In this document: positions 1-64,000 of the stretch, piece after piece | Position numbering within the stretch: the stretch's first letter is position 1 | Layout: every line of letters starts with the position of its first letter | Origin: Candidatus Magasanikiibacteriota bacterium | GTDB lineage: Bacteria > Patescibacteriota > Patescibacteriia > Magasanikbacterales > GWA2-37-8 | Direction of reading: 5' to 3' | Assembly: GCA_943357105.1 (NCBI GenBank) | Contig: CALRGC010000001.1 | Location: forward strand, 17,045 to 81,044 | DNA length: 64,000 bases | Made by a program: the position numbers and the translations under genes | The notes under the pieces: generated by a model | Database searches by the model: none | Told to the model about the DNA's origin: nothing | What the model saw: the letters and a program-made list of their open reading frames with translations, nothing else

Positions 1-98
1 TAAGAGCGGCAGGGAGGAGAGCAAAAACCGTTCACCAACCTGTTTTGTTTCTAAATATTTTGGAAATAAAATAAGTGAACGGTTTTTGTTTTTTATAG

Positions 99-127
99 AT
101 TGCCAAAAGCGTTTTTTTACATTATAA
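99..127 (+). promoter_or_regulatory. sigma70-like promoter (TTGCCA-17-TATAAT) for the MgtE-N/CBS gene
   Basis: TTGCCA at 99-104 and TATAAT at 122-127, followed by an AAGGGG RBS and ATG at 150. Confidence 0.5.
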
Positions 128-149
128 TTAAGGGGTAATAATTTTTGGT

Positions 150-1364
150 ATGCCATATTTAAGTCGTATTTTAAATAGCACTGTCAGTGATAGTAGTGAA
201 GCGGTAGTTGGCAAGCTAGAAGATATTTTGGTGAAACCAAAAGCGGGGGAATATTGTCCGCTTGAATATCTGATTGTCAAAAAGCGTCATTCCAAAAAAA
301 GAGTAATTATTCCTTATGAGGCGGTGGAAAATTTTAGCAAAGAAGAAGTTTCTTTGCGTGTTTTATTTTCCAAAATAAATTTTTTGGATACTGTGCCAGA
401 AGGTTATGTCCGACTTAATCGCGATGTGATGGATCAACAAATTGTGGATTTGTCCGGCGCGCGGGTAGTGCGGGTAAACGATCTTCGTATTGGTGATTTT
501 GAAGGCAAAATGAATGTTTTAGCGATAGATATTAGCAATCGCGGGCTTTTGCGTCGCTTGGGTGTCACTTGGCTGGATCTATTTAATTTGATGAAAGTAA
601 ATTTGATTGACTGGCGCAAAGTGCAACCGGTAAAAGGCGAATTAAAATTGGATAGCGCTTCAAAAGATCTTACGAAATTGCATCCGGCCGACATCGCCAA
701 TATTGTGGAAGATTTAAATTTAAAACAAGGTAGTAATTTAGTTTTGTCACTCGACAAAAATACGGCCGCGCAAGTATTTGAGGAGATTGATCCGGAGATG
801 CAAAAATTGTTGATTTCTCATCTTAGTCCCGAACACGCCGCGCGTATTAGTGAGCGCATGTCGGTAGATGAGCTAGTGGATTTGATTCACTTTTTGCCGG
901 AACACAAATCCAAACAACTGATGGATTATGTGGAAAAAGATCGTATGAAACATGTCCACAAACTTTTGAAATATGAGGACAATACGGCCGGTGGTTTGAT
1001 GTCGCTAGATTATCTCAGTTGTTTACCGGAAGAGACGGTGGGTCAGGCGATAGAGAAAATTAGAAAACTTTCCGATAAATTTCGCGCCATTAACTATGTC
1101 TATATTTTGGATGATAAAAATAAATATAAAGGGGTAGCATCTTTGCGCAGATTGCTCATCAATGATTCTAGCACTCCTATTGGTAAGATTATGAAAAAAA
1201 GTACCAACTTACCGGTGTTGCATCCAAATCATTCCATAAAAAGAGTGGCTCATATGATGACCAAATATGATCTCAATACCGTGGCCGTGCTGGATAAAGA
1301 TAATAATTTTTTGGGAGTCGTAACGGTCGATGATGTGATGCGCGTATTACTGCCAAACGCCTAA
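150..1364 (+). CDS. MgtE N-terminal domain plus CBS-pair cytosolic protein with no membrane domain
   Basis: 404 aa; MgtE_N-like helical region followed by tandem CBS domains (end ...VLDKDNNFLGVVTVDDVMRVLL); no TM helices; stop lies 3 nt before the next gene. Confidence 0.7.
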   Translation: MPYLSRILNSTVSDSSEAVVGKLEDILVKPKAGEYCPLEYLIVKKRHSKKRVIIPYEAVENFSKEEVSLRVLFSKINFLDTVPEGYVRLNRDVMDQQIVDLSGARVVRVNDLRIGDFEGKMNVLAIDISNRGLLRRLGVTWLDLFNLMKVNLIDWRKVQPVKGELKLDSASKDLTKLHPADIANIVEDLNLKQGSNLVLSLDKNTAAQVFEEIDPEMQKLLISHLSPEHAARISERMSVDELVDLIHFLPEHKSKQLMDYVEKDRMKHVHKLLKYEDNTAGGLMSLDYLSCLPEETVGQAIEKIRKLSDKFRAINYVYILDDKNKYKGVASLRRLLINDSSTPIGKIMKKSTNLPVLHPNHSIKRVAHMMTKYDLNTVAVLDKDNNFLGVVTVDDVMRVLLPNA

Positions 1365-1367
1365 AAT

Positions 1368-2624
1368 ATGAGCACTGAAAAAAAACCTAAAAGACTTTGG
1401 ACCAAGATTTTATTAATCAGTTCGGTAGTTGGGCCGGGGATTATTGCCGGCACAGCCGATAATGACGCCGGTGGTATCGCCACTTATTCGGTGGCTGGCG
1501 CGCAATTTGGATATCATTTGATTTGGGTATTATTTTTGGTTACTTTTGTTTTGGCGATTACGCAGGAGATGGGCGCGCGTCTGGGAATAGTCTCAGGCAA
1601 AGGTTTGGCCGCTTTGATTCGTGAAAATTTTCCTTTCAAAGCGACATTTCTCATAATACTTTTAAGTTTTATCGCCAATTGGGCTAATATTTTGGCCGAT
1701 GTCGCCGGTATGTCGGCGGTTGCTAATATTTATGGAATTCCAGCCTGGATTTTTGTTTTAAGCTCGGCGGCTTTGCTTAGTTGGTTGGTAATTTCTGGTA
1801 ATTTTAAAAATATTCAGCGGGTATTTCTCACTTCTTCGCTAATGTATCTGGCTTATGTATTTGCCGGATTTATGATTCATCCGGATTGGACTGAGGCGAC
1901 CAGATCAATTGTGGTGCCGTCAATTATTCCAACCGCCAATTTTTTATTTATGGCGATTGCCTTAATTGGTACTACCGTTACTATCTGGGGACAGTTTTTT
2001 GTGCAATCATATTTTGCGGAAAAGGGTGTGCGAGCCGAAGATTTGCCGTTGGCTAGATTGGATGTTGGCGCGGGCGCGATTTGGACAAATTTTGTCGCTT
2101 TTTTTATCATTGTGGCGACTGCCGGCACGCTGTATGTGAAGCATATTAACATTTCCGATGCCGCGGACGCCGCGTTGGCACTCGAGCCATTTGCCGGCGC
2201 TTTGGCCAAGCATCTTTTCGCGTGGGGTTTATACAATGCCGCCATGCTTGGCGCCGGTGTGGTGACGATTTCTACCGCTTACACGATTACCGAAGCGTTT
2301 GGTTGGGAGGGTAAAATAAATGCCGGTTTTAAAGAATCCGCTTCGTTTTATAAGATATTTTTGTTTTGTATTTTTTCGGCGGCTCTGCTTGTGCTCGTGC
2401 CACATTTTCCGATAGTGCCGGTACTGGTCGCCTCGCAAGCATTAAATACTTTTATCTTGCCAATCTTGTTTATTTTTTTGTTGCGCCTGCTCAATCGCAA
2501 AGATATTATGGGCAAATATACCAATGGAATGAGTAGTAATATTTTTGGTTGGGTTTCAATTGTCGGCCTATCGCTTTTAAATTTAGCTTATTTTGTCTAT
2601 CTGATTGTTTCTAAATTTAGATAA
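1368..2624 (+). CDS. Nramp/SLC11-family divalent cation transporter with a non-canonical metal-site motif
   Basis: 418 aa; about 11 TM helices; TM1 motif GPGIIAGTADNDAGG; TM6 region lacks the canonical MPH motif. Confidence 0.8.
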   Translation: MSTEKKPKRLWTKILLISSVVGPGIIAGTADNDAGGIATYSVAGAQFGYHLIWVLFLVTFVLAITQEMGARLGIVSGKGLAALIRENFPFKATFLIILLSFIANWANILADVAGMSAVANIYGIPAWIFVLSSAALLSWLVISGNFKNIQRVFLTSSLMYLAYVFAGFMIHPDWTEATRSIVVPSIIPTANFLFMAIALIGTTVTIWGQFFVQSYFAEKGVRAEDLPLARLDVGAGAIWTNFVAFFIIVATAGTLYVKHINISDAADAALALEPFAGALAKHLFAWGLYNAAMLGAGVVTISTAYTITEAFGWEGKINAGFKESASFYKIFLFCIFSAALLVLVPHFPIVPVLVASQALNTFILPILFIFLLRLLNRKDIMGKYTNGMSSNIFGWVSIVGLSLLNLAYFVYLIVSKFR

Positions 2625-3762
2625 TTTTGGCGATTGTTGTTAGCCAATTGGCGGCGGCTTTTTCCCAAGAGTAATTTTCGGCCACAGCGTGGCCTTTTTT
2701 AATATAACTATTTTTTAGTTCGGTGTCAGTGAGTAAAATTTTCATCGCTTGACTCAAGTCACTTATCTTATTGGGGTTTACTAGATAGCTGGCGTTATCG
2801 GTAATTTCCGGCAGAGAGGCGCGATTGGCGGCAATGGTAGGTGTGCCCATACGCATAGCTTCAATGAGTGGGAAGCCAAAACCTTCATAGAAACTATCAA
2901 AAATAAATAATGAAGACAGAGAATAAAAAATTGGTTTATCTTCGGCGGCAATGTAGCCAATAAATTTTATATTTGATGCCAGCGGAGATTTGGTGGCGGT
3001 ATCATAAATCTCTTTATTTTTCCAGCCGGGCGCGCCAACAATTATTAGTGAATATTTGGCGGTAATTTCAAGGGGTAACTTTTCATAAGCCTTGATAATT
3101 GTTGTAATATTTTTGCGCGGTTCAATTGACCCTAAGAATAAAATAAAATTTTCCGGTAGACCATATCGGTTTAGGACTCTGGTTTTGTCGGCGGCCAAAT
3201 TTGGGTTGGTTAGAGAAAAATTATCATTCACACCAGGGTAGATTACCTCTATTTTTTCTTTTGGTATTTCATAATAATTCATCAGATCACGTTTGGTATT
3301 GGCCGATGGTACGATGATTAGTTTGGCACTTTGACACTGTCTTTTTGAGCCGATTATTTTGTGCCAGAAATTTTGTTTGGCGGTATAGAATTCGGGGAAT
3401 AGTTTAAATGACAGGTCGTGAATAGTAAGTATATACGGAATTGTAGAGGAAAGATTAAAAAAATTAAGATTAGGCGCGTACCAGCAGTCAATTTTGACCG
3501 GAATAAATTGATCGATTTTTATCAATTTGAGCGTAAGCGCCAGATTGAAAATTTTATTTGGATAACGGCTTTCTATATAGTGAACATTATCCTGTTGCCA
3601 GGGTAAATTTTTGAGATTATAATTTTTGACGGCATTATAAAATAAATAATATTGATTTTTGGTATCCAATTTAAAAACAGCGCTGAGGAGCTCATAAGTA
3701 TACTCGCCAACGCCGGTTTTGTTTTTGGTCATGAGTGGGCGGATGTCGATGCCGATATTCAT
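2617..3762 (-). CDS. glycosyltransferase family 4 (GT1 fold)
   Basis: C-terminal EGFGFPLIEAMRMGTPTI motif; start trimmed to MNIGIDIRPL because the upstream ORF extension runs into the repeat element. Confidence 0.75.
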   Translation of the reverse strand: MNIGIDIRPLMTKNKTGVGEYTYELLSAVFKLDTKNQYYLFYNAVKNYNLKNLPWQQDNVHYIESRYPNKIFNLALTLKLIKIDQFIPVKIDCWYAPNLNFFNLSSTIPYILTIHDLSFKLFPEFYTAKQNFWHKIIGSKRQCQSAKLIIVPSANTKRDLMNYYEIPKEKIEVIYPGVNDNFSLTNPNLAADKTRVLNRYGLPENFILFLGSIEPRKNITTIIKAYEKLPLEITAKYSLIIVGAPGWKNKEIYDTATKSPLASNIKFIGYIAAEDKPIFYSLSSLFIFDSFYEGFGFPLIEAMRMGTPTIAANRASLPEITDNASYLVNPNKISDLSQAMKILLTDTELKNSYIKKGHAVAENYSWEKAAANWLTTIAKII

Positions 3763-3784
3763 AGTGTGTTCAAGTATCACGCCT

Positions 3785-3950
3785 GAGAAGACATTTGGCA
3801 ATTTTTACCTGATAAAAGTTCGCATAATTGGCTATAAATTTTCGTTACGGCTCTAAGGGTAGAGCCGTTGCCCTGACGGGCACCACGAAAATTTACTTAC
3901 GCCAATTAGGGGCTCACTTTTATGCGGTAAAAATTGCCAAATGTCTTCTC
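3785..3950. repeat. Structured repeat family 1, copy 1: conserved ~130 bp core inside a 25-bp perfect copy-specific inverted repeat
   Basis: Terminal IR gagaagacatttggcaatttttacc / ggtaaaaattgccaaatgtcttctc; core is about 88% identical to 17006-17135; paired positions covary between the two copies. Confidence 0.8.
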
Positions 3951-5052
3951 AGTCTAGATTATTCTGGAATTGAGAAAACTGTTCGGTTACAAAATTTTTT
4001 ATTTCGTTTTTGAAACGGTCGGTAGAAAAATTTTGCGCGTGCGCGCGAATTTTGGCGCTGTCAAATGCGCTTGAGTCAAAATTCAGCAGTGTATGTAGTA
4101 GTGATTCCCAAGTTTGTTGTTCAAAAAATACTCCAGTTTCATTAGGCAAAACTGTTTCGGTAGCACCTCCCTGACTGTAAGCAATTACGGGGCGGCCAGC
4201 GGCCATGGCTTCGAGCGGAGTGATGCCAAAATCTTCTTTTTGGGGATGGATAAAGGCAATCGCTTCACTGAGAAGCTGAGCTTTTTCATCTTCGGAAATT
4301 TTTCCGTAAAATTCAATATTGGCCTTGGCGATTTTTTTCAGATAAGGATATTCTGATCCGATACCAAAAATTTTTAGCGGCCAACCCAGACGATTGAAAA
4401 CTTTTATTACTAAATCCAGGCGTTTGTATGGCACGAGGCGCCCACCGGCCACATAATAATTTCCTACTTTGGCCGCGGTTTGAAATCTATCGGTATCAAC
4501 CGGCGGAAAAATGACTTGACTGTCACGGCGATAATATTTATTGATGCGACGTTTTACCGTATTGGAATTGGCAATAAAATTATCTACGCGTTTAGTACTG
4601 AGTTGATCCCACAAACGCAAGCGATGAGTCAAAATTGGTAAGAAAATTTTTACCAGCCGATTATTTTTGAGATCCGACAGATAATTATTGCCGTCACCCC
4701 ACAAAAAACGCGGCGGGGTGTGACAATAGGCGATATGCAGAGTGTCGGTGGAGGTGATTATGCCCTTGGCAAACCCGGACGAAGAAGAAATAACCAGATC
4801 ATAGCCCTGGAGTTGGTGACGCTCGGTGGCTACAGGCATCAGTGGCAAATACCACTGGAAGATTTGATTGACAAAAGGCAAGCGATTGAGAAAAGAAGTA
4901 TGAATTTTATCCTGATCCAAATAATTTATTTTGTTGGCATCGTGAAATAAAACAAAAATTGGCGCGTCCGGCCAAATTTCGTGTAAGGCTTTGAGCACTC
5001 TCTCCGCCCCTCCATCTTGAGACAGATAGTCGTGAACTAGGGCGACCTTCAT
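3949..5052 (-). CDS. glycosyltransferase family 4
   Basis: 367 aa; N-terminal MKVALVHDYL; GT4-like; TGA stop at 3949-3951 overlaps the repeat IR. Confidence 0.75.
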   Translation of the reverse strand: MKVALVHDYLSQDGGAERVLKALHEIWPDAPIFVLFHDANKINYLDQDKIHTSFLNRLPFVNQIFQWYLPLMPVATERHQLQGYDLVISSSSGFAKGIITSTDTLHIAYCHTPPRFLWGDGNNYLSDLKNNRLVKIFLPILTHRLRLWDQLSTKRVDNFIANSNTVKRRINKYYRRDSQVIFPPVDTDRFQTAAKVGNYYVAGGRLVPYKRLDLVIKVFNRLGWPLKIFGIGSEYPYLKKIAKANIEFYGKISEDEKAQLLSEAIAFIHPQKEDFGITPLEAMAAGRPVIAYSQGGATETVLPNETGVFFEQQTWESLLHTLLNFDSSAFDSAKIRAHAQNFSTDRFKNEIKNFVTEQFSQFQNNLD

Positions 5053-6470
5053 ATGATGGATCCGGTTTTGCGCAAAACAATAAAAGGAGTTTTAATTAAA
5101 ATTACCAGATCGGTAAATAGGCTCCAATGTTCAATATAGAAAATATCCAGGCGCGCTTCTTCGTCAAAGCTCAGATTGCTACGTCCGGAAATCTGAGTAA
5201 TACCGGTGATGCCCGGTTTGATAGCCAGCACGGTTTTGTGCCATTTCTCATATTTGTTTACTTCGCGTTCCTGGTGAGGGCGCGGACCAACCAAACTCAT
5301 TTCACCCTTTAAAACATTATAAAATTGCGGAATTTCATCAATGCTCAATACACGAATAAAACGACCAAATGGGGTAATGCGCGGATCATTTTTTATTTTA
5401 TAAACCGGTCCTTTTTTTTCACTTTTTTCTTCAATTAATTTTTTTTCCAGTTTCAGCGCCTCTTGTCCGTTTTTACCAAACTGTTCGCCGGTGCAATATT
5501 TTTGGTACATTGAACGGAATTTGAGGGTAAGAAATTTTTTGCCTTCTTGCCCCACGCGTTCATTTTTATAAATAATCGGCGTTCCGGTTTCGAGCAAAAT
5601 TATTAACGAAGTAATCAAAAATATTGGCAGAAAAATTATCATTAAAAATAGACTGCCGACAATATCCACGGTGCGTTTGAGTATGCGACCCCAGCCACCC
5701 AGGCGGGTGCGACGCAATTCAATAATTGGAATGCCGGCAATCGTGGATACGGCCATATTGGAAGAAACGGTAGCGAAAAGGTCGGCCGAATATTTGAAAG
5801 TGATGTGGTGCTCGTTGGCAAAATCTATGGCTTGCAGAGCTTCATCTTCGTGACTCTTGGGATCGGTAAAAATAATTTCATCAATACCGGTTTTTTTCAA
5901 AGTTTTTAGTTGGTTTAAATTAAAATTAGGAATCTGTCCAATAATTTTATAACCAAAATGGGAATGTGAATCTAAAGTATTCAAAATTTGTTCTTCTATT
6001 TGGCCACTACCAATAATCACGGTGCGGCGCAGACCAAGCCCCAGGCGATAGCAGAGAATTTTTAGCAGTCGCCAAGCGATTCTGCCGGCATAAACATAGA
6101 TAATGGCAAAAATCCAACTAGCTAAAACCAAAAAGCGTGAATCAAATTTTTGGAAAGTAAAAAAGACATAAATTGTAATCGCGGCAAACCCAGTAGCACA
6201 GGCAAAAAAGACGCGATTGAGTTCGCTGGTGAGTTTGCGATTGGGATTGGCGCTGTATAACCCGGAAAAAGCGAAGATAACTATCCAGCCGCCCGCGACT
6301 ATAAGTGCCAATGGCCAATATTTTTCCCAAGGTAAATTAAAAATCACCGGACGAATGGCCGTAGTGATCTTGGCAAAACGCAAACTATAGGCCGTAAAGG
6401 CGGCCAATATCAGCATGAGATAATCTAGAGGTAGCTGTAAAAAAGTAAATGTAAGTTCAAAGCGTTTCAT
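5049..6470 (-). CDS. undecaprenyl-phosphate sugar phosphotransferase (WbaP/bacterial sugar transferase family)
   Basis: 473 aa; N-terminal TM helices; C-terminal sugar-transferase domain (LSIDEIPQFYNVLKGEMSLVGPRP); 4-nt overlap with the downstream GT gene. Confidence 0.8.
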   Translation of the reverse strand: MKRFELTFTFLQLPLDYLMLILAAFTAYSLRFAKITTAIRPVIFNLPWEKYWPLALIVAGGWIVIFAFSGLYSANPNRKLTSELNRVFFACATGFAAITIYVFFTFQKFDSRFLVLASWIFAIIYVYAGRIAWRLLKILCYRLGLGLRRTVIIGSGQIEEQILNTLDSHSHFGYKIIGQIPNFNLNQLKTLKKTGIDEIIFTDPKSHEDEALQAIDFANEHHITFKYSADLFATVSSNMAVSTIAGIPIIELRRTRLGGWGRILKRTVDIVGSLFLMIIFLPIFLITSLIILLETGTPIIYKNERVGQEGKKFLTLKFRSMYQKYCTGEQFGKNGQEALKLEKKLIEEKSEKKGPVYKIKNDPRITPFGRFIRVLSIDEIPQFYNVLKGEMSLVGPRPHQEREVNKYEKWHKTVLAIKPGITGITQISGRSNLSFDEEARLDIFYIEHWSLFTDLVILIKTPFIVLRKTGSII

Positions 6471-6529
6471 GCTCTATATTTTAAGGCAAAATGCCAATAT
6501 AGTCAATTTATTGACAAAAGTCGCATTTC

Positions 6530-6892
6530 GTGCAGAAGCTCGTCGGGGAGGCCATCCCCGCCGAAATGACCGTCGGCGGCGTCACCTATGAGATCCTCTC
6601 CTTCCACGAGGAAGGTGAAAACTCGGTCGGCGGCGGTGTCATGGTCGAGCGTTCCAAGACGCTCAACGCCCACCAGGGCAAAAAGGAGCGGGAACACCTT
6701 CTGGCCAACCAGGCCGACATTCCGGTGGCCTGCCGCGGCAGGACGGCTTTCGTCTTCACCGACGAAAGGCATCCTGACGTTCCCGACGAGGGCGTCTACT
6801 ATGTCTGCTGGCGCGACGGCCGCTGGGTCGAGGGCTGGGACTGGCTCGACGAAGACTGGGGTCGCGGCGACCGGGTGCTCCGTCGCAAGTAG
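6530..6892 (+). CDS. hypothetical protein encoded in a high-GC (~63%) island, probably foreign or a gene fragment
   Basis: GTG start; strong GC3 codon bias unlike its neighbours; antisense ORFs on the other strand are GC artefacts. Confidence 0.4.
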   Translation: MQKLVGEAIPAEMTVGGVTYEILSFHEEGENSVGGGVMVERSKTLNAHQGKKEREHLLANQADIPVACRGRTAFVFTDERHPDVPDEGVYYVCWRDGRWVEGWDWLDEDWGRGDRVLRRK

Positions 6893-7091
6893 CCCTAGGA
6901 TTCTGGGCACCTTGGTCCTCAAGGTCGCTTGGATCATCCTTCGGTTCACTTTGGTAATTGGCCCACATCAGTACGATCCTTCGGGATACGACTGGTGTGG
7001 GCGCTTCGTTTTTATGCTGGTTATGGTCTTAAAATAGGTTGACAAAAACACTTTTTGGATGTATGATAATAATATATAATTAGAAATAATT

Positions 7092-7328
7092 ATGCAAAAA
7101 AATAATTTACAATTTTCAGTTGTTTATCAACAAGATCTCGACGGTGGTTTTATTGCTACTGTTCCCGCTTTGCCTGGTTGCCATACTCAAGGAAAAGATT
7201 TATCTCAGACTACTTTTAGAATAAAAGAAGCGATAGATTTGTATTTGGAAAGTTTTAAATCTGAAAAATCTATTCGTCAGGCCGCACAAAAACAAATTTT
7301 ATTTGGAACGGTAATGATAGGTGGTTAG
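7092..7328 (+). CDS. hicB: HicB-family antitoxin
   Basis: 78 aa; HicB/UPF0150 N-terminal domain (FIATVPALPGCHTQGKDLSQ). Confidence 0.7.
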   Translation: MQKNNLQFSVVYQQDLDGGFIATVPALPGCHTQGKDLSQTTFRIKEAIDLYLESFKSEKSIRQAAQKQILFGTVMIGG

Positions 7329-7566
7329 TATGGTTAGCTTTAGTCAATTACCAAATCTAAAAGCAAAACAATTAGTGCGTGTTTTGGAAAAGATAGGTTT
7401 TGTGGTGGTCAGGCAAAAAGGCAGTCACGTTATTTTGGTTAATGAAAAAAGTAAACTGCGTACCGTTGTACCAGTGCACACAGGAGAAACAATTAGAAAA
7501 TCATTGTTGATGGAAATTATAAAACAAGTAAATTTAACGGTAGAGAATTTTTTGGAGTTGTTATAA
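7321..7566 (+). CDS. hicA: HicA-family mRNA interferase toxin
   Basis: 81 aa; KGSHVIL...VPVHTGETI motif; 8-nt overlap with hicB. Confidence 0.7.
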   Translation: MVSMVSFSQLPNLKAKQLVRVLEKIGFVVVRQKGSHVILVNEKSKLRTVVPVHTGETIRKSLLMEIIKQVNLTVENFLELL

Positions 7567-7579
7567 TTAGAAGTATATT

Positions 7580-7607
7580 CAAAATAGCCAAATAAGGCTA
7601 TTTTTTA
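7580..7607 (+). terminator. intrinsic terminator after hicA
   Basis: atagcc-aaataa-ggctat stem followed by a T-tract. Confidence 0.6.
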
Positions 7608-7660
7608 ATATCCAAGATTGACTTTTGCCCATAATTTAGATAAAATTAACCCATTAAAAT

Positions 7661-7960
7661 ATGCAATTAATAATCCTCGCTAGCCAAGTCAGTGATCCCG
7701 AACAGTTTATCCGCCGTTGTGGATATGGACAGCACCGCACGCGTACCGGTGAGACTAGTTATGTGAAGCGTGTGCATCGCGACTGGTATCCGCGTTTCCA
7801 TGTGTATGTGAAAAAACAGGGTGAAAATTTTGTTTTCAATCTGCATCTGGATCAGCGGGCGCCGGTATATGAAGGTCAGACCGCTCATGCCGGGGAATAT
7901 GACGGCGAAGTAGTAGAGCGAGAAATGGAAAGAATTAAAAGTTTTGTAGTAGCAGTATGA
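7661..7960 (+). CDS. hypothetical protein (99 aa) with a 4-nt overlap onto the adk start
   Basis: Non-repetitive ORF, slightly GC-elevated; ATGA overlap suggests translational coupling with adk. Confidence 0.4.
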   Translation: MQLIILASQVSDPEQFIRRCGYGQHRTRTGETSYVKRVHRDWYPRFHVYVKKQGENFVFNLHLDQRAPVYEGQTAHAGEYDGEVVEREMERIKSFVVAV

Positions 7961-8616
7961 AAAAAATATTAATATTTATTGGTCCACCAGGATCCGGCAA
8001 AGGCACTCAGGCCAAATTGTTGGCGCAAAAATACGGTTTTAAACATATTTCTACCGGTGATTTATTGCGCGCGCTTTCTGTGGATGCTAAAGCTAGCGCT
8101 GAACAGAAGACAGCTTTGGAAGAAATGAAAGCCGGTAAGCTCGTGCCTGATTGGTTGATCTATGAACTGGCTTTTGAGGCGGTGAAAGAAAATTTAGCAA
8201 GCGGTAAAGGCGTGGTACTCGATGGCGCGATTCGCAATGTTGAACAGGCCCAAAAATATCAAGATTTTTTTGAACAAAATGGTTGGAACGATGAAGTGGC
8301 GGTAATAGAAGTGGCCTTAAGTGACGAAGAAGCATTTAATCGCTTGACCAAGCGCCGTATTTGTAAAAATTGTGGTGAAATAATTCCCTATTTATCAGCT
8401 ACCAAAGATTTAGTTGATTGCCCTAAATGTGGTGGCAAATTAATTTATCGCCAAGATGATAAAAAAGAAATAATTGAAGCGCGTATTCGTGAACAAGGCA
8501 ACGAAGCCTTGAAGCCAATCGTGGATTTTTATGAAAAGTTGGGAATATTAAAAGTTTTGGACGGAAATCAAACTATTGAAAAAGTGAATGCTGAAATTTT
8601 TGCGTTATTTGAATAA
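7957..8616 (+). CDS. adk: adenylate kinase
   Basis: P-loop GPPGSGKGTQA; zinc lid CKNCG...CPKCG. Confidence 0.92.
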   Translation: MKKILIFIGPPGSGKGTQAKLLAQKYGFKHISTGDLLRALSVDAKASAEQKTALEEMKAGKLVPDWLIYELAFEAVKENLASGKGVVLDGAIRNVEQAQKYQDFFEQNGWNDEVAVIEVALSDEEAFNRLTKRRICKNCGEIIPYLSATKDLVDCPKCGGKLIYRQDDKKEIIEARIREQGNEALKPIVDFYEKLGILKVLDGNQTIEKVNAEIFALFE

Positions 8617-8625
8617 TTTTATCTT

Positions 8626-9438
8626 ATGGCCAACATTAAAACTCCAGCGGAAATAAAACAAATTATCACTGCCTGTAAATTGACCGGCGAGATTTTGGAA
8701 AAATTGCAAAAGTGGGTAAGGCCGGGAGTGAGTACTTTGGAAGTAGATGAATTGGCCGAAAAAATGATTCGTGATGCTGGTGGGCGCCCGGCTTTTAAAG
8801 GCTATACGACTGGTCCTGGTGATTCTCCATTTCCCAATACTATTTGTGCATCCGTAAATGAAGAGTTGGTGCACGCTATTGCCACCAAAGAAAAAGTTCT
8901 CAAAGACGGCGATATTTTTACGATTGATATTGGTATGCAATGGCCATTTAAAAAAGGTGAGCCGGGATATTTTACCGATACGGCCGTGACTTTTGTGGTG
9001 GGCAATAAAAAACCAACTGCGGAAATTCAGAAATTATTGGATGTGACGCGCGATTCGATGTATGCCGGTATCGCGGCGGCGGTGCCGGGTAATAGTGTGG
9101 CTGATATTGGTAAAGCGGTAGAAAATTATGTAAATTCCAAAGGCAAATATGGTATCGTGCGTGATTTGGTTGGGCACGGAGTAGGCCACGCGGTGCATGA
9201 AGATCCCAAGATTCCAAATTATTACGATCCAAAATTGGAAAAGATAAAACTCAAACCCGGGATGGTGATTGCGATTGAGCCGATGATTGCGCTGGGGACT
9301 TGGAAGGTGAAAATGCACGATGATGGGTGGACTATTTTGATGGCGGATAATTCGATGTGTGCGCATTTTGAGCATACGGTTGTCATTACTGAAACTGGGA
9401 ATATTGTGGCGACTCAGCGGCCTAGTGAGAAGATTTAA
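8626..9438 (+). CDS. map: methionine aminopeptidase type I
   Basis: 270 aa; conserved D/H/E metal ligands; conserved adk-map order. Confidence 0.9.
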   Translation: MANIKTPAEIKQIITACKLTGEILEKLQKWVRPGVSTLEVDELAEKMIRDAGGRPAFKGYTTGPGDSPFPNTICASVNEELVHAIATKEKVLKDGDIFTIDIGMQWPFKKGEPGYFTDTAVTFVVGNKKPTAEIQKLLDVTRDSMYAGIAAAVPGNSVADIGKAVENYVNSKGKYGIVRDLVGHGVGHAVHEDPKIPNYYDPKLEKIKLKPGMVIAIEPMIALGTWKVKMHDDGWTILMADNSMCAHFEHTVVITETGNIVATQRPSEKI

Positions 9439-9476
9439 ATTTATCATTTCATAAATATTTTAATCTCTCTCGCCTG

Positions 9477-9596
9477 TGAAAATTCTCGGATAATTTGCAA
9501 CTCACTCCGGCTCTGGCCATGAACTCGTCGCTCGGCTCCTCAAACAGCAGGGCCAGCCACGCCTGCGTGACTCACAAATTATTTCCGAGAATTTTC
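9477..9596. repeat. Structured repeat family 2, copy A: GC-rich ~75 bp core flanked by a ~21 bp AT-rich inverted repeat
   Basis: IR tgaaaattctcggataatttg / caaattatttccgagaattttca; core matches the reverse complement of 63669-63747 at about 80% identity. Confidence 0.7.
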
Positions 9597-9597
9597 A

Positions 9598-10017
9598 ATG
9601 GCTCGTTCGATTAAAATATTTATTCCATTTTTATATATGAATATCCTTGCTATTGATTTTGGAACGAAAAATATTGGCCTGGCCTGGAGCGATACCGGGA
9701 TTGGGGTGGTGTTTCCGTTTGGGGTGATTAAGAATGAGGATAAGAATAAAGCTAAAAAAGAATTGCTCGATTTTATTAAAAAAGAACACGCGGAAAAATT
9801 GGTAGTGGGTCTGCCGCTTTCTCTGGATGGCGCGGAAAATAAAAACACTGAGCGTATTCGGGAATTTGTTGCAGATTTAAAAACCGATATCAAAGTAGAA
9901 TTTTTTGACGAGCGGTTTTCATCGGCGCAGGCGGATCGCTCCGAGGGTGGGGTGAGTCGCGATGAAAAATCGGCCATGATAATTTTGGAGGGATATTTGC
10001 ACAAGCTAAAAAAATAA
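9598..10017 (+). CDS. ruvX: Holliday-junction resolvase-like nuclease YqgF/RuvX
   Basis: 139 aa; N-terminal ILAIDFGTKNIGLA motif. Confidence 0.8.
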   Translation: MARSIKIFIPFLYMNILAIDFGTKNIGLAWSDTGIGVVFPFGVIKNEDKNKAKKELLDFIKKEHAEKLVVGLPLSLDGAENKNTERIREFVADLKTDIKVEFFDERFSSAQADRSEGGVSRDEKSAMIILEGYLHKLKK

Positions 10018-10020
10018 AGC

Positions 10021-10728
10021 ATGTATTCCTTTGTTCTCAAGCGTTCTGATTTGCGTGAGCAGGACCAAATAGTGACCCTGTATACTTTGGAAAAAGGCAA
10101 AGTGGACGCTTTGGCGCGCGGGGTAAAAAAAATACTTAGCAAAAACTCGGCCTATCTGTTGCCGGTTTTTTTGATTGATGCCGAAGTGTTGTCCGGCAAA
10201 GAAGTAAATCATCTTACCAAGGCTGTGCCGGTATTTGTCTATAAAAATATTTTGGAGGATTTGAGTAAAATGAGTTTATTGCAAACGGTTTTCAAATGGG
10301 TAAATATTTTGACCAAGTACGAGCGCGAACCAAAAATTTTTCTTTTGATAAAAAGTTGGTTGGAATTTTTGGATGCTACGGATAAAGTGGAAACGGCTTT
10401 GGCGTATGGATTTCTGGGAAATATTTTAACGCATTTGGGGTTTGCGCCTGAGCTCGACAATTGTATTTTTTGTCAGAATAAAAATAATTTAGTGGCTTTT
10501 TATCCGGCCGGTGGCGGGGTGGTTTGTAAAAATTGTTTTTTGCTCAAGAGGCAGGCGGACAATAAAATTTATCCACTTCGAGCCATAGATTTACAGGCTA
10601 TGAGCTTGCTTTTCGCCAGTAATTGGCAAAAAATTCTGAGTCATAATACCGAGATTGCCAATCGGTTGGTATTTTTATATGGGCAATATCACAGTGAGCG
10701 AAAGTTGAATAAAATTAAACTTTTTTAG
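10021..10728 (+). CDS. recO: DNA repair protein RecO
   Basis: 235 aa; OB-fold N-terminus; C-terminal zinc motif CIFCQ...CKNC. Confidence 0.75.
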   Translation: MYSFVLKRSDLREQDQIVTLYTLEKGKVDALARGVKKILSKNSAYLLPVFLIDAEVLSGKEVNHLTKAVPVFVYKNILEDLSKMSLLQTVFKWVNILTKYEREPKIFLLIKSWLEFLDATDKVETALAYGFLGNILTHLGFAPELDNCIFCQNKNNLVAFYPAGGGVVCKNCFLLKRQADNKIYPLRAIDLQAMSLLFASNWQKILSHNTEIANRLVFLYGQYHSERKLNKIKLF

Positions 10729-10783
10729 TCAGTGGAGTGTGTTTTTATAAGTTATAATTATTTACTTTAAATTAAAATTATTG

Positions 10784-10803
10784 TAAACTATGTTCATAGT
10801 TTA
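10784..10803. promoter_or_regulatory. 20-bp near-perfect palindrome (taaactatg-tt-catagttta) immediately upstream of fic; operator-like
   Basis: aaactatg / catagttt inverted repeat with a 2-nt spacer, 10 bp before the fic ATG. Confidence 0.4.
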
Positions 10804-10812
10804 TTGAATTTT

Positions 10813-11901
10813 ATGCAACCGTATATTCCAGAGTCCCTGCCACTCAAAGAGTTAAATTGGGATAAGTATGTTTCTCTGATAGGCAAAGCTAATGCAGAAG
10901 TAGCCAGATTTGATGGTTTGCTACAAGGAATGCCAAATCCAGAAGTTTTGTTGTCGCCTCTTACTATGCAAGAAGCGGTTTTATCTTCCAAAATTGAAGG
11001 TACTATGGCATCTTTAAAGGATGTTTTAGAGTTTGAAGCTGATCCGCAAAAGAAAACAGAAAAATATGATGATATTCAAGAAGTTTTAAATTATAGAAAG
11101 GCAATGCGTTTTTCAGTAAAGGAAATGGAAACCCTGCCTCTGGTTAATAGGCTTATAAAAAATGTACATTCAATATTATTAGACAGTGTTCGCGGACAAA
11201 ATAAACAACCGGGTAGTTTTCGTAGTGGTCAAGTACATATTGGTAAACCAGGGAGTACCCTGGAAACCGCCACGTATGTTCCTCCTGTTCCAAATACAGT
11301 ATCGGATTGTATGAATAATTTGGAAAAGTATTTTCATTATGATGAAAAAGATTTTTTAGTCCAACTGGCCATCATTCATGGACAATTTGAAATTATTCAT
11401 CCGTTTTGGGACGGGAACGGTCGTATTGGTAGAATATTATTACCATTATTTTTATATTACAAAAAAGTTTTATCTACACCAATGTTCTATTTGAGCGCCT
11501 ATTTTGAATCTCACAGAGAAGAATACTATGATAAATTATTACATGTATCCAAGGATAAAGATTGGGATAGTTGGATTATTTATTTTTTACAAGCAATTAT
11601 AGAACAGTCACGAATAAATATAAAAAAGGCTACCGCAATCCATGCTCTGTATGATTCAAAAAAAGAAGAAATAATGAATCTTACCAACTCAAAGTACGCT
11701 ATTAAAACTTTAGATTTTATTTTTAGCTATCCTATTTTTAATAGCACCAATTTTATTAAAACATCCAAAATACCAAAACCTAGTGCTATGAGGGCTTTGT
11801 CGGCTTTAGAGAAAGGTGGTTTATTGAAGAAGATTCATGGTGGTTCCGGTAGAAAACCAGCCACCTATGTATTTGCTAAGTTGTTATCCATAGTTGGGTA
11901 G
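10813..11901 (+). CDS. fic: Fic/Doc family protein (AMPylase-type)
   Basis: Canonical Fic motif HPFWDGNGRIGR; ATG at 10813 preferred over TTG at 10804. Confidence 0.85.
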   Translation: MQPYIPESLPLKELNWDKYVSLIGKANAEVARFDGLLQGMPNPEVLLSPLTMQEAVLSSKIEGTMASLKDVLEFEADPQKKTEKYDDIQEVLNYRKAMRFSVKEMETLPLVNRLIKNVHSILLDSVRGQNKQPGSFRSGQVHIGKPGSTLETATYVPPVPNTVSDCMNNLEKYFHYDEKDFLVQLAIIHGQFEIIHPFWDGNGRIGRILLPLFLYYKKVLSTPMFYLSAYFESHREEYYDKLLHVSKDKDWDSWIIYFLQAIIEQSRINIKKATAIHALYDSKKEEIMNLTNSKYAIKTLDFIFSYPIFNSTNFIKTSKIPKPSAMRALSALEKGGLLKKIHGGSGRKPATYVFAKLLSIVG

Positions 11902-11919
11902 TAGTGTATCATGTAATCA

Positions 11920-11997
11920 ACACTAAATATCTTGTGTATCAAATATTGAAATAAATGACACACTAAATATCTTGTGTATCAAATGGCATATTTAGTA
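11920..11997. repeat. Two 25-bp direct repeats (acactaaatatcttgtgtatcaaat) 40 bp apart, plus inverted half-sites (atatttagt)
   Basis: Exact 25-mer at 11920-11944 and 11960-11984; reverse-complement half-sites at 11988-12010. Confidence 0.7.
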
Positions 11998-12175
11998 TCT
12001 TAGTGGCTATATTTAGCCATTATTTTATTTGAGTTGAGAATTAGAGGACAACAGGAAGTTCGTTTAATTTATACATTCCATAGTAATAAAGCTATAGTTT
12101 TGCACGGATTTTTGAAAAAGTCTCAAAAGATTCCGCAAAAGGAAATTGCTATAGCACAGAAAAAATTATTTTTAC

Positions 12176-12210
12176 TTGACATGGTATAACATATATGTTA
12201 TATTAAATAT
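12176..12210 (+). promoter_or_regulatory. promoter TTGACA-17-TATATT upstream of the XRE gene
   Basis: ttgacatggtataacatatatgttatatt. Confidence 0.5.
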
Positions 12211-12212
12211 GT

Positions 12213-12488
12213 ATGAAATTATATACCAAAATTAAAAGTCAACTTCTTAAAGATAAGCTAACTCGTAAGGCCTATAAAGACCTGGGTGTGGAATTTATGT
12301 TAGCACAAATGGTAATCGAGAAACGCCTTGCCAAGGGATTTACTCAAGCCACTTTGGCCCATAAATTAGGCACTAAGCAGTCCGCAATCGCGAGGCTTGA
12401 ATCTGGTAATTATAACCCGTCCCTAGCCTTTATGGAAAAAATTGCTAAGGCGCTAGATACAAAATTGAAAATTTCTCTAGTAAAATAA
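12213..12488 (+). CDS. XRE-family helix-turn-helix transcriptional regulator
   Basis: 91 aa; HTH LAQMVIEKRLAKGFTQATLAHKLGTKQSAIARLESG. Confidence 0.8.
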   Translation: MKLYTKIKSQLLKDKLTRKAYKDLGVEFMLAQMVIEKRLAKGFTQATLAHKLGTKQSAIARLESGNYNPSLAFMEKIAKALDTKLKISLVK

Positions 12489-12600
12489 TGACCATCAGGG
12501 TCGTTATTTTTATAATAATCAGTACCTTGCCTTTTTTAGCTTAATTTGATAAGATTTACCTGTTTTAGATTCCCGTTTTCACGGGAATGACAATATAAAT

Positions 12601-13893
12601 ATGAATATCCTTATTAAAGAAATTTCCAAACATGTCGGCGAGACCGTGACTATCAAAGGCTGGCTCTACAACAAACGCAGTAGCGGGCCAATCGCCTTCC
12701 TGGAATTGCGTGATGGTTTTGGGTTTGTGCAGGGTGTGGCGGTGCAAAACACTCTGGCTCCGGAAGTGTGGCAGGCTTGTGAAGATGTGACTCAGGAGTC
12801 GTCTATTGAAGTGTCCGGTGAAGTCACCAAACATCCAAAAAAAGAAAATGTTTTTGAATTGCAGATAAAAGATTTTAAGATTTTGCAAAAGGCCGTGGAT
12901 TATCCGATAGCGCACAAAGAGCATGGTCCGGATTTTCTCATGGACAATCGTCATCTGTGGCTACGTAGCAAACGCCAGTGGGCGATTTTGCGCGTGCGTG
13001 ACGCGGTGATTATGGCGATCAATGAATATTTGCATCAGCAGAATTTTATCAAGACCGATTCACCGGTTTTCACGCCCAATGCTTGTGAAGGTACGACCAC
13101 ACTTTTTGCCGTGCCATATTTTGATCTGGGCGAAGCGTTTCTTTCTCAGTCCGGTCAGCTCTATATTGAGGCGGCGATTGCGTCGGTGGGCCGCTGTTAT
13201 GATTTTGGTCCGGTGTTTCGCGCGGAAAAAAGTAAGACCAAACGCCATCTCACTGAATTTTGGATGATGGATGCCGAGGGCGCGTTTGTGGAACATGAAG
13301 AAAATTTGAAAATTCAAGAAGGTTTGGTGCGTCATATTGTGCGCTATTGTTTGGAACATTGTATGGAGGAACTCATTATCTTGGAACGCAATATTGAAAA
13401 TCTCAAAAAAGCCGACGCTCCGTTTACGTGCTATACTTATGATGAAGCGATAGTAAAATTAAACGCGATGGGTAGCGATATTAAATATGGTGAAGATTTG
13501 GGCAATGATGATGAAGGACTGCTGACCAAAGATTCGGAAGTGCCGGTCTTTATCGAAAAATGGCCAAAGAGTATTAAACCATTTTATATGAAACGATCGG
13601 CGGAAAATCCAGATTTGGTTTACAATGATGATTTGATTGCTACTGAAGGTGGCGGTGAATTGATCGGTGGTAGTCAGCGTGAAGATGATATTGAATTATT
13701 GATTGCTTGCATCAAAGCCGAAGGACTAAATGAAGCGGACTATAGCTGGTATACAGATCTGCGCAAATATGGCAGTGTGCCACATTCCGGATTTGGTATT
13801 GGGCTAGAGCGCGCGGTGCGCTGGATCACCGGTGTGGAGCATATTCGCGAATGTATTCCGTTCCCACGTACCATCAGCAGATTGAAACCATAA
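12601..13893 (+). CDS. asnS: class IIb aminoacyl-tRNA synthetase, asparaginyl (or archaeal-type aspartyl)-tRNA ligase
   Basis: 430 aa; N-terminal OB anticodon-binding domain; class II motifs (FRAE, GSQRE, GFGIGLER). Confidence 0.8.
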   Translation: MNILIKEISKHVGETVTIKGWLYNKRSSGPIAFLELRDGFGFVQGVAVQNTLAPEVWQACEDVTQESSIEVSGEVTKHPKKENVFELQIKDFKILQKAVDYPIAHKEHGPDFLMDNRHLWLRSKRQWAILRVRDAVIMAINEYLHQQNFIKTDSPVFTPNACEGTTTLFAVPYFDLGEAFLSQSGQLYIEAAIASVGRCYDFGPVFRAEKSKTKRHLTEFWMMDAEGAFVEHEENLKIQEGLVRHIVRYCLEHCMEELIILERNIENLKKADAPFTCYTYDEAIVKLNAMGSDIKYGEDLGNDDEGLLTKDSEVPVFIEKWPKSIKPFYMKRSAENPDLVYNDDLIATEGGGELIGGSQREDDIELLIACIKAEGLNEADYSWYTDLRKYGSVPHSGFGIGLERAVRWITGVEHIRECIPFPRTISRLKP

Positions 13894-13902
13894 AATTAAA
13901 AT

Positions 13903-13940
13903 AAAAAATCACTCGATTATTTCGGGTGATTTTATTTTTT
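13903..13940 (+). terminator. intrinsic terminator after asnS
   Basis: atcactcga-ttatt-tcgggtgat stem followed by a T-tract. Confidence 0.7.
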
Positions 13941-14100
13941 ACCTTTTCGTCCTGAAAAAATATTTTGGACTCATCAGTGACAGCGTTACTGTCAGAAGGT
14001 GTGGAGAATGGGCAGTCATTCTCCGGCCCCCTTTTTGTTTTTTAACTTTACCTCCTGGTTAGTTATTATTTTTTGACGTATCGCTCTGCCGGCGATCGTC

Positions 14101-14481
14101 TTACTGATCCAACTGATCGCAACTCACCGTGATCAAACGGTGTTGGTCGAATTGAGTCCCGCCGCTGAGATCGTAGTTGAGGCTGAGTTGGTTGAGGATC
14201 ACGAGGTGCTCTCTTGGTCCCTGAGAAAAAACCGTTTCACCGGCTTGCTTGGTGCATGGGGAGAAGAAGCGCCCAGGCGTCCCATTGATATTGGGACAGG
14301 ATTGCTCCAAGATCGTATGTTGAGCGGTGACGCCTTTGGCGATACCGATCGCATTGATATCACGGAGCTTCAGACCAGCAGTTTCGCACCGTCGTACCAA
14401 TTCGCTTTCGGTGATGCACTCCAGAGCCAGTTTGTTCAGATCTGCCTTGTTCATTGTTTCCTTGTCGTCCGTTTTGCCCAC
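14101..14481 (-). CDS. hypothetical protein in a GC-elevated (~50%) segment; strand and start uncertain
   Basis: 126-aa ORF with GTG start; internal ATG has an AAGGA RBS; an overlapping plus-strand ORF 14140-14541 is equally possible. Confidence 0.3.
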   Translation of the reverse strand: MGKTDDKETMNKADLNKLALECITESELVRRCETAGLKLRDINAIGIAKGVTAQHTILEQSCPNINGTPGRFFSPCTKQAGETVFSQGPREHLVILNQLSLNYDLSGGTQFDQHRLITVSCDQLDQ

Positions 14482-14609
14482 GGAACCGGGGAAAGAGCGT
14501 TGCTGAAATTAGGCCTCAGCCGACTGTCTACTCTAAAATAGATAATCGGTTAGTGTCTAACTTATGGCAGATAATATCTTCTATTTTTATGTTTGTCAAC
14601 CCTGTTCGT

Positions 14610-15182
14610 TTATTCTTTTTTTAGCGAGATTTTTTTAATAAATTTTTTAGTTTGTTTTGTTATTCTAATAGTGTATTTATCCGCATTTTTTGTTTTTATT
14701 TTATACAAATTAGCCTTAAAATTTAACCGAGCGATCATTTTTAAAACTTCATCGGCTAATTTCGGTATTATTGTTACAAAATTTACCATTATATATCCTC
14801 GATCGGAATAAATGGATCCGTCGGTTTCTATTAGTCCGCGCAGACATTCAATAGAAAATTTTTTATTATTCAATATCCATTTTGGTATTTTAATATTTTG
14901 TTTATGTTTCGGCCCATTATTTGCTTTCCAGCCAAGCAATTTTTCCCATTGATTGGAATAACAGCTGATATCGCAACAATTTTGTTTTCTGGTGACTATA
15001 GAAATTTTATTTTTAGACATTATTTCTCGTATAACTTCAATAATCCTTTGTCGCAATTTAGGATATTTATTATCACAAGTAATCCGTAGTCGTACGGCGC
15101 GTCCGTTGGGATTAGAAAGATTACCGTCGCCAATGGCGAGGCCTATTAGATAAGCTAGTTTACCCCTCCTAGTTTGAAGCAT
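14610..15182 (-). CDS. LAGLIDADG-family homing endonuclease (two motifs), free-standing, starting 3 nt after tRNA-Leu
   Basis: Motifs LIGLAIGDGNL and LRGLIETDGSI; the annotated ORF extension to 15242 overlaps the tRNA, so the internal ATG at 15182 was chosen. Confidence 0.7.
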   Translation of the reverse strand: MLQTRRGKLAYLIGLAIGDGNLSNPNGRAVRLRITCDNKYPKLRQRIIEVIREIMSKNKISIVTRKQNCCDISCYSNQWEKLLGWKANNGPKHKQNIKIPKWILNNKKFSIECLRGLIETDGSIYSDRGYIMVNFVTIIPKLADEVLKMIARLNFKANLYKIKTKNADKYTIRITKQTKKFIKKISLKKE

Positions 15183-15185
15183 ATT

Positions 15186-15270
15186 TGGTGCCGATGGTGG
15201 GACTTGAACCCACAAACCCGAAGGCACATGATTTTGAGTCATGCATGTTTACCAATTTCATCACATCGGC
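15186..15270 (-). tRNA. tRNA-Leu (anticodon CAA), long variable arm, CCA encoded
   Basis: Cloverleaf: acceptor GCCGATG/CATCGGC; anticodon loop CTCAAAA; T-loop GGTTCAAGTCC. Confidence 0.8.
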
Positions 15271-15325
15271 GCGGTTGCAACTCAATATTGCCAGCTAATT
15301 ATAGTAAATCTTTTGTTTTTTGTCA

Positions 15326-15352
15326 ACCTTATGATATAATATTGCTACTAAT
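15326..15352 (+). promoter_or_regulatory. promoter TTGTCA-15-TATAAT for parA
   Basis: ttgtcaaccttatgatataat. Confidence 0.5.
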
Positions 15353-15358
15353 AATTTT

Positions 15359-16126
15359 ATGTCTGTAGTGATCTCTGTAGTCAACCAAAAAGGCGGAGTG
15401 GGTAAGACTACTTCGGCCGTAAATCTCGCGGCCGGTCTCGCGGAAGCGGGTAAATTTGTGCTCCTTGTCGACCTAGATCCGCAGGGAAATGCCACTTCGG
15501 GACTGGGAATAAAATATCGTGAGCTGGCCAGTGGGCTCTATAATGCGCTGATGGGTCAGGCGCGCGTGCATGATGTGATTGCCAATACTTTGCATACCGG
15601 ATTGCGCGTGGTGCCAGCTACCGCCGACTTGGCAGGCGCCAATGTGGAGTTGGTGAGCGTGGATGGTCGGGAGCGCAAGCTGTCGGATCTGCTCGCTGAG
15701 GTGCGACATGCCTATGATTATGTGATTATTGATTGTCCGCCATCGCTTGGTATTCTTACGCTCAATGGTTTGGTGGCGGCGGACTACATCCTTATTCCAG
15801 TACAAGCCGAATATTACGCGCTCGAAGGTTTGGAACAACTTTTGAAAACTGTAGATTTGGTTCGTGAAAATATTAAGCCGGAATTAAATGTGCTGGGCGC
15901 GATTCTCACCATGTTTGATAGCCGCAATAAACTATCCGAAGAAGTAATGGGTGAACTATATAAATTTTTTCCAAATAATATTTTTCGTTCGGTCATTCCC
16001 CGCACCGTCCGACTGGCTGAAGCGCCCAGTTATGGAAAAAGTATTTTTCACTACGAACCAAAAGGCAAAGGCGCGAAAGCGTATGAGCGCCTCACGCGCG
16101 AAATTTTAGATTTATTTGAAAAATAA
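15359..16126 (+). CDS. parA: chromosome partitioning ATPase ParA/Soj
   Basis: Deviant Walker A KGGVGKTT. Confidence 0.9.
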   Translation: MSVVISVVNQKGGVGKTTSAVNLAAGLAEAGKFVLLVDLDPQGNATSGLGIKYRELASGLYNALMGQARVHDVIANTLHTGLRVVPATADLAGANVELVSVDGRERKLSDLLAEVRHAYDYVIIDCPPSLGILTLNGLVAADYILIPVQAEYYALEGLEQLLKTVDLVRENIKPELNVLGAILTMFDSRNKLSEEVMGELYKFFPNNIFRSVIPRTVRLAEAPSYGKSIFHYEPKGKGAKAYERLTREILDLFEK

Positions 16127-16976
16127 TATGTCATTAGGACGAGGATTAGGCGCGCTTATAACGCCCACCGGAAAAAATAATTCAGTCAGTGTCAGTGCCG
16201 ATGAAGGTAAAGTTTGGTTTATACCGCTGAGCAAAGTGACGGCTGATCCCAATCAGCCGCGTAAAAAATTTAATCAAGAGGAATTAAATCAATTAGCCGC
16301 GTCAATAAAAGAGCATGGCGTGCTTCAACCGATTTTGGTAGTAGAAAAAAACGACGGTGGTTATGAGTTGGTGGCTGGTGAACGCCGCTGGCGTGCTTCG
16401 CACATCGCGGGCATGACCACAATTCCGGCTTTAATTAAAAAATTGGCCGATCAACAAAAAGTAGAAATTTCTTTGATTGAAAATATTCAGCGCCAAGATT
16501 TGGATCCGATCGAAGAAGCCTTTGCGTATAAAAGATTGATGGAAGAATTTAATCTCACTCAGCAACAGGTGGCGGATAAAGTTGGCAAGAGTCGTCCGGC
16601 GGTGGCCAACGCGGTGCGATTGTTGGATTTACCGGTAGAGGTGCAGGCGGCTTTGGTAGAGAGGAAGATAAATTCTGGTCAGGCGCGTGCCTTGTTGGCT
16701 TTATCGACTGAAAAAGAACAGCTAGATATGCTCGCCTCGATGATGGGAGAAAAAATCACCGTGCGTGAGATTGAGCGTGAAGCCAACAAACAAAAAGTTT
16801 TGCATCATCGGCCGATTCGCAAAGATGCCAATCTGTTATTTTTGGAAGATAAATTGCGGGCGGAGTTTGGGACAAAAGTTAATATTACTCAAAAGGGGGA
16901 TAGAGGGACCGTCGTGATTGATTATTATTCGCAGGAGGAATTGAAGCGGGTGATTAAAAAATTACTTGGTGAATAA
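16116..16976 (+). CDS. parB: chromosome partitioning protein ParB/Spo0J
   Basis: ParB box GERRWRA; HTH. Confidence 0.9.
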   Translation: MKNNMSLGRGLGALITPTGKNNSVSVSADEGKVWFIPLSKVTADPNQPRKKFNQEELNQLAASIKEHGVLQPILVVEKNDGGYELVAGERRWRASHIAGMTTIPALIKKLADQQKVEISLIENIQRQDLDPIEEAFAYKRLMEEFNLTQQQVADKVGKSRPAVANAVRLLDLPVEVQAALVERKINSGQARALLALSTEKEQLDMLASMMGEKITVREIEREANKQKVLHHRPIRKDANLLFLEDKLRAEFGTKVNITQKGDRGTVVIDYYSQEELKRVIKKLLGE

Positions 16977-16987
16977 ATTTTTAAAAT

Positions 16988-17152
16988 AAAAAAGACTTTG
17001 GATTTTTTACCTGATAAAAGTTCGCATAATTGGCTATAAATTTTCGTTATGGCCCTAAGGGTAGGGCCATTGGCCTTACGGCCACCACTCAAATTTACTT
17101 AACGCCAATTAGGGGCTCACTTTTATGCGGTAAAAAATCCAAAGTCTTTTTT
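16988..17152. repeat. Structured repeat family 1, copy 2, between convergent parB and tsaD
   Basis: IR aaaaaagactttggattttttacc / ggtaaaaaatccaaagtctttttt; core about 88% identical to copy 1 with compensatory changes; A-tract and T-tract flanks. Confidence 0.8.
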
Positions 17153-17155
17153 ATT

Positions 17156-18235
17156 TTAAAAATTGAGGTGCCAATTTGGGTCTGCCTTTATATCCTCCCA
17201 TTTTGTATAATTATTCTTTTGGGCTTGGTAATATCCGGCCACGGCAATCATCGCGCCGTTATCCATGCAGTATTTTAATTCTGGGCAGAGGAATTTTGTG
17301 TCTGGGAAATTGTCGGTAATATTTTTTTGTAAACATTCCCGTAGTTTTTTATTGGCGCTGACGCCGCCAGCCAGCACCAAAGTTTTTGGTTTTATTTTTT
17401 CTACGGCCTTGAGAGTTTTATAGGCCAACACATCTACTATCGACTGTTCAAAGCTGGCGCAGAAATCTTCGCGGGTGATTGGGTCACCGGAGATACCTAG
17501 TCGGCTTGGCAACCAAGAAAAAATTTTTCCAATTCCAGTAGGATTTACAGCAGCTAGTTTATGATCCCGTAGCCAATACAGTGCGGCGGTTTTTAATCCG
17601 GAAAAAGAAAATTCAAAATTATTTTCTTTGATCATCGGACGCGGTAAATTTATCGCGTCAGTTTTGCCATTCATCGCCAGTTTGGAAATTTGAGGACCAC
17701 CGGGATAGGGAATATCCAATAATTTAGCGACTTTATCAAAACATTCACCAGCGGCATCATCTTTGGTGGCGCCGAGCACTTTATAACTTCCCGGTTCATT
17801 AATTTGGACTATTTCAGTATGACCTCCGCTCACGACTAGAGCAATCGCGGGATATTCGATTTTTTGTCCCGGCGTTAATTCCACCGAATATACATGACCC
17901 TGGAGATGATTGGTCGCAATAAGTGGGATGTTCCAGACCATAGATAAAGTGCGAGCGGCTTCCACGCCCACAATCAATCCGGTGATTAAGCCAGGTCCAG
18001 CCGTGACCGCGATGGCGTCAGGTTTCGGTTGGTCTTTGAGAATTTCTTCAATCAGTGGAATAATTTTTTCGGCATGCATGCGTCCGGCGATTTCCGGCAC
18101 TACACCGCCGTATTTTTTATGCACATCAATTTGCGAAGCAGTTTTTTCGGATAACACAACACAGCCTTGTTCACTACAATCTAGTAGTGCTACGGAAGTA
18201 TCATCACAAGATGATTCAATGCCAAGTATAATCAT
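17156..18235 (-). CDS. tsaD: tRNA N6-adenosine threonylcarbamoyltransferase TsaD
   Basis: 359 aa; Kae1/TsaD family (MIILGIESSCDDTSVALL). Confidence 0.9.
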   Translation of the reverse strand: MIILGIESSCDDTSVALLDCSEQGCVVLSEKTASQIDVHKKYGGVVPEIAGRMHAEKIIPLIEEILKDQPKPDAIAVTAGPGLITGLIVGVEAARTLSMVWNIPLIATNHLQGHVYSVELTPGQKIEYPAIALVVSGGHTEIVQINEPGSYKVLGATKDDAAGECFDKVAKLLDIPYPGGPQISKLAMNGKTDAINLPRPMIKENNFEFSFSGLKTAALYWLRDHKLAAVNPTGIGKIFSWLPSRLGISGDPITREDFCASFEQSIVDVLAYKTLKAVEKIKPKTLVLAGGVSANKKLRECLQKNITDNFPDTKFLCPELKYCMDNGAMIAVAGYYQAQKNNYTKWEDIKADPNWHLNF

Positions 18236-18275
18236 AAAATAGTGAAACTATTTAATCATAATTTTTCTCTCTTGG

Positions 18276-18314
18276 CAATAAAAACAGAACCCCACCGGCA
18301 TGTGCCGGTGGGGG
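18276..18314 (-). terminator. GC-rich intrinsic terminator for prs
   Basis: ccccaccggca-catg-ccggtgggg stem plus T-tract on the minus strand. Confidence 0.7.
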
Positions 18315-18349
18315 AAAGACTGTCGTGATACGCATCGGCTTGACGCGCA

Positions 18350-19288
18350 TCAAAACAAATCGCTGATTGAATCGCCGTCGTGGGTACGGCGAACGGCCTT
18401 GGCGAAGAGGCCGGCGACCGACACGACCTCGAGCTTGTCACTCACCTTCCCTTTCAAGGGGATGGTGTCGCTGACGAGCACCCGCTCGATGATGCTCTGG
18501 TTGATGCGGTCGATGGCCGGTCCAGAGAGGACCCCGTGGGTGGCCACGACCCGGACCGACAAGGCCCCGCGGTCCATGACGAACTTGGCGGCTTCCACGA
18601 TGGTCCCGCCCGTAGCAATTTCGTCATCCACGATGATCGCGTGCAGGCCACTGACATCCCCGATGAGGTTGGTGGCCGTCGCCTTGTCGTCGTCGCCGTA
18701 GCGGCGTTTGTCCACGACCGCGACTGGAAGTTGCAGACGATTGGCGAATTTGCCAATGTCCTTTGTTTCTCCCACATCGCCGGCGACCAGCACACAACCT
18801 TCCAGCTTCCACTGCTTCTTCATGTACTCGCAGAGCGTCGGCGCTCCCACCAGGTGATCGGTCGGGATGCGGAAGAAACCCTGGATCTGCGGGGAATGCA
18901 AGTCCATCATCATCACTCGATTGGCGCCAGCTGTATGCAGGAGATCGGCCATCAGGCGCGCCGTGATCGAGATCCGGGGCTTGTCCTTCTTGTCGGAGCG
19001 AGCATAGAAGTAGTAGGGCATGACGACCGTGATCCGATTCGCCGACGCGTGTTTGAGGGCGTCGACAGCGATGAGCATTTCCACAATGCCGTCGCTGACC
19101 GGAGGGGCCATGGTCTGGATGTAGAAGACATCACAGCCGCGGACATTTTCGCCGATCTGGACCATCAGATTCTCGTTGCTGAAGCGCACCGTCTTGCTCG
19201 GAGTGAGCTTGAGATCCAGATGACCGCAGATGTTCTCAGCGAAATGGGTGTGGCTGCTACCGGAGATGACGCGAATGTTGCCGTTCAT
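18350..19288 (-). CDS. prs: ribose-phosphate pyrophosphokinase (PRPP synthetase) at ~60% GC, atypical for this genome
   Basis: 312 aa full-length Prs; strong GC3 bias; TGA stop; overlapping antisense ORFs are GC artefacts. Confidence 0.9.
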   Translation of the reverse strand: MNGNIRVISGSSHTHFAENICGHLDLKLTPSKTVRFSNENLMVQIGENVRGCDVFYIQTMAPPVSDGIVEMLIAVDALKHASANRITVVMPYYFYARSDKKDKPRISITARLMADLLHTAGANRVMMMDLHSPQIQGFFRIPTDHLVGAPTLCEYMKKQWKLEGCVLVAGDVGETKDIGKFANRLQLPVAVVDKRRYGDDDKATATNLIGDVSGLHAIIVDDEIATGGTIVEAAKFVMDRGALSVRVVATHGVLSGPAIDRINQSIIERVLVSDTIPLKGKVSDKLEVVSVAGLFAKAVRRTHDGDSISDLF

Positions 19289-19431
19289 GGTGTTTCCTCA
19301 CTTTGAAAAGAGCGTTTGGGTACGAAAAACGATCCGCCTTGGATCGTTGCTGAGTTGTTAATTATATTAAACCTTCCAATACTCATAATGTCAATCAAGT
19401 GTCAATATATTTTTGTTTACTTTTGTTATAC

Positions 19432-19466
19432 CTTGACTTTTTGATAAAATAATATATAATATGGTT
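19432..19466 (+). promoter_or_regulatory. promoter TTGACT-17-TATAAT upstream of tRNA-Glu
   Basis: ttgactttttgataaaataatatataat. Confidence 0.5.
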
Positions 19467-19472
19467 CGTAAT

Positions 19473-19544
19473 GGCCTCATCGTCTAATGGTTAGGACAGC
19501 TCGCTTTCAATGAGCAAATACGAGTTCGATTCTCGTTGGGGCTA
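19473..19544 (+). tRNA. tRNA-Glu (anticodon UUC)
   Basis: Positions fit the standard cloverleaf numbering; anticodon loop CTTTCAA; T-loop TTCGATT; two G-U pairs in the acceptor stem. Confidence 0.75.
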
Positions 19545-19824
19545 CAAAACGGGTTTTACCTTCGGCGAAAGCCTTGGAAAGCTCAAAGGTTAGCGACAAT
19601 TTAGGTGTTCCATTAACTAAATTTTCGTAGGTTGGGAATTCCTTGAACAACAGGCCAAACATGGCCTGTTGTTTTGTCATATTATCGCTAACTATAAGGA
19701 AATACTCAGGGTGTTCCATTAAATATTTGACGTGATTTATAAACGCCTTAATTTCGTATTCTGTCACCTCAATTTCTTGTCTTTCTTCTTGAGTGTTTAT
19801 AATTCGTTTTTCTAAACCACTCAA
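19507..19824 (-). CDS. questionable ORF (105 aa) overlapping the 3' half of tRNA-Glu and its terminator
   Basis: Protein-like composition, but it spans a 12-bp perfect hairpin and 38 nt of the tRNA; probably spurious. Confidence 0.25.
   Translation of the reverse strand: MSGLEKRIINTQEERQEIEVTEYEIKAFINHVKYLMEHPEYFLIVSDNMTKQQAMFGLLFKEFPTYENLVNGTPKLSLTFELSKAFAEGKTRFVAPTRIELVFAH
19645..19678 (+). terminator. intrinsic terminator after tRNA-Glu (12-bp perfect stem plus T-tract)
   Basis: aacaacaggcca-aaca-tggcctgttgtt followed by ttgtcat. Confidence 0.65.
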
Positions 19825-20308
19825 GCGCGGTGACAGAGGCCATGACGTAGAACATTTGCAGATACTTTTGGCCAGCCATCCTTTTCTTTATAAAGAGGGG
19901 CTAATTACCGGATATTACAGCAATCTTACAGAGCGGGCAGTCTCGTCGTTTCAAGATCATTATAAACTCAATGTTCCGGTAGTAGGATTGGCCGATCTAC
20001 GCACCCTGAAAGAATTAGAGATGGTTTCGGCAGTTGAGCAAGTTGGCATTGCCGCGGACAAAGTAATATGGTTGGATAGTTTACGTTATGGTTCGGTAGG
20101 TGAAGATGTCGTGAGATTGCAAAAGGCTTTAATCAATTTTGAAAGTTATCCCGAAGCTTTGGTAACCGGATATTTTGGTCCACTTACTCGTAAAGCCGTA
20201 GCGCGTTTTCAAAAAGAACATTACATCTTTCCGGCGGTTGGGTACTTTGGCGCTGTAACACAGCATCGTATGCACGATCTGCTTAGAGCTCAGCGAGTGA
20301 CTTGGTAG
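19793..20308 (+). CDS. peptidoglycan-binding domain protein (two PG_binding_1 repeats); no good start codon, possibly N-terminally truncated
   Basis: Repeats GDRGHDVEHLQILLA...ITGYYSNLTERAVSSFQ and GSVGEDVVRLQKAL...VTGYFGPLTRKAVARFQ; only GTG/TTG starts available. Confidence 0.45.
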   Translation: MFIIRFSKPLKRGDRGHDVEHLQILLASHPFLYKEGLITGYYSNLTERAVSSFQDHYKLNVPVVGLADLRTLKELEMVSAVEQVGIAADKVIWLDSLRYGSVGEDVVRLQKALINFESYPEALVTGYFGPLTRKAVARFQKEHYIFPAVGYFGAVTQHRMHDLLRAQRVTW

Positions 20309-20447
20309 TCTGACTCTTGACAAAAACCATATTTTATGCTATACTTAACTGTTTTTAATCAACAGCCGTGACTTTCGCGGCCTAGACTCGAATCTCTTCA
20401 AGTGTCGCATTTATGTGGCCCCAAGTGAAATCGGGTCACATATATTT

Positions 20448-21743
20448 ATGACACAGATACAAAAAAGTATCACTAATTTTGGTGAATTGGGCTTAGCGCC
20501 CAAATTACTCTCGGTCCTTGAGACCAATGGTTTTATTCATCCGACACCTATTCAACAGCAGGCTATCCCGTTTGCTTTGCAAGGTAAAGATGTAGTAGGA
20601 ATAGCGCAAACCGGTACCGGCAAGACGCTGGCTTTTGGTTTGCCGATGATTCAGATTTTGTCTCGCAATAAGGGGCAAGGTTTGGTATTGGTCCCAACGC
20701 GCGAGCTCGCTTTGCAGGTAGAAGAAACTTTACAAAAAGTTGGTCGCTCAATTGGGTTGCAAACCGTGGTGCTAATTGGAGGCGCGCCAATGTATGCGCA
20801 GACTAGAGCTTTGCGTAATAGTCCGCATATTATTATCGCTACTCCTGGGCGTCTGATGGATCACATGGAGCAGAAGACGGTAAATTTACAAAATGTTAAA
20901 ATCGTGGTGCTTGATGAAGCCGATCGCATGTATGATATTGGTTTTGCTCCACAGGTAAAACAAATTTTGCGCGCGGTGCCAAGCGATCGTCAAAGTATGT
21001 TGTTTTCAGCGACTATGCCGACCGCGATTGCTTCTATTGCCACCCACTCGATGAAAAATCCGGTGCGCGTGGAAGTGGCACCGGTGGGTACGACTGCCAA
21101 ACTGATTGATCAAGCCATATATATGGTAGGCAAAGAATTACGCTTGCAGTTACTTGATTTTTTATTAGAAAAAGAACCAGGCACAGTGTTGGTTTTTTCT
21201 CGCACCAAACATGGCGCCAAAAAAATCGCGTCTGCTATTCGCAATATGAATCACACCGCGATGGAAATCCACTCGGATCGTTCGTTGGCTCAACGCCGCG
21301 CCGCACTCAGTGGATTTAAATCTGGCGCGCATCGCGTACTGGTAGCTACTGATATTGCCGCGCGCGGTATTGATGTAACTGGAATTTCTTTGGTTATAAA
21401 TTTTGATCTGCCAAATAATTCGGAAGACTATGTGCATCGCATTGGCCGTACTGGTCGTGCCGGTGCGTCTGGTCGGGCGGTTTCTTTTGCTTCGCCGGAT
21501 GAACGCGGCGTGTTGCGTGATATCGAACGCCTGATAAAAAAACCTTTACCAATTTTGGCTTTGCCGGTGTTGCCGCCAAAGCGTCCTCAATCCAATTCGG
21601 CTCATACTATGAATCATGAACCTCGTGTCCATAGTCACGCCAATCACAGTCGACCAAGATGGGGAAATAATCAACGTGGTGGTGGAAACGGTCAGCGTAC
21701 CAATAAATTCTCTAATCCTCGTCACGCCCGCGGTCGCTACTAA
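20448..21743 (+). CDS. DEAD-box ATP-dependent RNA helicase
   Basis: Motifs AQTGTGKT, DEAD, SAT, HRIGRTGRAG; basic C-terminal tail. Confidence 0.9.
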   Translation: MTQIQKSITNFGELGLAPKLLSVLETNGFIHPTPIQQQAIPFALQGKDVVGIAQTGTGKTLAFGLPMIQILSRNKGQGLVLVPTRELALQVEETLQKVGRSIGLQTVVLIGGAPMYAQTRALRNSPHIIIATPGRLMDHMEQKTVNLQNVKIVVLDEADRMYDIGFAPQVKQILRAVPSDRQSMLFSATMPTAIASIATHSMKNPVRVEVAPVGTTAKLIDQAIYMVGKELRLQLLDFLLEKEPGTVLVFSRTKHGAKKIASAIRNMNHTAMEIHSDRSLAQRRAALSGFKSGAHRVLVATDIAARGIDVTGISLVINFDLPNNSEDYVHRIGRTGRAGASGRAVSFASPDERGVLRDIERLIKKPLPILALPVLPPKRPQSNSAHTMNHEPRVHSHANHSRPRWGNNQRGGGNGQRTNKFSNPRHARGRY

Positions 21744-21756
21744 TTTTATAAGTTTA

Positions 21757-21789
21757 AGCTCCTCCAGAATTTGGGGGAGCTTTTTGTTT
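21757..21789 (+). terminator. intrinsic terminator after the helicase
   Basis: agctcc...ggagct stem plus T-tract. Confidence 0.6.
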
Positions 21790-21900
21790 ACCATTGACTT
21801 TTTGGCTTAAGTATGATTAAATATTGTCCATGTTGTGCCGCCACTTCGGTTGCATGATGAGTCCAGCACCTGTATGGTGCGTTTCCCAGGAGTTATCCCA

Positions 21901-22071
21901 TGGCCAAGACCCGCGAGTTCGACCGCATCCCGTTCGCCGAGATCACCAAGAAGTTCCGGCAGGACAAGCTGAACGCCAATACGGCTTCTAGCCGTCCGAC
22001 CAAGCGTCGCCGCGAGAACCGGACCCAGGTCCAGTTCGTGCGGCCTGTCCGTCGCCGCAAGCAGTCGTAGG
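21901..22071 (+). CDS. small basic protein (56 aa) in a ~62% GC island with an AGGAG RBS
   Basis: MAKTREFDRIPFAEITKKFRQDKLNANTASSRPTKRRRENRTQVQFVRPVRRRKQS; GC3-biased; not in the ORF track (<60 aa). Confidence 0.4.
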
Positions 22072-22194
22072 CGGGCCTCTCCGCCGCTGTTCCTTGCGGG
22101 CAACCGCAGCAGGGCGTTGCGGTTCTCCTCCAGACCGTTCGCCTTCGCTATCTGCAAACAAATTTTGTTTTCAGATAGCGCGAACGATCTCTTA

Positions 22195-22229
22195 TAAAAA
22201 CATCCCTATTTCATAGGGATGTTTTTTTT
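22195..22229. terminator. bidirectional intrinsic terminator (catccctat-ttc-atagggatg with A- and T-tracts)
   Basis: Perfect 9-bp stem between an A-tract and a T-tract. Confidence 0.7.
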
Positions 22230-22254
22230 GTTATACTATCTTTATCAATTTTAT

Positions 22255-23298
22255 ATGTATAAACAATTAATTTTTCCCATCCTTTCTAAATTCGACCCCG
22301 AAGACGCCCATAATTTTATTTTTTCTTTTCTTAAAATAATTTTTCGTTTTCCCGGCGCCGGCTTGATAACTAAAAAAATTTATAGCGTCCAGAATAAAAA
22401 ATTAGAGCGTACGGTTTTTGGTTTGAAATTTAAAAATCCGGTTGGTCTGGCCGCCGGACTGGACAAAGGCGCCAAACTCTTTGAAGAACTAGCTTGTTTT
22501 GGTTTTGGCTTTATTGAAATTGGTACCGTCACTCCCAAGCCCCAGCCCGGCAATGATCGCCCGCGTCTTTTTCGTCTCAAGAGCGATGAAGCACTTATCA
22601 ATCGTATGGGTTTTAATGGCGAAGGGGTGCAAGCGGTGGTGGAGCGTCTGAAAAAAAGAAGCAACTATGAGGTAGTGATTGGTGGCAATATTGGAAAAAA
22701 TAAAGTAACCAGCAATGAAGAAGCGGTCAATGATTATGAAATTTGTTTTAATGAGCTTTTTCCTTGGGTTGATTATTTTGTTGTCAATGTTAGCTCGCCC
22801 AATACTCCCGGGTTACGCGCTCTGCAAGATAAAGAGCCACTCACAAAATTATTATGCCATTTGCAAAAATTAAATTGGCAAAAAGATAATCCCAAACCGA
22901 TTTTATTAAAAATTGCGCCCGATCTTACCAACGAACAGCTGGATGATATTATTGAAATTATCAAAAATACAAAAATTGATGGCGTGATTGCGACCAATAC
23001 TACTATTGAAAGAGGGGGACTAAAAATATCTTCGGCAGAAATTGAAAAAATCGGTATGGGTGGATTGAGTGGTCGTCCACTAATGAAGCGCAGTACTGAG
23101 GTCGTTCGTTATCTGGCCGATAAATCCGGACATAGTTTTCCGATAATCGCGGCGGGTGGTATTCATACTTCGGCCGATGCGATTGAAAAAATAAAAGCAG
23201 GCGCCACTTTGGTACAAATTTATACCGGTTTTATTTACGAAGGCCCGGCATTGATCAAAAAAATCAATCGAGCCATCTTGTCCACAGAGGTGGTTTGA
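22255..23298 (+). CDS. pyrD: dihydroorotate dehydrogenase (class 2-like)
   Basis: PyrD family; start trimmed to [10 protein letters not shown] because the longer ORF begins inside the terminator T-tract. Confidence 0.85.
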
Positions 23299-23371
23299 CG
23301 GGAAAAATTTTAAGAATTATCATACCATCATATATTGGTAAATTATATATATCTATTTTTAAATTTTTAAT

Positions 23372-23602
23372 ATGGGTGTTGAAATTTGGAATCGTGAAGA
23401 AGGAGATTGGGAAGAAGGTTGGAGTACGACAAAAAAGAAAAAACCAGCTGATCAGCCCAAGCCTGAGGATATGCCTGATATTCGAGATTTACCGGAGTTG
23501 GGAATTATTCCAGCGGTGCCGAATAAGAGAAATAATGATCGACCTGGGTCTGGCAGATTGCCTGGTGAATTAAATAAAGATAAAAAAGAAGATGTAAATT
23601 AA
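23372..23602 (+). CDS. hypothetical low-complexity acidic/basic protein
   Basis: 76-aa ORF with ATG start just upstream of the DoxX gene. Confidence 0.35.
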   Translation: MGVEIWNREEGDWEEGWSTTKKKKPADQPKPEDMPDIRDLPELGIIPAVPNKRNNDRPGSGRLPGELNKDKKEDVN

Positions 23603-23605
23603 AAT

Positions 23606-24013
23606 ATGAATAATCAAAAATTATCTTCGTTGGCTCCGTTGGTTTTGCGCCTAGGGATGGGCGTGGTGGTGGCGTGGTTTGGTACTTCGCAAATTCACAA
23701 TCCGGCTGATTGGGCGGACTTAGTACCGGGCTGGGCGTCTGATCTATCTGGATTGAGTGGTTTGTTAATTGTTAATATTAATCGTTGGTTTGAGGTGATT
23801 GCCGCCTTGTTGTTGGCCTTGGGTTTTTGGGTGCGTTGGGTAGGATTACTTTTGGCCGTTCATTTGTTTGTGATTGCCAGTACTTTTGGCTTCACCAGTC
23901 CCACCGGTATTCGAGATTATGGTTTGAGCTTCGCCCTACTTTCAATTTTTTTTGCCGGTCAAGATAAATATTGTCTTGGTAAGAAAGAAGTGGTAGTCAC
24001 GGAAAATAAATAA
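23606..24013 (+). CDS. DoxX-family membrane protein
   Basis: 135 aa; DoxX-like TM helices (LVLRLGMGVVVAWFGTSQI). Confidence 0.7.
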   Translation: MNNQKLSSLAPLVLRLGMGVVVAWFGTSQIHNPADWADLVPGWASDLSGLSGLLIVNINRWFEVIAALLLALGFWVRWVGLLLAVHLFVIASTFGFTSPTGIRDYGLSFALLSIFFAGQDKYCLGKKEVVVTENK

Positions 24014-24064
24014 TTTTTTTAACAAAAAATACCCTCGATATATTTCCAGGGTATTTTATTTTTA

Positions 24065-24580
24065 TTATTCTACAGTCAAAGTGCCGGTCATATCACGGTG
24101 ACCTTCGCCGCATGGTACGCCACAGCGGAAATTGAAAGTGCCGGCTTTGTCGGCGACAAATTCTACCGTCTGGGTCTGTCCAGGTTCGAGCATCACATTC
24201 AGATTATAATCTTTTAGCATAAAACTGTGGGTCACATCAGTGCTGGTAATTGTCAGGCGAACTTTATCACCTTTTTTTACCGTAATATTATTGGGCGCAA
24301 ATTGCCAATCTTTGGCGGTGATAGTAAACTCTTTTATTGTTTCTTTGGCTGGGGTTGAGACAGGGGCGGGAGCGGGAGTCGGGACGACAGTCTTAGCCAC
24401 TGGCGGTTTTGCTATTGTGGCATTTGTGCCAAGATTTTGATTCTGCTCAGCAGTAGTATTTTTTTCTTCGCCTTTTTCTTGGGCGTTCAAATTATTTGGA
24501 GTAGATGAATTACAACCTGCCCCCATGAGCATTAAAGCGGCTACGGTTCCAGCCAACAAACCAAACTGTTTTTTGTTCAT
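24065..24580 (-). CDS. cupredoxin-fold copper-binding lipoprotein (COX2/CuA-like ligand pattern)
   Basis: Lipobox LMGAGC; H...C-x3-C-x3-H-x2-M (THSFM...FRCGVPCGEGHRDM). Confidence 0.65.
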   Translation of the reverse strand: MNKKQFGLLAGTVAALMLMGAGCNSSTPNNLNAQEKGEEKNTTAEQNQNLGTNATIAKPPVAKTVVPTPAPAPVSTPAKETIKEFTITAKDWQFAPNNITVKKGDKVRLTITSTDVTHSFMLKDYNLNVMLEPGQTQTVEFVADKAGTFNFRCGVPCGEGHRDMTGTLTVE

Positions 24581-24742
24581 ATTTATTAAAATTATGAATT
24601 ATAAATCTAATTATAGATGATTTTTTGAATCCAAGCAACCGGCTGTTTTTTTCAGGATTTCAACCTTTATTACAGCTGTTTTTGCTCTTTTATTTCAATT
24701 AGTTTAGGTCTTGTCTAAATTTTCAATAGTGTGTAAGATAAT

Positions 24743-26404
24743 ATGGTAAAATTAACCTTTTTTATGAAAGCATCGGATTTATTTATCAAATGTTTGGAGG
24801 CTGAGGGCGTTAAGTATGTGTTTGGTGTACCGGGGGAAGAGAATCTGGACTTGCTTGAATCAATGCGTCAGTCGAGTATAAAATTTATTACTACCCGTCA
24901 TGAGCAAGCGGCGGTTTTTATGGCGGCTACTTTTGGACGATTGACTGGTAAGGCTGGGGTAGCTTTGTCTACCTTGGGTCCAGGCGCGACTAATCTGGTC
25001 ACTGGTGTGGCCTATGCTCAGTTGGGTGGGATGCCACTTCTGGTAATTACTGGCCAGAAACCAATTCGTAAAAGTAAACAGGGTCGATTTCAAATCGTCG
25101 ATATTGTGCAGATGATGACTCCACTTACAAAAATGTCAGAGACGATTGTGAGCGCCGACCGAATTCCATCTTTGATCCGCCAAGCTTTCAAGGTGGCTGA
25201 ATCGGAATTACCAGGAGCGGTACATTTGGAATTACCGGAAGATATCGCGGTAGAAGAAAGTGATACGCTGCCCATAGTGCCGGTAAAAATTCGTCGCGCC
25301 GGTCCTGATCCCAAAGCGATAAATATGGCGTTTGAATTATTGAAACAAGCGCAGTCACCAATAGTGTTGATTGCCGCTGGCGCCAATCGTAAATTGGTGC
25401 GCAAACATTTGCAAGCCTTTTTGGATAAAACTAAGATTCCTTTTATTTCCACGCAGATGGGCAAAGGAGTGGTCGATGAAGCATCGGAACTTTATTTGGG
25501 TACGACTGCTCTAAGCACGGGAGATTTTGTTCATAAGATGTTACAAAAATCCGATTGTGTGCTGGTGGTCGGCCATAATATCAATGAAAAACCGCCGGTA
25601 GGGTTGAGTTCTCAAGAGCGTAATGTGATTCATCTGAATTTTAACGAAGCCGATGTAGATGATGTTTATATTCCGACACTCGAAGTAGTGGGCGATGTCG
25701 CGCATTCTATTTGGGCGTTGACCGAAGATATTACGCCCTCACCGCACTGGAATTTTGATTATTTTTATAGTCTGAAAAATAAATTACAAGAACATATCAA
25801 TGAAAAAAGTGCTGATGATAGTTTTCCTCTCAAGCCGCAACGGTTGGTGGCTGATTTGCAGGCAGTATTACCAAATGACGCTATTATGGCTCTAGATAAC
25901 GGCATGTATAAATTATGGATAGCTCGTCACTATAGTGCCCATGGACAAAATACCGTGTTGCTCGATAATGCTTTGGCCACAATGGGCGCGGGATTGCCCG
26001 GAGCAATGGGAGCCAAAATTTTATTTCCTGACAAAGCGGTGGTAGCTTTGGTTGGTGATGGTGGTTTGATGATGTCGGCTCAGGAAATTGAGACCGCTAT
26101 GCGCTTGAAATTAAATCTCGTCGTAGTGATAGTCAATGATAATGGTTATGGGATGATCAAATGGAAACAGCAAGGTGCTAAGTTTGATAATTTTGCTTTG
26201 GAATTTGGCAATCCAGATTTTGTGAAATTCGCCGAAAGTTTTGGTGCGCGTGGAGTGCGCGTGGAGAGTGCGCATGAATTCAGAGAAAAATTAAAATACG
26301 CTTTAGAGAATGGTGGTTTTTGGTTGATTGATTGTCCCGTAGATTATAGCGAAAATATTTTGGTTTTTGACAAAGAATTAAAAGAAAAGACTAAAGATTT
26401 ATAA
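24743..26404 (+). CDS. thiamine-diphosphate enzyme of the acetolactate synthase / 2-oxoacid decarboxylase family
   Basis: 553 aa; TPP N, M and C domains (GDGGLMMSAQEIETA...NDNGYGMI). Confidence 0.85.
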   Translation: MVKLTFFMKASDLFIKCLEAEGVKYVFGVPGEENLDLLESMRQSSIKFITTRHEQAAVFMAATFGRLTGKAGVALSTLGPGATNLVTGVAYAQLGGMPLLVITGQKPIRKSKQGRFQIVDIVQMMTPLTKMSETIVSADRIPSLIRQAFKVAESELPGAVHLELPEDIAVEESDTLPIVPVKIRRAGPDPKAINMAFELLKQAQSPIVLIAAGANRKLVRKHLQAFLDKTKIPFISTQMGKGVVDEASELYLGTTALSTGDFVHKMLQKSDCVLVVGHNINEKPPVGLSSQERNVIHLNFNEADVDDVYIPTLEVVGDVAHSIWALTEDITPSPHWNFDYFYSLKNKLQEHINEKSADDSFPLKPQRLVADLQAVLPNDAIMALDNGMYKLWIARHYSAHGQNTVLLDNALATMGAGLPGAMGAKILFPDKAVVALVGDGGLMMSAQEIETAMRLKLNLVVVIVNDNGYGMIKWKQQGAKFDNFALEFGNPDFVKFAESFGARGVRVESAHEFREKLKYALENGGFWLIDCPVDYSENILVFDKELKEKTKDL

Positions 26405-26405
26405 T

Positions 26406-27776
26406 ATGGTAATAATTTCTAAAAGTCCGGTCACTTGTGAAGTATTTGCTCAATTTTCTGAACTGAGTGGTGATGAAATAGAAAAAAAATTAGCGCTAGC
26501 GCGTAGTGTTTTTTTGAGTTGGCGTCAAACTAGCCTGGAAGAACGCGCGGTTTTGATGAGAAAAGTGGCGATAAAATTGCGTGAACAAAAAAATGATTTG
26601 GCCATTTTGATGGCGCAGGAGATGGGGAAAATTATCAAAGCCGGGCAAGCCGAAATAGAAAAATGTGCCAGTGTGTGCGATTATTACGCGGATAATGCCG
26701 CCAAATTTTTAGCATCAGATATTATTGCCACTGAAGCCAAAGAAAGTTTTGTCCGTTTTGATCCATTGGGTCCGGTGTTGGCGGTAATGCCGTGGAATTT
26801 TCCTTTTTGGCAAGTGTTGCGTTTTGCCGCGCCCGCGCTGATGGCCGGTAATGTTGGTTTGCTCAAACACGCTTCCAATGTGCCGCGCTGTGCTTTGGCT
26901 ATTGAAAAAATTTTTATTGATTGCGGATTTCCGGTGGGAATTTTTCAAACTTTATTAATTGGATCCGGTGCGGTAGAAAAAGTAGTTTTAGATGATAGAA
27001 TCGCGGCCGTGACTTTGACCGGTAGTGAATTTGCGGGTAGTCAGGTAGCCGCCGCCGCTGGTAAAGCGCTCAAAAAATGTGTGCTGGAATTGGGCGGCAG
27101 TGATCCGTTTATTGTTTTGGCTGACGCGGATTTAGTCGGGGCCGTAAAAGCGGCCGCTACAGCCAGAATGCAAAATAATGTTGGACAAAGTTGTATCGCT
27201 TCCAAAAGATTTATTGTGGAAGAATCGGTCGCGGCGGAATTTACCGCTGGTTTGGTCAAAGAATTTTCCGCATTAAAGGTGGGGGATCCCATACTCCCTG
27301 ATGTTAATGTTGGACCACTGGTAAACGAAACTGCTTTGAAAGAAATAGATAATCAAGTGCAAAAAACTTTGGCCATGGGGGCAAAATTAGAATTTGGTGG
27401 AAGTAGAGTGGGGGAAGTTGGAAATTTTTATTTGCCAACGGTGGTGAGTGGTGTTACTCAAGAAATGCCTTTATTCTCCGAAGAAGTTTTCGGCCCGGTA
27501 GCGCCTATTATGGTGGTAAAAAATTCAGATGAAGCTATAGCTGTCGCCAATAATTCTGCCTATGGTTTAGGGGCCACTATTTGGACTATGGATTTGGATA
27601 AGGCCAAAAGAATGGCTTCTCAAATAGACAGTGGTAGCGTGTATATTAATGGTGCCATGAAATCGGATGTGCGTTTGCCGTTTGGGGGGATAAAAAAGTC
27701 TGGTTTTGGGCGTGAGCTTGGATCTTATGGGATCAGAGAATTTGTTAATGTAAAGACGGTAGTGGTAGAAAAGTAA
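26406..27776 (+). CDS. NAD(P)-dependent aldehyde dehydrogenase (succinate-semialdehyde dehydrogenase-like)
   Basis: 456 aa; ALDH motifs ELGGSDP and catalytic Cys region (GQSCIASKR). Confidence 0.85.
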   Translation: MVIISKSPVTCEVFAQFSELSGDEIEKKLALARSVFLSWRQTSLEERAVLMRKVAIKLREQKNDLAILMAQEMGKIIKAGQAEIEKCASVCDYYADNAAKFLASDIIATEAKESFVRFDPLGPVLAVMPWNFPFWQVLRFAAPALMAGNVGLLKHASNVPRCALAIEKIFIDCGFPVGIFQTLLIGSGAVEKVVLDDRIAAVTLTGSEFAGSQVAAAAGKALKKCVLELGGSDPFIVLADADLVGAVKAAATARMQNNVGQSCIASKRFIVEESVAAEFTAGLVKEFSALKVGDPILPDVNVGPLVNETALKEIDNQVQKTLAMGAKLEFGGSRVGEVGNFYLPTVVSGVTQEMPLFSEEVFGPVAPIMVVKNSDEAIAVANNSAYGLGATIWTMDLDKAKRMASQIDSGSVYINGAMKSDVRLPFGGIKKSGFGRELGSYGIREFVNVKTVVVEK

Positions 27777-27866
27777 TTTTTGTGTGGATAGCTTATATTT
27801 ACCAACTACCTGTTTCTTGCTATAATTATATATAGTAATCAAGTTTAATTATTAAATTGTACACTT

Positions 27867-28412
27867 ATGTGTAACAAAATGAGTGCGATGTCTTGCGTAC
27901 ATGGCAAGATGAAGGATTTTGGTCTTTTGGCTTTGCGCCTGGCTTTGGGCGTGATTTTTATCTATGCCGGTTATGAAAAACTTGGTCCTGGTCATGCTAT
28001 GGCTGTTGGAATGTTTGGTAAGATGATTGGTCCAGAATCAGCCGGTGCTTTTTGGGCATATTTTGTCGGTTTGGCTGAATTTGTCGGTGGTTTGATGGTA
28101 TTGCTGGGTGTTTTTGCTACTTATGCTTCAGCTTGGTTGTCGGTAATTATGGTGGTAGCACTAGTATTATTGGCCAGAACTGGCGGTGGCTTCATGAATT
28201 TATTTACTCCGATCGCTGTTTTGGGTGGTACTTTAGCTTTATTGGGTTCTGGTGCCGGCAGTTACCGTTTGGTACAATGTGAATGTCATTGTCCAAAATG
28301 CAAAGCAATGTGTGGTGATGGACAGTGTGAACCAAAAGCCGCAATGTCACCAATGGATGTAAAATCGATGGGTGGATGCTGTGGATCAGGCAACTGCGGA
28401 GATAAAAAATAG
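27867..28412 (+). CDS. DoxX-family membrane protein with a Cys-rich C-terminal tail
   Basis: DoxX TM core followed by CECHCPKCKAMCGDGQCEP...GGCCGSGNCGDKK. Confidence 0.6.
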   Translation: MCNKMSAMSCVHGKMKDFGLLALRLALGVIFIYAGYEKLGPGHAMAVGMFGKMIGPESAGAFWAYFVGLAEFVGGLMVLLGVFATYASAWLSVIMVVALVLLARTGGGFMNLFTPIAVLGGTLALLGSGAGSYRLVQCECHCPKCKAMCGDGQCEPKAAMSPMDVKSMGGCCGSGNCGDKK

Positions 28413-28424
28413 AAAACTAAAAAC

Positions 28425-28466
28425 AAAAACACCTCGGAAAAAATTTCGAGGTGTTTTTAATTTTCT
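28425..28466. terminator. bidirectional terminator between the convergent doxX-like and ABC-F genes
   Basis: acacctcg...cgaggtgt stem between A- and T-tracts. Confidence 0.65.
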
Positions 28467-30265
28467 ATTTTTTCTTGGAGAGCTAGCCACTCATCTTCTT
28501 TGTTTTTGATCTCTTTATCGAGGTCGCCGAGGTGGCGGTAGTCGGCTAGTTGGAATTTGGTAGGATCTTTGGCTTGTTTGCGCAGGAGTTTGGTTTTCAC
28601 TTTTTCCATTTCACAGATGTCTTCTTCGATTTTTTGGAGTTTCTTTTTTTCGGCTTTTATTTCTTCGTAGCGCTGTTTTTTTTCTTCGTCGGTTTTTTCT
28701 ACTGGAGCGACTTCTTCTTTTTTCTCCGGCTCTATGGATTGTTCCAAATTATAAATATATTCTTCATAATTACCCGGGTAGCGGCACACTTCGCCGTTTT
28801 TGACTTCGATAATCATCGTGGCTACGGAGTTTACAAAAGTGCGATTGTGGCTGATAAACAAGACTGTGCCGTTGAATTCTTCCAGGGCCAAGCCAAGCGC
28901 TTCCACGGTTTCAAAGTCGAGGTGGTTGGTAGGTTCATCCAGTAATAATACTTTGCTTTTGGATAGCAGAATACTAACCAGGCAGAGGCGCGCTTTTTCA
29001 CCGCCACTGAGCATGTGGATATATTTTTCCAGGTCATTTTCGTGGAACAAAAAATTCCCGGCCATTCTAAGAATTTCTTCATCGTTGATCTCGCTGGGAG
29101 CGGTAGCGCGTAAATTTGTCCAGACTTTATCTTCTGAATTTAGGGAGTTTGGCACATGTTGGGCATAGTAGGCGAAAGTGGTGTCGATTGCCCATTTAAA
29201 TTTGCCTCCTAGAGACGACAGTTCACCCGCCAGAGTTTTGAGAAAAGTGGTTTTGCCTTGGCCGTTGTCGCCGAGAATAGCGACATGTTCGCCGCGTTCA
29301 ATGTCCAGAGTAATATTTTCAGCGATAATCTTTTCACCATAACCTATAGTTAATTTTTCACTGCGAAATAGTAAACCCTTTTTTGTTTCCACATTGGGAA
29401 TATGAATTTTGACGGTGGAGAGCGGGCTTTGGATATCGAGTTTTTTTAGTTTTTCAATTGCTTTGAGTTTGCTTTGTGCTTGGCTCGCTTTGCTGGCTTT
29501 ATAACGAAATTTATCTACAAAATTTTGCAGATGTCTTTGTTCGCGTTCAATTTTTTTGTTATATAGTTTGGCAAAGGCCAGGCGTTCTTCTTTGTATTCC
29601 AAATATTCATCAATTGGACGCGGAAACAAGGTGAGGTTGCCTTGTTCGATTTCTAAAGTTTGTTCGCAAGTGCGTTTGAGAAATTCGCGATCGTGTGAAA
29701 TGATAACAAAAGATTCACTGTAATCGCGTAAAAATTTTTCTAACAATAACTGAGTGTGAACATCGAGATAGTTGGTAGGCTCATCAAGCAAAAATAAATT
29801 TGGATCTTTGAGCAGCATCGCGGTCAATCGCGCGCGCATCTGGTAGCCGCCCGAGAGAGTAGAGAGTTTGGAGTCAAGCAGTTCATTTTTGATTTCAAAT
29901 TTGCCGGCCATCTTGGCGCATTGCCAATTTTTTTTGCCGCTTTGGCGTTCGAGAAATTGGAGTACGGTTTCATCATCAGCAATTTTTTCGTGCTGTTCTA
30001 GATATTCCAATCTAGTGATGGGTTGAAGAGTGATCACGCCAGAATCGGCCTGCTCTTGGCCCACGATCATGCGCAAGAGGGTGGATTTGCCAGCGCCGTT
30101 GCGACCGATGACGCCGATTTTTTGTTTGCTATGAATAGCCAGATTGGCATCACGAAAAATTACCTGTTGGTGGTAGGATTTATTGAGTTTTTCGATTGTG
30201 AGCAAAGTGGCCACAGTGGGGAAAGGATAACAAAAAAAGATGGATTTGTAAATAAAAAACATCCG
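28457..30265 (-). CDS. ABC-F family ATPase (translation/ribosome-associated, EttA/Uup-like)
   Basis: Two ABC domains (Walker A GRNGAGKST and GDNGQGKTT; LSGGEK signatures); C-terminal coiled coil; start uncertain because the long ORF overlaps divergent dus. Confidence 0.85.
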   Translation of the reverse strand, partial: RMFFIYKSIFFCYPFPTVATLLTIEKLNKSYHQQVIFRDANLAIHSKQKIGVIGRNGAGKSTLLRMIVGQEQADSGVITLQPITRLEYLEQHEKIADDETVLQFLERQSGKKNWQCAKMAGKFEIKNELLDSKLSTLSGGYQMRARLTAMLLKDPNLFLLDEPTNYLDVHTQLLLEKFLRDYSESFVIISHDREFLKRTCEQTLEIEQGNLTLFPRPIDEYLEYKEERLAFAKLYNKKIEREQRHLQNFVDKFRYKASKASQAQSKLKAIEKLKKLDIQSPLSTVKIHIPNVETKKGLLFRSEKLTIGYGEKIIAENITLDIERGEHVAILGDNGQGKTTFLKTLAGELSSLGGKFKWAIDTTFAYYAQHVPNSLNSEDKVWTNLRATAPSEINDEEILRMAGNFLFHENDLEKYIHMLSGGEKARLCLVSILLSKSKVLLLDEPTNHLDFETVEALGLALEEFNGTVLFISHNRTFVNSVATMIIEVKNGEVCRYPGNYEEYIYNLEQSIEPEKKEEVAPVEKTDEEKKQRYEEIKAEKKKLQKIEEDICEMEKVKTKLLRKQAKDPTKFQLADYRHLGDLDKEIKNKEDEWLALQEKIEN

Positions 30266-30328
30266 GAGATTTTCAACGGCATAGATTGACTTTTCCCAAT
30301 AAATATAGGATAATGACCCAATAAATTT

Positions 30329-31309
30329 ATGATTCAAGGATTTTGGAAAAATTTAAAAAAACCGATTATGGTCCTGGCCCCGATGGCCAATGTCACGGAC
30401 TGTGCTTTTCGTCGCATCATCGCTAAATATGGCAAGCCGGATGTAATCTGGACCGAGTTTGTGTCTTGTGATGGCCTCATGTCGCGCGGTCGCGAACATC
30501 TCATGGTCGATCTCAAATACTCTGAAATTGAACGCCCGATTGTGGCGCAGATTTTTGGTAGCAAACCAGAGAATTTTTTTAAGACAGCGCAACTAATAAA
30601 AGAACTGGGATTTGATGGTATTGATATCAATATGGGCTGTCCCGATAGAAATGTAGAAAAGCAGGGAGCCGGAGCTTGTATGATAAAAAATCCTGAAAGC
30701 GCCAAAGAAGTAATCCTGGCCACGATGGCTGGCGCGCCGGATCTGCCGGTATCCGTGAAAACTCGCATTGGCTATAATAAAAATACTTTGTCTGAATGGT
30801 TACCGGTCTTGCTTTCGACCAATCTGGCCGCTATCACTATTCACGCGCGCACGCGCAAAGAAATGTCGCTCGTACCAGCTCGCTGGGGGCATATTAAAGA
30901 AGCGGTAGAAATTCGCGATGCTATTCAAACTGGAGAGGAAAAAACTTTGATACTGGGAAATGGCGATGTCAAAAATCTTACTGAAGCGTATCAAAGAGTA
31001 GAAGAAACCAGCTGTGACGGCGTGATGATCGGTCGCGGAATTTTTGGTAATCCTTGGTTGTTCAACAAAGATATGATTGGTAAAGAAATTTCGATAAAAG
31101 AAAAATTGCGCGTGATGGTAGAGCACACCAAACTTTTTGAAGAGCTACTCGGCGAACACAAAGGTTTTGAACTGATGAAAAAACATTATAAGGCGTATGT
31201 AAATGGTTTTGATAAAGCCAAAGAGTTACGCATTGAACTGATGGAAAAATCTGATAACGCGGCGGCCGTAGAAACCATAGTCAATCACTTTCTTGCTAAA
31301 AATTTTTAG
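30329..31309 (+). CDS. dus: tRNA-dihydrouridine synthase
   Basis: 326 aa; Dus family (VLAPMANVTDCAFRR; catalytic Cys). Confidence 0.9.
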   Translation: MIQGFWKNLKKPIMVLAPMANVTDCAFRRIIAKYGKPDVIWTEFVSCDGLMSRGREHLMVDLKYSEIERPIVAQIFGSKPENFFKTAQLIKELGFDGIDINMGCPDRNVEKQGAGACMIKNPESAKEVILATMAGAPDLPVSVKTRIGYNKNTLSEWLPVLLSTNLAAITIHARTRKEMSLVPARWGHIKEAVEIRDAIQTGEEKTLILGNGDVKNLTEAYQRVEETSCDGVMIGRGIFGNPWLFNKDMIGKEISIKEKLRVMVEHTKLFEELLGEHKGFELMKKHYKAYVNGFDKAKELRIELMEKSDNAAAVETIVNHFLAKNF

Positions 31310-31351
31310 AGTTGGTATACTTATTTTATAATAAAAATAGCTAAATTTGAT

Positions 31352-31885
31352 ATGTTTGATAAACTTTTAAGTAGATTTAACAAAGCTGAAGAAGCTAGAA
31401 GAATGGCCTTAAAACCAGACGAAAAACAAGCCCCGACTCCAGACCCAAAAAGATTGAAGGGAATGGATGATAAGACTCAATTGGAAACTTGGTCAAAAGA
31501 AGACAAAACAGGCGAAAGTTTTGCAGGTCTTAAAGAATTTACCTATCAAGGTGAAGATGGGAAATTGATCAATGGAGAGAAAATAGAAGAACATCCTCAA
31601 CCACACGTGAAATTGGTGGTAGATAATACCAAGCCTGATCATGATAAGAAAATTCAACAAATTGAAGAAACGGCAGAAATGCCAGCGATAGAAGCCGCCA
31701 ATTCAGAGGCAGAAGTAGTTGATGAAACCGAACTTAGAATGCAAAATGAATTAAGTGAAGCCAAAGCAGAAGTTGCGGAAGCTCAAGCTAGGTTTGAAGC
31801 GGCTCAAGCAAAATTTGTTGCTAAGCAAAGAGATTTAGAGGATTATCAGGCCACTAAGGATCATATTGATAAAATCGCGGCTTAA
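31352..31885 (+). CDS. hypothetical charged/coiled-coil protein
   Basis: 177-aa ORF rich in E/K/A. Confidence 0.45.
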   Translation: MFDKLLSRFNKAEEARRMALKPDEKQAPTPDPKRLKGMDDKTQLETWSKEDKTGESFAGLKEFTYQGEDGKLINGEKIEEHPQPHVKLVVDNTKPDHDKKIQQIEETAEMPAIEAANSEAEVVDETELRMQNELSEAKAEVAEAQARFEAAQAKFVAKQRDLEDYQATKDHIDKIAA

Positions 31886-31891
31886 GCTTAT

Positions 31892-32944
31892 ATGAAAGTA
31901 AATGGACAAGATTTTAAAACCGTTTGGCGCGTGGGTGCCTCGGTTTTTTTAATTGAGCAAAATATTTTGCCGTTTGAGTTTAAAATTTTCGAAAGTAAAA
32001 ATTACCGTCAAACTTGTGAGGCGATTATCATCATGCTCGTTCGCGGCGCGATCGCTTTGGAAGCGACTGCGGCTTATGCTTTGGTGCAAGCTTTTTTGGA
32101 AGCGACACAAAATAATTTATGGCAGTATGTAGATCAAGCCAAAAAAGAAATTGAAGCCACTCGTCCCACGGCGGTAAATTTATTTTACGCGGTAAAGCGC
32201 GTCTATGACGCGGCTAAAAATTCTGCTGATCCAGTCAACGCCGCCCAAGCGGAAGCGGAAAAAATGGTGGCCGAAAGTATTGCCGCTACTAAAAAAATTG
32301 GTGAGTATGGCGCTGAACTCATCATCGATGGTATGAATATTGAAACCCACTGTAATGCCGGTTGGCTTGGCTGTGTGGATTGGGGTACGGCATTGTCCCC
32401 AATGTATATTGCCCATCGGGCTGGCAAAAAAATATTTGTTTATGCCGATGAAACCAGACCGCGCGGCCAAGGTTCGCGTCTTTCCGCTTGGGAATTGCAT
32501 AATGAAGGTGTGCCTCACGCCATAATTCCCGACAATGCCGGAGCCTATCTGATGGGTCAAGGGAAAGTAGATTTGATGATTGTGGGAGCTGACAGAATTG
32601 CCGCTAATGGTGACACCGCCAACAAAATCGGCACTATGGAAAAAGCGATTGCCGCTAAATATTTTGGTATACCTTTTTATGTCGCCGCGCCACTAGCCAC
32701 TTTTGATATTAATTGTGAGAGTGGGCAAAATATTAAAATTGAAGAGCGTAGTCAGGATGAAGTGCTCTATCAGACTGGCCCGGATGAAAACGATCAGATA
32801 AAAAAAGTGTTGGTTTGCTCACCAGGATCAAGCGCGGTGAATCCAGGATTTGATGTTACGCCCGCTGAACTGATCACCGGGATTATTACCGAAAAAGGCA
32901 TAATCAAACCAACGATAGAAAATATCAAAGCGCTGTTTGTTTAA
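31892..32944 (+). CDS. mtnA: eIF-2B alpha/beta/delta-like family: methylthioribose-1-phosphate isomerase (MtnA) or ribose-1,5-bisphosphate isomerase
   Basis: 350 aa; LMIVGADRIAANGDTANKIGT motif. Confidence 0.75.
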   Translation: MKVNGQDFKTVWRVGASVFLIEQNILPFEFKIFESKNYRQTCEAIIIMLVRGAIALEATAAYALVQAFLEATQNNLWQYVDQAKKEIEATRPTAVNLFYAVKRVYDAAKNSADPVNAAQAEAEKMVAESIAATKKIGEYGAELIIDGMNIETHCNAGWLGCVDWGTALSPMYIAHRAGKKIFVYADETRPRGQGSRLSAWELHNEGVPHAIIPDNAGAYLMGQGKVDLMIVGADRIAANGDTANKIGTMEKAIAAKYFGIPFYVAAPLATFDINCESGQNIKIEERSQDEVLYQTGPDENDQIKKVLVCSPGSSAVNPGFDVTPAELITGIITEKGIIKPTIENIKALFV

Positions 32945-33566
32945 TATGTCTTTTCACGCGGTAAAATTTCAGACAAAAATACTTTATCGCGCCACGCCGC
33001 AAGACAAGCGCATTGATGAAATTCGTAAATGGGCGAAAATTTTTCATGCTAATAATCTAACGCCAATCATTGAAAGTAATATTTCTTGTGGCAATCTCAG
33101 TTTTCGTATCAATCCCGGTGAGAATAAATTTATTATTACCTGCTCTCAAATGGGTTTTAATAAAGAGCTGTCCGAAGATGCTTTTGCTCAAGTTTTTGAT
33201 TGTAATTTTGAACAGGGCGTAGTGTTTGCACTGGGCGAACGTGAGCCGTCTTCCGAAAGTATGTTGCATTTTGCTATCTATAAATCGCGTCCCGAAGTGA
33301 ACGCGATTTTTCATGGCCACAGTGCGAAAATTTTGGAAAATTATTCCTCACTAAAATTAGTAGAGACGGTCAAGGAACAACCTTACGGCACACCGGAGCT
33401 AGCTTTCGAAGTTTTAGATGTTTTGAAAGATAATAATTTTGTAGTAATGAAAAACCACGGATTTGTATCCGTGGCTGAGACGATGGATGAAGCCGGAAAT
33501 GGAACCTTAAAAATTTTGTTTGATATTTATTCTCCTTCAAATTCTACCAGCGCAAAAGTTTTGTAG
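32937..33566 (+). CDS. class II aldolase/adducin-family protein (methylthioribulose-1-phosphate dehydratase-like)
   Basis: 209 aa; His-rich metal site AIFHGHS; 8-nt overlap with mtnA. Confidence 0.65.
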   Translation: MFNMSFHAVKFQTKILYRATPQDKRIDEIRKWAKIFHANNLTPIIESNISCGNLSFRINPGENKFIITCSQMGFNKELSEDAFAQVFDCNFEQGVVFALGEREPSSESMLHFAIYKSRPEVNAIFHGHSAKILENYSSLKLVETVKEQPYGTPELAFEVLDVLKDNNFVVMKNHGFVSVAETMDEAGNGTLKILFDIYSPSNSTSAKVL

Positions 33567-34060
33567 CCGGCGTCTTCCAGTCTTTTTTTGCCACCTAAAT
33601 CCGGCAGATCGATCACAAAACAACATTCAATTACATCGCCTTGTAATTTTTTTATTAGGCTGGCGGCGGCCATCGCCGTACCACCGGTCGCGATTAGGTC
33701 ATCCACCAATAATATTTTTTCATTGGGCTCAATCGCGTCTTCGTGTAGTTCGATTTTATCGGTGCCATATTCGAGCGCGTATTCTTGAGAAACGGTTTTA
33801 AATGGTAATTTGCCTTTTTTACGAATAGGAATAAACCCAACGCCCAGGCGATGAGCGAGCGCGGCGCCAATAATAAATCCACGAGATTCAATACCGGCTA
33901 TCAGATCAATTGGTGTATCTTTATAGCGTTCTACCAGCAGATCCAACATCTCTTTAAAACCATGCGCGTCTTGTAATAATGTAGTGATGTCGCGAAACAT
34001 TATTCCCGGTTTTGGCCAGTGCGGCACCGTACGAATTTTATCTTTTATAGCTTGCGACAT
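33527..34060 (-). CDS. apt: adenine phosphoribosyltransferase
   Basis: PRPP-binding motif VLLVDDLIATGGT. Confidence 0.9.
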   Translation of the reverse strand: MSQAIKDKIRTVPHWPKPGIMFRDITTLLQDAHGFKEMLDLLVERYKDTPIDLIAGIESRGFIIGAALAHRLGVGFIPIRKKGKLPFKTVSQEYALEYGTDKIELHEDAIEPNEKILLVDDLIATGGTAMAAASLIKKLQGDVIECCFVIDLPDLGGKKRLEDAGYKTFALVEFEGE

Positions 34061-34061
34061 A

Positions 34062-34811
34062 CTATTTAATTTTAGGAATAATATTAGTAAGCAAATCGGT
34101 TACTTTGGCTACATTGTCTTTAAAAATTTCTATTACCGCTTCCCAAGTTACCGGCGCTTCATCTTCTTTCCAACAATCATAATCAGTGGACATAGCAACC
34201 GAAGCGTAGGGGATGCCGAGTTCATTAGCCAAGGCCGCTTCCGGACCAGTGGTCATATTAATAACTTCCGCGCCCCAAGCTCGAAACATTTTGCTTTCCG
34301 CGCGAGTGGAAAATCTTGGACCTTCGATAGTTACAATTGTACCGGTTTTGTGATGCTTGATATTTAGATCTTCACAGCCTTTGATTAAAAGTTCACGCAA
34401 ATTTTTATTAAAGGGATCAGCCATCGGCGTATGTTTCATTTCACCCGGTTCAAATTTTTCAAAAAAAGTAATCGCGCGATGGCGAGTGAAATCAATAAAT
34501 TGATCCAGTACTACCAGATCACCGCGACCAATTTCGAGCTTCAAAGAGCCAACCGCCGTAGTCGCTACGATATGAGTACAGCCAGCTTCTTTGAGCGCCC
34601 ACAGATTAGCGCGAAAGTTTACTTGGGTCGGCGGGATAGTATGCTCACGGCCATGGCGAGCAATTAAAGCCACTTTTTGTCCACCAATGGTGCCAGTTTT
34701 GAGTGGAGATGATGGCGAACCATAGGGAGTATTAATTTCTACATCTTTAGCGTTTTCTAAAATATTTGGATTGTCCAAGCCTGAGCCTCCAATAATACCA
34801 ATTTTTATCAT
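34062..34811 (-). CDS. mtnP: S-methyl-5'-thioadenosine / purine nucleoside phosphorylase
   Basis: PNP/MTAP family (MIKIGIIGGSGLD); start trimmed to MIKIGII. Confidence 0.85.
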   Translation of the reverse strand: MIKIGIIGGSGLDNPNILENAKDVEINTPYGSPSSPLKTGTIGGQKVALIARHGREHTIPPTQVNFRANLWALKEAGCTHIVATTAVGSLKLEIGRGDLVVLDQFIDFTRHRAITFFEKFEPGEMKHTPMADPFNKNLRELLIKGCEDLNIKHHKTGTIVTIEGPRFSTRAESKMFRAWGAEVINMTTGPEAALANELGIPYASVAMSTDYDCWKEDEAPVTWEAVIEIFKDNVAKVTDLLTNIIPKIK

Positions 34812-34920
34812 AAAAAAATTAATTATAATCAACTCAATAATTGTATCATATTTCTTTATTAAGTAAATATAAGCTTTATATTGACTTTTAAGAGTTTTTT
34901 TGTTAGTATATCAATCACTT

Positions 34921-34997
34921 GTCAGGGTAGCTCAGCTGGTTAGAGCACGGCATTCATAACGCCGAGGTCGGGAGTTCGATTCTCCCCTCTGACACCA
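34921..34997 (+). tRNA. tRNA with CAU anticodon (elongator Met or Ile2-lysidine type)
   Basis: Cloverleaf with G1-C72; anticodon loop TTCATAA; T-loop TTCGATT; CCA encoded. Confidence 0.75.
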
Positions 34998-35078
34998 TTG
35001 TCCACCCCGACCCCCGGCTTAAGACACCTGCGCTTTCTTACGTCGCTTCGCTCCTATCTTTCCACTGTCGGGGTGTCC

Positions 35079-35113
35079 AAAAACAAAAAAACCGTCGCAA
35101 GACGGTTTTTTTG
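35079..35113. terminator. bidirectional terminator (accgtc-gcaa-gacggt) between tRNA and hup
   Basis: A-tract / stem / T-tract. Confidence 0.7.
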
Positions 35114-35123
35114 TTTAATTTTT

Positions 35124-35405
35124 TTAGCTAGCTTTGAGCGCGTCTTTCAAAGCTTTACCAGCCTTGAATTTTGGCACTTTCACCGCAGGAATTTGAATTT
35201 TTTCAGTTGGCTTTTGTGGGTTGACACCAGTGCGAGCGGCGCGAGTCTTGGCGCTAAAAGCACCAAAACCAGTGAGCACCACTTCGTCACCTTTTTTCAA
35301 AGTGGCGATAGTGAGATCCACAAAAGCGTTGATCATGTCTTCGGCTTCACGCTTGGAGACATTTAATTTTTCGGATAGTGCTTGAGCTAATTCAGCTTTG
35401 TTCAT
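35124..35405 (-). CDS. hup: HU-family DNA-binding protein
   Basis: 93 aa; HU fold (GFGAFSAKTRAARTGVNPQ). Confidence 0.9.
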   Translation of the reverse strand: MNKAELAQALSEKLNVSKREAEDMINAFVDLTIATLKKGDEVVLTGFGAFSAKTRAARTGVNPQKPTEKIQIPAVKVPKFKAGKALKDALKAS

Positions 35406-35430
35406 ATTATTTAAATTTATTAATTACAGA

Positions 35431-35533
35431 GTAACAGGGAGGCAAATTACTTTTGAGCGGGTTATGAGGCCAAGCCTCATCCTTTCGCCCTCGCGGGCGA
35501 AAAAAGCGAAAAAGTCATTTGCCTCACTGTTAC
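35431..35533. repeat. Structured repeat family 3, copy 1: ~57 bp GC-rich core with two short hairpins inside a copy-specific ~24-bp inverted repeat
   Basis: Core gagcgggttatgaggccaagcctcatcctttcgccctcgcgggcgaaaaaagcgaaaa is identical in 47331-47388; flanks gtaacagggaggcaaattactttt / aaaagtcatttgcctcactgttac. Confidence 0.75.
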
Positions 35534-35599
35534 GAAACTATTATATCATAGCAACCATTTTTTCGCTACAATAGGCGATAATCACTTTTCCACAGCTCT

Positions 35600-37126
35600 T
35601 TAGCGAGCGTATTCGATGATACGAGATTCGCGAATAACATTGATGCGAATTTCACCAGGGTATTGTAAATCTTCCTCCACTTTGTGAGCGATATCTTTGG
35701 CCAACTGATAGGCGCCGTAGTCATCAATTTCATTTGGTTTGACAAACACACGCACTTCACGACCAGCCTGGATAGCATAAACTTTGTCGATACCCGGGAA
35801 GGACATGGCGGTTTTTTCTAATTCTTCCAGACGAGCCACAAATTGCTCCACGCTGTCGCGACGAGCGCCAATGCGAGCGCCAGAGATAGCGTCAGCGGCT
35901 TTGGCAATACAAGCGTAGATGCTTTGGGGTTTGTCCAAATGGTGATCGCGAGCGGCTTGGCAGACATCATCATCAATATTGAATTTTTTCAAAATCGCGT
36001 AGCCCACTTCCGGATGCGAACCTTGAGTTTCTTGATCCACGGCTTTTCCAATATCGTGGAAGAAGCCGGCCTTTTTGGCTTTGGATTGATCCAGACCTAA
36101 TTCAGCGGCCATGATACCGGCGAGATAACCAGTTTCCATCGAATGATTCATAATATTTTGGCCATAGCTGGTGCGATATTTCAGACGACCAACAATGCTG
36201 ACCAATTTTGGATCAATACCCACGATGTTCATTTTGTATAGAGCTTCTTCACCGGCCTTTTTGATCGCCAAAGCTAAATCTTGTTTGGCTTTTTCGACAA
36301 ACTCTTCGATACGAGCCGGCTGAATGCGGCCGTCGGCCATTAATTTTTCCAAAGCCAAACGAGCGACTTCGCGACGAATTGGGGAGAAACAAGAAATAAT
36401 AATAGATTCTGGAGTGTCATCAATTACAATTTCACAACCAGTAAGTTTTTCGATAGTTTTAATGTTGCGGCCTTCTTTACCGATGATGCGGCCTTTCATC
36501 TCTTCGCTTGGCAGATGAATTACCGAACCGGTAGTTTCAGCGGAATGAGAAGAAGCGGTGCGCTGGATCGCTTCGGTCATGAGGTTGCGAGCTTTTTCTT
36601 CGTAATGTTCAGTGGCTTCTTTTTCTAATTTAGAAATACGAGCGTAGAGATCAATTTTACTTTCTTCCTCCACAATAGCGAGCAATTCCAATTTGGCTTC
36701 TTCTCTGGTGAGACCGGCCAATTCCGTCAATTTTTCGGTCTGCTGAACTTTGAGGTTTTCTACCTCTTGTTTAATGGCCTTTACTTTCTCTACCTTTTCT
36801 TGAAGTTTATTTTGACTGTCTTGAAACTCTAACAATTTTTGATCAAACATCGTTTCACGTTTTTCCAAACGCTCTTGGGCGTTGTGGGCTTCGGCGCGAA
36901 TCTGTTTTTCTTCGGCCTTGGCTTCGTCGATAATTTTTTGGGCTTTTTCTTTACCTTCGATGACCAATTCCTGTTGTTTGGTCTTGGCCTCGGTAATCAT
37001 TTTTTCCGCTTTGGCCTCGATGGAGTTGGCCTGGGCCTGGGCGAATTTTTTGCGTAAAAAATATCCGCAGAAGCCGCCAACTATCGTCGCCACTAGGGCC
37101 ACGGCCAGCATAATTAATGAATTCAT
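35600..37126 (-). CDS. rny: ribonuclease Y
   Basis: N-terminal TM, coiled coil, KH and HD domains (FFHDIGKA). Confidence 0.9.
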   Translation of the reverse strand: MNSLIMLAVALVATIVGGFCGYFLRKKFAQAQANSIEAKAEKMITEAKTKQQELVIEGKEKAQKIIDEAKAEEKQIRAEAHNAQERLEKRETMFDQKLLEFQDSQNKLQEKVEKVKAIKQEVENLKVQQTEKLTELAGLTREEAKLELLAIVEEESKIDLYARISKLEKEATEHYEEKARNLMTEAIQRTASSHSAETTGSVIHLPSEEMKGRIIGKEGRNIKTIEKLTGCEIVIDDTPESIIISCFSPIRREVARLALEKLMADGRIQPARIEEFVEKAKQDLALAIKKAGEEALYKMNIVGIDPKLVSIVGRLKYRTSYGQNIMNHSMETGYLAGIMAAELGLDQSKAKKAGFFHDIGKAVDQETQGSHPEVGYAILKKFNIDDDVCQAARDHHLDKPQSIYACIAKAADAISGARIGARRDSVEQFVARLEELEKTAMSFPGIDKVYAIQAGREVRVFVKPNEIDDYGAYQLAKDIAHKVEEDLQYPGEIRINVIRESRIIEYAR

Positions 37127-37388
37127 ATATAAAAAATCTTTCAGAGTGAACTGAAAGACAGCATTTTGCCACTACTTGGCAAAAAAGGAAGAATTTTTGG
37201 TGGAAGATTACAAATTACTCGTTGGCACGAGTAGCACTTAAGTGAGGAAGGAAAAAGTCGATTTTGAAGCGATATTTTCGGTCAATCCAGCCGATAAAAT
37301 GTTGAAATTTGTAGTCATCTTAGCCAAATTTTATTATTTCTCCCAAACGCTGTTTTTGCAGTCAGCTCAGTTGTTATTTAAGTGCTTT

Positions 37389-37417
37389 TATAATAGCACA
37401 AATTGGGTAAAATGTCA
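37389..37417 (-). promoter_or_regulatory. consensus promoter TTGACA-17-TATTAT about 290 nt upstream of rny (long structured leader)
   Basis: Reverse complement reads ttgacattttacccaatttgtgctattat. Confidence 0.45.
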
Positions 37418-37418
37418 A

Positions 37419-38099
37419 TCAACCTTTATTTAAAGGTTTTAATTCGATAGCATCTTCAATTTTGTATTCACCGATTTTGGTGCGGCGCAAAGCCGAGCAA
37501 TAGGCGCCAATCCCAAGTTGTTCTCCAATATCATTGGCTAGAGTGCGAATATATGTGCCGGCTGAGCAACTAACTTCTATGATGAGCTCCGGATAAGAGT
37601 AACTTAAAAATTTAATATCAAAAATTGTAATTCTATTTGGTTGGCGCTTAACCTCTTTGCCTTTGCGCGCCAGTTTATAGAGCCGCTGGCCGTTTATTTT
37701 TTTGGCGGAAAACATCGGCGGGAGTTGGTCTTGTTCGCCAATAAAATTTTGTAATACTTTTTTTATATCTTCTAGATCTACTGGTTTGGCATCCGGATAT
37801 TGCATGATAGTGCCGGTGCTATCAAAGGTGTCAGAAGTAGTCCCTAGGCGTAGGGTGGCAGCATATGTTTTTGGCAGATGCGCAAATTCATCTATTTTTT
37901 TGGTATTCTCGCGCCCAATAGCCACAATCAGTAGTCCGGTAGCAAATGGGTCCAGCGTGCCGGTGTGGCCAACTTTTATTTTTTTATTGCCGGTAGCGTA
38001 GCGTAGCTCGGAGCGAATAAAATTCACGGCGTCAAAACTGGTCCAGGTGGCTGGTTTGTCTATGAGCACTAAATCTTTGTTTAAAAATTGACTATTCAT
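37419..38099 (-). CDS. truB: tRNA pseudouridine(55) synthase TruB
   Basis: TruB family (catalytic GHTGTLDPFATGLL). Confidence 0.9.
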   Translation of the reverse strand: MNSQFLNKDLVLIDKPATWTSFDAVNFIRSELRYATGNKKIKVGHTGTLDPFATGLLIVAIGRENTKKIDEFAHLPKTYAATLRLGTTSDTFDSTGTIMQYPDAKPVDLEDIKKVLQNFIGEQDQLPPMFSAKKINGQRLYKLARKGKEVKRQPNRITIFDIKFLSYSYPELIIEVSCSAGTYIRTLANDIGEQLGIGAYCSALRRTKIGEYKIEDAIELKPLNKG

Positions 38100-38104
38100 T
38101 TAAT

Positions 38105-38385
38105 TTGGAAAGGAGGTTGGGACGGCGTGCACGGGAGGAGGGTGCGCACGCCGTCCCTTTGTCAGTTGTCTCGCTGTTGGACGGTCGACGATCCGCGGGG
38201 AGGAGGGTGGGGACGGATCGTGACATGAATTGCACTTTGCGCTCTTTTGTTCCACCGCACGGGCAGAATAGAGGCCAAAGTAGGCTCGGTGGAAGATTGC
38301 AGCAAGCCTGAAACAACATAACATCATATAAATTAGCCTTTATTTTTAGAAAAGTCAACTCTGGGTCAAAGTTTGACTTTTTCAT
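38105..38385 (+). ncRNA. candidate structured element or sRNA: two GC-rich hairpins with near-identical GGGAGGAGGGTG loops, ending in an intrinsic terminator
   Basis: 12-bp stem gggacggcgtgc/gcacgccgtccc with loop acgggaggagggtgc; 8-bp stem acgatccg/cggatcgt with loop cggggaggagggtgggga; aagtcaa...ttgactt stem plus T-tract at 38353-38385. Confidence 0.3.
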
Positions 38386-38415
38386 AAATTTACATTATAA
38401 TAGCCCAATAATAAT

Positions 38416-40399
38416 ATGAATGTTAGTGAATTAGCTAGACAACTCCGAGTCCATCCTGCCAAGCTCCTGCAAATTTTGCCGGAGTTCGGTTTTGATATCG
38501 GCGCGCGCGCCGTAAAAATCGATGATCGGGTGGCGGCGCAAATTCAGCGCGATTGGCGTCGAATAAAATTTGTGCTCGAGGACAGAGAACTAAAAGCCAA
38601 AGAAAAAGAAAAAGAGTTGGAACGTCAAATGCGCAAAGAAAGTGGTGTGGTGGTGGAGATTCCCAATGTTTTGACGGTGCGTGAACTGTCCGATTTGCTC
38701 AATATGCCGATCAATAAGTTGATTTTGGAATTGATGAAAAATGGTATCTTGGCTACTCAAAATGAAAAGATTGATCGGGACTCCGCTTCTTTAATTGCTC
38801 AAGAACTTGGTTTTACTACTTCGGTAAAAAATGAAAATCAAGTCGTGCCAGAAGATACTACTCACTTGGAAAATTTAGAAAAAATATTATCCAGCAGTGC
38901 CGATACCGCTCGCCCGCCAGTAGTAGTGGTGATGGGCCATGTAGATCATGGTAAAACCAAATTATTGGATTCGATTCGTAGTGCCAATGTGATGGCTAGT
39001 GAAGCCGGTGGTATTACTCAGCATATTGGCGCGTACCAAGTAATTTGGAATAATCCAAAAACCAAAGAAAAATCTCCACTTACTTTTATTGATACTCCAG
39101 GCCACGAAGCTTTTACCGTGATGCGTAGCCGTGGCGCCAAGGTGGCCGATATCGCGATTCTCGTAGTTGCCGCTGATGATGGTGTGAAACCTCAAACTGT
39201 AGAAGCGATCAATATTATTAAGGCTGCCAAATTACCGGTAGTCGTAGCCATAAACAAAATTGATAAACCAGGTGCTGACGTGCAGAAAGCCAAAAGTGAA
39301 TTATCAACACATAATTTAATTCCCGATGATTGGGGTGGCGATGTGCCGATGGTAGAAATTTCCGCTAAAGAAAATTTGAATATTGATAAATTGCTCGATA
39401 CTATTTTATTGGTGGCGGAATTAAATGCTGTGACTATTAAAGCCGATGCTACTCGTGCCGCCGCCGGTACCGTAATCGAAGCCCATGTTGACAAAGGCCA
39501 AGGCCCAGTGGCGACTGTATTGGTGCAAACCGGTACTCTGAAAGTAAATGATCCGCTTGTAGTGAACGGTGAAATTTACGGCAAAGTGCGCGCGATGAAA
39601 AATTATCGCGGTGATGATATGAAAACCGCCACTCCTAGTACGCCGGTGAGAATTCTTGGTTTTAAATTAGCACCTCGCGTGGGAGATGTGCTGGATGTCG
39701 GTAGTGTTGATAGCGCGTCAGAAATTAATCTGAAAAATAAACGCGTACAAAATACCGGCGCCGAACAACGTCCGCTGGCCTCTACCGGTGACACCGAAGC
39801 GGATGAAGCGCGCAAAACTTTTAATATTGTTATCAAGACCGATGTGCTCGGATCGCTTGAAGCCATTACCGCCTCGCTCGAAAAAATGAAAAATGATGAA
39901 GTTAGTGTGAAAGTGGTTGGCAAAGGTTTGGGCCACGGGCGCGCAAGTTTTTGGTTTTAATGTTACCACCAGCTCCCTGGCTAATGAGATGATGGGCAAT
40001 ACCGGCGTCCAATTCAAACAGTTCAAAATTATCTATGACCTTTTTGATTATGTCAAAGAAGAGTTGGAAAAACTTTTGAATCCGGAATTAATTATCACCG
40101 AATTGGGTAATATCAAAATCATGGCTATCTTCCGCACGGAAAAAGGCCATATGATCGTCGGTGGTCGCGTGGAAATGGGCAAACTGCAAAAAGATTGCAA
40201 AGTGCGCGTGAAACGCAATAAAGAAATTATTGGTAAAGGCGCCCTGTCTCATCTGCAGACCGGTAAACAAGAAGTAAAAGAAATTCCTGAAGGCACGGAA
40301 TGCGGTGTACAGTTTGATGGTAAGCTGAGACTTGAAGTTGGGGATGTGCTCGAAGCGTATAAGGAAGAGAAGAAAGAAAAGAAATTGGTTTTGAGCTAA
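38416..40399 (+). pseudogene. infB: translation initiation factor IF-2 with the reading frame broken near 39925-39950 (roughly 29 nt missing)
   Basis: ORF 38416-39960 (G domain VVVMGHVDHGKT) and ORF 39917-40399 (IF-2 C-terminus AQVFGFNVTTSS) are in different frames. Confidence 0.8.
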
Positions 40400-40430
40400 A
40401 ATTATTTAAATACTTTTAATTTCTTATAAT

Positions 40431-40751
40431 ATGGAACACACATTTACTGACGCAAATTTTAAAGCTGAAGTTTTGGAAAGCAAAACTCCGGTGTTTGTGG
40501 ATTTTTGGGCACCATGGTGCGGACCTTGTCAGATGATGGGGCCGATTGTGGAAGAATTGGCCAAAGAATTGGACGGCAAAAATATTAAAATCGGCAAATT
40601 GAATGTGGATGAAAACAATGACACCTCGACTGCCTACAGCGTGATGAGTATCCCAACTTTCTTGATATTCAAAGGTGGGGAAGTGGTGGATCAGATTACC
40701 GGTGGTGTGCAGAAGGAAAAATTGAAAGAAATGATGGCAAAGTATCTGTAA
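40431..40751 (+). CDS. trxA: thioredoxin
   Basis: WAPWCGPCQMM. Confidence 0.9.
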   Translation: MEHTFTDANFKAEVLESKTPVFVDFWAPWCGPCQMMGPIVEELAKELDGKNIKIGKLNVDENNDTSTAYSVMSIPTFLIFKGGEVVDQITGGVQKEKLKEMMAKYL

Positions 40752-40759
40752 AATTAAAA

Positions 40760-40797
40760 TAAAAAACACTCGAATATTCGAGTGTTTTTTATTTTTT
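40760..40797 (+). terminator. intrinsic terminator after trxA
   Basis: acactcgaatattcgagtgt palindrome plus T-tract. Confidence 0.7.
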
Positions 40798-40842
40798 CTA
40801 GCCATTGCTATGTAACAAAAATTTAGGTAAAATAACCCCGCT

Positions 40843-43800
40843 ATGAAAGACTTTGTCCACCTCCACGTTCACTCCCATTATTCGCTTCTCGAAGGTTTGC
40901 CAAAAGTGGCTGACCTGGTAAAAGCCGCCAAAAAGCGGGGTTTTTCGGCGTTGGCGCTCACCGACCACGGTAATATGTATGGGGCAATTGAGTTTTATCA
41001 GGAGTGTGAAAAAAATGGGATAAAGCCGATTATTGGTACCGAAGTTTATGTGGCGGCCAAAAGTCACCTTGATAAAGACGAACATGAAAATTATTCACGC
41101 TTGATTTTGCTCGCGATTGATAACGTCGGTTACCACAATCTTATTACGCTTACTTCGATTGCTCAGACTGCCGGTTTTCATCTCAAACCGCGGGTCGACA
41201 AAGAATCATTAAAAAAATATCACAGCGGGATTGTGGCACTGTCGGGTGGATTTGATGGTGAGATTGCTATAGCCTTGCGCAAAGAAAATAATTTAGATAA
41301 AGCCAAAAAATTAGCTTTGGAATATAGAGATATTTTTGGTGAAGATAATTTTTATTTGGAATTAATGGATCTGCCGGCGCGCGAAGGTCAGACGGAATTA
41401 AATTCATCCTTGATTGAACTAGGACAAGAAACCGATGTGCCATTAGTAGTCACGCGCGATGTTCATTATTTGGATCTGGACGATGCCGAAGCGCAAGATG
41501 TGCTTACTTGTATTCGTGATGGAAAAAATGTCGAAGATGTGAATCGTTATTCCATGGTGGGCGTAGATTATTCGCTCTGTGATGGTGATGATATTGCCAG
41601 CCGATTTTCTCATATTAAAATTGCTTTAGAAAATACTGCGAAAATTGCGGCGCGGGCCAATATAAAATTGGAATTAAACAAATGGCATTTTCCTCATATT
41701 GATCTGCCAGTTGGCAAAAATGCCGATCAATATTTGAGCGATTTGGTCTATGAACGCCTAACCAAATTAATTGAGATTAATGATGCGGTGCGTGAAAGAG
41801 TGGAATATGAATTAGGGATTATTGCTACCAAAGGATACTCCCCATATTTTATCGTGGTGGCGGATTATGTAAATTACGCGCGCGATAATGGTATTGTTGA
41901 AACGACTCGTGGCTCCGGTGCCGGTTCAATTGTGGCCTATGCGATGGGCATTACGACCGTTAATCCGCTTTTTTTCAAATTACCATTTGAGCGTTTTCTC
42001 AATCCTTATCGTCCCAGCGCTCCCGATATTGATGCGGACTTTGCCGATGATCGCCGTGATGAGATGATCGCTTATGTAACCAAAAAATATGGCGCCGATA
42101 AGGTCGCCCAGATTATTACTTTTGGTACGATGGCGGCGCGCGGCGCTATTCGTGATGTTGGTCGCGCACTCGGGTATTCTTATTCTTTTTGTGATCAGGT
42201 TTCCAAGATGATACCCATTGGTGCTCAAGGTTTTCAGATGACTTTGGACAAAGCTTTGAATTTGGAAAAAGATCTGATGGAGCTGTATAAAAAAAATCCT
42301 CAGGTACAAAGATTAATTGATCTGGCCAAAAAAATTGAAGGTTGTGCCCGTCATACTTCAATGCACGCGGCCGGGGTAGTAATTTCGCCAACCCCGCTGA
42401 CTGATTTTACTCCGGTGCAATACGAAACCGGTGGTGATAAAATTACTACCCAATATGAAATGCACGCGGTGGAGGCGGCTGGTCTGCTCAAGATGGATTT
42501 CTTGGGTATTCGCAACTTGTCAATTTTGGGTCGCGCGGTGGAAATCGTGGAAAAAACTACCGGAAAGAAAATAGATATTTTTCAAATTCCTTGGGATGAT
42601 CAAAAAACTTACGATATGTTATCGCGCGGTGAGACCAATAGTGTGTTTCAACTTGCCGGTTCGGGTATTACCCGCTATCTCAAAGAACTAAAACCATCTT
42701 CGATTTTTGATATCACCGCCATGGTGGCGCTGTTTCGCCCTGGTCCAATGGAACAGATTCCAGAATACATTCGTCGTAAACATCATCCGGAAATGGTAGA
42801 TTATCTAGATCCGCGCATGAAAGAATATTTGGATCAATCTTTGGGTTTGATCGTGTATCAAGACGATGTGTTGCTTACTTCTATTCATCTGGCCGGCTAC
42901 AATTGGGAAGAAGCCGATAAATTCCGCAAAGCCATGGGCAAAAAAATTCCCGAAGAGATGGCCAAGCAAAAAGAAAAATTTGTGAAAGGCTGTCGGGAGT
43001 TTGGAAAATTACCGGAAGCCAAAATCCATCTATTATGGGAAATGATCGAGCCGTTCGCGGCCTATGGTTTTAACAAAGCGCACGCGGCCAGCTATGGCGT
43101 AGTGGCCTACCAGACCGCTTATCTGAAGGCCAATTTTCCGGTGCAATATATGACCGCGGTGCTGATAGCGGAAAGTGGGGATATGGATAAAGTGCCGGAA
43201 ATTATTCGCGAATGTGAACGCATGGGAGTAAAAGTTTTGCCGCCAGATATCAATGAAAGTTTGAAAACTTTCGCGATGATTGGTTGGGAAAACGGTGGTA
43301 ATGCCCATATTCGTTTTGGTCTTAGTGGTATAAAAAATTTGGGTGAACATATTGCTGAGGCAATTTATCGCGAACGCAAAGACAATGGACGCTATTTCGA
43401 TCTCACCGATTTTCTTCAGCGTGTTCAGCATAAAGATCTTAATAAAAAGTCACTAGAAAGTTTGATTAAATGTGGTGCCTTGGATTGTTTTGGATTTGAT
43501 CGCGGCGTGCTTTTGGCCAATACCGAAAATTTATTATATTTTTCCAAAAATTTTGGCGAACAAAAAAGAACTTCACAAAATTCTCTTTTTGCCGGTACTG
43601 GAATTGATTTTTCTTCCAAGCTCCATTTAAACAAAGCACCCAATGCCACTCAAGATGAAGTGCTGATTTGGGAAAAAGAGTTACTGGGACTGTATGTCAC
43701 TGCCCATCCATTTGCGCCATTAGCAGCCCAGTTATCAGCCTGTTTAACCGATATTAAAGATTTGGGGAGTTATAGTCGCAACGAGTGGATAGTAGTCGGC

Positions 43801-44304
43801 GGCATTATTGATAGTGTAAAGAAAAAAATTACTCGTAGTGGCTCACCGATGAGTTTTGTGACGATTCAGGACACCACTGATCGTCTGGAGCTCTTGGTAT
43901 TTCCGAAAGTTTATGAAAAAACCAAAGAAATTTGGGCTGAAGGTAAGATGGTCGTAGTAGTTGGTAAAACTTCCCAAGAAGAAGGGGATAATAAATTATT
44001 TGTAGAGAAGGCTTATGCTTTGACTCTCGAGAACGCGGCTCAACTAGCTTCGCAATTGGGCGATGGAAAGAAAAATTCTATTCGCCAGTATGTGTCTCCA
44101 GAATTGTCGGAAAAGACCTTTGAAATCAGCATTACCGCCGATTATCTCAAAGCAAAAGCTGATGATATCAAAGCTTTGTTGGCTTCGGTCCCGGGAGATG
44201 AGGCCGTATATTTGGTAGTAGGGCAGAAAAAAATAAAAACTTCTTATAAAATAAAAACTTCTCCTGAGTTTCAAGAGAAGTTAAGGATTATTTTAGACAG
44301 TTAA
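40843..44304 (+). CDS. dnaE: DNA polymerase III alpha subunit
   Basis: 1153 aa; PHP domain (HLHVHSHYSLLEG); pol III alpha core; OB fold. Confidence 0.95.
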   Translation: MKDFVHLHVHSHYSLLEGLPKVADLVKAAKKRGFSALALTDHGNMYGAIEFYQECEKNGIKPIIGTEVYVAAKSHLDKDEHENYSRLILLAIDNVGYHNLITLTSIAQTAGFHLKPRVDKESLKKYHSGIVALSGGFDGEIAIALRKENNLDKAKKLALEYRDIFGEDNFYLELMDLPAREGQTELNSSLIELGQETDVPLVVTRDVHYLDLDDAEAQDVLTCIRDGKNVEDVNRYSMVGVDYSLCDGDDIASRFSHIKIALENTAKIAARANIKLELNKWHFPHIDLPVGKNADQYLSDLVYERLTKLIEINDAVRERVEYELGIIATKGYSPYFIVVADYVNYARDNGIVETTRGSGAGSIVAYAMGITTVNPLFFKLPFERFLNPYRPSAPDIDADFADDRRDEMIAYVTKKYGADKVAQIITFGTMAARGAIRDVGRALGYSYSFCDQVSKMIPIGAQGFQMTLDKALNLEKDLMELYKKNPQVQRLIDLAKKIEGCARHTSMHAAGVVISPTPLTDFTPVQYETGGDKITTQYEMHAVEAAGLLKMDFLGIRNLSILGRAVEIVEKTTGKKIDIFQIPWDDQKTYDMLSRGETNSVFQLAGSGITRYLKELKPSSIFDITAMVALFRPGPMEQIPEYIRRKHHPEMVDYLDPRMKEYLDQSLGLIVYQDDVLLTSIHLAGYNWEEADKFRKAMGKKIPEEMAKQKEKFVKGCREFGKLPEAKIHLLWEMIEPFAAYGFNKAHAASYGVVAYQTAYLKANFPVQYMTAVLIAESGDMDKVPEIIRECERMGVKVLPPDINESLKTFAMIGWENGGNAHIRFGLSGIKNLGEHIAEAIYRERKDNGRYFDLTDFLQRVQHKDLNKKSLESLIKCGALDCFGFDRGVLLANTENLLYFSKNFGEQKRTSQNSLFAGTGIDFSSKLHLNKAPNATQDEVLIWEKELLGLYVTAHPFAPLAAQLSACLTDIKDLGSYSRNEWIVVGGIIDSVKKKITRSGSPMSFVTIQDTTDRLELLVFPKVYEKTKEIWAEGKMVVVVGKTSQEEGDNKLFVEKAYALTLENAAQLASQLGDGKKNSIRQYVSPELSEKTFEISITADYLKAKADDIKALLASVPGDEAVYLVVGQKKIKTSYKIKTSPEFQEKLRIILDS

Positions 44305-45816
44305 TTAAGTAATTTTTTTCTCAAACAAGTCTTTTATCCAACTGGTCTTGGAAGTATTGAGAGCGGATTTAATATGGCTTTTGGCCGCGTGAGTTTTGAC
44401 AAATTTGAGCCAATCAGGGCTTGGACCTTTGCGATTTTTATCGGTAATCACATCCACTACGTCACCACTTTTTAAAATTGAATCCAAGCTCACCATCTGA
44501 TCATTTATTTTGGCGCCGTTACATTTATTGCCCACTTCGGTATGAATATGATAAGCAAAATCAATCGGTGTAGCATCTTCGGGCAGATCGATAACATCAC
44601 CTTTGGGAGTAAAGACAAAAATATGATTGCGGAAAAAGTCCACTTTCATCTCTTCTAGGTCTTTGAGATTATTGAGAATATCTTTTTGCATTTTGGCCAG
44701 TTCTTTGGCCCAATTATAATCTTTTCTAGATTGATGATGGCCGCTTTTATCATAATTCCAATGCCCAACCGTGGCTCCGTATTCGGCTTCTTCATGCATC
44801 GCTTTGGTGCGAATTTGAAATTCTACGATTTTACCCTCGTCGCAAAACACAGTAGTATGCAAACATTGATAGCCATTTGGTTTGGGTTGAGCGACATAGT
44901 CTTTGATGCGGCCTTTAAGCGGCGGCCAGAGGCGATGAATAACCCCCAAAGTAGCGTAACAGTCGCCCACATCTTGGACAATAATTCTGACGGCCACAAT
45001 ATCGTAGACATTGTTGATGTCCCAATTTTTGCGGATTAATTTTTTGTATAAACTGTAGAGACTTTTTTCTCGTCCGTGAATATTGATAAATTTTACTTCG
45101 GCGGATTTAGATTCGGTTTCCAATTTTTTCATTATCTTTTCTAGATAAATATTGGTCTCCGCCACTTTTTCTTCACGCATCTGTTTGACCCGCTGGTATT
45201 CTTTTGGTTCCAAATGTTTAAAAGACAGATCTTCGAGCAAACTTTTGAATTCACCCATACCCAAACGATTGGCAATCGGAGCGTATATTTCCATACTCTC
45301 CAGAGCGATGCGTTGGCGTTTTTTTTCGGGCAGAGAATCCAGTGTGCTCAAATTGTGAATACGATCGGCAAATTTGATAATCATCACGCGGATATCTTCG
45401 GCCATGGCCACAAAAAGTTTGCGCAGATTTTCGATATAGCGTTCCATGCCACGATATTTTAATTTGCCCAATTTGGTAATGCCGTTGATCATGTTGGCGA
45501 TATCCGGACCAAAGTTTTTTTCAATTTCTTCCAGAGTGACTTCGGTATCTTCTGGCACGTCATGCATTAAGGCAGCAATAATAATGTTTGGTTCAGCCTG
45601 GATCTGCGACAAGATAAAAGCGGCAATGGTCGGGTGGATAATATATGGTTCGCCGGATTTACGAAATTGACCGCTGTGGGCCGCCGCCGCGAAATCATAA
45701 GCTAGGCGAACAGTTTCAATATCGCTGGCGGTACAATATTTTTTGAGATTGGTTATTAAGTCCTCCAGTGAAGCGGATTTGGGGACATTTAGGTGAGAAA
45801 ATAGTAGCTTATCCAT
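44305..45816 (-). CDS. rel: (p)ppGpp synthetase/hydrolase of the RelA/SpoT family (HD, synthetase and TGS domains; no ACT domain)
   Basis: HD motif HDVPEDT; RelA_SpoT synthetase region; TGS domain. Confidence 0.85.
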   Translation of the reverse strand: MDKLLFSHLNVPKSASLEDLITNLKKYCTASDIETVRLAYDFAAAAHSGQFRKSGEPYIIHPTIAAFILSQIQAEPNIIIAALMHDVPEDTEVTLEEIEKNFGPDIANMINGITKLGKLKYRGMERYIENLRKLFVAMAEDIRVMIIKFADRIHNLSTLDSLPEKKRQRIALESMEIYAPIANRLGMGEFKSLLEDLSFKHLEPKEYQRVKQMREEKVAETNIYLEKIMKKLETESKSAEVKFINIHGREKSLYSLYKKLIRKNWDINNVYDIVAVRIIVQDVGDCYATLGVIHRLWPPLKGRIKDYVAQPKPNGYQCLHTTVFCDEGKIVEFQIRTKAMHEEAEYGATVGHWNYDKSGHHQSRKDYNWAKELAKMQKDILNNLKDLEEMKVDFFRNHIFVFTPKGDVIDLPEDATPIDFAYHIHTEVGNKCNGAKINDQMVSLDSILKSGDVVDVITDKNRKGPSPDWLKFVKTHAAKSHIKSALNTSKTSWIKDLFEKKIT

Positions 45817-45903
45817 AGTTTTAACAATTATTTAATTATATCAGGTTCTTGGCCAATTGCAAACTAAACTTGACAAAACGGCTATTTGGTGTTATATTAT
45901 TAG

Positions 45904-46295
45904 GCGTTTACAGTGGATGATCGTCCCTGACCTAGTCAGGGGAGGAAAGTCCGAACACTTTCTTTGAAAAAAGAAAAAAGGCAGTGGGTAACACCCACCG
46001 GTTTGGCGGCAACGTCAAACAAGGGAAAGCGGCACAGAGACAATACTATCCCAGAGCAATTTGGGAGAAAGGTGAAAAGAATATGGAAGTTCTGACTCTA
46101 GAACAGAGCTACCATATACCGACCGTTGTGAGACGGTCTGGTGCCAAGCCCTGCCTGGGTGCAAGAGCAGCCTATGAGAGAGACATAGGAAAAGTTCGCT
46201 CGCTTGATTTTGGCAGTAATGCCAAAACTAGATAAATGATCGTCACGTCTTGCTAAACACAAGACGTACAGAATTCGGCTTATAACTGTAAACTC
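45904..46295 (+). ncRNA. rnpB: RNase P RNA (bacterial type)
   Basis: P4 halves gaggaaagtccgaac and acagaattcggcttat; P1 pairing gtttacagt/actgtaaac; gggtaacaccc element; terminator follows. Confidence 0.8.
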
Positions 46296-46300
46296 ATCAA

Positions 46301-46330
46301 CCTCGTATCTTCGGATGCGAGGTTTTTGTT
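46301..46330 (+). terminator. intrinsic terminator after rnpB
   Basis: cctcgtatc-ttcg-gatgcgagg plus T-tract. Confidence 0.7.
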
Positions 46331-46374
46331 ATTGTGATATAATTATCATGAATATAATTTTTTACCTAATAAAT

Positions 46375-47301
46375 ATGGAATCTTATTCTTTTGATCACGC
46401 GCAAAAAATCGTGGTCATTGGGGCCGGAGCAGTTGGCGCTACAGTGGCTTACACTTTGATGCTGAAAAATTTAGCCGCGCGCATTGTTTTGATTGATGTT
46501 AATATTCAAAAGCAAGAAGGTGAAGTGATGGATATTGATGATGTTTTAAGTTTTGTGGAAACCGGTTCCATTAGTTCGGGTAATTTTAAAGATGCTATTG
46601 ATGCCGACGTGATTATTTTGACCGCTGGGGCGGCGCAAAAGCCGGGTGAGACTAGGTTGGATTTGATAAATAAAAATAAAACTATAACCAGATCTATTTT
46701 TAAAGAAATTGGAAAATTAAAATCTACCGCCATTGTATTGGTAGTGGCCAATCCGGTAGATATTTTGACTTATTTAGTTCAAGAAGTTTCTGGTTTGGAC
46801 CACAAACGAGTTTTTGGTTCCGGCACCAGTTTGGACACTGCCCGTCTGCGCACGGAAATTTCTAAAGTTTTAAAAGTATCTGCCCAAAATGTTGAAGGTT
46901 ATGTTTTGGGAGAACACGGCGATACCGAGTTTGATGCTTTTAGTACAGTTTCGGTCGGTGGTATTTTGATCAAAGATTTTAAATTGCCTAGAGCCAAATT
47001 GGATGAGATCGAAAGTAAAGTAAAAAATGCAGCTTATGATATTATCAATCGCAAAGGCGCGACTTTTTATGGGATCGCGATGGTAGTGGCCGATATTGTG
47101 GAAGCAATTTTATTTGATCAAAGAAAAATTATGCCTTTGTCGGTAAGGTTAGAAGGTTGGAATGGAATTTCCGGAGTATGTCTAAGTGTTCCTGTCGTGG
47201 TAGGGAGACAAGGAATAGAAAAAGTTTGGCCGGTAAAATTAAATTTTTCCGAAAAAATTCGTCTCAAAAAATCCACCAAGGAAATCAAGAAATTCTTGTA
47301 G
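46375..47301 (+). CDS. ldh: L-lactate/malate dehydrogenase
   Basis: NAD-binding VVIGAGAVGATVAY; LDH/MDH family; TAG stop. Confidence 0.85.
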   Translation: MESYSFDHAQKIVVIGAGAVGATVAYTLMLKNLAARIVLIDVNIQKQEGEVMDIDDVLSFVETGSISSGNFKDAIDADVIILTAGAAQKPGETRLDLINKNKTITRSIFKEIGKLKSTAIVLVVANPVDILTYLVQEVSGLDHKRVFGSGTSLDTARLRTEISKVLKVSAQNVEGYVLGEHGDTEFDAFSTVSVGGILIKDFKLPRAKLDEIESKVKNAAYDIINRKGATFYGIAMVVADIVEAILFDQRKIMPLSVRLEGWNGISGVCLSVPVVVGRQGIEKVWPVKLNFSEKIRLKKSTKEIKKFL

Positions 47302-47305
47302 AATT

Positions 47306-47411
47306 AAAAAACACGGCGCATAGTTACCTTTGAGCGGGTTATGAGGCCAAGCCTCATCCTTTCGCCCTCGCGGGCGAAAAAAGCGAAAAGGTCACTGTGC
47401 GCCGTGTTTTT
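47306..47411. repeat. Structured repeat family 3, copy 2, inserted in the loop of a canonical bidirectional terminator (acacggcgca/tgcgccgtgt with A- and T-tracts)
   Basis: Same core as 35454-35511; flanks aaaaacacggcgcatagttaccttt / aaaggtcactgtgcgccgtgttttt. Confidence 0.75.
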
Positions 47412-47429
47412 GTTTGCAAGACTAGAAGT

Positions 47430-49268
47430 TTAAACTTCAATAATCACCGGTAAAATCATCGGACGTTTTTCAGTTTTGGTATAGAGAAACTGTCCCACGT
47501 AGTCGCGAATTTTATTGCGAATATTATTGGTATCGGCCCAAGAGAGCGGGTCAGATTCGGTAACAATTTTTTTCACGCGATGACGTAGATCCTCGATCAG
47601 TTCTTTATGCTCTTTGAGGAAGATAAAACCACGAGAAATAATATCTGGATTTTGAACCAATCTTCCACTTTTGGAATCAACGGTAGCGATAATTACCACC
47701 ATACCATCCTCAGCCAATACTTGGCGATCGCGCAAGACGACGTTGGTTTCATCCGATACTCCGAGGCCATCGACAAACACATAGTCAGACGGAATTTTTT
47801 CTTTGGTCAAAGTACCGACACCATTTTGGAATTCCATTACCTGGCCATTGTCAGCAATAAATACATTTTCTTTGGCCATGCCGATAGAGGTGGCGATGCG
47901 GCCGTTATAATGTAATAAGAAGTGGTTGCCGTGAATTGGTACAAAATATTTTGGCGCGACTAAACGCAACATTAATTTTACATCGTCGGCTTTGGCATGA
48001 CCACCAGCATGCACATCCATCATCTGATAATGAATCACTTCGGCGCCACGGCGAAATAGAGTGTCTTTGAGTCTTTGCACCGTGCGTTCGTTGCCCGGAA
48101 TTACCGAAGATGAAAAGACAATCGTGTCACCCGGAATTAATTTGATAAAGCGATGTTCGCCATTGGCGATACGCATCAGGGCGGCATTTTTTTCCCCTTG
48201 AGCGCCGGTACAGATAATCATCGTTTTATTTTTTGGGTAATTATCTAGTTGTTTTAAATCCACGATAGTTTTGGAATTAAATTTCATGTAGCCGAGCTCC
48301 TAGGCGATTTCGATATTATTTTTCATGGAGAAGCCTTCAATGGCCACTACTTTGCCGGCTTTTTCGGCGATTTCGATCATCTGTTTAATGCGCGATAATA
48401 AGGAAGCAAAAGTACCGATGATCAAGCGACCCGGGACTTTTTTGATAATATCTTCTAGATTAGTACCAATTTCTGATTCAGAAATTTGGTGGCCAGGCTG
48501 TGAAGCATTGGTAGAGTCGGAAAGTAAAGCCAGTACGCCTTCGCTACCGATTTTGGCAATCTTTTGCAGATCAGCCGGAGCATCACCAGCTACCGGTTGA
48601 TAGTCAAATTTCCAGTCACCGGTATGAATAATCACACCTTCCGGTGTGCCAACTTTGATACCCATGGAGTCTGGAATATTATGATTGAGATGGAAAAATT
48701 CCACTTCAAAAATACCGAGTTTGAGTTTATTTTCTAAATTAACATTGTGAATAGATAAAGGACGCAGACCCTTGTAGTCTTCTTGGCGTTTTTTGATAAT
48801 GGCGTTGGTCAAAGGCAAGCCGTAAATTGGCGGATAACCCAAAACCGGAATAAGGTGAGGAATTCCGCCGATATGATCGTAGTGACCATGAGTGATAATT
48901 ACCCCGCGGATATTTTTTTCTTTACCTTTAAGGTAGTTCATGTTTGGGATGATGTAATCAATACCAGGCATGTCTTCTTCGGGGAATTGTAAACCCATGT
49001 CGATAATAATAATATCGTCACCGTATTCGAGAATAGTGCAGTTGCGGCCGATTTCTTCCAGACCGCCGACTACCATGACGCGTAATTTTTTTCCAAATGT
49101 AGCTGGAGTCGGAATGGTGGTGCGTACTCTTGGGAAAGAAGGTCCGCGAAAATTTCGCATTGAGTTAAAAGGTTGTGCTCCTTGCGGTTTGGCCGCTGGA
49201 GAATTTGGTGTTCGATTTGGCCGCGCGCTGTTGGCGCTGGCAAACGAACTTCTTGGTTGTGAAATCAT
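47430..49268 (-). pseudogene. rnj: ribonuclease J (MBL/beta-CASP) interrupted by one in-frame TAG codon at 48300-48302
   Basis: ORF 48300-49268 (HGHYDHIGG MBL domain) and ORF 47430-48287 (beta-CASP/C-terminus) are in the same frame, reading ...IEIA-TAG-ELGYMKFNS... Confidence 0.8.
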
Positions 49269-49330
49269 AGATGATTTTTCTTTAAATAAATTAAAAGAAG
49301 ATATTTCCGCTTAAGCGCGGATTTAAATAA

Positions 49331-49414
49331 GTTTGTATTGTGGGCGAGAGAGGACTCGAACCTCCACAGGATTGCTCCCACAGGCTTCTGAGACCTGCGC
49401 GTCTACCAATTCCG
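49331..49414 (-). tRNA. tRNA-Leu (anticodon CAG), long variable arm
   Basis: Acceptor GGGTGAG/CTCGCCC; anticodon loop CTCAGAA; T-loop GGTTCGAGTCC. Confidence 0.8.
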
Positions 49415-49428
49415 CCACTCACCCGAAT

Positions 49429-51387
49429 TTAAAATTTAATTTGTCTGGTAGTTTTGGTGTACCAGTAATTTAGACCGCTCAATCTATCTTGAGGGCTTAC
49501 TAGGTTACCGGTTTCAACCCCTTTGATATCTTTGCTCACCGCCATAATATAGGTAGGTGAATAAAGGAAAATGGCCGGTAATTCAGAGGCTAAAATACCT
49601 TGAAATTTTTGATAAAGTTTCGCGCGGCTGTCGGTGTTTAGTGTCGTGCGGGCAGATTCCAATAATTTATCCGCGTCACGATTGGCAAACTTGGCTAAAT
49701 TTAGACCAGGATAATCGCTCTGGGTAGAATGCCAAAAAGAATATAGATCAGGATCGGCGCCAATCATTTCGCCATAAATCAAAATTTGATAATTTCTTTC
49801 TTTGAGCACATCGCGTACGATCTGGCGGCTATTGACCGAAATAACATTCGTTTGAATTCCTAAAGAGCGCCACATTTGAGCGATTTGTTCGGCCGTTTTT
49901 ATATATTCGGGAGTATCAGCCGTAGTAATGGATAAACGCAAGACATCATTTTTTCCGTTTTGACGGTAGAAACTTTGCCCCGAAGTCATTTCGGCACGAA
50001 TAGTTTGATTGATATTATTCTCATCACTAGCGGAGATTGGCTGAGTGGTTTCGGTAGTTGTTTTTTTACTTTTGCTATCAGCAGTATTGGTTGTCGGTGC
50101 TAAACTTTTGATAATTTGGGCGTAACGAATTTTAAAATATTCTTCCGGCTGAATGCGCGGCCATTTTTTGTCCAGGATAGTATTAGCGGCAGTCAGATCA
50201 AAGGGAATTTTTTTCACATCATCATAATATCCTAGATTACCTGGCAAGATTGGAGCGTCTAGCGCGATACCGTCGCCGTTTAAGGCTTCGTTGATAACGG
50301 TTTTTTTGTCTATTCCTTGAGCCAAAGCTCGGCGTAGGCTATCATCTTTTAGTTCGGTAGTATTTTGGTTAAAAAATAACGCGGTGTATTGTGGTAGTTG
50401 TAATCCAAAGTTATTTAGATTTTTTCCACTCACTTTATCTTTTAGATTGTGTGGTACAAAACTTAATCCTAAAATATTTTGACTGCGTAAAGATGAAAGT
50501 GCGTCATTAAAATTATCAAAAAATTTAAAAGTAACATTATTTAAATACGGTTTTTGTCCATAATAGTTGGTATTAGGAGCAAGTGTGTAGCTCTGTAAAT
50601 TACCACCACTATCTTTGACCATTTTTTCAAATTTCCATGGACCAGATCCGATTGGTTGTAAGTTGAATTTAGCCAAGCGCATATTGGCGGGAGTAATTTC
50701 CGACCAAATATGTTCTGGTAATATGCCCAAAGTAAGACTATCCAAAAAAGGCGCATAAGGAGTCTTAAGGGTAAAACGCACAGTGTTGTCAGAAATTTTG
50801 TCTATCCGCACTCCTTGAAAAGCCACAATTAACGGGCTACCAACTTCAGCATTTTGAAGAGTTTCAAAAGTGAATAAAATGTCATTGACGGTAAGCGGCT
50901 CGCCATCAGACCATTTTAGGTTTGGTTTAAGTTGGATATCATAGGTTTTTTGGTCCGCTCCCACTACAAATTTTTCAGCTAAATCTGGAACCAATTGTTT
51001 TTTGGAGTCATATTTGAGCAGACCGGAATAGATCAGAGAAGAGATGTCCGTATCAATATCATTGGTGGAAGCGAAAATCGGATTGACATATTTGGGAGTG
51101 CCTATAAGACCTTCGGAATATTCGCCGCCATTTTTTGGCGAAAGAATCGAATGTGTGGAAATAAAGTATGTGACCCAACCAATTAAAGTAACGGTCAATA
51201 AGACACTAGCGGCAATCAAAGTTTTCTTTTCGGTAGTACTAAGAAAATTTCCCAAGTATTTAAACTGGGTTAAGTTCGGAAGTTTGTCGGATTTGATTTG
51301 GTTACGAAGTTTTTTATCCAAGTAGTTACTTGGATTGGATTTGGCGCGTTTAAAACGTTCCAAATAGGAAGAAAGTTTCCAACTCAT
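49429..51387 (-). CDS. ABC-transporter substrate-binding protein family 5 (oligopeptide/nickel type), membrane-anchored
   Basis: 652 aa; N-terminal TM; SBP_bac_5-like domain. Confidence 0.75.
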   Translation of the reverse strand: MSWKLSSYLERFKRAKSNPSNYLDKKLRNQIKSDKLPNLTQFKYLGNFLSTTEKKTLIAASVLLTVTLIGWVTYFISTHSILSPKNGGEYSEGLIGTPKYVNPIFASTNDIDTDISSLIYSGLLKYDSKKQLVPDLAEKFVVGADQKTYDIQLKPNLKWSDGEPLTVNDILFTFETLQNAEVGSPLIVAFQGVRIDKISDNTVRFTLKTPYAPFLDSLTLGILPEHIWSEITPANMRLAKFNLQPIGSGPWKFEKMVKDSGGNLQSYTLAPNTNYYGQKPYLNNVTFKFFDNFNDALSSLRSQNILGLSFVPHNLKDKVSGKNLNNFGLQLPQYTALFFNQNTTELKDDSLRRALAQGIDKKTVINEALNGDGIALDAPILPGNLGYYDDVKKIPFDLTAANTILDKKWPRIQPEEYFKIRYAQIIKSLAPTTNTADSKSKKTTTETTQPISASDENNINQTIRAEMTSGQSFYRQNGKNDVLRLSITTADTPEYIKTAEQIAQMWRSLGIQTNVISVNSRQIVRDVLKERNYQILIYGEMIGADPDLYSFWHSTQSDYPGLNLAKFANRDADKLLESARTTLNTDSRAKLYQKFQGILASELPAIFLYSPTYIMAVSKDIKGVETGNLVSPQDRLSGLNYWYTKTTRQIKF

Positions 51388-51409
51388 GAAATATTGTTAA
51401 GCTCCCGGT

Positions 51410-51631
51410 TTATTGGATAACCAGGCGAACCAAAGAAACGATGAAGAAAATAGCGGCGGTGGCAATCGTGATATAGTGCAAAATTTTGTCCAGACCACGT
51501 TTGGTGCTGTAAATATTGCCTGATCCGCCAAAAATACCACTTAGACCACTGCCTTTTTGTTGTAGTAAGACTGTTAAAATTAGCACAATGGCTAAAACCA
51601 ACTGGATGATGTTTAAGATAGTTTCTTTCAT
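51410..51631 (-). CDS. secG: preprotein translocase subunit SecG
   Basis: 73 aa; two TM helices and Gly-rich loop (LLQQKGSGLSGIFGGSG). Confidence 0.75.
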   Translation of the reverse strand: MKETILNIIQLVLAIVLILTVLLQQKGSGLSGIFGGSGNIYSTKRGLDKILHYITIATAAIFFIVSLVRLVIQ

Positions 51632-51760
51632 AAACTGTTTTAAGCCTAAAGAAGACGATTATAGTGGTTATTATTATACCATGATTGATCCAAAGTGTCA
51701 ATGGGAGTATTGATTTATTTTAAATTGTGGTATAATATGACTGCTTAATATAATAATCCT

Positions 51761-52516
51761 ATGGTTTTTAATAATTCACCACTTTCCTTGCGCTGGTATC
51801 AGCGTTTTGGTGGAGTGCTGGGGGTAGCGCTTGGGGTGACCGCTGTTGCCGCAGTTCTTTTTTTTGCTGGTTTTGTTTGGTATTATTACCATCAAATTCA
51901 AAACGGTAATGGTGAAATATTATTACAAAATTTTTATGGCGGATTTACGGCGGCCGATAAGAATTCCAAAATTGGATCATCTGATGTGAATCGCTCTGAA
52001 GTTGAGCTGGTTGGAGCACCATTTATTGGCAGTAATAATCCCAAAGTCACTATAGTTGAATTTGTAGATTTTAAATGTCCAAATTGTAAGGCCGAAGCGC
52101 CAATTTTGCGTCAGGTGATGCAGAAATATGGCGGCAAGGTAAAATTAATTATGCGTAATTTTCCGATAGAATCTACCCATCCCGGCGCCAATCAACTGGC
52201 AGTTTTGGGGCAGTGTGCCTATTACCAAGGCTGGTATTGGCCCCTACACGATTGGCTGTTTAATAATCAAGATAAACTCGGCGATAGTTTTGCTACTAGT
52301 GATATTGATGATTTGAATATATTTTTTTCTTGGGACGCCAAAAAAATGAAAGAATGTTTTAATAGCCAGGAGGCAAAAGTTTTAGTAAATAAAGATTATG
52401 CCGATGCTGGTCGTTTCGGTGTGGCCGGTACGCCAACTTTTTTTATCAACGGTAAAAAAGTGGAGGGTGTTATCCCGTTTGAAGTCTGGGATAATTTTTT
52501 AAGAAACGTTAAATAA
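51761..52516 (+). CDS. DsbA-like thiol:disulfide oxidoreductase, membrane-anchored
   Basis: N-terminal TM; thioredoxin fold with CPNC active site. Confidence 0.75.
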   Translation: MVFNNSPLSLRWYQRFGGVLGVALGVTAVAAVLFFAGFVWYYYHQIQNGNGEILLQNFYGGFTAADKNSKIGSSDVNRSEVELVGAPFIGSNNPKVTIVEFVDFKCPNCKAEAPILRQVMQKYGGKVKLIMRNFPIESTHPGANQLAVLGQCAYYQGWYWPLHDWLFNNQDKLGDSFATSDIDDLNIFFSWDAKKMKECFNSQEAKVLVNKDYADAGRFGVAGTPTFFINGKKVEGVIPFEVWDNFLRNVK

Positions 52517-52520
52517 TTTT

Positions 52521-54086
52521 ATGCGAACAAAAATTTTATTGACGTTAATTGTTTTTTCTTTTTTAGTACCTGTTTTGGTAAAAGCCGCTGGAGTGACTCC
52601 AGAGTTAAATCCGATCTGTTGGCGCGAAAAAGACTGCCAAACGGCCAGATCTAAGTTTAATATTGATCCCAGTAATAGCGGTTGGCTGAAAAATGAAGAT
52701 CCCTGCAATAGTCCGGAATGGGGTAAATGTTTGCCTACCTCTCAAACTAAAACTACTATTTCTTTTGGTGGTAGAAAATCCTTTTCTGATATTGGAGATT
52801 TTATTAAATATAATTATAATCTAGCTTTGAGTATTGCTGGTATCTTGGCGGTAATTATGATGGTAGTGGCCGGAATCCAATGGGTGACATCGGGTGGAAA
52901 CAGCGAGATGATCAGTAGCGCTAAAAAAAGAATTGGTGGTGCGCTCATTGGTTTATTGATTGCCTATTTATCTTATACTATATTGAATACGGTCAATCCG
53001 GCATTGGTAAATTTACGTTTGCCCCAAGTTTATATGATCAGGCCGGTGAATTTGGTGCTGGGTAACAATTGTGTTGATTTGGAAAAACCTTGGAAAGTTG
53101 CGCCAGTGAAAGATGCGACTGAAGTGCCGGCAGAAAATACGTTCATTGATCCGTTTAAAGAGTTTGATTTAAAGGATATCTGTAAAGACGATGTTAGCAA
53201 TGCTAAGGCCTTAAATCCATTTCGAGAAGATTTTACCAAATGTGGGCAGATGTATTTGGTAAAAGATGGTGGTGGCAATACTTGTATGGGTACTAAATGT
53301 GATAAAGAAGAGGTGTGTAATAAGAATAAATGTGAAAAGTTTGTTAGCCCGGGTGGTGGCCAAAACAATGGTATTATGGGAAAAATTTCCTTTAGCGATG
53401 ATAAATATCTCGACGGCCTTCAGCTGTATGCCGCCTGTAAAGATGGTTCTTCAGTAAAAGTTAATCCGGAGATGGGCAAAGGTAATGGATTTTTGTCTTA
53501 TGCCTCTACCAATATAAATTTATCCAACGACTCTGGCACCTATTGTGGTGGTTTTGATAATATCGATGGTTTCTTTTTTGAGATGGAAGTTAATGATTCT
53601 GACACAGCTCCTAGTAAAGACGATGAGTGGATAGGTGGCATATCTTTATGTAAAAATATTTCCGGTGGTGGTAGCTGTGGTGCTTGGGGTGGCAATAGTA
53701 TTGATGCTGAAGAAAAAAGTTTGGCGGTCCTTAGCATGGGACTTAATGGACAGCTTATTCCTGCCGAAAATTTGAAGAACGGTTTTATATGTGATCTGGA
53801 TATCAATCCACAGTCAATGCCCAATATTGGAAATGGAATTTTACAAAGTACTGGGGCTGGTTTAGTTGGTATGGTTTTTTCAGAAAAAGGAGTCAAGTTG
53901 GCTCAGAAAGTTGATTTACTTAAGCAAGAAAATTATATTGCCGGTGTAAATTATAGTTGTGCCGCTTTTGATAAAAGCGCCGGAGCATTTCAAGCAAAAT
54001 TAAAAAAGGTACAGTGTAAATGTTGGGATACTTGGAGTGAAAATGCCAAACAGAAGCATCCTAAAGATGAATTTTGTAGTAATTAA
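52521..54086 (+). CDS. secreted/membrane protein with a VirB2/TrbC-pilin-like hydrophobic hairpin and a large Cys-rich domain
   Basis: Signal peptide; LAVIMMVVAGIQWVTSGGN...GGALIGLLIAYLSY segment; more than 25 Cys residues. Confidence 0.5.
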   Translation: MRTKILLTLIVFSFLVPVLVKAAGVTPELNPICWREKDCQTARSKFNIDPSNSGWLKNEDPCNSPEWGKCLPTSQTKTTISFGGRKSFSDIGDFIKYNYNLALSIAGILAVIMMVVAGIQWVTSGGNSEMISSAKKRIGGALIGLLIAYLSYTILNTVNPALVNLRLPQVYMIRPVNLVLGNNCVDLEKPWKVAPVKDATEVPAENTFIDPFKEFDLKDICKDDVSNAKALNPFREDFTKCGQMYLVKDGGGNTCMGTKCDKEEVCNKNKCEKFVSPGGGQNNGIMGKISFSDDKYLDGLQLYAACKDGSSVKVNPEMGKGNGFLSYASTNINLSNDSGTYCGGFDNIDGFFFEMEVNDSDTAPSKDDEWIGGISLCKNISGGGSCGAWGGNSIDAEEKSLAVLSMGLNGQLIPAENLKNGFICDLDINPQSMPNIGNGILQSTGAGLVGMVFSEKGVKLAQKVDLLKQENYIAGVNYSCAAFDKSAGAFQAKLKKVQCKCWDTWSENAKQKHPKDEFCSN

Positions 54087-54089
54087 TCT

Positions 54090-56930
54090 ATGCCAAAAAT
54101 AAATCATGATCAGCTCATTATAAGAGGTGCTCGGGTCCACAATCTAAAAAATGTCAGTGTCGAAATTCCCAAAAATAAATTAGTGGTGGTGACTGGATTG
54201 TCTGGTTCCGGCAAATCTTCTTTGGCTTTTGACACTATCTATGCCGAAGGTCAGCGCCGTTATGCCGAGTCGCTGTCGGCCTATGCCCGGCAATTTATGG
54301 ATGTGCAGGATAAGCCGGCGGTGGACTCTATTGATGGATTGTCGCCAACTATCGCGATTGATCAAAAAATTTCTACGCAAAATCCGCGCTCGACCGTGGG
54401 TACGACTACCGAGATTTATGATTATTTGCGTTTGTTGTTCGCGCGTGCCGGGACGCAATATTGTCCGGATTGTCATGAAGTCGCTCAGTCCAATACTTTG
54501 GGCGAAATCGTGGAACAAGCCAGAAAATTGGCGCGTACTAGTGCCCCAGTTTTGATTTTATGCCCTCTGGTTCGTCGTGATGTAATTGAATTAAAGTCGG
54601 TGCTCGAAACGGTGGAGCGTTCGGGCTATGATTTGGTGCGGCTGGATGGCAAAACTATGAAGATTCACGATTTGGTGAAATGTCATTTTGAACCCAATGA
54701 AAAACATGATTTGGAGATCGTAATTGGTAAAGTCAGTGATGTCAAAAAGGACGATCTATTTAAAGCCATCAATACAGCCATAGATCTAAGTAACGGTAGC
54801 TGTGTGCTCTCGGCCAAAGGCGACGATCATTTTTTTACCACTTTTGCCTATTGTGCCAAGTGTGGGCGCAAGATGCCGGAATTGGATGTGCGTAGTTTTA
54901 GCTTTAACAGTCCATTTGGCGCATGTCCGCGTTGTACCGGTCTTGGGGTGACGATGGAAGTCGATGCGGAATTGGTGATGCCTAATACCAGGCTATCACT
55001 TTCTGAGGGAGCGATTCAGCCGTGGATGCGCATTACCGGCAATCAGGTTTGGTATACCAAACTCCTCCAAGCGGTGGCGGCTAAGCACGATTTTTCTTTG
55101 CATCTGCCGGTGGCTGATCTGCCCTCTAGAGTACTGGATATGATTTTATATGGTACGGGTAGCGATGTTTATGAAATTGAAAATAAAAAAGTAAGTTTTA
55201 GTGGGGTAGTATCCGATCTGCTCAAACGACACCTGGAAACCAATTCAGAATATGTGCGCAAAGAGATCGAGCAATATATGCGTGAAAAAACTTGTCCGGT
55301 TTGTCAGGGCAAGCGTTTGCGTCAAGAATCGCTCTGGGTAAAAATTAAAGATATAAATATAGCGGATCTGGCGGCTCTGAGTATTGACGAAGATGTGGAG
55401 ATGCTCAAAAAATGTGAAGAGGGTAATAAGAATGACGATGTTAAAGGAAAAATTTTTGAAACTATTATTAAAGAATTAAAACCACGTTTGCGTAATTTGT
55501 CGCAAGTGGGTTTGGGGTATCTGAGTTTGGATAGATCTATGAATACACTTTCGGGTGGTGAAGTGACCCGTGTGCGTTTGGCCACTCAACTTTCTTCTGG
55601 TTTGACCGGCGTGATTTATGTGCTCGATGAACCATCGGTCGGTCTGCATTCGCGTGATAATGAAAAATTAATTTCTACCTTGAAATATTTGCGTGATTTG
55701 GGCAATAGCGTGATTGTGGTAGAGCACGATAGCGCGATGATGGCCGCGGCCGATTATCTCATTGATGTTGGTCCGGGCGCGGGAATTTATGGTGGTAAAA
55801 TTATTGCCGAAGGTACCTATGAACAGATAAAGAAAAATAAAAATTCTCTTACCGGTGCTTATCTGAGTGGTCGGGAATCTATTTATGAAGCTCCAACTAA
55901 ATCCAAAAGTAAAAAAGAGACAACAAATACTAAAAACAATAAAAAAGAAAAATTTTTGTCGGTAGTTGGCGCTTCCGCTTTTAATTTAAAAAATATTACC
56001 GTGGATTTTCCACTCAATAAGACGGTCTGTGTCACCGGTGTTTCCGGTTCCGGTAAATCCACCCTGGTAATTAATATTTTGGCCGCCGCTTTGAGCAAAC
56101 ATTTTTATCGCAGTAAAGAAGAACCTGGATCACATAAAGAGATTAAGGGTTTGGAAAATATCGACAAAGTAATTTCTATCGATCAAGTGGCTATCGGACG
56201 CACCCCGCGCTCCAATCCGGCTACTTATACCGGTATTTTTACTCTGATTCGCGATCTATTTTCAGCTTTGCCCGAAGCCAGAATGCGCGGTTATGATGCC
56301 GGCAAATTTAGTTTTAATGTTAAAGGCGGGGGTCGTTGTGAAGCCTGCGCCGGTGAAGGCTATGTGCGTATTCCAATGCAATTTTTGGCCGATGTTTTTG
56401 TGACTTGTAGTGAATGTGGTGGTACGAGGTACAATCAAGAAGTATTGGAAGTACATTACTTGGATAAAAATATTGCCGAAGTATTGAATATGACGGTGGA
56501 GGAGGCTTATAAATTTTTTAGTGGCGTGCCGACTTTGGCGGAGAAATTAAATATTTTGCGCAATGTTGGTTTGGGGTATCTCGCTTTGGGACAGCCAGCG
56601 ACTACATTGTCCGGCGGTGAAGCTCAGCGTATTAAATTGGCCACCGAATTGGCGCGTGTTTCTACCGGCAATACTTTATATATTTTGGATGAGCCGACTA
56701 CTGGCTTGCATTTTGAAGATATAAAAAGATTGCTCGCGGTATTGAAACAACTTTCCGACAAAGGTAATACTGTGCTCATTATTGAACACAACACCGACGT
56801 GATTAAATCTTGTGACTGGGTAATTGAGCTTGGTCCTGAGGGCGGCAAAGGTGGCGGTGAATTGGTATTTGCCGGTTTGCCAGAAGATCTCAAGAAGAGT
56901 AAGAAAAGTTGGACGGCAAAGTATCTATAA
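54090..56930 (+). CDS. uvrA: excinuclease ABC subunit A
   Basis: 946 aa; two ABC ATPase modules; zinc fingers. Confidence 0.95.
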
Positions 56931-56977
56931 TCTATAAAAAGAAAAAGACCACAATTTTGTGGTCTTTTTTATAAATT

Positions 56978-57310
56978 TTATTTTGCTTCCTGTAATTTGC
57001 GTTTGAAATCCGGATTGCGTAAGTAGTTGAGGCGAGCACGGCGCACAGCCATCTGTTTTACTACTTCGATTTTGTCCACTACGGGAGAATAGATTGGGAA
57101 GATTTTTTCCACACCGACACCGTCGGAAACTTTGCGAACGGTAATGGTGGATCCGGCCTCTTTGCCGTGTTTGGCGGCAATTACTGTGCCTTCAAAGATC
57201 TGGATACGCTCTTTTTCTTCACCCTTGGTATTCATTTCTTTAATTTTTTGGTGGACTTTTACCACCATGCCCGGCTTGTAGATAACAGCCGTATTAGTAT
57301 TTTCAGTCAT
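56978..57310 (-). CDS. rplS: 50S ribosomal protein L19
   Basis: L19 family ([12 protein letters not shown]...[15 protein letters not shown]). Confidence 0.9.
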
Positions 57311-57392
57311 AAGATTATTTTAGCTTTTAACAGTGGGCTTATTTTAGCCGATTTTTTGAATTTTGTCAATATCTGGTCGGTTTAGTCGTTTT

Positions 57393-57953
57393 TTACTGAT
57401 TAGAAGAGATAATTTTGGCTACGTTGTCGATAGTTTCGTCCAAATGGCCGGCTTTATTAACTACTTGAAATTGATATTCTTTGGCTGCCTGGATTTCCTG
57501 TTTGGCCGTTTCAAGGCGTAATTCCAATTCCGCCTCATTGACCCCACCGCGGTTCAAGATACGCTTTTTAAGATCATTCAAATTATCCGGTAATAAAAAA
57601 ATGGATAAATTTTTTATGCCGGCTTGGGCATAATTACGACGTCCCTGCACATCCACATTGGAGAAGACAACATCAAAATTTTGTAATTTGTTTTCCAGTT
57701 CGGATTTTTGCACGCCGTAGTAATTATCTGCGTAAGTAGCGTATTCCATCATTTCACCATTTTTTATCTTGTTTTCAAAATCCGTTTTGTCGGTAAAATA
57801 ATAAGTGATGCCACTTATGTCTTCGGGACGAGGAGAGCGGGTAGTAGTGGTGACTAATTTGGCGGAGCGTGGAATTCTTTTTATCAGTGCGCGAATCACC
57901 GCGTCTTTGCCTCCGCCCGATGGTGAAGAAATTATTACAAACAATCCAGACAT
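57393..57953 (-). CDS. gmk: guanylate kinase
   Basis: P-loop SSPSGGGKD; Gmk family. Confidence 0.9.
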   Translation of the reverse strand: MSGLFVIISSPSGGGKDAVIRALIKRIPRSAKLVTTTTRSPRPEDISGITYYFTDKTDFENKIKNGEMMEYATYADNYYGVQKSELENKLQNFDVVFSNVDVQGRRNYAQAGIKNLSIFLLPDNLNDLKKRILNRGGVNEAELELRLETAKQEIQAAKEYQFQVVNKAGHLDETIDNVAKIISSNQ

Positions 57954-57954
57954 A

Positions 57955-58920
57955 TTATTTCAGGAGCAATAAAAAGTCGGCCAACGGTTTGGGCAGAGCG
58001 GAAATAAATTCTTGCTTTTCACCATTTAAATCCACAAAACCTAATTTAACACAGTGTAAAAATAATCGGCCACAAACTCTATCCCATTTGTCTTTGCGTT
58101 TTTTTTGAAAGTACAAAGGGTCACCAACGACTGGATGATTATAGGCGAGCAGATGGGCGCGAATTTGGTGCATGCGTCCGGTGTGAATTTTTACTTTCAA
58201 AAGAGTAAAATTTATGAAACGTTTTTCGACATCAAATTCAGTAAGCGCTTCTTTACCAAGAGTATTCACGCGTCCGTATTCGGTGGCGGGTAGAGCCGAC
58301 ATTCTTTCGACATTGCGACCGCGTTCAAGTGGAAAATTGATAGAATCAAAATCTTTGCTGGTTTTACCGTGAGCCAATACGAGATATTCTTTTTCCACGG
58401 TGCGATTTTTGAATTGATCTTTGAGATGCTCAAACATTTTTTGTGTTCGCGCTACCACCAATAGACCAGAGGCTTCTTTGTCGAGGCGGTGCACAATGCC
58501 CGGACGTTTTGGATCATCACCGACTTTTTTTAAGGCCGGATATTTTTTGGCCAGCATTGAAGCTAGTGAATCGGTTTCGTTTTTTTCGGTGGAGTGGGTG
58601 AGTAGGCCATAAGGTTTTTCTACTACCAAATAGTCCGGAGTTTCTTTGATAATGTTAATTTTAAATTTTTCTTTTTTTATTTTTTCCTCTTTGACGGTTA
58701 ATTTTTTTTCTGGCGCGGCTTTATTCACAATTACTTTGTCGGTGGCGCGAATCGAGCCGCCGGTTTTGGTAACAATTTTTCCATTTACGGTTACCTGATT
58801 ATTATCAATCAATTTTTTTATTTGCGAGCGGGAAATTTTTAGTTTGGCGGATAAAAAAATATCCAACCGTTGTGATGGTATGGGTTTCTGCTCTTGATTT
58901 TTTTTGGCAATTTTTTTCAT
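57955..58920 (-). CDS. rluD: RluA-family 23S rRNA pseudouridine synthase (RluD-like, S4 domain)
   Basis: S4 RNA-binding N-terminus; catalytic HRLDKEASGLLV. Confidence 0.85.
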   Translation of the reverse strand: MKKIAKKNQEQKPIPSQRLDIFLSAKLKISRSQIKKLIDNNQVTVNGKIVTKTGGSIRATDKVIVNKAAPEKKLTVKEEKIKKEKFKINIIKETPDYLVVEKPYGLLTHSTEKNETDSLASMLAKKYPALKKVGDDPKRPGIVHRLDKEASGLLVVARTQKMFEHLKDQFKNRTVEKEYLVLAHGKTSKDFDSINFPLERGRNVERMSALPATEYGRVNTLGKEALTEFDVEKRFINFTLLKVKIHTGRMHQIRAHLLAYNHPVVGDPLYFQKKRKDKWDRVCGRLFLHCVKLGFVDLNGEKQEFISALPKPLADFLLLLK

Positions 58921-59502
58921 TTAGATTGATAATTTGATACGCGGAGCGGTTGGCCGGCCGCTGTTACTAGGTAAATTAGGAATGGAAGGATTATTTTTAT
59001 TTCTAATGGAGCTGGCAATACCACTGGAACCGTGGATGGTTTGACCGGCTGACACCACTCTGGTTTGGTCGCCAATCTGACTGACTTTAGCCGATGGTTG
59101 GCCAGCAATTGAAGTAATGCCGTGTGACTGAATTTCATCGCCGGCGCGGATAATGTCGCGACGAATGACCGGTTTCATCAGATGATGACTTAATTTTTTT
59201 ACGGCTTCGTGTTCGGTGGCGCTGAGATGTTCGCCTTTCATCGCCGCTTCGTGGCTGATTTTATGCATCATTTTTTCCGCTTGATTTTTGCTTAAACCGC
59301 CACGGCGAATGAGGTGTTGATTTTTTAGAACTACCGCGTTGATGACTTCTACCGCTACTTTGTTATCCTTGAGCGTGCCCATGCCGTGATAATTATTGAT
59401 AACGGCACTATGAAGTTTGCCGGCAAAACCGGAAGTATGTTTGGCTTGAAAAGACAAACCCGGCTTGGCGGTTGGCGAACTAAAATGTTCTAAAATTGAC
59501 AT
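58921..59502 (-). CDS. hypothetical protein (193 aa), translationally coupled to rluD
   Basis: Start/stop overlap with rluD; no recognisable motif. Confidence 0.45.
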   Translation of the reverse strand: MSILEHFSSPTAKPGLSFQAKHTSGFAGKLHSAVINNYHGMGTLKDNKVAVEVINAVVLKNQHLIRRGGLSKNQAEKMMHKISHEAAMKGEHLSATEHEAVKKLSHHLMKPVIRRDIIRAGDEIQSHGITSIAGQPSAKVSQIGDQTRVVSAGQTIHGSSGIASSIRNKNNPSIPNLPSNSGRPTAPRIKLSI

Positions 59503-59517
59503 ATGTAAGAATTATTG

Positions 59518-59591
59518 TGCTCCCAGATGGACTTGAACCATCGACCACCAAATTATAAGTCTGGTGCTCTAACCAGCTGAGCTATGGGAGC
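59518..59591 (-). tRNA. tRNA-Ile with UAU anticodon (AUA decoder)
   Basis: Acceptor GCTCCCA/TGGGAGC; anticodon loop CTTATAA; Ile-type D and T arms. Confidence 0.7.
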
Positions 59592-60254
59592 ATATTTAGC
59601 AGTTTCTGCCACTAACCTTAGCTGCATCATTATTTTTTGTTTTAATTCTACACTGTAAAATGCGATTCTGCAAGTCCCATGGCCAAATCCGCCCTTGTGG
59701 TTTATTCTGCTTAAATTAGTATTTTTTATGTATGGTTTTCTAAATTGTTTATGTGATATTTCTAAAATTTTAGACCAATAATTAGTTTCTTTTTTTATGT
59801 TCATATCATTATATAAATGCAACGTTACCACTAGGTCTTTTTTATTAATTTCGTATATATTTTTTAGCCATACAATAAAAAATTTAAGTATATCAGGGTC
59901 AGTGTTGGTAATTGCAACTTTAGACCAATCTGATTTTGATCCTTCTCCCCAGTAAAGAGCCAGACCGGTAAGCATAATATCTCGCCTTGATAATTTTTTA
60001 ATATTATTTTTTTCAGCACTGTATATTTCTTCAAGTTTTAGCACCCTCTTTTTTGCCATTGTTTGTCTAAATTTTTCAATCCTTGATTCGTTTCTGTCGC
60101 GTAATTTTTTAATAATAGATTTTGGTAGTGGATAATCTTTTAACCAGCTACTTAGGGTGCTTTTGGGCACCCCGAGCCTATTTTTTATTTGTGAATAACT
60201 CAAGTTTCTTTTTCGTAAAAAAATTACCTTTTCCCTCAATTTTATATTAGACAT
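59553..60254 (-). CDS. HTH plus degenerate LAGLIDADG-like (LTGLALYWGEGS) endonuclease-like protein in a very AT-rich island; 3' end overlaps tRNA-Ile by 39 nt
   Basis: N-terminal HTH (LSYSQIKNRLGVPKSTLSSWL); single LAGLIDADG-like motif; about 25% GC. Confidence 0.5.
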   Translation of the reverse strand: MSNIKLREKVIFLRKRNLSYSQIKNRLGVPKSTLSSWLKDYPLPKSIIKKLRDRNESRIEKFRQTMAKKRVLKLEEIYSAEKNNIKKLSRRDIMLTGLALYWGEGSKSDWSKVAITNTDPDILKFFIVWLKNIYEINKKDLVVTLHLYNDMNIKKETNYWSKILEISHKQFRKPYIKNTNLSRINHKGGFGHGTCRIAFYSVELKQKIMMQLRLVAETAKYAPIAQLVRAPDL

Positions 60255-60403
60255 ATGAATGTATATATTATGGCACTAATCTATAGGTTCAATATTATAT
60301 TATTTTAGCATAAAAAATTAAAGAATTCAAATTTTAGTTTTATTTATTAGCTGTTTTATATAGGGTTGCCAAGGAGGCTAAAAATTGGTAAAATTGGAGC
60401 ACT

Positions 60404-60937
60404 ATGAATTGGAATGATAAACTATTCTTAAGGATTAATGCTAGTGTGGGCCAAAATCGTTGGCTGGATGCTTTTGGGCGCGCTGGGGCCGAATGGGTGG
60501 TAGTAGGCATGGGCGGTTGGTATGCTACCGTGAGCTTTATTTTGCATTATGGCAACCAGCATTTGATGTGGTTGCCAATTTTTACTTTTGCCGGTGCTGA
60601 AATTTTTGGTTTGCTAGTCAGTAATATATTAGGGCTAGTTTTTCAAGAAGTGAGACCACGTTTACGTTTCCCCGAGATTAAAATTTTGTTTTTGCCGGCG
60701 TCGCCTTGGAAATCTTTTCCTTCCGATCACAGCATGACAGTTTTTTTAATATTTTTTTTAGCGCTGGCCTTTGGTTTTCCGACTGCTTGGTCGCTCTTGC
60801 CGCTGGCTTTATGGGTAGCTTGGGGCAGAGTATATAGCGGCGTGCATTATCCAATAGATATTTTAGGCGGTATTACTTTGGCCGCGTTTGTGTCGGTGTT
60901 GGCCTGTGCCGTTTTGTTACATTTTAATTTGATTTAA
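60404..60937 (+). CDS. PAP2-family membrane phosphatase (undecaprenyl-diphosphatase-like)
   Basis: PAP2 motifs PSDHS and SGVHYPIDILGG. Confidence 0.8.
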   Translation: MNWNDKLFLRINASVGQNRWLDAFGRAGAEWVVVGMGGWYATVSFILHYGNQHLMWLPIFTFAGAEIFGLLVSNILGLVFQEVRPRLRFPEIKILFLPASPWKSFPSDHSMTVFLIFFLALAFGFPTAWSLLPLALWVAWGRVYSGVHYPIDILGGITLAAFVSVLACAVLLHFNLI

Positions 60938-60944
60938 ATTCAAT

Positions 60945-61637
60945 ATGAAAGCGATTATTTTGGCTGGGGGACTTGGTACCAGGTTGCGTCCTTTGACGGA
61001 CATTACTCCCAAACCACTTTTGCCCATAAAAGGTAAACCAATCATTGAACATGCGATTTTGAATTTTAAAAAACACGGCATCAAGGATATTATTTTATCG
61101 ATTGGTTATAAGGCCGAAACTATTAAAGAATATTTTGGCGACGGAAAAAAATGGGAAGTGAAAATTAGTTACGCGGTGGAGGATCAGCCGCTTGGTACGG
61201 GCGGCGCCTTGAAGATGGCTTCGACGGGAGTGAAAGAAACTTTTGTGGCTATCAATGGCGACAATCTGGCGGATTTTGATTGGACTGCGGCAATAGAAAC
61301 GCATAAAAAAAATAAAGCTAAAGTGACTTTACAGCTTTTTCCGGTGGAAGATGTTACGAAGTTTGGAATCGCGCGTTTGGATGATGGGAAAATTGTGGAA
61401 TTTATTGAAAAACCAACAGTGGAACAGGCGCCTTCTAATTTGAATAATGCCGGTGGTTATATTTTAGAAGCGGATGCCTTGGATATTTTGCCGGAAGGGT
61501 TTTGTATGATTGAAAAGGATTGTTTTGAGAAATTAGCTTCGACTGGAGTGGTGTTTGCGCATCATCATGGTGGACAGTGGTTTCCGACGGACACGATTGA
61601 GAAATATACTCACGCGGATGAGAATTTTAATCCATGA
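60945..61637 (+). CDS. sugar-1-phosphate nucleotidylyltransferase
   Basis: LAGGLGTRLRPLT signature; TGA stop. Confidence 0.8.
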   Translation: MKAIILAGGLGTRLRPLTDITPKPLLPIKGKPIIEHAILNFKKHGIKDIILSIGYKAETIKEYFGDGKKWEVKISYAVEDQPLGTGGALKMASTGVKETFVAINGDNLADFDWTAAIETHKKNKAKVTLQLFPVEDVTKFGIARLDDGKIVEFIEKPTVEQAPSNLNNAGGYILEADALDILPEGFCMIEKDCFEKLASTGVVFAHHHGGQWFPTDTIEKYTHADENFNP

Positions 61638-62503
61638 ATTTAATTTTTGAAAAATATAAATTTCTCCTCATTCCGACGGCACTGGCGATTTTTTTATTTG
61701 GAGGACTGCTGTCTTACAGACATTTTAGCCGGCCTAAGCGTGTGGCGATACCACCGCGGGCGGAAATAAATATTACGATTATTCCCGGGTGGAATTTGCG
61801 TCAGATCGCGGCCGATTGGCAGGCCAAAGGTCTGATAAAATCCGAGGATGAATTGTATGATTTGGTAGGCAAACCGGCTTATAATTACAAAGCGCATGCG
61901 CGCAGAGCGCCGGTTTTGGATTTTGTTTCCACTTCGAGCTTTGATTATTTTTTTGCCGGTAAATCAAAATATTTATCTTATGAGGGATATTTTTTACCGG
62001 ATACTTATCGGGTATATGCTGACGCGAACGCCAAAGATATTATCAAAAAAATATTTAATCATTTAGATGAAGATATTACTCCGGAAATGCGCGCGGAAAT
62101 TTCACGTCAAGGGAAAAGTTTCCAAGATATTTTAAATATGGCTTCGGTGGTGGAAAAAGAAGCGCCGACGGCGGATAGTATGGGGATGGTGGCGGATATT
62201 TTTTGGCGCCGCCTCAAGTCTGGTTGGCCTTTGCAATCTTGCGCCACGATAAATTATATCACCGGCAAAAATGATCCGGCCGCTTCGGCCAAAGACAAAG
62301 TGATTGATTCTCTCTATAATACTTATAAGTACCCGGGTCTGCCTCTTGGACCGATTAGCAACCCAAGTTTTAATGCTATTAAGGCCGTGATTTATCCGAT
62401 AAAAAATGATTATTGGTATTTTATGAGCGGTACGGATGGACAATTGCATTTCGCGAAGACTCTAGACGAGCACAATCGGAATGTTTATAAATATTTACGG
62501 TAG
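61634..62503 (+). CDS. mltG: endolytic murein transglycosylase MltG/YceG
   Basis: N-terminal TM; YceG domain. Confidence 0.85.
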   Translation: MNLIFEKYKFLLIPTALAIFLFGGLLSYRHFSRPKRVAIPPRAEINITIIPGWNLRQIAADWQAKGLIKSEDELYDLVGKPAYNYKAHARRAPVLDFVSTSSFDYFFAGKSKYLSYEGYFLPDTYRVYADANAKDIIKKIFNHLDEDITPEMRAEISRQGKSFQDILNMASVVEKEAPTADSMGMVADIFWRRLKSGWPLQSCATINYITGKNDPAASAKDKVIDSLYNTYKYPGLPLGPISNPSFNAIKAVIYPIKNDYWYFMSGTDGQLHFAKTLDEHNRNVYKYLR

Positions 62504-62517
62504 ACATAAATATTTTT

Positions 62518-63615
62518 ATGAAAACAAAAGATTTTGATTATTTTCTTCCACACGAATTAATCGCGCAATTCCCAGCGGAGCCGCGGGATTCTTCACGGTT
62601 GATGGTGGTGGATAAAAATACTCAGCAGACAAAGCATGAACATTTTTACGATATTATAAATTATTTGCAAGCAGGGGATTTGCTGGTGTGGAATAATTCC
62701 AAAGTTTTTAAGGCGCGTTTGCGGGGAACGATTGAACTGGATGAAAAAACCGCGGATACTAAAATTCCGGCCAATGCCACAGATAAAATTCTCAACGCCG
62801 CTAAGGTAGAAATATTTTTGGTGCGGCCGATGGAAAATTTTGGCGTGTGGAAGGCGCTGGCCAAACCAGGGAGAAAATTGCGCCTGGGAATAAAAATAAT
62901 ATTTGCTAAAGATTTTTTTGCGGAAGTAATTTCCAAAGAGAGTGATGGCACATTTTTATTGCAATTTAAAGATGATGATATGGAAGTGCGCGCTAAAGCC
63001 AATAAGTATGGCGAAGTGCCAACACCGCCATATATTAAATCCGGTGAATTTGCCAATTTGGATAAACGCTATCAGACGGTGTATGCCAAGCACGAAGGCT
63101 CGGTGGCCGCACCCACGGCCGGGTTTCATTTCACACCGGAGCTGATAGAGAAATTAGAAAAAAAGGGAGTGCAGTTTGCTGAAGTAACATTACATGTTGG
63201 ACTCGGTACTTTTATGCCAGTAAAGACTGAGGCAATCGAAGATCACAAAATGCACAGTGAATGGGTAGAGCTATCCGACAAAAATGCGCATCTAATAAAT
63301 AACGCCAAAGCCGAAGGTCGCCGCGTCATCGCGGTCGGCACTACTACTGTGCGCACCGTCGAAGGCTTGGCTCTAAAATTTGCCAAAGATCAGCTTGAAC
63401 CATATCAAGGCGATATAAATATTTTTATCACGCCTGGTTTTAAATTTAAAATGATTGACGCGTTGATTACCAATTTTCATTTACCGCAGTCTACACTTTT
63501 GATGCTCGTTTCCGCTTTTGCTGGTGACAGGGAATTTATGCTCAAATGTTATGAAGAAGCCGTAAAAGAAGAATATCGATTCTTTAGTTTTGGTGATGCG
63601 ATGTTGATAAAATAG
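62518..63615 (+). CDS. queA: S-adenosylmethionine:tRNA ribosyltransferase-isomerase
   Basis: 365 aa; QueA family. Confidence 0.9.
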   Translation: MKTKDFDYFLPHELIAQFPAEPRDSSRLMVVDKNTQQTKHEHFYDIINYLQAGDLLVWNNSKVFKARLRGTIELDEKTADTKIPANATDKILNAAKVEIFLVRPMENFGVWKALAKPGRKLRLGIKIIFAKDFFAEVISKESDGTFLLQFKDDDMEVRAKANKYGEVPTPPYIKSGEFANLDKRYQTVYAKHEGSVAAPTAGFHFTPELIEKLEKKGVQFAEVTLHVGLGTFMPVKTEAIEDHKMHSEWVELSDKNAHLINNAKAEGRRVIAVGTTTVRTVEGLALKFAKDQLEPYQGDINIFITPGFKFKMIDALITNFHLPQSTLLMLVSAFAGDREFMLKCYEEAVKEEYRFFSFGDAMLIK

Positions 63616-63646
63616 AGAAACAAATATTTTTATTGAACGAACCGCT

Positions 63647-63767
63647 GAAAACACGAGGAAATAATTTGTGAGCCGACGAGGCGTGGCTGGCTCTGCTGTT
63701 TGAGGAGCGTCAAGCGACGAATTCAGAGCCAGAGCTTCGGCGGGTTGCAAATTATCCGAGTGTTTTC
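63647..63767. repeat. Structured repeat family 2, copy B (inverted orientation relative to copy A)
   Basis: IR gaaaacacgaggaaataatttg / caaattatccgagtgttttc; core about 80% identical to the reverse complement of 9498-9573, including a compensatory pair change. Confidence 0.7.
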
Positions 63768-63812
63768 ATAGGTGAGTGAGATAAAAATATTTGTTTCTCT
63801 ATTTTTGAGAAT

Positions 63813-63850
63813 AAAAAAATCCCTCGATTTTACTCGGGGGATTTTTAATT
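63813..63850. terminator. bidirectional terminator downstream of rplK
   Basis: ccctcga...tcggggg stem between A- and T-tracts. Confidence 0.55.
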
Positions 63851-63857
63851 TATTTTA

Positions 63858-64000
63858 TTCGATAGTCACACCCATCTGACGGGCAGTCCCTTCGATCATT
63901 TTCATCGCGGCCTCAAGGCTGTTCACTTTGAGATCCGGCAATTTCTTTTCAGCAATTTCTTTGAGCTGAGCTTTGGTCAATTTGCCAACTTTTTCACGCA
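63858..64000 (-). CDS. rplK: 50S ribosomal protein L11, C-terminal part (partial at window edge)
   Basis: ...[45 protein letters not shown]. Confidence 0.8.

Follow-up and report, generated by a model that had tools for sequence, protein, structure and literature searches.

Organization of the helicase–pyrD locus

The locus described here occupies the interval from a DEAD-box helicase gene to pyrD in Candidatus Magasanikiibacteriota, within a stretch of DNA of 64,000 nt that is called the window in the following. It harbors an orphan small-protein gene that is common to related Magasanikbacteria genomes, and the features of the locus and its borders are listed below in order of position.

21756–21782, + strand: terminator of the upstream DEAD-box helicase gene, a 12-bp stem followed by a T-run
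21794–21822, + strand: predicted promoter, with -35 TTGACT at 21794–21799 and -10 TTAAAT at 21817–21822, from a consensus match in the sequence
21837–21853, + strand: 5′-UTR stem-loop with a CUUCGG loop, a few nucleotides past the predicted transcription start
21888–21892, + strand: predicted Shine–Dalgarno (SD) sequence AGGAG, 7 nt before the ATG
21900–22070, + strand: small open reading frame (ORF) of 56 amino acids, translated as MAKTREFDRIPFAEITKKFRQDKLNANTASSRPTKRRRENRTQVQFVRPVRRRKQS, with stop codon TAG
22070–22085, + strand: small GC-rich hairpin immediately 3′ of the stop, in the allele-specific 3′ UTR
22095–22108, + strand: hairpin P1, UGCGG-GCAA-CCGCA with a GNRA-type loop, from the alignment
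22111–22145, + strand: hairpin P2, AGGGCG..GCGGUU with GACCGU.CGCCUU, from the alignment, 99% of cells paired
22146–22180, + strand: hairpin P3, a 15-bp near-perfect palindrome, CGCUAUCUG.AAACAA / UUGUUU.CAGAUAGCG
22180–22190, + strand: invariant tail GCGAACGAUCU after P3, identical in all eight copies
22196–22229, + strand: intrinsic terminator with a 14-bp stem, 3-nt loop and T8, common to the island-less relative L002
22229–22257, + strand: pyrD extended -10 TGtTATACT at 22229–22237 and true pyrD start ATG at 22255, from context

With moderate confidence, bases 21794–22229 are taken to form one self-contained transcription unit of ~400 nt, which would be native to a subclade of the Magasanikbacteria (CPR/Patescibacteria). 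The unit was observed at the helicase–pyrD site in seven of the eight other related Magasanikbacteria contigs examined (L003, L082, L083/L084, L085, L086, L094 and L095, representing six distinct relatives), next to the same two genes as had been suggested for its homologues, and the eight copies referred to throughout are the window copy and those of these seven contigs. The site between helicase and pyrD is empty in the remaining contig, L002, where the distal terminator is identical, indicating that the unit is dispensable. The terminator hairpin of the helicase gene (21756–21782) occurs only in island-bearing genomes and has diverged in sequence among the relatives, and the helicase gene of L002 is terminated by the distal terminator instead. 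The extended -10 and the start of pyrD are kept in all relatives, including L002, and the pyrD N-terminus read from the ATG at 22255 aligns with the N-termini of the relatives. Neither mobility genes nor a second island copy nor a repeat of the DGR-template type were detected in the window, no integrase or transposase adjoins the unit, and no flanking repeats were found at the unit apart from a TTATAA microhomology.

From its match to the consensus, the promoter is predicted to be of the near-consensus extended -10 type, with a spacer of 17 nt and a TG at 21814–21815; an identical promoter core, CTTGACTTTTTG, precedes the tRNA-Glu gene at 19432, and the stretch cTTGACTTTTTGGyt is preserved in all eight copies. 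The CTTCGG motif of the 5′ stem-loop is present in six of the eight, while 7 of the 11 predicted pairs of the L082/L094 stem-loop are altered on one side with pairing retained, and the structure may act as an mRNA stabiliser. The predicted SD sequence is represented by a GGAG located 4–7 nt ahead of the ATG in every copy, within 5′ UTRs that are otherwise unalignable. Native genes rarely have an SD sequence here, with one ahead of the first ATG in 3 of 56, and the anti-SD motif is absent from some Parcubacteria (PMC9297842). Pairing of the 3′ UTR with the SD sequence was looked for across the copies and was not conserved.

Coding signals and peptide properties of the small ORF

The initial annotation of this DNA had placed the ORF at 21901–22071; its 56-aa translation was exact and its coordinates were shifted by +1. 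It had further described a strong ribosome-binding site, a GC content of ~62% (63.7% measured here, against 41.6% for the window), a promoter of its own, GC-rich hairpins downstream (22070–22085 and 22095–22180) with a canonical terminator, and the omission of the gene by a 60-aa cutoff, below which 56 residues indeed fall, and all of these points agree with the present analysis. By itself, the open frame is poor evidence of coding: the GC-rich island holds six overlapping ORFs of 45–116 amino acids on both strands, and a 56-codon frame at such GC content is estimated to arise about once in every four cases per frame. Four findings exceed chance, namely the periodicity of GC in the ORF, its recurrence in all eight copies, the GGAG-ATG and frame kept in the relatives, and the rarity of SD sequences in native genes. 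The GC1/GC2/GC3 values of the ORF in the SD-linked frame are 0.56/0.47/0.88, a pattern reached by none of 20,000 permutations (p < 5e-5), and all eight copies display the order GC3 (0.74–0.88) > GC1 > GC2 in that frame, with three-base periodicity significant at p = 0.045 to < 5e-5 across the copies. An intact ORF of 50–79 amino acids stands behind the GGAG in every copy, and the SD-linked frame is open in all seven other contigs, in line with the conservation that had been looked for. Between L086 and L095, the three indels inside the ORF are all of 3 nt and those in the UTR are of 1 nt. The 56-codon gene is genuine and bears coding periodicity, and its mRNA would be translated.

All eight copies stop with TAG, compared with 21% TAG in native genes, and the CGG (Arg) codon before the stop is kept. 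The peptides of all copies are strongly basic, with pI values of 11.2–12 and net charges of +7 to +13 (pI 12.0 and +13 for the window peptide), and the set contains 17% Arg and 12.5% Pro, with Cys and Trp absent. The richness in Arg, Pro and Ala is partly expected of any GC-rich ORF; Gly is depleted (2.5%) and Lys is enriched relative to the expectation for GC-rich sequence. The ORF uses the codons AAG and CGG, which are rarely used by the host, and this argues against optimisation for high expression. AlphaFold2, run on five sequences, predicted a single helix (residues 12–29) and disorder for the remainder, with a mean pLDDT of 67. The peptide is described as a disordered polycation that probably binds nucleic acid. 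The role in nucleic-acid binding or at the ribosome that the initial annotation had read from its basic tail is plausible in view of this composition. The adjacent helicase bears a basic RGG-like tail of its own. Selected RNA structure within the ORF was not supported, as folding z-scores were inconsistent (-3.5 to +2.1), and no conserved read-through frame past the TAG was found, as the offsets from the stop to the 3′ module share no common frame.

Homology searches, which the initial annotation had proposed, recovered same-locus members in the relatives and nothing outside the locus. A word-index search of 5.8 billion clusters returned only the peptide itself, as did phmmer against 1.84 billion representatives, which did not return bS21 either; pattern and tblastn scans of GTDB genomes and JGI metagenomes gave nothing beyond the same locus; neither the peptide (tblastn) nor the island (blastn) had a match among phages and plasmids; and the peptide was unmatched in profile searches of Pfam, NCBIfam, PADLOC, PHROGs and PDB, with none of the eight members matching any Pfam family at E <= 10. 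A profile search gained just two members, each downstream of a helicase gene. Homology among the allele groups (A versus B/C) was likewise undetectable by BLASTP, with an hhalign probability of 0.2%.

Structure and conservation of the 3′ RNA module

The 3′ module of ~135 nt consists of three hairpins (~100 nt), the invariant tail and the terminator, and it is preceded by a stop-to-P1 stretch of 18–60 nt that is unconserved between alleles. P1 pairs in 95% of cells, and its loop varies among the copies (GCAA, GAAA or GCUA). The apical loop of P2 is pyrimidine-rich, and the length variation of this hairpin (2–7 nt, not in multiples of 3) is confined to it; one P2 pair occurs as A-U, G-U and G-C, and covariation in P2 was statistically not significant. 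P3 has 98% of cells paired, with each change leading to or from a wobble pair, and it occurs once in the window and in all eight island copies; elsewhere among 95 loci only chance partial matches to it were seen. The tail GCGAACGAUCU could alternatively pair with AGACCGUUCGC (22132–22142), but this alternative fold, S2, pairs fewer cells than the three-hairpin model (93.7% versus 98.0%). Folding of the whole transcript gave z = -7.3.

Scans with the 3′ module as a DNA pattern gave five chance matches in JGI metagenomes, located in high-GC coding DNA and lacking the palindrome, and zero matches in viral contigs. Rfam at E <= 10 returned no relevant match and no PyrR element (RF00515) for 21000–23000, and at the gathering score nothing was reported in the islands of seven relatives or for the unit in the window; tmRNA, tRNA and any known RNA family were rejected on these negative searches. 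Mimicry of 16S helix 45 with the anti-SD by AACCGCAGC..GUUGCGGUU-CUCCUCC was rejected as well, since CCUCC is present in only two of the eight copies, and a dif/Xer site was rejected for lack of a match to the dif consensus; the window also shows a monotonic rise of cumulative GC skew, indicating that no terminus lies here.

Mosaic evolution and exchange of alleles

Differential evolutionary patterns were observed for the parts of the unit, a feature that the initial annotation had missed, as the non-coding 3′ module is the most conserved part and the ORF segment is polymorphic and exchanged. The 3′ module is 84–94% identical among the copies versus 51–62% at the third codon positions of pyrD, and the promoter and module, with identities of 84–96%, are nearly frozen although neighbouring synonymous sites are saturated (flank dS 0.8–0.9); the two elements may well be under strong purifying selection. 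The near-invariance of the module, including its unpaired 11-nt tail, exceeds what a generic stabiliser would need and suggests a specific function at the RNA or DNA level. Between the -10 box and the stop codon, on the other hand, the copies are unalignable, even those of close relatives. Left flanks are 96–97% identical in close pairs, and the identities of left flank, variable segment and 3′ module are 96/46/96% for L003 and L095 (helicase dS 0.13) and 97/45/90% for L085 and L086 (helicase dS 0.35). Conversely, L082 and L094 have one allele in common (sORF dS 0.12, helicase dS 0.78), as do L086 and L095 (sORF dS 0.26, helicase dS 0.90). The coding segment thus differs in close relatives and matches in distant ones, indicating that it was exchanged by recombination, with breakpoints located in the promoter and upstream of P1 and not at the palindrome. 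Substitutions in the 3′ module and the flanks are lineage-specific, which points to vertical descent.

Within alleles, dN/dS is ~1 and the substitutions by codon position number 7/6/7 and 11/11/13, so that purifying selection on the residues of the peptide is not indicated. The allele groups are not detectably homologous, and their amino-acid sequence may be of no importance; what the GC-rich cassette alleles keep is charge, GC3 and the terminal Arg-TAG rather than sequence.

Interpretation of the locus

The explanation that we favour, to which we assign roughly an even chance, is that the mRNA of the locus is stabilised and strongly expressed and encodes a peptide that is disordered and polycationic, with promoter and 3′ module conserved and the cassette between them swapped. 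The near-consensus extended -10 promoter would drive an mRNA with a 5′ stem-loop and a canonical SD sequence, and the three-hairpin 3′ module followed by the intrinsic terminator would close it. This mRNA would encode a polycationic, Arg/Pro-rich and mostly disordered peptide of 50–79 amino acids with one predicted helix, and the 5′ and 3′ structures may stabilise it and lead to high expression. Recombination inside the conserved flanks would swap the cassette (-10 box, 5′ UTR and ORF) from lineage to lineage. The peptide may bind RNA, DNA or ribosomes electrostatically, in the manner of a protamine, a histone tail or an RNA chaperone, and it may work jointly with the adjacent helicase. A further and considerably more tentative proposal is a polymorphic "platform plus cassette" gene of CPR bacteria, of a kind not described before, in which the ultra-conserved promoter and a new three-hairpin RNA motif of ~100 nt with its invariant tail would serve as platform for expression and regulation and as homology arms, and non-homologous GC-rich idiomorphs of the small ORF would be swapped under diversifying or frequency-dependent selection; if so, the peptide would be a conflict or interaction factor (host-directed, anti-phage or for self-recognition), and its GC-richness would be actively maintained and no relic.

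The conservation pattern could also be accounted for by a riboregulator, which we consider unlikely, in which translation of the small ORF matters and not the peptide, and the 3′ module is a 3′-UTR-derived or dual-function sRNA or a protein-binding RNA whose stability, processing or activity is set by translation of the upstream ORF (cf. SgrS/SgrT and uORF-type control). The module with its unpaired tail GCGAACGAUCU being the most conserved part, the absence of detectable homology between ORF alleles with their dN/dS of ~1, the conserved CGG-TAG ending, and the ability of CGUUCGCC to adopt two mutually exclusive folds are consistent with such a role. However, the composition of the peptide is conserved (positive charge, low Gly, high Lys), the stop-to-P1 distance of 18–60 nt is too variable for a terminating ribosome to contact the module in all copies, and neither an Rfam match, significant covariation, a target nor a partner was identified. 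A structured non-coding RNA, with the ORF as an accident of GC-rich sequence, is less probable still: a long GC-rich intergenic region within an AT-rich genome, the transcript folding z-score, overlapping ORFs on both strands and substitutions spread evenly over codon positions would fit it, but the periodicity of GC occupies the same SD-linked frame in all eight copies, with GC1 > GC2 in every copy favouring the + sense, the frame and the GGAG-ATG are kept amid unalignable sequence with ORF indels of 3 nt, folding of the ORF alone is inconsistent (-3.5 to +2.1), Rfam is without a match, and the RNase P RNA in the window has just ~42% GC.

The initial annotation had called the gene foreign by composition; read as a recent arrival from a high-GC, SD-using donor, this is not supported and is rated as improbable as the non-coding RNA. 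The GC3 of 0.88 compares with a native median of 0.41, codon choice is unlike that of the host (AAG in 6 of 6 cases versus 15% in native genes), an SD sequence is present within an SD-poor genome, and prs and a 120-aa ORF in the window are likewise GC-rich, prs having an SD and a GC-rich terminator; nevertheless, the unit resides at the same site in seven other contigs, all copies being GC-rich and their flanks at dS 0.8–0.9, its 3′-module substitutions track lineage, no donor or homologue appeared among 5.8 billion clusters, 1.84 billion representatives, GTDB, JGI, phages, plasmids and viral contigs, and neither mobility genes nor an island repeat were found in the window. A recent genomic island was rejected on the same grounds (the same site in 7 of 8 contigs, no mobility genes, no donor), although the composition is atypical. 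As the atypical composition is found in all relatives too, the feature is either old or actively maintained, and the ancestor of the clade may have acquired the entire unit once in the distant past, in which case partial amelioration could leave GC3 at ~0.7 by estimate. Finally, the placement of a small ORF, hairpins and a terminator directly upstream of a pyrimidine-biosynthesis gene resembles a PyrR-type switch or a leader peptide and attenuator of pyrD like those of pyrBI and pyrE, an explanation that is largely refuted and very improbable, as the stop lies 126 nt ahead of the terminator at a distance that varies among copies, the conserved extended -10 of pyrD itself overlaps the terminator tail, the terminator, the promoter and pyrD are the same in L002 although the island is missing there, pyrD homologues at 74% identity lie among other genes and lack the island, and the Rfam PyrR element is unmatched even at E <= 10.

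Returning to the favoured mRNA and its polycationic peptide, CPR bacteria are uncultured and their small proteins almost unexplored, and the locus provides an orphan family whose comparative evidence is unusually clean; in the ordinary reading it would be another lineage-specific basic small protein. The inverted conservation, in which the coding part is variable and the promoter and 3′ UTR are frozen, together with the shared alleles, suggests a specific RNA-level function, balancing or diversifying selection acting on the peptide, or both. The locus also represents a caution for composition-based calls of horizontal transfer, since a gene of 88% GC3 in a genome of 42% GC is here a long-resident locus of its clade.

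Comparison with known systems

Several known systems share single properties with the unit. The ribosomal protein bS21 (rpsU) is similar to the peptide in size (~56–70 amino acids), in pI and in having a strong SD where SD sequences are rare (SD-poor Bacteroidia), and superficial motifs, PF..(+)(+)F(+) and (K/R)PT..R(K/R)R, can be compared; bS21 was rejected, as none of the eight members matched PF01165 at E <= 10, hhalign against the bS21 of E. coli and B. subtilis gave a probability of 0.2%, the evolution of the peptide is much too rapid for a ribosomal protein and L002 is without the locus. Integron cassettes with attC also combine a small, exchangeable orphan ORF with a conserved imperfect palindrome behind it, and were rejected because, on inspection, P3 and the closing stem have GTT/AAC reversed and the RYYYAAC...GTTRRRY cores are absent, and because the unit stands alone, has a promoter of its own and no integrase next to it, and its breakpoints lie off the palindrome. 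Toxins of type I toxin–antitoxin systems (hok/sok, fst, txpA-like) were not matched, the peptides having GRAVY values of -0.7 to -2.1 and no hydrophobic stretch; a crude consensus scan of 21800–22230 for sigma-70-type promoters gave none on the minus strand.

Protamines, the histone H1-like Hc1 and the basic tails of DEAD-box helicases conserve composition over sequence and turn over rapidly. The peptide resembles them in being Arg-rich with a pI of ~12, in its predicted disorder, in a dN/dS near 1 and in its retained charge, but it has no homology to them, is far shorter than Hc1, and the binding is in its case a conjecture. Dual-function sRNAs (SgrS/SgrT, RNAIII/hld, SR1/SR1P) are, like the unit, short independent transcripts with a poorly conserved 5′ sORF, a better conserved structured 3′ part and an intrinsic terminator at the end, and the unit has their architecture of a variable sORF followed by a structured 3′ domain and terminator, which is a likeness of architecture and not homology. 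Unlike in these sRNAs, the ORF of the unit fills most of the transcript and its composition is conserved, the unit belongs to a CPR bacterium and has no sequence or Rfam relationship to them, and no base-pairing target, Hfq-type partner or seed was identified for it. The unit differs from the comC/agrD pherotypes and the bacteriocin-immunity cassettes in that no signal peptide, processing enzyme, sensor or immunity gene is near it, its product is a hydrophilic polycation, and it is flanked by promoter and RNA module and not by genes; it shares with these loci the sharply bounded divergent alleles between conserved flanks, the discordance between allele tree and genome tree, and the occurrence of different alleles in close relatives.

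The small gene and its surroundings in the window

The 56-residue gene of the initial annotation, here termed the small ORF (sORF), proved to be real and to carry the quoted sequence, one base away from the coordinates first assigned; the strong ribosome-binding site before its ATG and the GC-rich hairpins and terminator behind it were located as described.

Features of the GC-rich island between the DEAD-box helicase gene and pyrD (basis in brackets)
21794-21799, +, promoter -35 box TTGACT, 17-nt spacer with TG to the -10 box (consensus match)
21817-21822, +, promoter -10 box TTAAAT (consensus match)
21888-21892, +, Shine-Dalgarno (SD) AGGAG, 7 nt 5′ of the sORF ATG (read from sequence)
21900-22070, +, sORF, 56 residues, ATG to TAG (read from sequence)
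22070-22085, +, hairpin at the sORF 3′ end (predicted)
22095-22180, +, GC-rich hairpins 3′ of the sORF (predicted)
22095-22108, +, hairpin P1, UGCGG-GNRA-CCGCA (alignment of copies)
22111-22145, +, hairpin P2 (alignment of copies)
22146-22180, +, hairpin P3, 15-bp near-palindrome (alignment of copies)
22180-22190, +, invariant tail GCGAACGAUCU (alignment of copies)
22196-22229, +, intrinsic terminator, 14-bp stem and T8 (predicted)

The GC content is 63.7% for the sORF, 60% for the island (21830-22190) and 41.6% for the whole window. AlphaFold2 predicts one helix (residues 12-29) in the sORF product and disorder elsewhere, with a mean pLDDT of 67. The protein has no match in Pfam, NCBIfam, PADLOC, PHROGs or a PDB profile search, and in a search of 5.8 billion clusters and an exhaustive phmmer scan of 1.84 billion representatives it matched itself alone, on a Logan contig of 1,652 nt that agrees exactly with window 21535-23186; searches of genomes, metagenomes, phages and plasmids for the island or sORF found nothing. 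The Rfam matches that reach gathering score in the window are all to tRNAs or to RNase P RNA, the sub-threshold ones (E 0.01-10) fall mostly on terminators and never on the sORF or 3′ module, and ARAGORN detects no tRNA or tmRNA in the island region.

The island in relatives

With pyrD as anchor, the genome can be assigned to Candidatus Magasanikbacteria (CPR), and relatives were gathered in the same way. The order helicase, ~500-nt GC-rich intergenic region, pyrD was observed in all contigs examined whose pyrD is 80-85% identical (L003, L082, L083/L084, L085 and L086), except L002, where the same terminator hairpin directly follows the helicase stop codon and the island is absent; pyrD homologues at 74% identity have different neighbours. 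A profile of the six small ORFs recovered two further members only, L094 and L095, both directly 3′ of the helicase. Counterparts with an intact ORF do occur beside helicase or pyrD in relatives, a point that the initial annotation had proposed to check. Every island contains the promoter cTTGACTTTTTGGyt-N-TG-N-TWAAWT, a 5′ hairpin that mostly has a CUUCGG loop, GGAG 4-7 nt 5′ of the ATG, an unbroken ORF of 50-79 codons ending in ...CGG-TAG, and the conserved 3′ module followed by the shared terminator.

The L002 record (CAYHBZ010000002.1; 4493-7050) is labelled 'uncultured Gammaproteobacteria' and is probably mislabelled, since it is syntenic with Magasanikbacteria loci and its pyrD identity is 80%; its pyrD 5′ UTR bears a ~70-nt insertion (5935-6003) with a hairpin (GCGCCACC...GGTGGCaCGC) weakly like the island 5′ hairpin. 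An AdoCbl riboswitch lies directly 3′ of pyrD in three relatives (L003 7087-7226; L083 4080-4226; L086 3360-3504) and none reaches gathering score in the window, indicating remodelling of the region 3′ of pyrD. Outside its own small clade, the window pyrD (22255-23298) is closest to pyrD of Bacteroidota (60-68% identity, dozens of genomes, loci L004-L081), which suggests that the CPR clade acquired the gene from that phylum.

Evidence for translation

Since six overlapping ORFs of 45-116 aa lie within the island, an open frame at the sORF is little evidence alone. In the SD-linked frame of the window sORF, GC1/GC2/GC3 are 0.56/0.47/0.88, a pattern equalled in none of 20,000 permutations, and GC3 (0.74-0.88) > GC1 > GC2 holds for all eight copies (permutation p 0.045 to <5e-5). 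Between L086 and L095, three indels within the ORF are 3 nt each and UTR indels are 1 nt. All eight copies stop with TAG (native genes: TAA 68%, TAG 21%, TGA 11%). According to a comparative study of CPR ribosomes (PMC9297842), only 48% of 16S genes from Parcubacteria yielded an anti-SD motif; no 16S gene lies in the window, and the SD of the sORF is a putative one. An SD precedes the first ATG in 3 of the 56 native genes of the window, GC-rich prs among them, upstream regions being A/T-rich; because native genes almost never have one, the retention of GGAG amid otherwise unalignable 5′ UTRs is significant. Folding z-scores of the ORF alone are inconsistent (-3.5 to +2.1). At the RNase P RNA (45905-46298, +; class A with 174 bits) GC reaches only about 42%, so structured RNAs in this genome are not conspicuously GC-rich and structure is not the default explanation for the island's composition. 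Taken together, the sORF is very probably translated.

Mosaic conservation and allele exchange

The main result is a conservation mosaic of nearly frozen flanks around a divergent ORF. The ~135-nt 3′ module and terminator show 84-94% identity in every pair, pyrD third codon positions 51-62%, and the ORF only 40-55% between copies in nucleotide sequence, which is effectively unalignable. Close relatives bear unrelated ORFs.

Divergence across the island in two pairs of close relatives
L003-L095: helicase dS 0.13; left flank 96%; variable segment 46%; 3′ module 96%
L085-L086: helicase dS 0.35; left flank 97%; variable segment 45%; 3′ module 90%

Conversely, alleles are common to distant genomes, with an sORF dS of 0.12 against a helicase dS of 0.78 for L082-L094, and 0.26 against 0.90 for L086-L095. 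Lineages have therefore exchanged a segment that begins at the -10 box and ends some 20 nt beyond the stop codon, with breakpoints in the promoter and just 5′ of P1. Some changes in the 3′ module are specific to lineages: L003 and L095, for instance, have one linker in common, and L082 and L094 have AGAUCG and CCCUCGCUAUUUGU.

Within alleles dN/dS is about 1, with substitutions spread evenly over codon positions (7/6/7 and 11/11/13), and the deeper comparison L003-L085 gives 0.35; between allele groups neither BLASTP nor hhalign detects homology. Composition is retained in all copies (pI 11.2-12 and net charge +7 to +13; 17% Arg and 12.5% Pro, with Gly at only 2.5% and neither Cys nor Trp). 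The helicase C-terminus (21588-21743) is a basic, Gly/Arg/Asn-rich disordered tail (...RPRWGNNQRGGGNGQRTNKFSNPRHARGRY), resembling in composition the C-termini of some sORF alleles, e.g. ...NRPQRGGRSR.

The 3′ RNA module

The best-fitting fold comprises three tandem hairpins, the invariant tail and then the terminator. The apical loop of P2 holds all length variation (2-7 nt), which is not in multiples of three, indicating that this region is non-coding. The three-hairpin fold pairs 98% of alignment cells, and almost all of the variation keeps pairing intact; an alternative with a long hairpin closed by AGACCGUUCGC/GCGAACGAUCU pairs 93.7%. Covariation is not statistically significant in this alignment, as the sequence is too conserved, and the three-hairpin model is compatible with the data, short of proof. 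The window has a single copy of the module, which among all loci compared was present in islands only.

Other GC-rich islands, repeats and tRNA

The ribose-phosphate pyrophosphokinase gene prs (18350-19288, -; island 18282-19410) has 59% GC, GC3 0.80, a GAGGA Shine-Dalgarno, a GC-rich terminator and an AT-rich TTGACA...TAATAT promoter as apparent driver; in the PDB it best matches 5t3o and 7pn0, and against a genome of 42% GC it has the look of a gene that is foreign or of atypical composition. A third island (6530-7030) holds a 120-aa ORF (6530-6892, +; GC3 0.83, TAG stop) lacking Pfam, NCBIfam or PDB matches; the roughly 140 nt behind it are moderately GC-rich and include UUCG-type loops, and its neighbours are a gene for a sugar transferase and a HicB/HicA-like pair (7092-7566). 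Elements of ~185 nt occur as two pairs (3776-3959 and 16976-17164; 9451-9636 and 63607-63805) and look like MITE-like or palindromic repeats: copies are 79-87% identical, and each has long internal inverted repeats with arms of 44-51 nt separated by about 95 nt. An 85-nt direct repeat with GC-rich hairpins (35433-35517 and 47310-47394, 91% identity) has its second copy inside an inverted repeat with 25-nt arms (47307-47411). A tRNA-Ile with anticodon TAT (UAU) lies at 59517-59591 (-), an uncommon bacterial way of reading AUA.

Origin and interpretation

The initial annotation had called the gene foreign by its composition; the observation stands and the interpretation does so in part. The gene is indeed alien to the host in composition and codon use, and prs and the 120-aa ORF share the GC-rich pattern. 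However, recent import is not supported, because the island is shared across a clade whose synonymous divergence is saturated, every copy is still GC-rich, and none of the databases searched contains a donor for sORF or island. The clade ancestor may conceivably have acquired the unit once, long ago; partial amelioration could by our own estimate leave GC3 near 0.7. Alternatively, selection or biased conversion may actively maintain GC at this locus, which is prone to recombination.

The sequence comparisons best support reading the locus as a native small-protein gene with a transcript of its own. Its platform (tRNA-like strong promoter, 5′ hairpin, SD, 3′ hairpins and terminator) is under strong purifying selection, with 5′ and 3′ structures probably stabilising the mRNA, and its coding cassette is polymorphic and recombines between lineages; composition suggests that the product is a disordered polycation binding nucleic acid. 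Near-invariance of the 3′ module, unpaired tail included, suggests an extra specific RNA-level role, and hence the main rival reading, in which a conserved riboregulator depends on the translation of an sORF whose sequence is free to vary. Specific tests speak against each of three further readings: a pure ncRNA, a recent HGT event and a pyrD leader. The locus is thus of more interest than an overlooked small gene would be: in these CPR bacteria, an ultra-conserved platform of promoter and RNA carries an orphan small-ORF cassette that is idiomorphic.

Follow-up and report, generated by a model that had tools for sequence, protein, structure and literature searches.

A family of palindromic intergenic repeats in Magasanikbacteria-type bacteria in which the whole hairpin, rather than its conserved core, appears to be the mobile unit

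Two identical GC-rich cores in the window, that is, the whole stretch of 64,000 nucleotides that was analysed, belong to an apparently undescribed palindromic repeat family of ~100-125 nt in Magasanikbacteria-type (CPR) bacteria. The explanation to which we give an even chance is that these cores are the apical modules of non-coding intergenic repeats in which the whole hairpin evolves and moves. That a repeat family with a GC-rich twin-hairpin core exists had been proposed in an earlier note on this DNA, and pattern scans together with a covariance model indeed recovered ~110 distinct copies from 7 species-level MAGs and ~90 metagenome contigs, all of them Magasanikbacteria-like. Exact matches numbered 16, in 15 loci of 8 assemblies, 7 of which contain complete elements; 96 metagenome stretches were recovered, the patterns gave 104 distinct copies, and the covariance model gave 112 matches, 110 of them distinct.

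The 58-nt core string quoted in the earlier note has exactly two matches in the window, 35455-35512 and 47332-47389, both on the + strand, where dinucleotide shuffles predict none; its coordinates had been given one base too low. With the preceding TTT the identity extends over 61 nt (35452-35512 and 47329-47389). Both small hairpins described for the core are present in each copy, P2 as ATGAGGC-CAA-GCCTCAT (35464-35480 and 47341-47357) and P3 as TTTCGCCC-TCGC-GGGCGAAA (35483-35502 and 47360-47379). The core-adjacent ends covary between the copies as had been noticed (ACTTTT...AAAAGT versus ACCTTT...AAAGGT), and these positions pair within a longer stem. Each copy is the centre of its own, different long palindrome, with copy 2 at the dyad of AAAAACACGGCGCATAGTTACC...GGTCACTGTGCGCCGTGTTTTT(GTTT) and copy 1 at that of GTAACAGGGAGGCAAATTAC...GTCATTTGCCTCACTGTTAC. 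On the + strand both palindromes are much more stable than their shuffles (z = -7.1 and -8.7), and the covariance model found only these two copies within the window, at 98 bits each (Table 1).

Copy 1 is of the operon-internal form. It lies between the stop of the RNase Y gene (35600-37126, -), the rny beside which it had been placed, and the start of the HU gene (35124-35405, -), is antisense to both and is closed by GA (35429-35430) and GA (35534-35535). Its core consists of the GAGC clamp (35455-35458), GG/CC plus a UU bulge, P2, P3, an AAA linker and the GCGA clamp (35506-35509). An orthologue with near-identical arms (1 difference) was found at L057:3473-3558, and L112 contains a partial copy identical to copy 1. 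Copy 2 is of the terminator-like form, with an A-run at 47306-47311 and a T-run at 47407-47411 followed by GTTT, between the convergent ldh (46315-47301, +) and a C-terminal RNase J ORF (47430-48287, -). Its orthologous site in L021 is also filled, with a different stem.

Table 1. Positions in the window of the two copies, of two sites lacking the element and of an ordinary terminator.
Feature	Position	Strand	Remarks
Empty site	33512..33530	.	only ...TTAAAAATTTTGTTTGA..., no stem
Ordinary bidirectional terminator, for comparison: AAACAAAAAAA-CCGTC-GCAA-GACGG-TTTTTTTGTTT	35081..35116	+	5-bp stem, 4-nt loop
Copy 1, whole hairpin unit, 103 nt	35431..35533	+	98.2 bits (covariance model)
Copy 1, stem P1 5' arm GTAACAGGGAGGCAAATTACTTTT	35431..35454	+	pairs with 35510-35533; one G.A and one T.C mismatch
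Copy 1, conserved core	35455..35509	+	
Copy 1, stem P1 3' arm AAAAGTCATTTGCCTCACTGTTAC	35510..35533	+	
Empty site, convergent genes abutting	44301..44314	.	poor alignment
Copy 2, whole hairpin unit, 105 nt	47307..47411	+	97.7 bits (covariance model)
Copy 2, conserved core, same as in copy 1	47332..47386	+	GAGC clamp, P2, P3; GCGA clamp 47383-47386

On the strand reading GAGCGGG..., all copies share a stem (P1) of ~20 bp, a GAGC/GCGA clamp and a three-way junction with two GC-rich hairpins. The sequence of P1 is free between copies, only the inner 8-10 bp being semi-conserved, while its pairing is almost always kept; a single irregularity, either pyrimidine-pyrimidine or G.U, usually lies 6-7 bp from the top. 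At the top of P1, UUU/AAA is followed by the clamp, which comprises two G-C pairs and a tandem G.A; in the junction above it, P2 begins with AUGA and the loop of P3 is UCGC. In at least 52 of 99 copies an A...G mismatch closes P1 at its base, and the GA...GA ends seen in 21 of the 99 (0.15 expected) are more readily explained by a tandem G.A closure than by a target-site duplication. The core is far better conserved than its surroundings, although the invariance of the GAGCGGGTTATGA and AAGCGAAAA bases is partly due to ascertainment, since the search patterns fixed them. Paired cells amounted to 94.7%, compared with 73.4% in shuffles and 44-49% when partner columns were slid, and changes on both sides were observed in 27 of 33 pairs. 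The covariation score of 0.572, versus 0.158, was reached by none of 500 shuffles. Covariation was strong in all helices, and in four independent copies the G.A/A.G clamp has been converted to Watson-Crick pairs.

Such covariation is also what speaks for a different explanation, which we regard as rather unlikely: a host-selected, cis-acting structured RNA present in many transcripts, whose copies arise only rarely and which could serve as a module for 3' ends or processing, as a cap that binds protein on top of a long double-stranded stem, as a conditional terminator or as a ribozyme of a new class. The well-conserved core, the RNA-like motifs (tolerance of G.U, and tandem G.A clamps at up to four positions), the conserved UCGC loop (GCGA on the opposite strand) and the closeness to start and stop codons (within about 5-25 nt) are all consistent with it. 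So is the fact that many copies are kept at orthologous sites across species, in genomes with flanking proteins 70-95% identical, and with compensatory stem changes (for example L019/L071, L012/L092 and L002/L074). This retention points to in-place selection, which would count against a purely selfish element, since such an element would not need it. The orientation of the element relative to transcription, however, is not fixed. In co-directional contexts, the strand favoured in folding was absent from the mRNA in 33 of 46 cases (33 antisense, 13 sense). The outer stems contain 39-41 G.U pairs versus 8-9 A.C mismatches (symmetric scoring), including copies antisense to both neighbours, and in 75 of 99 copies the + strand gives the better fold, so that the asymmetry tracks the element's own strand even when this strand is not in the mRNA. 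In the element's frame, replication-type GC skew was positive in 16 copies and negative in 21, that is, without replication-strand bias, and some single loci (L001, L027, L086) contain copies in both orientations. One strand thus folds preferentially, regardless of the direction in which the site is transcribed or replicated. A simple role at the mRNA level does not fit, because the favoured strand is so often missing from the mRNA, and a simple single-stranded DNA mechanism linked to replication does not fit either, given the lack of replication-strand bias.

The structured-RNA explanation is further weakened by the neighbours, which are unrelated housekeeping genes (rny, hup, ldh, rnj, rpsG/fusA, efp, clpP and others); by the flanks, in which a search for a conserved promoter gave nothing above chance, the flanks being unrelated; and by whole units being present, absent or replaced among close relatives. 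With Rfam 15, including hammerhead, twister, twister-sister, hatchet and pistol, no match reached gathering thresholds in the window. At E<=10, copy 2 gave spurious miRNA/sRNA hairpins of at most 19 bits, against cut-offs of 39-114. Nor did the family match a known IS end or sRNA, a match which the earlier note had named as one that would refute its reading. A hammerhead ribozyme would have a three-way junction with a UH cleavage site and the cores CUGANGA and GAAA; on inspection, the junction 5' of P2 reads GUUAUGA, lacking C3 and G5, and most copies have Watson-Crick pairs in place of the flanking G.A pairs.

The reading in which whole hairpins move was examined at seven sites (eleven pairwise comparisons) where one genome carries the element and a related one does not, the genomes being only 70-96% identical in flanking proteins. 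The flanking stem was also absent at all seven empty sites (among them L057/window, L005/window, L037 vs L084, L079 and L014, L085/L070, L027, L086/window), and ordinary terminators with stems unrelated to the arms of the element occupy two orthologous sites (L001/L012, L086/window). In L057, the spacer orthologous to 33512..33530 contains a terminator-type copy, with the element at about 961-1050; L005 has a terminator-type copy between the orthologues of the genes that abut at 44301..44314 (gene pair 76-78% identical). No direct repeat was visible at the seven sites, where the genomes are too diverged for exact junctions. In the rpsG-fusA spacer, L013 and L041 differ in arms and have the element in opposite orientations within coding flanks ~90% identical, and the same arms were found at non-orthologous sites (L030, L042, L093; also L013, L087). 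Since empty sites have no stem and the same stem recurs at non-orthologous sites, the whole hairpin, and not the core alone, appears to be the movable and evolving unit. These sequence comparisons show whole units apparently gained, lost and replaced between housekeeping genes, gain and loss not always being distinguishable. Mobility is read from comparative patterns only, since the filled/empty comparisons and the scanned copies revealed neither a transposase nor a target-site duplication nor an autonomous relative. A scan of 185,579 genomes with the left-end 20-mer returned only complete small elements and one unrelated partial match, in L007.

These comparisons bear on the proposal of the earlier note that the core was inserted into the loop of a terminator that already existed. 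In its general form, a small mobile core, with an inner arm of at most ~10 bp, would home to the loops of hairpins already in place, for the most part intrinsic terminators, and the differing outer stems would be its different targets; we consider this quite unlikely. Cores are identical or genome-specific on unrelated arms, and the outer arms of terminator-type copies (A-run, CAC.../...GTG, T-run-GTTT) do resemble the native terminators of the same genome. Cores have also been exchanged independently of the arms (L059/L065, L088/L103, window copy 1 vs L057:3473) and, in L002/L089, inverted with the arms left in place. Cores thus pass from one hairpin to another, most simply by gene conversion, and to this extent the suggested core mobility stands, although not as insertion into pre-existing hairpins. 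Searching relatives for empty sites, as had been suggested, did yield such sites, but none is a bare terminator with the same stem: the arms were present at none of the seven. Complete identical arms recur at non-orthologous sites, operon-internal copies have no terminator features, and arms of ~20 bp, A/T runs excluded, are found in both forms of the element, so that terminator-type copies are not a native stem of 5-10 bp with an insert. The flanking palindrome is thus, in substance, part of the element itself, a result which the earlier note had named as one that would refute its reading. At the divergence of these genomes, a fast-evolving target hairpin is conceivable.

The two forms differ at their ends. 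In the first, of which copy 1 is an example, the A...G closure is extended to GA...GA and the element occupies short spacers inside operons, with no U-tract. In the second, exemplified by copy 2, an A-run and a T-run surround P1, giving the shape of a bidirectional intrinsic terminator, and related genomes have an ordinary terminator or nothing at the same place. Both runs are present in ~1/3 of the copies, and 27 copies lie between convergent genes. An intrinsic terminator is a short hairpin with a G+C-rich stem and a U-tract directly after it; such a tract follows the stem in copy 2 and in ~1/3 of the family, but not in copy 1. Copy 2 as a whole thus looks like a bidirectional terminator between convergent ldh and rnj, as claimed, although its core would not be an insert in a loop that was already there. 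The short terminator hairpin (stem ~5-12 bp, loop 3-8 nt) is not matched by the element, with its stem of 25 bp and apical module of ~55 nt, and a terminator scan did not call it.

IS200/IS605 elements have similar hairpins at both ends, and TTAC is the target of IS608. A very unlikely origin is a remnant of a single-strand DNA transposon, either an IS200/IS605-type PATE or a RAYT-mobilised REPIN-like element, with P2 and P3 bound by a Y1 (HUH) transposase on one strand: strand-specific hairpin selection independent of transcription, two small GC-rich hairpins adjoining on one strand, the lack of a visible target duplication, TTAC adjoining the conserved part on its 5' side in many copies, including both of those in the window, and five operon-internal copies that start with GTAG and end with CTAC like REP doublet ends (PMC3733652) are in its favour, but GC skew shows no replication-type bias (16 vs 21), orientations are opposite inside single loci (L001, L027, L086), TTAC is not constant (TTGTC, ATATTT, TTATG, TCACC) and simply pairs with the opposite arm, empty sites lack arms, P2 and P3 are unlike each other, and no Y1 transposase gene was found in the neighbourhoods of the copies. 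A PATE would have a fixed 5' tetra- or pentanucleotide target and a replication-strand orientation bias; here, TTAC is replaced elsewhere, always pairing with the opposite arm, and skew is balanced. The unpaired GTAG/CGTC tag of REP/REPIN is absent, GTAG starting the stem in only ~5 copies and being paired with CTAC, and the palindrome is not a conserved one of 20-40 nt. MITEs have terminal inverted repeats conserved among copies, whereas these arms are inverted within a copy and differ between copies. In a MITE the arms would correspond to those terminal repeats, yet of the whole element they are conserved least, the opposite of what transposase-driven elements show. In integron attC sites the outer R''/R' core sites (RYYYAAC...GTTRRRY) are conserved, the centre varies and the surroundings are gene cassettes. 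In our element this conservation is reversed, with an invariant centre and a variable outer stem, and the neighbours are housekeeping genes.

For a family of whole mobile hairpins, core exchange and inversion between arms would be expected from gene conversion or recombination via the conserved junction and the palindromic inner arms. The element may spread, or be recognised, as the single-stranded folded form of one particular strand, with the conserved apex as a putative recognition site for a trans-acting factor. The host might tolerate it or use it as a terminator or 3'-end hairpin.

Among known systems, intrinsic terminators share with copy 2 and ~1/3 of the family the A-run, the G+C-rich stem base and the T-run, as well as the convergent-gene location. 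The flanks are also those of plain terminators of the window, such as that at 35081..35116 (A-run/T-run-GTTT). However, the ~10 native window terminators measure 5-10 bp in the stem and 3-6 nt in the loop, versus 20-30 bp and a structured module of ~55-65 nt in the element. REP/BIME and REPIN sequences of Proteobacteria, associated with RAYT, are likewise short GC-rich palindromic intergenic repeats with tens of copies per genome, mostly downstream of genes and between convergent or co-directional ones; roles as RNA hairpins, terminators or mRNA stabilisers have been proposed for them, as has mobilisation in single-stranded form (PMC3733652). Some of our copies also start with GTAG and end with CTAC, but the conserved unit of REPs is the repeated palindrome with its unpaired GTAG or CGTC tag, whereas in our copies the sequence of the long stem is unconstrained and conservation lies in the apical three-way junction; no RAYT was identified beside the element, which is hosted by a CPR bacterium. 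ERIC and Correia (CREE/NEMIS) repeats are also imperfect palindromes of 100-150 nt whose intergenic locations are transcribed; they occur in both orientations, differ in presence between relatives and can supply terminators or processing sites (reviews PMC3184786, PMC2229807). They have conserved terminal inverted repeats and, in Correia, a TA target duplication, while the termini of our element vary per copy, no duplication was found and the centre is invariant. The GC-rich single or double hairpins of organelles (yeast mitochondrial GC clusters, sponge repetitive hairpin-forming elements, double-hairpin elements) are similarly scattered in AT-rich intergenic DNA and show signs of mobility without an identified transposase, their spread being attributed to recombination or gene conversion (PMC4478555, PMC2800124). 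Host and genome type are different and there is no sequence relationship; unlike the element described here, they do not lie inside a long variable stem and do not mimic terminators.

The identical core that the earlier note had described was recovered exactly, as a 58-nt string at 35455-35512 and 47332-47389, on the + strand in both cases, and 100 dinucleotide shuffles contained no match to it. Counting the preceding TTT, the identity between copies 1 and 2, the two members of this palindromic repeat family (Family 3) in the window, reaches 61 nt. Each core occupies the centre of symmetry of a long palindrome, the sequence of which differs between copies (GTAACAGGGAGGCAAATTAC...GTCATTTGCCTCACTGTTAC in copy 1 and AAAAACACGGCGCATAGTTACC...GGTCACTGTGCGCCGTGTTTTT in copy 2), and each copy is predicted to fold into a single long stem that carries at its tip a three-way junction with two GC-rich hairpins, with + strand energies of -54.4 and -63.3 kcal/mol (z = -7.1 and -8.7 with respect to shuffles). 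The window, with about 42% G+C, contains a class A RNase P RNA and encodes both RNase Y and RNase J. The RNase J gene (47430-49268, -) is broken into two ORFs by one in-frame TAG (complement of 48300-48302), which could reflect a pseudogene, an assembly error or read-through/recoding, and the IF-2 gene (38416-40399, +) goes out of frame near 39950, its C-terminal part lying in another frame (ORF 39917-40399), the result of either a frameshift or a sequencing error. When closer relatives of the window were sought by exact protein matching, lactate dehydrogenase gave no record and HU only a 2.3-kb contig, in which copy 1 was confirmed.

Coordinates of the features discussed, in the window unless a fetched locus (L number) is named
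Feature	Position	Strand	Remark
Family 3 copy 1	35431-35533	+	operon-internal
Family 3 copy 2	47307-47411	+	terminator-like
RNase Y gene (rny)	35600-37126	-	Pfam; flanks copy 1
HU gene (hup)	35124-35405	-	Pfam; flanks copy 1
Lactate dehydrogenase gene (ldh)	46315-47301	+	Pfam; flanks copy 2
RNase J gene (rnj), C-terminal part	47430-48287	-	Pfam; flanks copy 2
Ordinary terminator, example	35081-35116		AAACAAAAAAACCGTCGCAAGACGGTTTTTTTGTTT
Native bidirectional terminators	35081-35116, 40756-40795, 22194-22228, 28420-28463, 63813-63850 and others		
Family 1 repeats	3776-3959, 16976-17164	-	
Third palindromic repeat family	9451-9623, 63607-63805		arms 40-50 nt, ~95 nt between
Similar-looking long-hairpin elements	L056 ~2100-3340, L090:7601-7835		
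Filled/empty site	L057 vs window ~33512-33530		
Filled/empty site	L005 vs window ~44304		
Filled/empty site	L027 and L086 vs window ~62.5 kb		
Filled/empty site	L037 vs L084, L079, L014		
Filled/empty site	L085 vs L070		
Filled/empty site	L001 vs L012		ordinary terminator in empty genome
Filled/empty site	L086 vs window ~63.6-63.85 kb		ordinary terminator in empty genome

The left 20-mer of the element, scanned against one genome per species, gave 16 matches at 15 loci in eight assemblies, seven of which carry complete elements. Five of the eight are named Candidatus Magasanikbacteria or Magasanikiibacteriota and three "uncultured Gammaproteobacteria" (CAZHYJ01, CAYHBZ01 and CAYZHG01, with loci L003, L004, L009-L013 and L015). 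Since the flanking proteins of the CAYHBZ01 locus (L012) are 95-96% identical to those of a Magasanikiibacteriota MAG (L001), this label is probably wrong; the case against the labels of CAZHYJ01 and CAYZHG01 is the presence of the element itself. A gapped pattern added 96 further stretches from metagenome contigs and, once three chance matches in coding sequence had been discarded, 104 distinct copies were left, 92 of which served to train a covariance model. In the window, the model detected copies 1 and 2 with 98 bits each and no other Family 3 copy; over 673 kb of fetched loci it gave 112 matches, including seven copies whose different junction bases had hidden them from the patterns. These seven show that the bases of GAGCGGGTTATGA and AAGCGAAAA can change, and part of their invariance comes from the search patterns themselves. 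Long contigs carry roughly one copy every 30-100 kb (five, for instance, on a contig of 163 kb). A locus of the GC-rich MAG WY5.bin123 (L007:5299-5400), in which no tRNA was called, matches exactly, but only over the left 20-mer TTTGAGCGGGTTATGAGGCC, beyond which it differs and has GAGCGGGCACGGTTCGAGTCCGCC and a palindrome that is long and GC-rich; it was left out of the family, being related to it only distantly or matching by chance. A core belonging to a known element, such as an IS end or a known sRNA, would, according to the earlier note, have spoken against its reading; no Rfam family matched the element at gathering or permissive thresholds. Viral contigs contained no match to a 20-mer spanning both hairpins, and no description of the element was found in the literature on structured RNAs or repeats of Patescibacteria or Magasanikbacteria.

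Described on the strand that reads GAGCGGG, all copies have the same parts. The long stem, P1, has a median length of 24 bp without gaps, with copy-specific sequence and near-perfect pairing; its inner part is semi-conserved (...RRTTACY-TTT / AAA-RGTYAYY...), and an irregularity of T.C, T.T or G.T recurs at the sixth to seventh pair. At its base, an A...G closure is present in at least 52 of 99 copies and a GA...GA closure in 21 of them, where 0.15 were expected. P1 ends in a clamp, GAGC/GCGA, composed of tandem G.A and two invariant G-C pairs, above which a G and then GG/CC with a UU bulge lead to the small hairpin P2, formed by AUGA, a variable stem and UCAU or, alternatively, with GAUU as its 3' strand, giving tandem G.A again. 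The other small hairpin, P3, is UUUYRNCC-UCGC-GGNYRAAA or, likewise with tandem G.A, CUGAGGCY...RGCCGAGG, and an AAA linker joins it back to the clamp.

Compensatory changes in P1 and P3 had already appeared in a prior MAFFT/RNAalifold run. In the model-based alignment, which is fitted to the structure and contains many orthologues among its metagenome copies, so that counts of cells and of mismatches exceed the number of events, standard pairs fill 94.7% of the cells, compared with 73.4% in column shuffles, and drop to 44-49% when partner columns are slid by 1-3. Both-sided changes were found in 27 of the 33 pairs, and the covariation score, 0.572 versus 0.158, was attained in none of 500 shuffles. 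In four independent copies the G.A/A.G of the clamp is replaced by Watson-Crick pairs (UUGC/GCAA twice, GAGC/GCUC once and A-U once), and therefore the clamp bases face each other. A small ORF starting at the ATG of the core was discarded, since the length changes of P2 and P3 are not multiples of three, and so was, by inspection, a hammerhead or other three-way-junction ribozyme, whose core nucleotides are absent. Read as its reverse complement, the consensus most common in the family (GAGCGGGTTATGAGCC) includes GCTCATAACCCG, a 12-nt string that is also part of the anticodon arm of the E. coli initiator tRNA; since P2 starts with GAGG in copies 1 and 2, their complement (of 35457-35468 and 47334-47345) gives CCTCATAACCCG and a contiguous match of 10 nt (11/12). 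The resemblance is probably coincidental, as those bases are paired in the element (P2 and the GG/CC pairs).

The two strands are not equivalent. In the outer stem, read on the GAGCGGG strand, 39-41 G.U-type pairs stand against 8-9 A.C-type mismatches under equal penalties, and copies antisense to both neighbours show the same bias (10 versus 2). This strand folds better in 75 of 99 copies, with a mean gain of 3.1 kcal/mol that comes entirely from the arms; the core alone folds slightly better on the opposite strand, on which the P3 loop is GCGA, a GNRA tetraloop. Double compensatory changes and G.U intermediates in the GAGCGGG frame were also observed in orthologous pairs, for instance L019/L071, whose flanking genes are both on the other strand. 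Relative to transcription, copies lie in either orientation, more often in the antisense one: 33 are antisense to both neighbours and 13 sense, with 27 more between convergent genes and eight between divergent ones. In all these counts gene calls are the longest ORFs, and copy 1 was mis-scored as having its upstream gene in sense because a spurious 122-aa ORF overlaps hup. A replication-strand bias was discarded both on the raw GC skew, which is dominated by gene orientation, and on the skew corrected for gene strand (16 versus 21). From these results, one particular strand must fold, and this is not simply the mRNA strand or the lagging-strand template. What folds could be an RNA made independently or a DNA intermediate in single-stranded form; alternatively, selection may act mainly during the propagation of copies.

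Orthologous spacers were compared among the fetched loci and the window; the flanking proteins are 70-96% identical, which is too low for exact junctions or a target duplication to be defined. The majority of sites carry the element in both genomes; at seven, which gave eleven pairwise comparisons, it is present in one genome of the pair and missing from the other (see table). None of the seven empty sites contains the arms, and in the two cases with an ordinary terminator its stem is unrelated (TCTCGACA and TCCCTCGA versus CACCGGGAACAG and CGCCGGTCG). In the rpsG-fusA spacer of L013 and L041, the coding flanks are about 90% identical, the arms wholly different and the orientation opposite. 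The same complete arms (AAAAAACACCGGCAATAATYAC...) occur between unrelated flanks in L030 and L042, which belong to different orthologous groups, and in L093, which was not placed in one; a second arm type is common to L013 and L087. Since empty sites lack arms, arms are replaced at rpsG-fusA and the same arms recur at unrelated sites, the whole hairpin appears to be the unit of gain, loss and replacement. Growth of the palindrome by copying of the local flank was rejected, as neither arm is present at empty sites.

The presence/absence polymorphism, the replacement of units and the orientation of the copies all weaken the view that the element is purely a cis-acting RNA selected by the host, which we regard as unlikely. 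The earlier proposal of a small core inserted into the loop of a pre-existing terminator hairpin fared badly, given that the stem is kept at none of the seven empty sites, and such loop insertion is quite improbable. A single-strand transposon of the IS200/IS605 or RAYT type seems very improbable, with a variable "target", no replication bias and unlike hairpins; an IS608-like TTAC target was dismissed because TTAC is variable and paired with the opposite arm.

Cores are exchanged and inverted within matching surroundings. In L059 and L065, arms and flanks are identical and P2 differs; L088 and L103 have homologous arms, with P2 and P3 each in alternative forms; and the orthologue of copy 1 in L057 has one base changed in arms and flanks and at least six in P2. 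Between L002 and L089 the core is inverted and the arms are collinear with the flanking genes, asymmetries included, and between L069 and L097 the inversion comprises the whole unit and extends beyond it by about 5 nt at one end and 15 nt at the other. P2 variants tend to differ by genome: one, rarely seen elsewhere, is common to both window copies, and another to all four copies of CAZHYJ01. The simplest reading would be that copies often undergo gene conversion or recombine with one another by way of the conserved junction and of the inner arms, which, being palindromic, would let a donor pair in either orientation.

Two forms can be distinguished, with arms of about 20 bp in both if A/T runs are excluded. 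About one third of the copies, copy 2 included, have an A-run 5' and a T-run 3' of the stem, often AAACAAAAA...TTTTTGTTT; ordinary terminators of the window have the same flanks, but stems of 5-10 bp and loops of 3-6 nt. Judging by its sequence, the A/T-run form would be a complete bidirectional terminator cassette. The native bidirectional terminators are stereotyped, (AAAC)A4-7, a 5-10-bp stem often starting from CAC, a 3-6-nt loop and T4-8(GTTT), and the common 9-nt flanks could act as microhomology for stem-loop exchange between terminators. The remaining copies, among them copy 1, lack runs, are closed by GA...GA or A...GT and occupy short spacers of co-directional genes, typically with one end 5-25 nt from a stop codon and the other end equally close to a start codon. 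The genes flanking the family, named by Pfam in the window and by eye from translations in other loci, are unrelated housekeeping genes (rny/hup, ldh/rnj, rpsG/fusA, efp, clpP, prfB, ksgA, queA, pyrE/pyrF, dnaX, lepA, glyA, pyk, gap and ruvC). A promoter belonging to the element was dropped, as flanks are unrelated across copies and a scan beside copy 1 gave nothing above chance.

Other hairpin families are present in the window. Family 1 has the same design as Family 3: its long arms have a variable outer part, with an A-run/T-run in one copy and GA at the start of the other, and a conserved inner part; a GAGC...GCGA clamp is again present (AAAAGU-GAGC...GCGA-ACUUUU), as are two GC-rich hairpins that covary. 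Its two copies were matched weakly by the covariance model of Family 3 (21.9 and 13.4 bits), and the fetched loci contained no further Family 1 copies. The long hairpins of L056 and L090, similar in appearance to the third family, occupy spacers that in other genomes carry a Family 3 copy, and for this reason several hairpin families seem to use intergenic spacers as common landing sites.

We conclude that Family 3 consists of palindromic repeats that are intergenic and non-autonomous. Most likely, a trans-acting factor would recognise the folded apex, recombination would spread and homogenise the copies, and the host would tolerate the hairpins or employ them as terminators or 3'-end structures. 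A bolder reading, which we consider unlikely, is that a trans-acting machine (protein or RNP) takes hold of the junction and its G.A clamps, recognises one folded strand and copies whole hairpin cassettes, bidirectional terminators included, to new intergenic sites, or else acts on RNA, the element perhaps being a new 3'-end module that cleaves itself or recruits proteins. If such a machine existed, the element would represent a new, CPR-specific class of mobile structured element, with Family 1, which shares the clamp, as its second member.

The genomes of CPR bacteria (Patescibacteria) are small and densely packed, and to our knowledge little has been learnt of their non-coding elements. Family 3 indicates that they hold a structured, recombining repeat able to replace terminators and to occupy core operons. 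The covariance model provides a marker for Magasanikbacteria, and the module of about 60 nt now defined, as RNA or DNA, is suited to tests of protein binding, cleavage and termination. The conservation pattern of Family 3 is the reverse of that of ordinary MITEs and REPs and, together with strand-specific folding uncoupled from transcription and replication, points to a recognition step, and possibly a way of spreading, as yet undescribed. In broad kind, Family 3 is like the REP/BIME, ERIC, Correia and organellar hairpin elements (PMC3733652, PMC3184786, PMC2229807, PMC2800124, PMC4478555). It differs from them in that conservation is inverted, the apical three-way junction being invariant and the arms free but paired.

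Follow-up and report, generated by a model that had tools for sequence, protein, structure and literature searches.

A probable lineage-restricted structured 5' leader RNA of truB in Candidatus Magasanikbacteria

We analyzed the GC-rich element that lies between truB and infB in a 64-kb stretch of Magasanikbacteria DNA; this whole stretch is referred to here as the window. On balance, we favor the view that the element specifies a lineage-restricted 5' leader RNA of truB, about 225 nt long, in a subclade of Candidatus Magasanikbacteria. That the RNA is a structured leader with the same sense as truB is highly likely. From compensatory base-pair changes among relatives, it appears to be a previously undescribed, functional structured RNA with a narrow distribution. 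The Candidate Phyla Radiation, or Patescibacteria, is hard to culture, and the Magasanikbacteria are tiny, uncultured members of it. To our knowledge, essentially no regulatory RNAs have been described for this radiation, and our literature search found no report of a regulatory RNA from it.

Position of the element downstream of a predicted truB promoter

The truB gene, which encodes tRNA pseudouridine-55 synthase (Pfam TruB_N, E = 2.5e-51), is located on the minus strand at positions 37419 to 38099 and is preceded by the leader, and the infB open reading frame (ORF) flanks the element on the plus strand at 38416 to 39960, with an apparent frameshift, possibly an assembly error, at about 39930 to 39940. 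A preliminary description of this DNA had correctly placed the element between the two genes and had remarked on its GC content, which is 60% over positions 38105 to 38300 against 41.6% for the window. It had also described the element as being upstream of infB, but the two genes are divergent, so the element is outside any transcript begun at the infB promoter and instead lies downstream of the truB promoter and ahead of the truB ATG.

The predicted truB promoter is a consensus match on the minus strand, with a -35 hexamer TTGACT at 38353 to 38358 (AGTCAA on the plus strand) and, after a 17-nt spacing, a -10 hexamer TAATTT at 38330 to 38335; transcription is predicted from this match to start at about 38325 to 38322. 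The same promoter, TTGACT-17-TA(A/T/C)TTT, is common to the homologous loci L031, L032, L035, L060, and L062, where the -10 hexamer at the matching place is TATTTT, TACTTT, or TAATTT. On the plus strand, a promoter scan identified an infB promoter with 11 of 12 matches (TTGACT-17-TATAAT, 38373 to 38401, with the -35 hexamer at 38373 to 38378), which gives a leader of only about 7 nt ahead of the infB ATG at 38416. The scan returned no plus-strand promoter-like site upstream of 38373.

The segment at 38353 to 38385 had been read as an intrinsic terminator that ends a plus-strand RNA of about 280 nt. A terminator scan makes no call there, and the supposed arms are the -35 hexamers of the two divergent promoters. 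These AT-rich arms, separated by 14 nt, are 82% complementary, and they are also kept in loci that do not have the element. This layout of divergent -35 arms, AAAGTCAA-N14-TTGACTTT, is conserved in relatives with and without the element, and the bases separating the AGTCAA and TTGACT arms are neither conserved nor complementary across relatives. The proposed plus-strand transcript is not delimited, since its claimed terminator is this pair of divergent -35 boxes.

The leader has also been a trap for annotation. The public TruB gene call P0005 (275 amino acids [aa]) absorbs the GC-rich leader, and it can do so only when a TGA is read as a sense codon; the present analysis corrects this call. 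The extended TruB calls P0063, P0080, and P0099, from other loci, take in unrelated upstream sequence.

Fold, strand, and covariation of the leader RNA

Independent folds of the window, L031, and L035 sequences gave one common architecture. The whole leader, which extends from the predicted start up to but not into the truB ATG (38100 to 38325, minus strand), folds with a minimum free energy of -85.5 kcal/mol and a z score of -7.30. In the folds and the alignment, the 5' strand of helix P1 (UGUUAUGUUGUUUC, 38310 to 38323), which contains a 5'-proximal AUG, pairs with the 3' strand GAGACAACUGACA (38160 to 38172). P1 thereby brings the 5' end of the transcript together with a segment about 150 nt downstream and closes a multibranch domain that encloses P2, P3, and an optional hairpin, B. 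P2 is a hairpin at 38282 to 38309 (AGGCUUG...CGAGCCU), and P3, which was also detected as an inverted repeat, is a composite hairpin at 38234 to 38281 with an outer helix ACUUUG/CAAAGU, a middle helix CUCU/AGAG, an inner helix UUCUGCC/GGUGGAA, and a 5-nt loop. Hairpin B (38183 to 38225) carries the loop CCCCACCCUCCUCCCC, with CCUCCUCCC at 38198 to 38206, and sits inside the P1-closed multiloop. Directly 3' of P1 is hairpin A (38119 to 38157), a 14-bp GC-rich stem with the loop ACCCUCCUCCC, in which CCUCCUCCC recurs at 38133 to 38141; this stem is 14 to 15 bp in the folds of the window, L031, and L035. Both hairpins are supported by inverted repeats, fold, and alignment. The element can be as small as 160 nt.

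The preliminary description had been right that two strong hairpins are present. Their inverted repeats pair 38119 to 38130 with 38146 to 38157 (12 bp, 100%) and 38188 to 38195 with 38214 to 38221 (8 bp, 100%). The duplication of their loops was confirmed as well: GGGAGGAGGGTG occurs exactly at 38133 to 38144 and 38198 to 38209, and these are its only two copies in 64 kb, where dinucleotide shuffles lead one to expect 0.01. From the plus strand, the loops had been proposed, as one possibility, to form a GGAGG-containing, Shine-Dalgarno (SD)-like sponge. As transcribed, they are pyrimidine rich (CCUCCUCCC) and resemble an anti-SD sequence, and on the minus strand CCTCCTCCC is exact in both loops (38133 to 38141 and 38198 to 38206). 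The segment ggtggaag...gcagcaagcc, listed earlier without a role, is present and corresponds to an arm region of the further helix P2.

Downstream of hairpin A, a single-stranded pyrimidine-rich tail, AACCUCCUUUCCAAAUUAA (38100 to 38118), runs up to the truB AUG. All five homologues have a C/U-rich tract immediately before this codon, which is CCUUUCC in four and CCUUCCCC in L060. The truB ATG begins 19 nt past hairpin A in the window, and hairpin A does not cover it. No terminator or AUG-sequestering helix was predicted in the folds of the window, L031, or L035, and as modeled, hairpin A is neither a canonical terminator nor a start-sequestering hairpin. It is followed by AACCUCCUUUCC, which has no U-tract, unlike the likely terminators of this genome (for example, at 35081 to 35116 and 28425 to 28458), which have long ones. 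This difference supports read-through into truB, and we infer that the leader would be transcribed from the truB promoter as part of the truB mRNA.

Several results assign the structure to the minus strand. For the segment 38100 to 38390, the minus strand folds with a z score of -7.79 and the plus strand, implied by the preliminary description, with one of -1.82, little beyond shuffled sequences. Sense folds of the leader had z scores of -7.30, -7.37, and -6.60, compared with -1.82 (for the slightly longer window segment), -4.61, and -4.44 for antisense folds. In a hand alignment of five sequences with 65 pairs, 95.7% of 282 cells are paired; read in the sense direction, 270 of the 282 cells pair and 19 of these are G-U, versus 256 and 5 in the antisense direction. 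Twelve pairs have changes on both sides, against 4.7 ± 1.5 in shuffles (none of 500 reached 12) and 1 to 2 in slid controls, numbers to be read with the caution that a structure-guided hand alignment of five related sequences from one narrow clade inflates pair statistics. The manual alignment reproduces the source sequences. MAFFT was unreliable around the hairpin B deletion, and the manual alignment was sent through the aligner with N padding and kept its columns.

The support is spread over the helices. The 14 pairs of P1 (helix 1) are formed in 95% of cells, with 2 pairs changed on both sides. P2 (helix 2) is 97% paired, and its G-C to G-U and A-U to G-U changes fit the sense strand only. 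In P3 (helices 3 to 5), 3 pairs of the inner helix show changes on either side; hairpin B is helix 6 of the alignment. Hairpin A (helix 7) is 100% paired, with 5 pairs changed on both sides. Between lineages, paired columns are 74 to 98% identical, compared with 52 to 64% for synonymous truB sites and 43 to 75% for unpaired leader columns.

Analysis of coding potential gave a consistent negative. Aligning the window with L031 showed indels of 1, 2, and 4 nt. Across the homologues, none of the frames stays open, which leaves no conserved ORF. The ORF that begins at the 5' AUG is 75 aa long in the window copy and 87 aa long in L031, and as read from the sequences it stops after 3, 3, and 2 codons in L035, L060, and L062, respectively. 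Pfam gave no match to three ORFs overlapping the element, and the 75-aa reading frame had no match among 5.8 billion proteins. The preliminary description had named a decayed fragment of a high-GC gene as the case that would overturn a non-coding RNA. Because of the covariation, the frame-breaking indels, and a stem conservation above the level of synonymous sites, the element is read as a structured non-coding RNA and not as a decayed gene. The earlier idea of a structured non-coding RNA thus holds, and its strand and gene assignments change, to the minus strand and to truB.

Gain and loss of the element among close relatives

A search for homologous elements in relatives, suggested earlier with infB in mind, found the element in four other lineages, placed upstream of truB, so that with the window it is known from five (L031, L035, L060, and L062 being the others); an identical copy of the window locus is present in an ENA assembly (L029). 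TruB relatives place the source of the window among Candidatus Magasanikbacteria, and the relatives keep the divergent infB-truB arrangement. The carriers have long infB-truB spacers: 311 nt in L031 (TruB identity to the window, 84%), about 250 nt as read from the sequence in L035 (84%), 248 nt in L059 to L061 (75%), and 297 nt in L062 and L063 (77%). The element is absent from L030 (84% identity; 64-nt spacer), L032 (82%; 92 nt), L033 and L034 (79%; 91 nt), and L064 to L066 (74%; at most 91 nt), and also from L001 (72%) and L002 (66%), whose short spacers are about 100 nt as read from the sequence. The element is therefore dispensable, being absent from close relatives with 74 to 84% TruB identity. 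Most close relatives have no such element, and their truB looks leaderless. In a neighbor-joining tree of TruB, the carriers form one clade in which the non-carrier L033 is nested, a pattern that points to one gain and one or more losses. The truB upstream regions of three more distant Magasanikbacteria (L036, L037, and L038) are GC rich or structured and proved to be unrelated.

Comparison of loci with and without the element points to how it may have arrived. In L032, the truB promoter is followed by about 6 nt and then the ATG, which predicts a leaderless truB mRNA. The promoter of the carriers is followed by 4 to 6 nt and an AUG at the opening of P1; the element comes next, and the real truB ATG after it. 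The element therefore looks as if it had been inserted immediately downstream of the start codon in a truB that was ancestrally leaderless.

The element has no second copy in the window by blastn-short or nhmmer, and blastn against phage and plasmid collections returned no similar DNA. A search of metagenome contigs with the hairpin A pattern GGACGGCGYGCGCA N8-30 GCRCGCCGTCC gave 18 matches, all in genomes of 58 to 78% GC and with unrelated loops; these are chance matches.

Relation to known RNAs and possible roles

A comparison with Rfam, which had also been proposed, identified only RNase P and tRNAs at gathering score over the whole window and nothing in the element region. At E ≤ 10, the minus strand of the region matched, below the gathering scores, ar14 (RF02344) with 31.4 bits (E = 4e-4; gathering score, 58.8) and, more weakly, 6C (RF01066; 18.5 bits, E = 5.1; gathering score, 47) and CcsR1, and the homologues L031, L035, L060, and L062 had no match at E ≤ 1. 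The ar14 match reflects the loop motif only. A group I intron or a retron was also considered and rejected, given that there is no Rfam hit or nearby reverse transcriptase, the size goes down to 160 nt, and splice rules do not fit the ATG context.

The likeness to the cuckoo family of Alphaproteobacteria (ar14, RF02344; CcsR1 to CcsR4 and NfeR1), whose RNAs carry CCUCCUCCC in the loops of two to four hairpins, consists of two GC-rich hairpins with CCUCCUCCC loops and is seen in the window copy only. No other Rfam model scored notably, and the shared anti-SD-like motif suggests pairing with G-rich RNA. The cuckoo loops are proposed anti-SD seeds, and the family model has a hairpin linker of at most 10 nt and no multiloops (PMC4615179). 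Here, in contrast, the linker is 30 nt (38158 to 38187), hairpin B lies inside a P1-closed multiloop, the 9-mer is not kept in the homologues, and P1 to P3 add a 5' domain of about 110 nt. The free-standing sRNA gene with a Rho-independent terminator that characterizes the cuckoo RNAs is likewise not what we found; the element has no terminator and is located in the 5' untranslated region (UTR) of a Candidate Phyla Radiation bacterium, not an alphaproteobacterium. Convergence on a motif is the best explanation of the resemblance, which makes the element an analogue of the family and not a member.

A second likeness is to 6C of Actinobacteria, a two-hairpin RNA, and sX13 of Xanthomonas, which combine stable stems with C-rich loops; the runs of 5 to 8 C in L031, L035, and L060 come near the 6C pattern. 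The C-rich loops of 6C (PMC6486639) and sX13 (PMC3771888) are demonstrated mRNA-binding sites that act without Hfq. The targets of sX13 are G-rich ribosome-binding sites. These RNAs are free-standing genes of about 100 nt, whereas the loops described here are embedded in a larger leader predicted to continue into truB, in a genome from which G-rich ribosome-binding sites of the sX13 type are almost absent. What the element shares with the C-rich-loop riboregulators is that its stable stems present C-rich apical loops, a feature retained in the homologues. With structured 5' leaders acting on their own mRNA, as riboswitch-like elements (aptamer plus platform) or as stabilizer stem-loops, it shares placement on the sense strand between a promoter (a consensus match) and a start codon, a strong hairpin directly after a P1-closed junction, a sequestered 5' end, and a covarying structure. 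It differs from such leaders in that no terminator or start-sequestering hairpin is recognizable, truB suits no known class of ligand, the element is dispensable and very narrowly distributed, and Rfam has no match.

The loops vary in an informative way. The window has CCCCACCCUCCUCCCC in hairpin B and ACCCUCCUCCC in hairpin A, L031 has CCCCCCCUCCCGA and AUCCCCCGA, and L062 has UUACACCUCCCCCGCUGA and AUUUCUUC; L035 and L060 have no hairpin B, and their hairpin A loops are CAGGA-C8-UCCUG and CAGGA-C5-UCCUG, respectively. The homologue loops thus differ from the window motif (CCCCCCCUCCC, AUCCCCCGA, C8-UCCUG, C5-UCCUG, ACACCUCCCCC, and AUUUCUUC). In all five homologues, at least one apical loop has CCUCC inside a C run while the exact sequence varies. 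This loop is in hairpin B in the window, L031, and L062 and in hairpin A in L035 and L060, and hairpin A of L062 has lost its CCUCC C-run loop. This distribution suggests that selection acts on the presence of a C-rich loop. In contrast to typical sRNA seed regions, which are conserved, the leader loops are not conserved base for base.

SD-like or G-rich motifs are almost absent upstream of the 56 long ORFs in the window, and a duplex scan of both loops against both strands of the 64 kb gave no outstanding target, only self-antisense matches. The obvious class of targets for an anti-SD-like loop therefore appears to be missing in the window. These results bear on the idea, which we consider unlikely, that the element is an independent trans-acting sRNA of the cuckoo, ar14, or 6C type that starts at the same promoter, ends at hairpin A, and blocks G-rich or SD sites, with truB expressed only through read-through or from another start. 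The two window hairpins with their exact CCUCCUCCC loops, the minus-strand matches to ar14 (31.4 bits, E = 4e-4) and more weakly to 6C and CcsR1, and the mechanism established for such loops (PMC4615179, PMC6486639, PMC3771888) favor this idea, but it would have to accommodate a hairpin A that ends in AACCUCCUUUCC with no U-tract, an interval of only 15 to 22 nt between hairpin A and the ATG that holds no second truB promoter, an ar14 score below gathering with four homologues unmatched, two hairpins 30 nt apart with one of them within a multiloop, and a genome nearly without SD motifs. Even less probable is a cis-regulatory sensor in which the P1-closed junction binds a ligand or protein and hairpin A serves as the expression platform. 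The order of parts, with a P1-closed multistem junction, a strong hairpin, and then the start codon, would suit such a device, and CCGUCC (38176 to 38181), being complementary to GGACGG in hairpin A (5' arm), could give rise to an alternative structure. The sensed factor might be TruB itself or one that recognizes the 3' end of 16S rRNA, which we take the window hairpin and its ACCUCCUUUC tail to resemble. However, hairpin A neither terminates nor covers the AUG, hairpin B and a junction segment are deleted in L035 and L060, and the very narrow, patchy distribution is unusual for a riboswitch. The CCGUCC/GGACGG pairing, considered as an anti-terminator-like switch, was rejected, as L035 and L060 do not have it and L062 does not keep it in register. 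The tail has no conserved CCUCC core (UCCCC in L031 and CUUCC in L035). Inspection of the loops by eye showed no T-loop-like motif (UUCRA in a 7-nt loop), which argues against a T-arm mimic for TruB autoregulation.

That the element is a functionless insertion at the truB start, either a decaying high-GC gene fragment or a selfish MITE-like element, is very unlikely. Its patchy presence in close relatives, its GC content foreign to the genome, its apparent insertion site at the ancestral start codon, and its variable modules, with hairpin B missing in two lineages, are what such an insertion might look like, yet its stems are 74 to 98% conserved against 52 to 64% for synonymous sites, 12 pairs are compensatory, it is single copy in the window, phage and plasmid collections hold nothing similar, the metagenome matches to hairpin A are to unrelated high-GC sequences, and no frame has protein homology. 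We give almost no credence to the original model of a plus-strand RNA of about 280 nt with GGAGG loops upstream of infB and a terminator at 38353 to 38385. The hairpins do form on the plus strand too, and a hairpin followed by a T-rich stretch can be drawn at 38342 to 38389, but the plus-strand z score (-1.82) is barely beyond shuffles, no promoter-like site precedes 38373 on that strand, the 19 G-U cells turn into A-C mismatches, and the terminator arms are -35 hexamers that persist where the element is absent and draw no call from the terminator scan.

We return to a structured RNA carried as a stable module in the truB 5' UTR. Its exposed, CCUCC-containing apical loops may be the working surface, and P1 would shield the 5' end of the transcript. 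By analogy with 6C, sX13, and the cuckoo RNAs, we tentatively suggest, as the likeliest mechanism, that the C-rich loops pair with G-rich RNA, either within the leader or once the leader has been cut off. It is almost equally likely that the leader acts purely in cis, on the stability of the truB mRNA or on SD-independent translation; the C-rich loops and the tail would then bind a protein, such as a poly(C)-binding one, or the ribosome, possibly as a mimic of the 16S 3' end. A more speculative version, to which we assign a low probability, is that the module was inserted after the 5'-terminal AUG of a leaderless truB and acts as a 16S 3'-end mimic or poly(C) decoy that binds a factor of ribosome biogenesis or RNA decay. 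The vestigial AUG would be retained, buried in P1, and the CCUCC loops, together with the window hairpin plus its ACCUCCUUUC tail, would be the anti-SD-like surfaces; the candidate partner is a KH-domain protein, for example Era, or the neighboring RNase Y. If true, the Candidate Phyla Radiation would have its first described class of regulatory RNA.

The locus offers a covariation-supported RNA with a clear history of gain and loss in close relatives, and probably a case in which a leaderless gene became leadered through the insertion of a folded RNA. The C-rich loop design of the cuckoo and 6C RNAs would have arisen independently in a very distant lineage. This lineage appears to start translation mostly without SD pairing, and the leader thus raises the question of what the CCUCC loops pair with in the absence of SD sites.

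The truB-infB promoter region and the 5' end of the truB leader

The back-to-back promoters of the divergent truB and infB genes have in common a symmetric AAAGTCAA-N14-TTGACTTT arrangement at window positions 38351-38380, which is kept at the equivalent place in the relatives' loci L031, L032, L035, L060 and L062. This symmetry could be simply that of two -35 boxes, or the arrangement could be the operator of a dimeric regulator that controls both truB and infB.

The truB leader opens with an AUG 4 to 6 nt past the -10 box (window 38323-38327 and its equivalents in L031, L035, L060 and L062), and this AUG occupies the position at which L032, a relative with a predicted leaderless truB, has its true start codon. 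The open reading frame (ORF) that begins at the 5' AUG spans the whole leader in the window, and its UAA stop codon abuts the truB AUG (UAAAUG). This arrangement is not conserved, since in the other lineages the ORF either ends 2 to 3 codons in or continues beyond the truB AUG in a different frame.

Upstream regions and gene calls of truB in relatives

The public TruB protein call at L035 (P0005, 275 aa, L035 185-1012) reads TGA as a sense codon, and on look-up its gene did not translate to the query protein under table 11. The call ran through the leader because the wrong genetic code was used. In the more distant Magasanikbacterium L038, as well as in L039 and L040, a GC-rich insert of about 300 nt that is unrelated to the window leader lies 5' of truB (L038 1490-1760), and the public L038 TruB call (336 aa) was wrongly extended through it. 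The opposite strand of the L038 insert carries a cysteine-rich 59-aa ORF at 1546-1725, with GGAGGAG ahead of it and a hairpin after it. Extended TruB gene calls also absorb a different short hairpin-rich stretch (GGGAUC...GAUCCC and CCACC...GGUGG) found directly 5' of truB in L036 (1580-1645) and L037 (1510-1575). These two loci represent a further Magasanikbacteria lineage, in which truB has a methyltransferase gene upstream of it instead of infB.

Neighboring genes and other RNAs in the window

The window infB (38416-40399) is split around 39917-39960, where an ORF of 514 aa overlaps a second one of 160 aa. When the 95% identical L031 InfB (672 aa) was used as the tblastn query, residues 1 to 507 matched one window frame and residues 518 to 672 another, which placed the break near 39930-39940. 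Either the split reflects an error of assembly or sequencing, or an essential gene carries a frameshift here.

A second long leader, of about 260 nt (37127-37418 region, minus strand), lies next to that of truB and precedes rny (RNase Y; 35600-37126, minus strand). A separate near-consensus promoter, TTGACA-17-TATTAT with a TG upstream of it (37418-37390, minus strand), serves rny, whose leader contains several C/U-rich tracts (UUCCUUCCUC, CUUCCACC and UUCUUCCUUUUUU). The window also carries a bacterial class A RNase P RNA (45905-46298, 174 bits) and five tRNAs (15189-15270, 19473-19544, 34921-34994, 49341-49424 and 59518-59591).

Translation initiation across the window

We surveyed the start codons of all 56 window ORFs of at least 120 aa and found Shine-Dalgarno-like motifs to be nearly absent 5' of them. 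Many window genes show a TATAAT-like box no more than about 10 to 25 nt from the ATG. Together, these two features suggest that leaderless or short-leader, Shine-Dalgarno-independent initiation is widespread in the source Magasanikbacterium.
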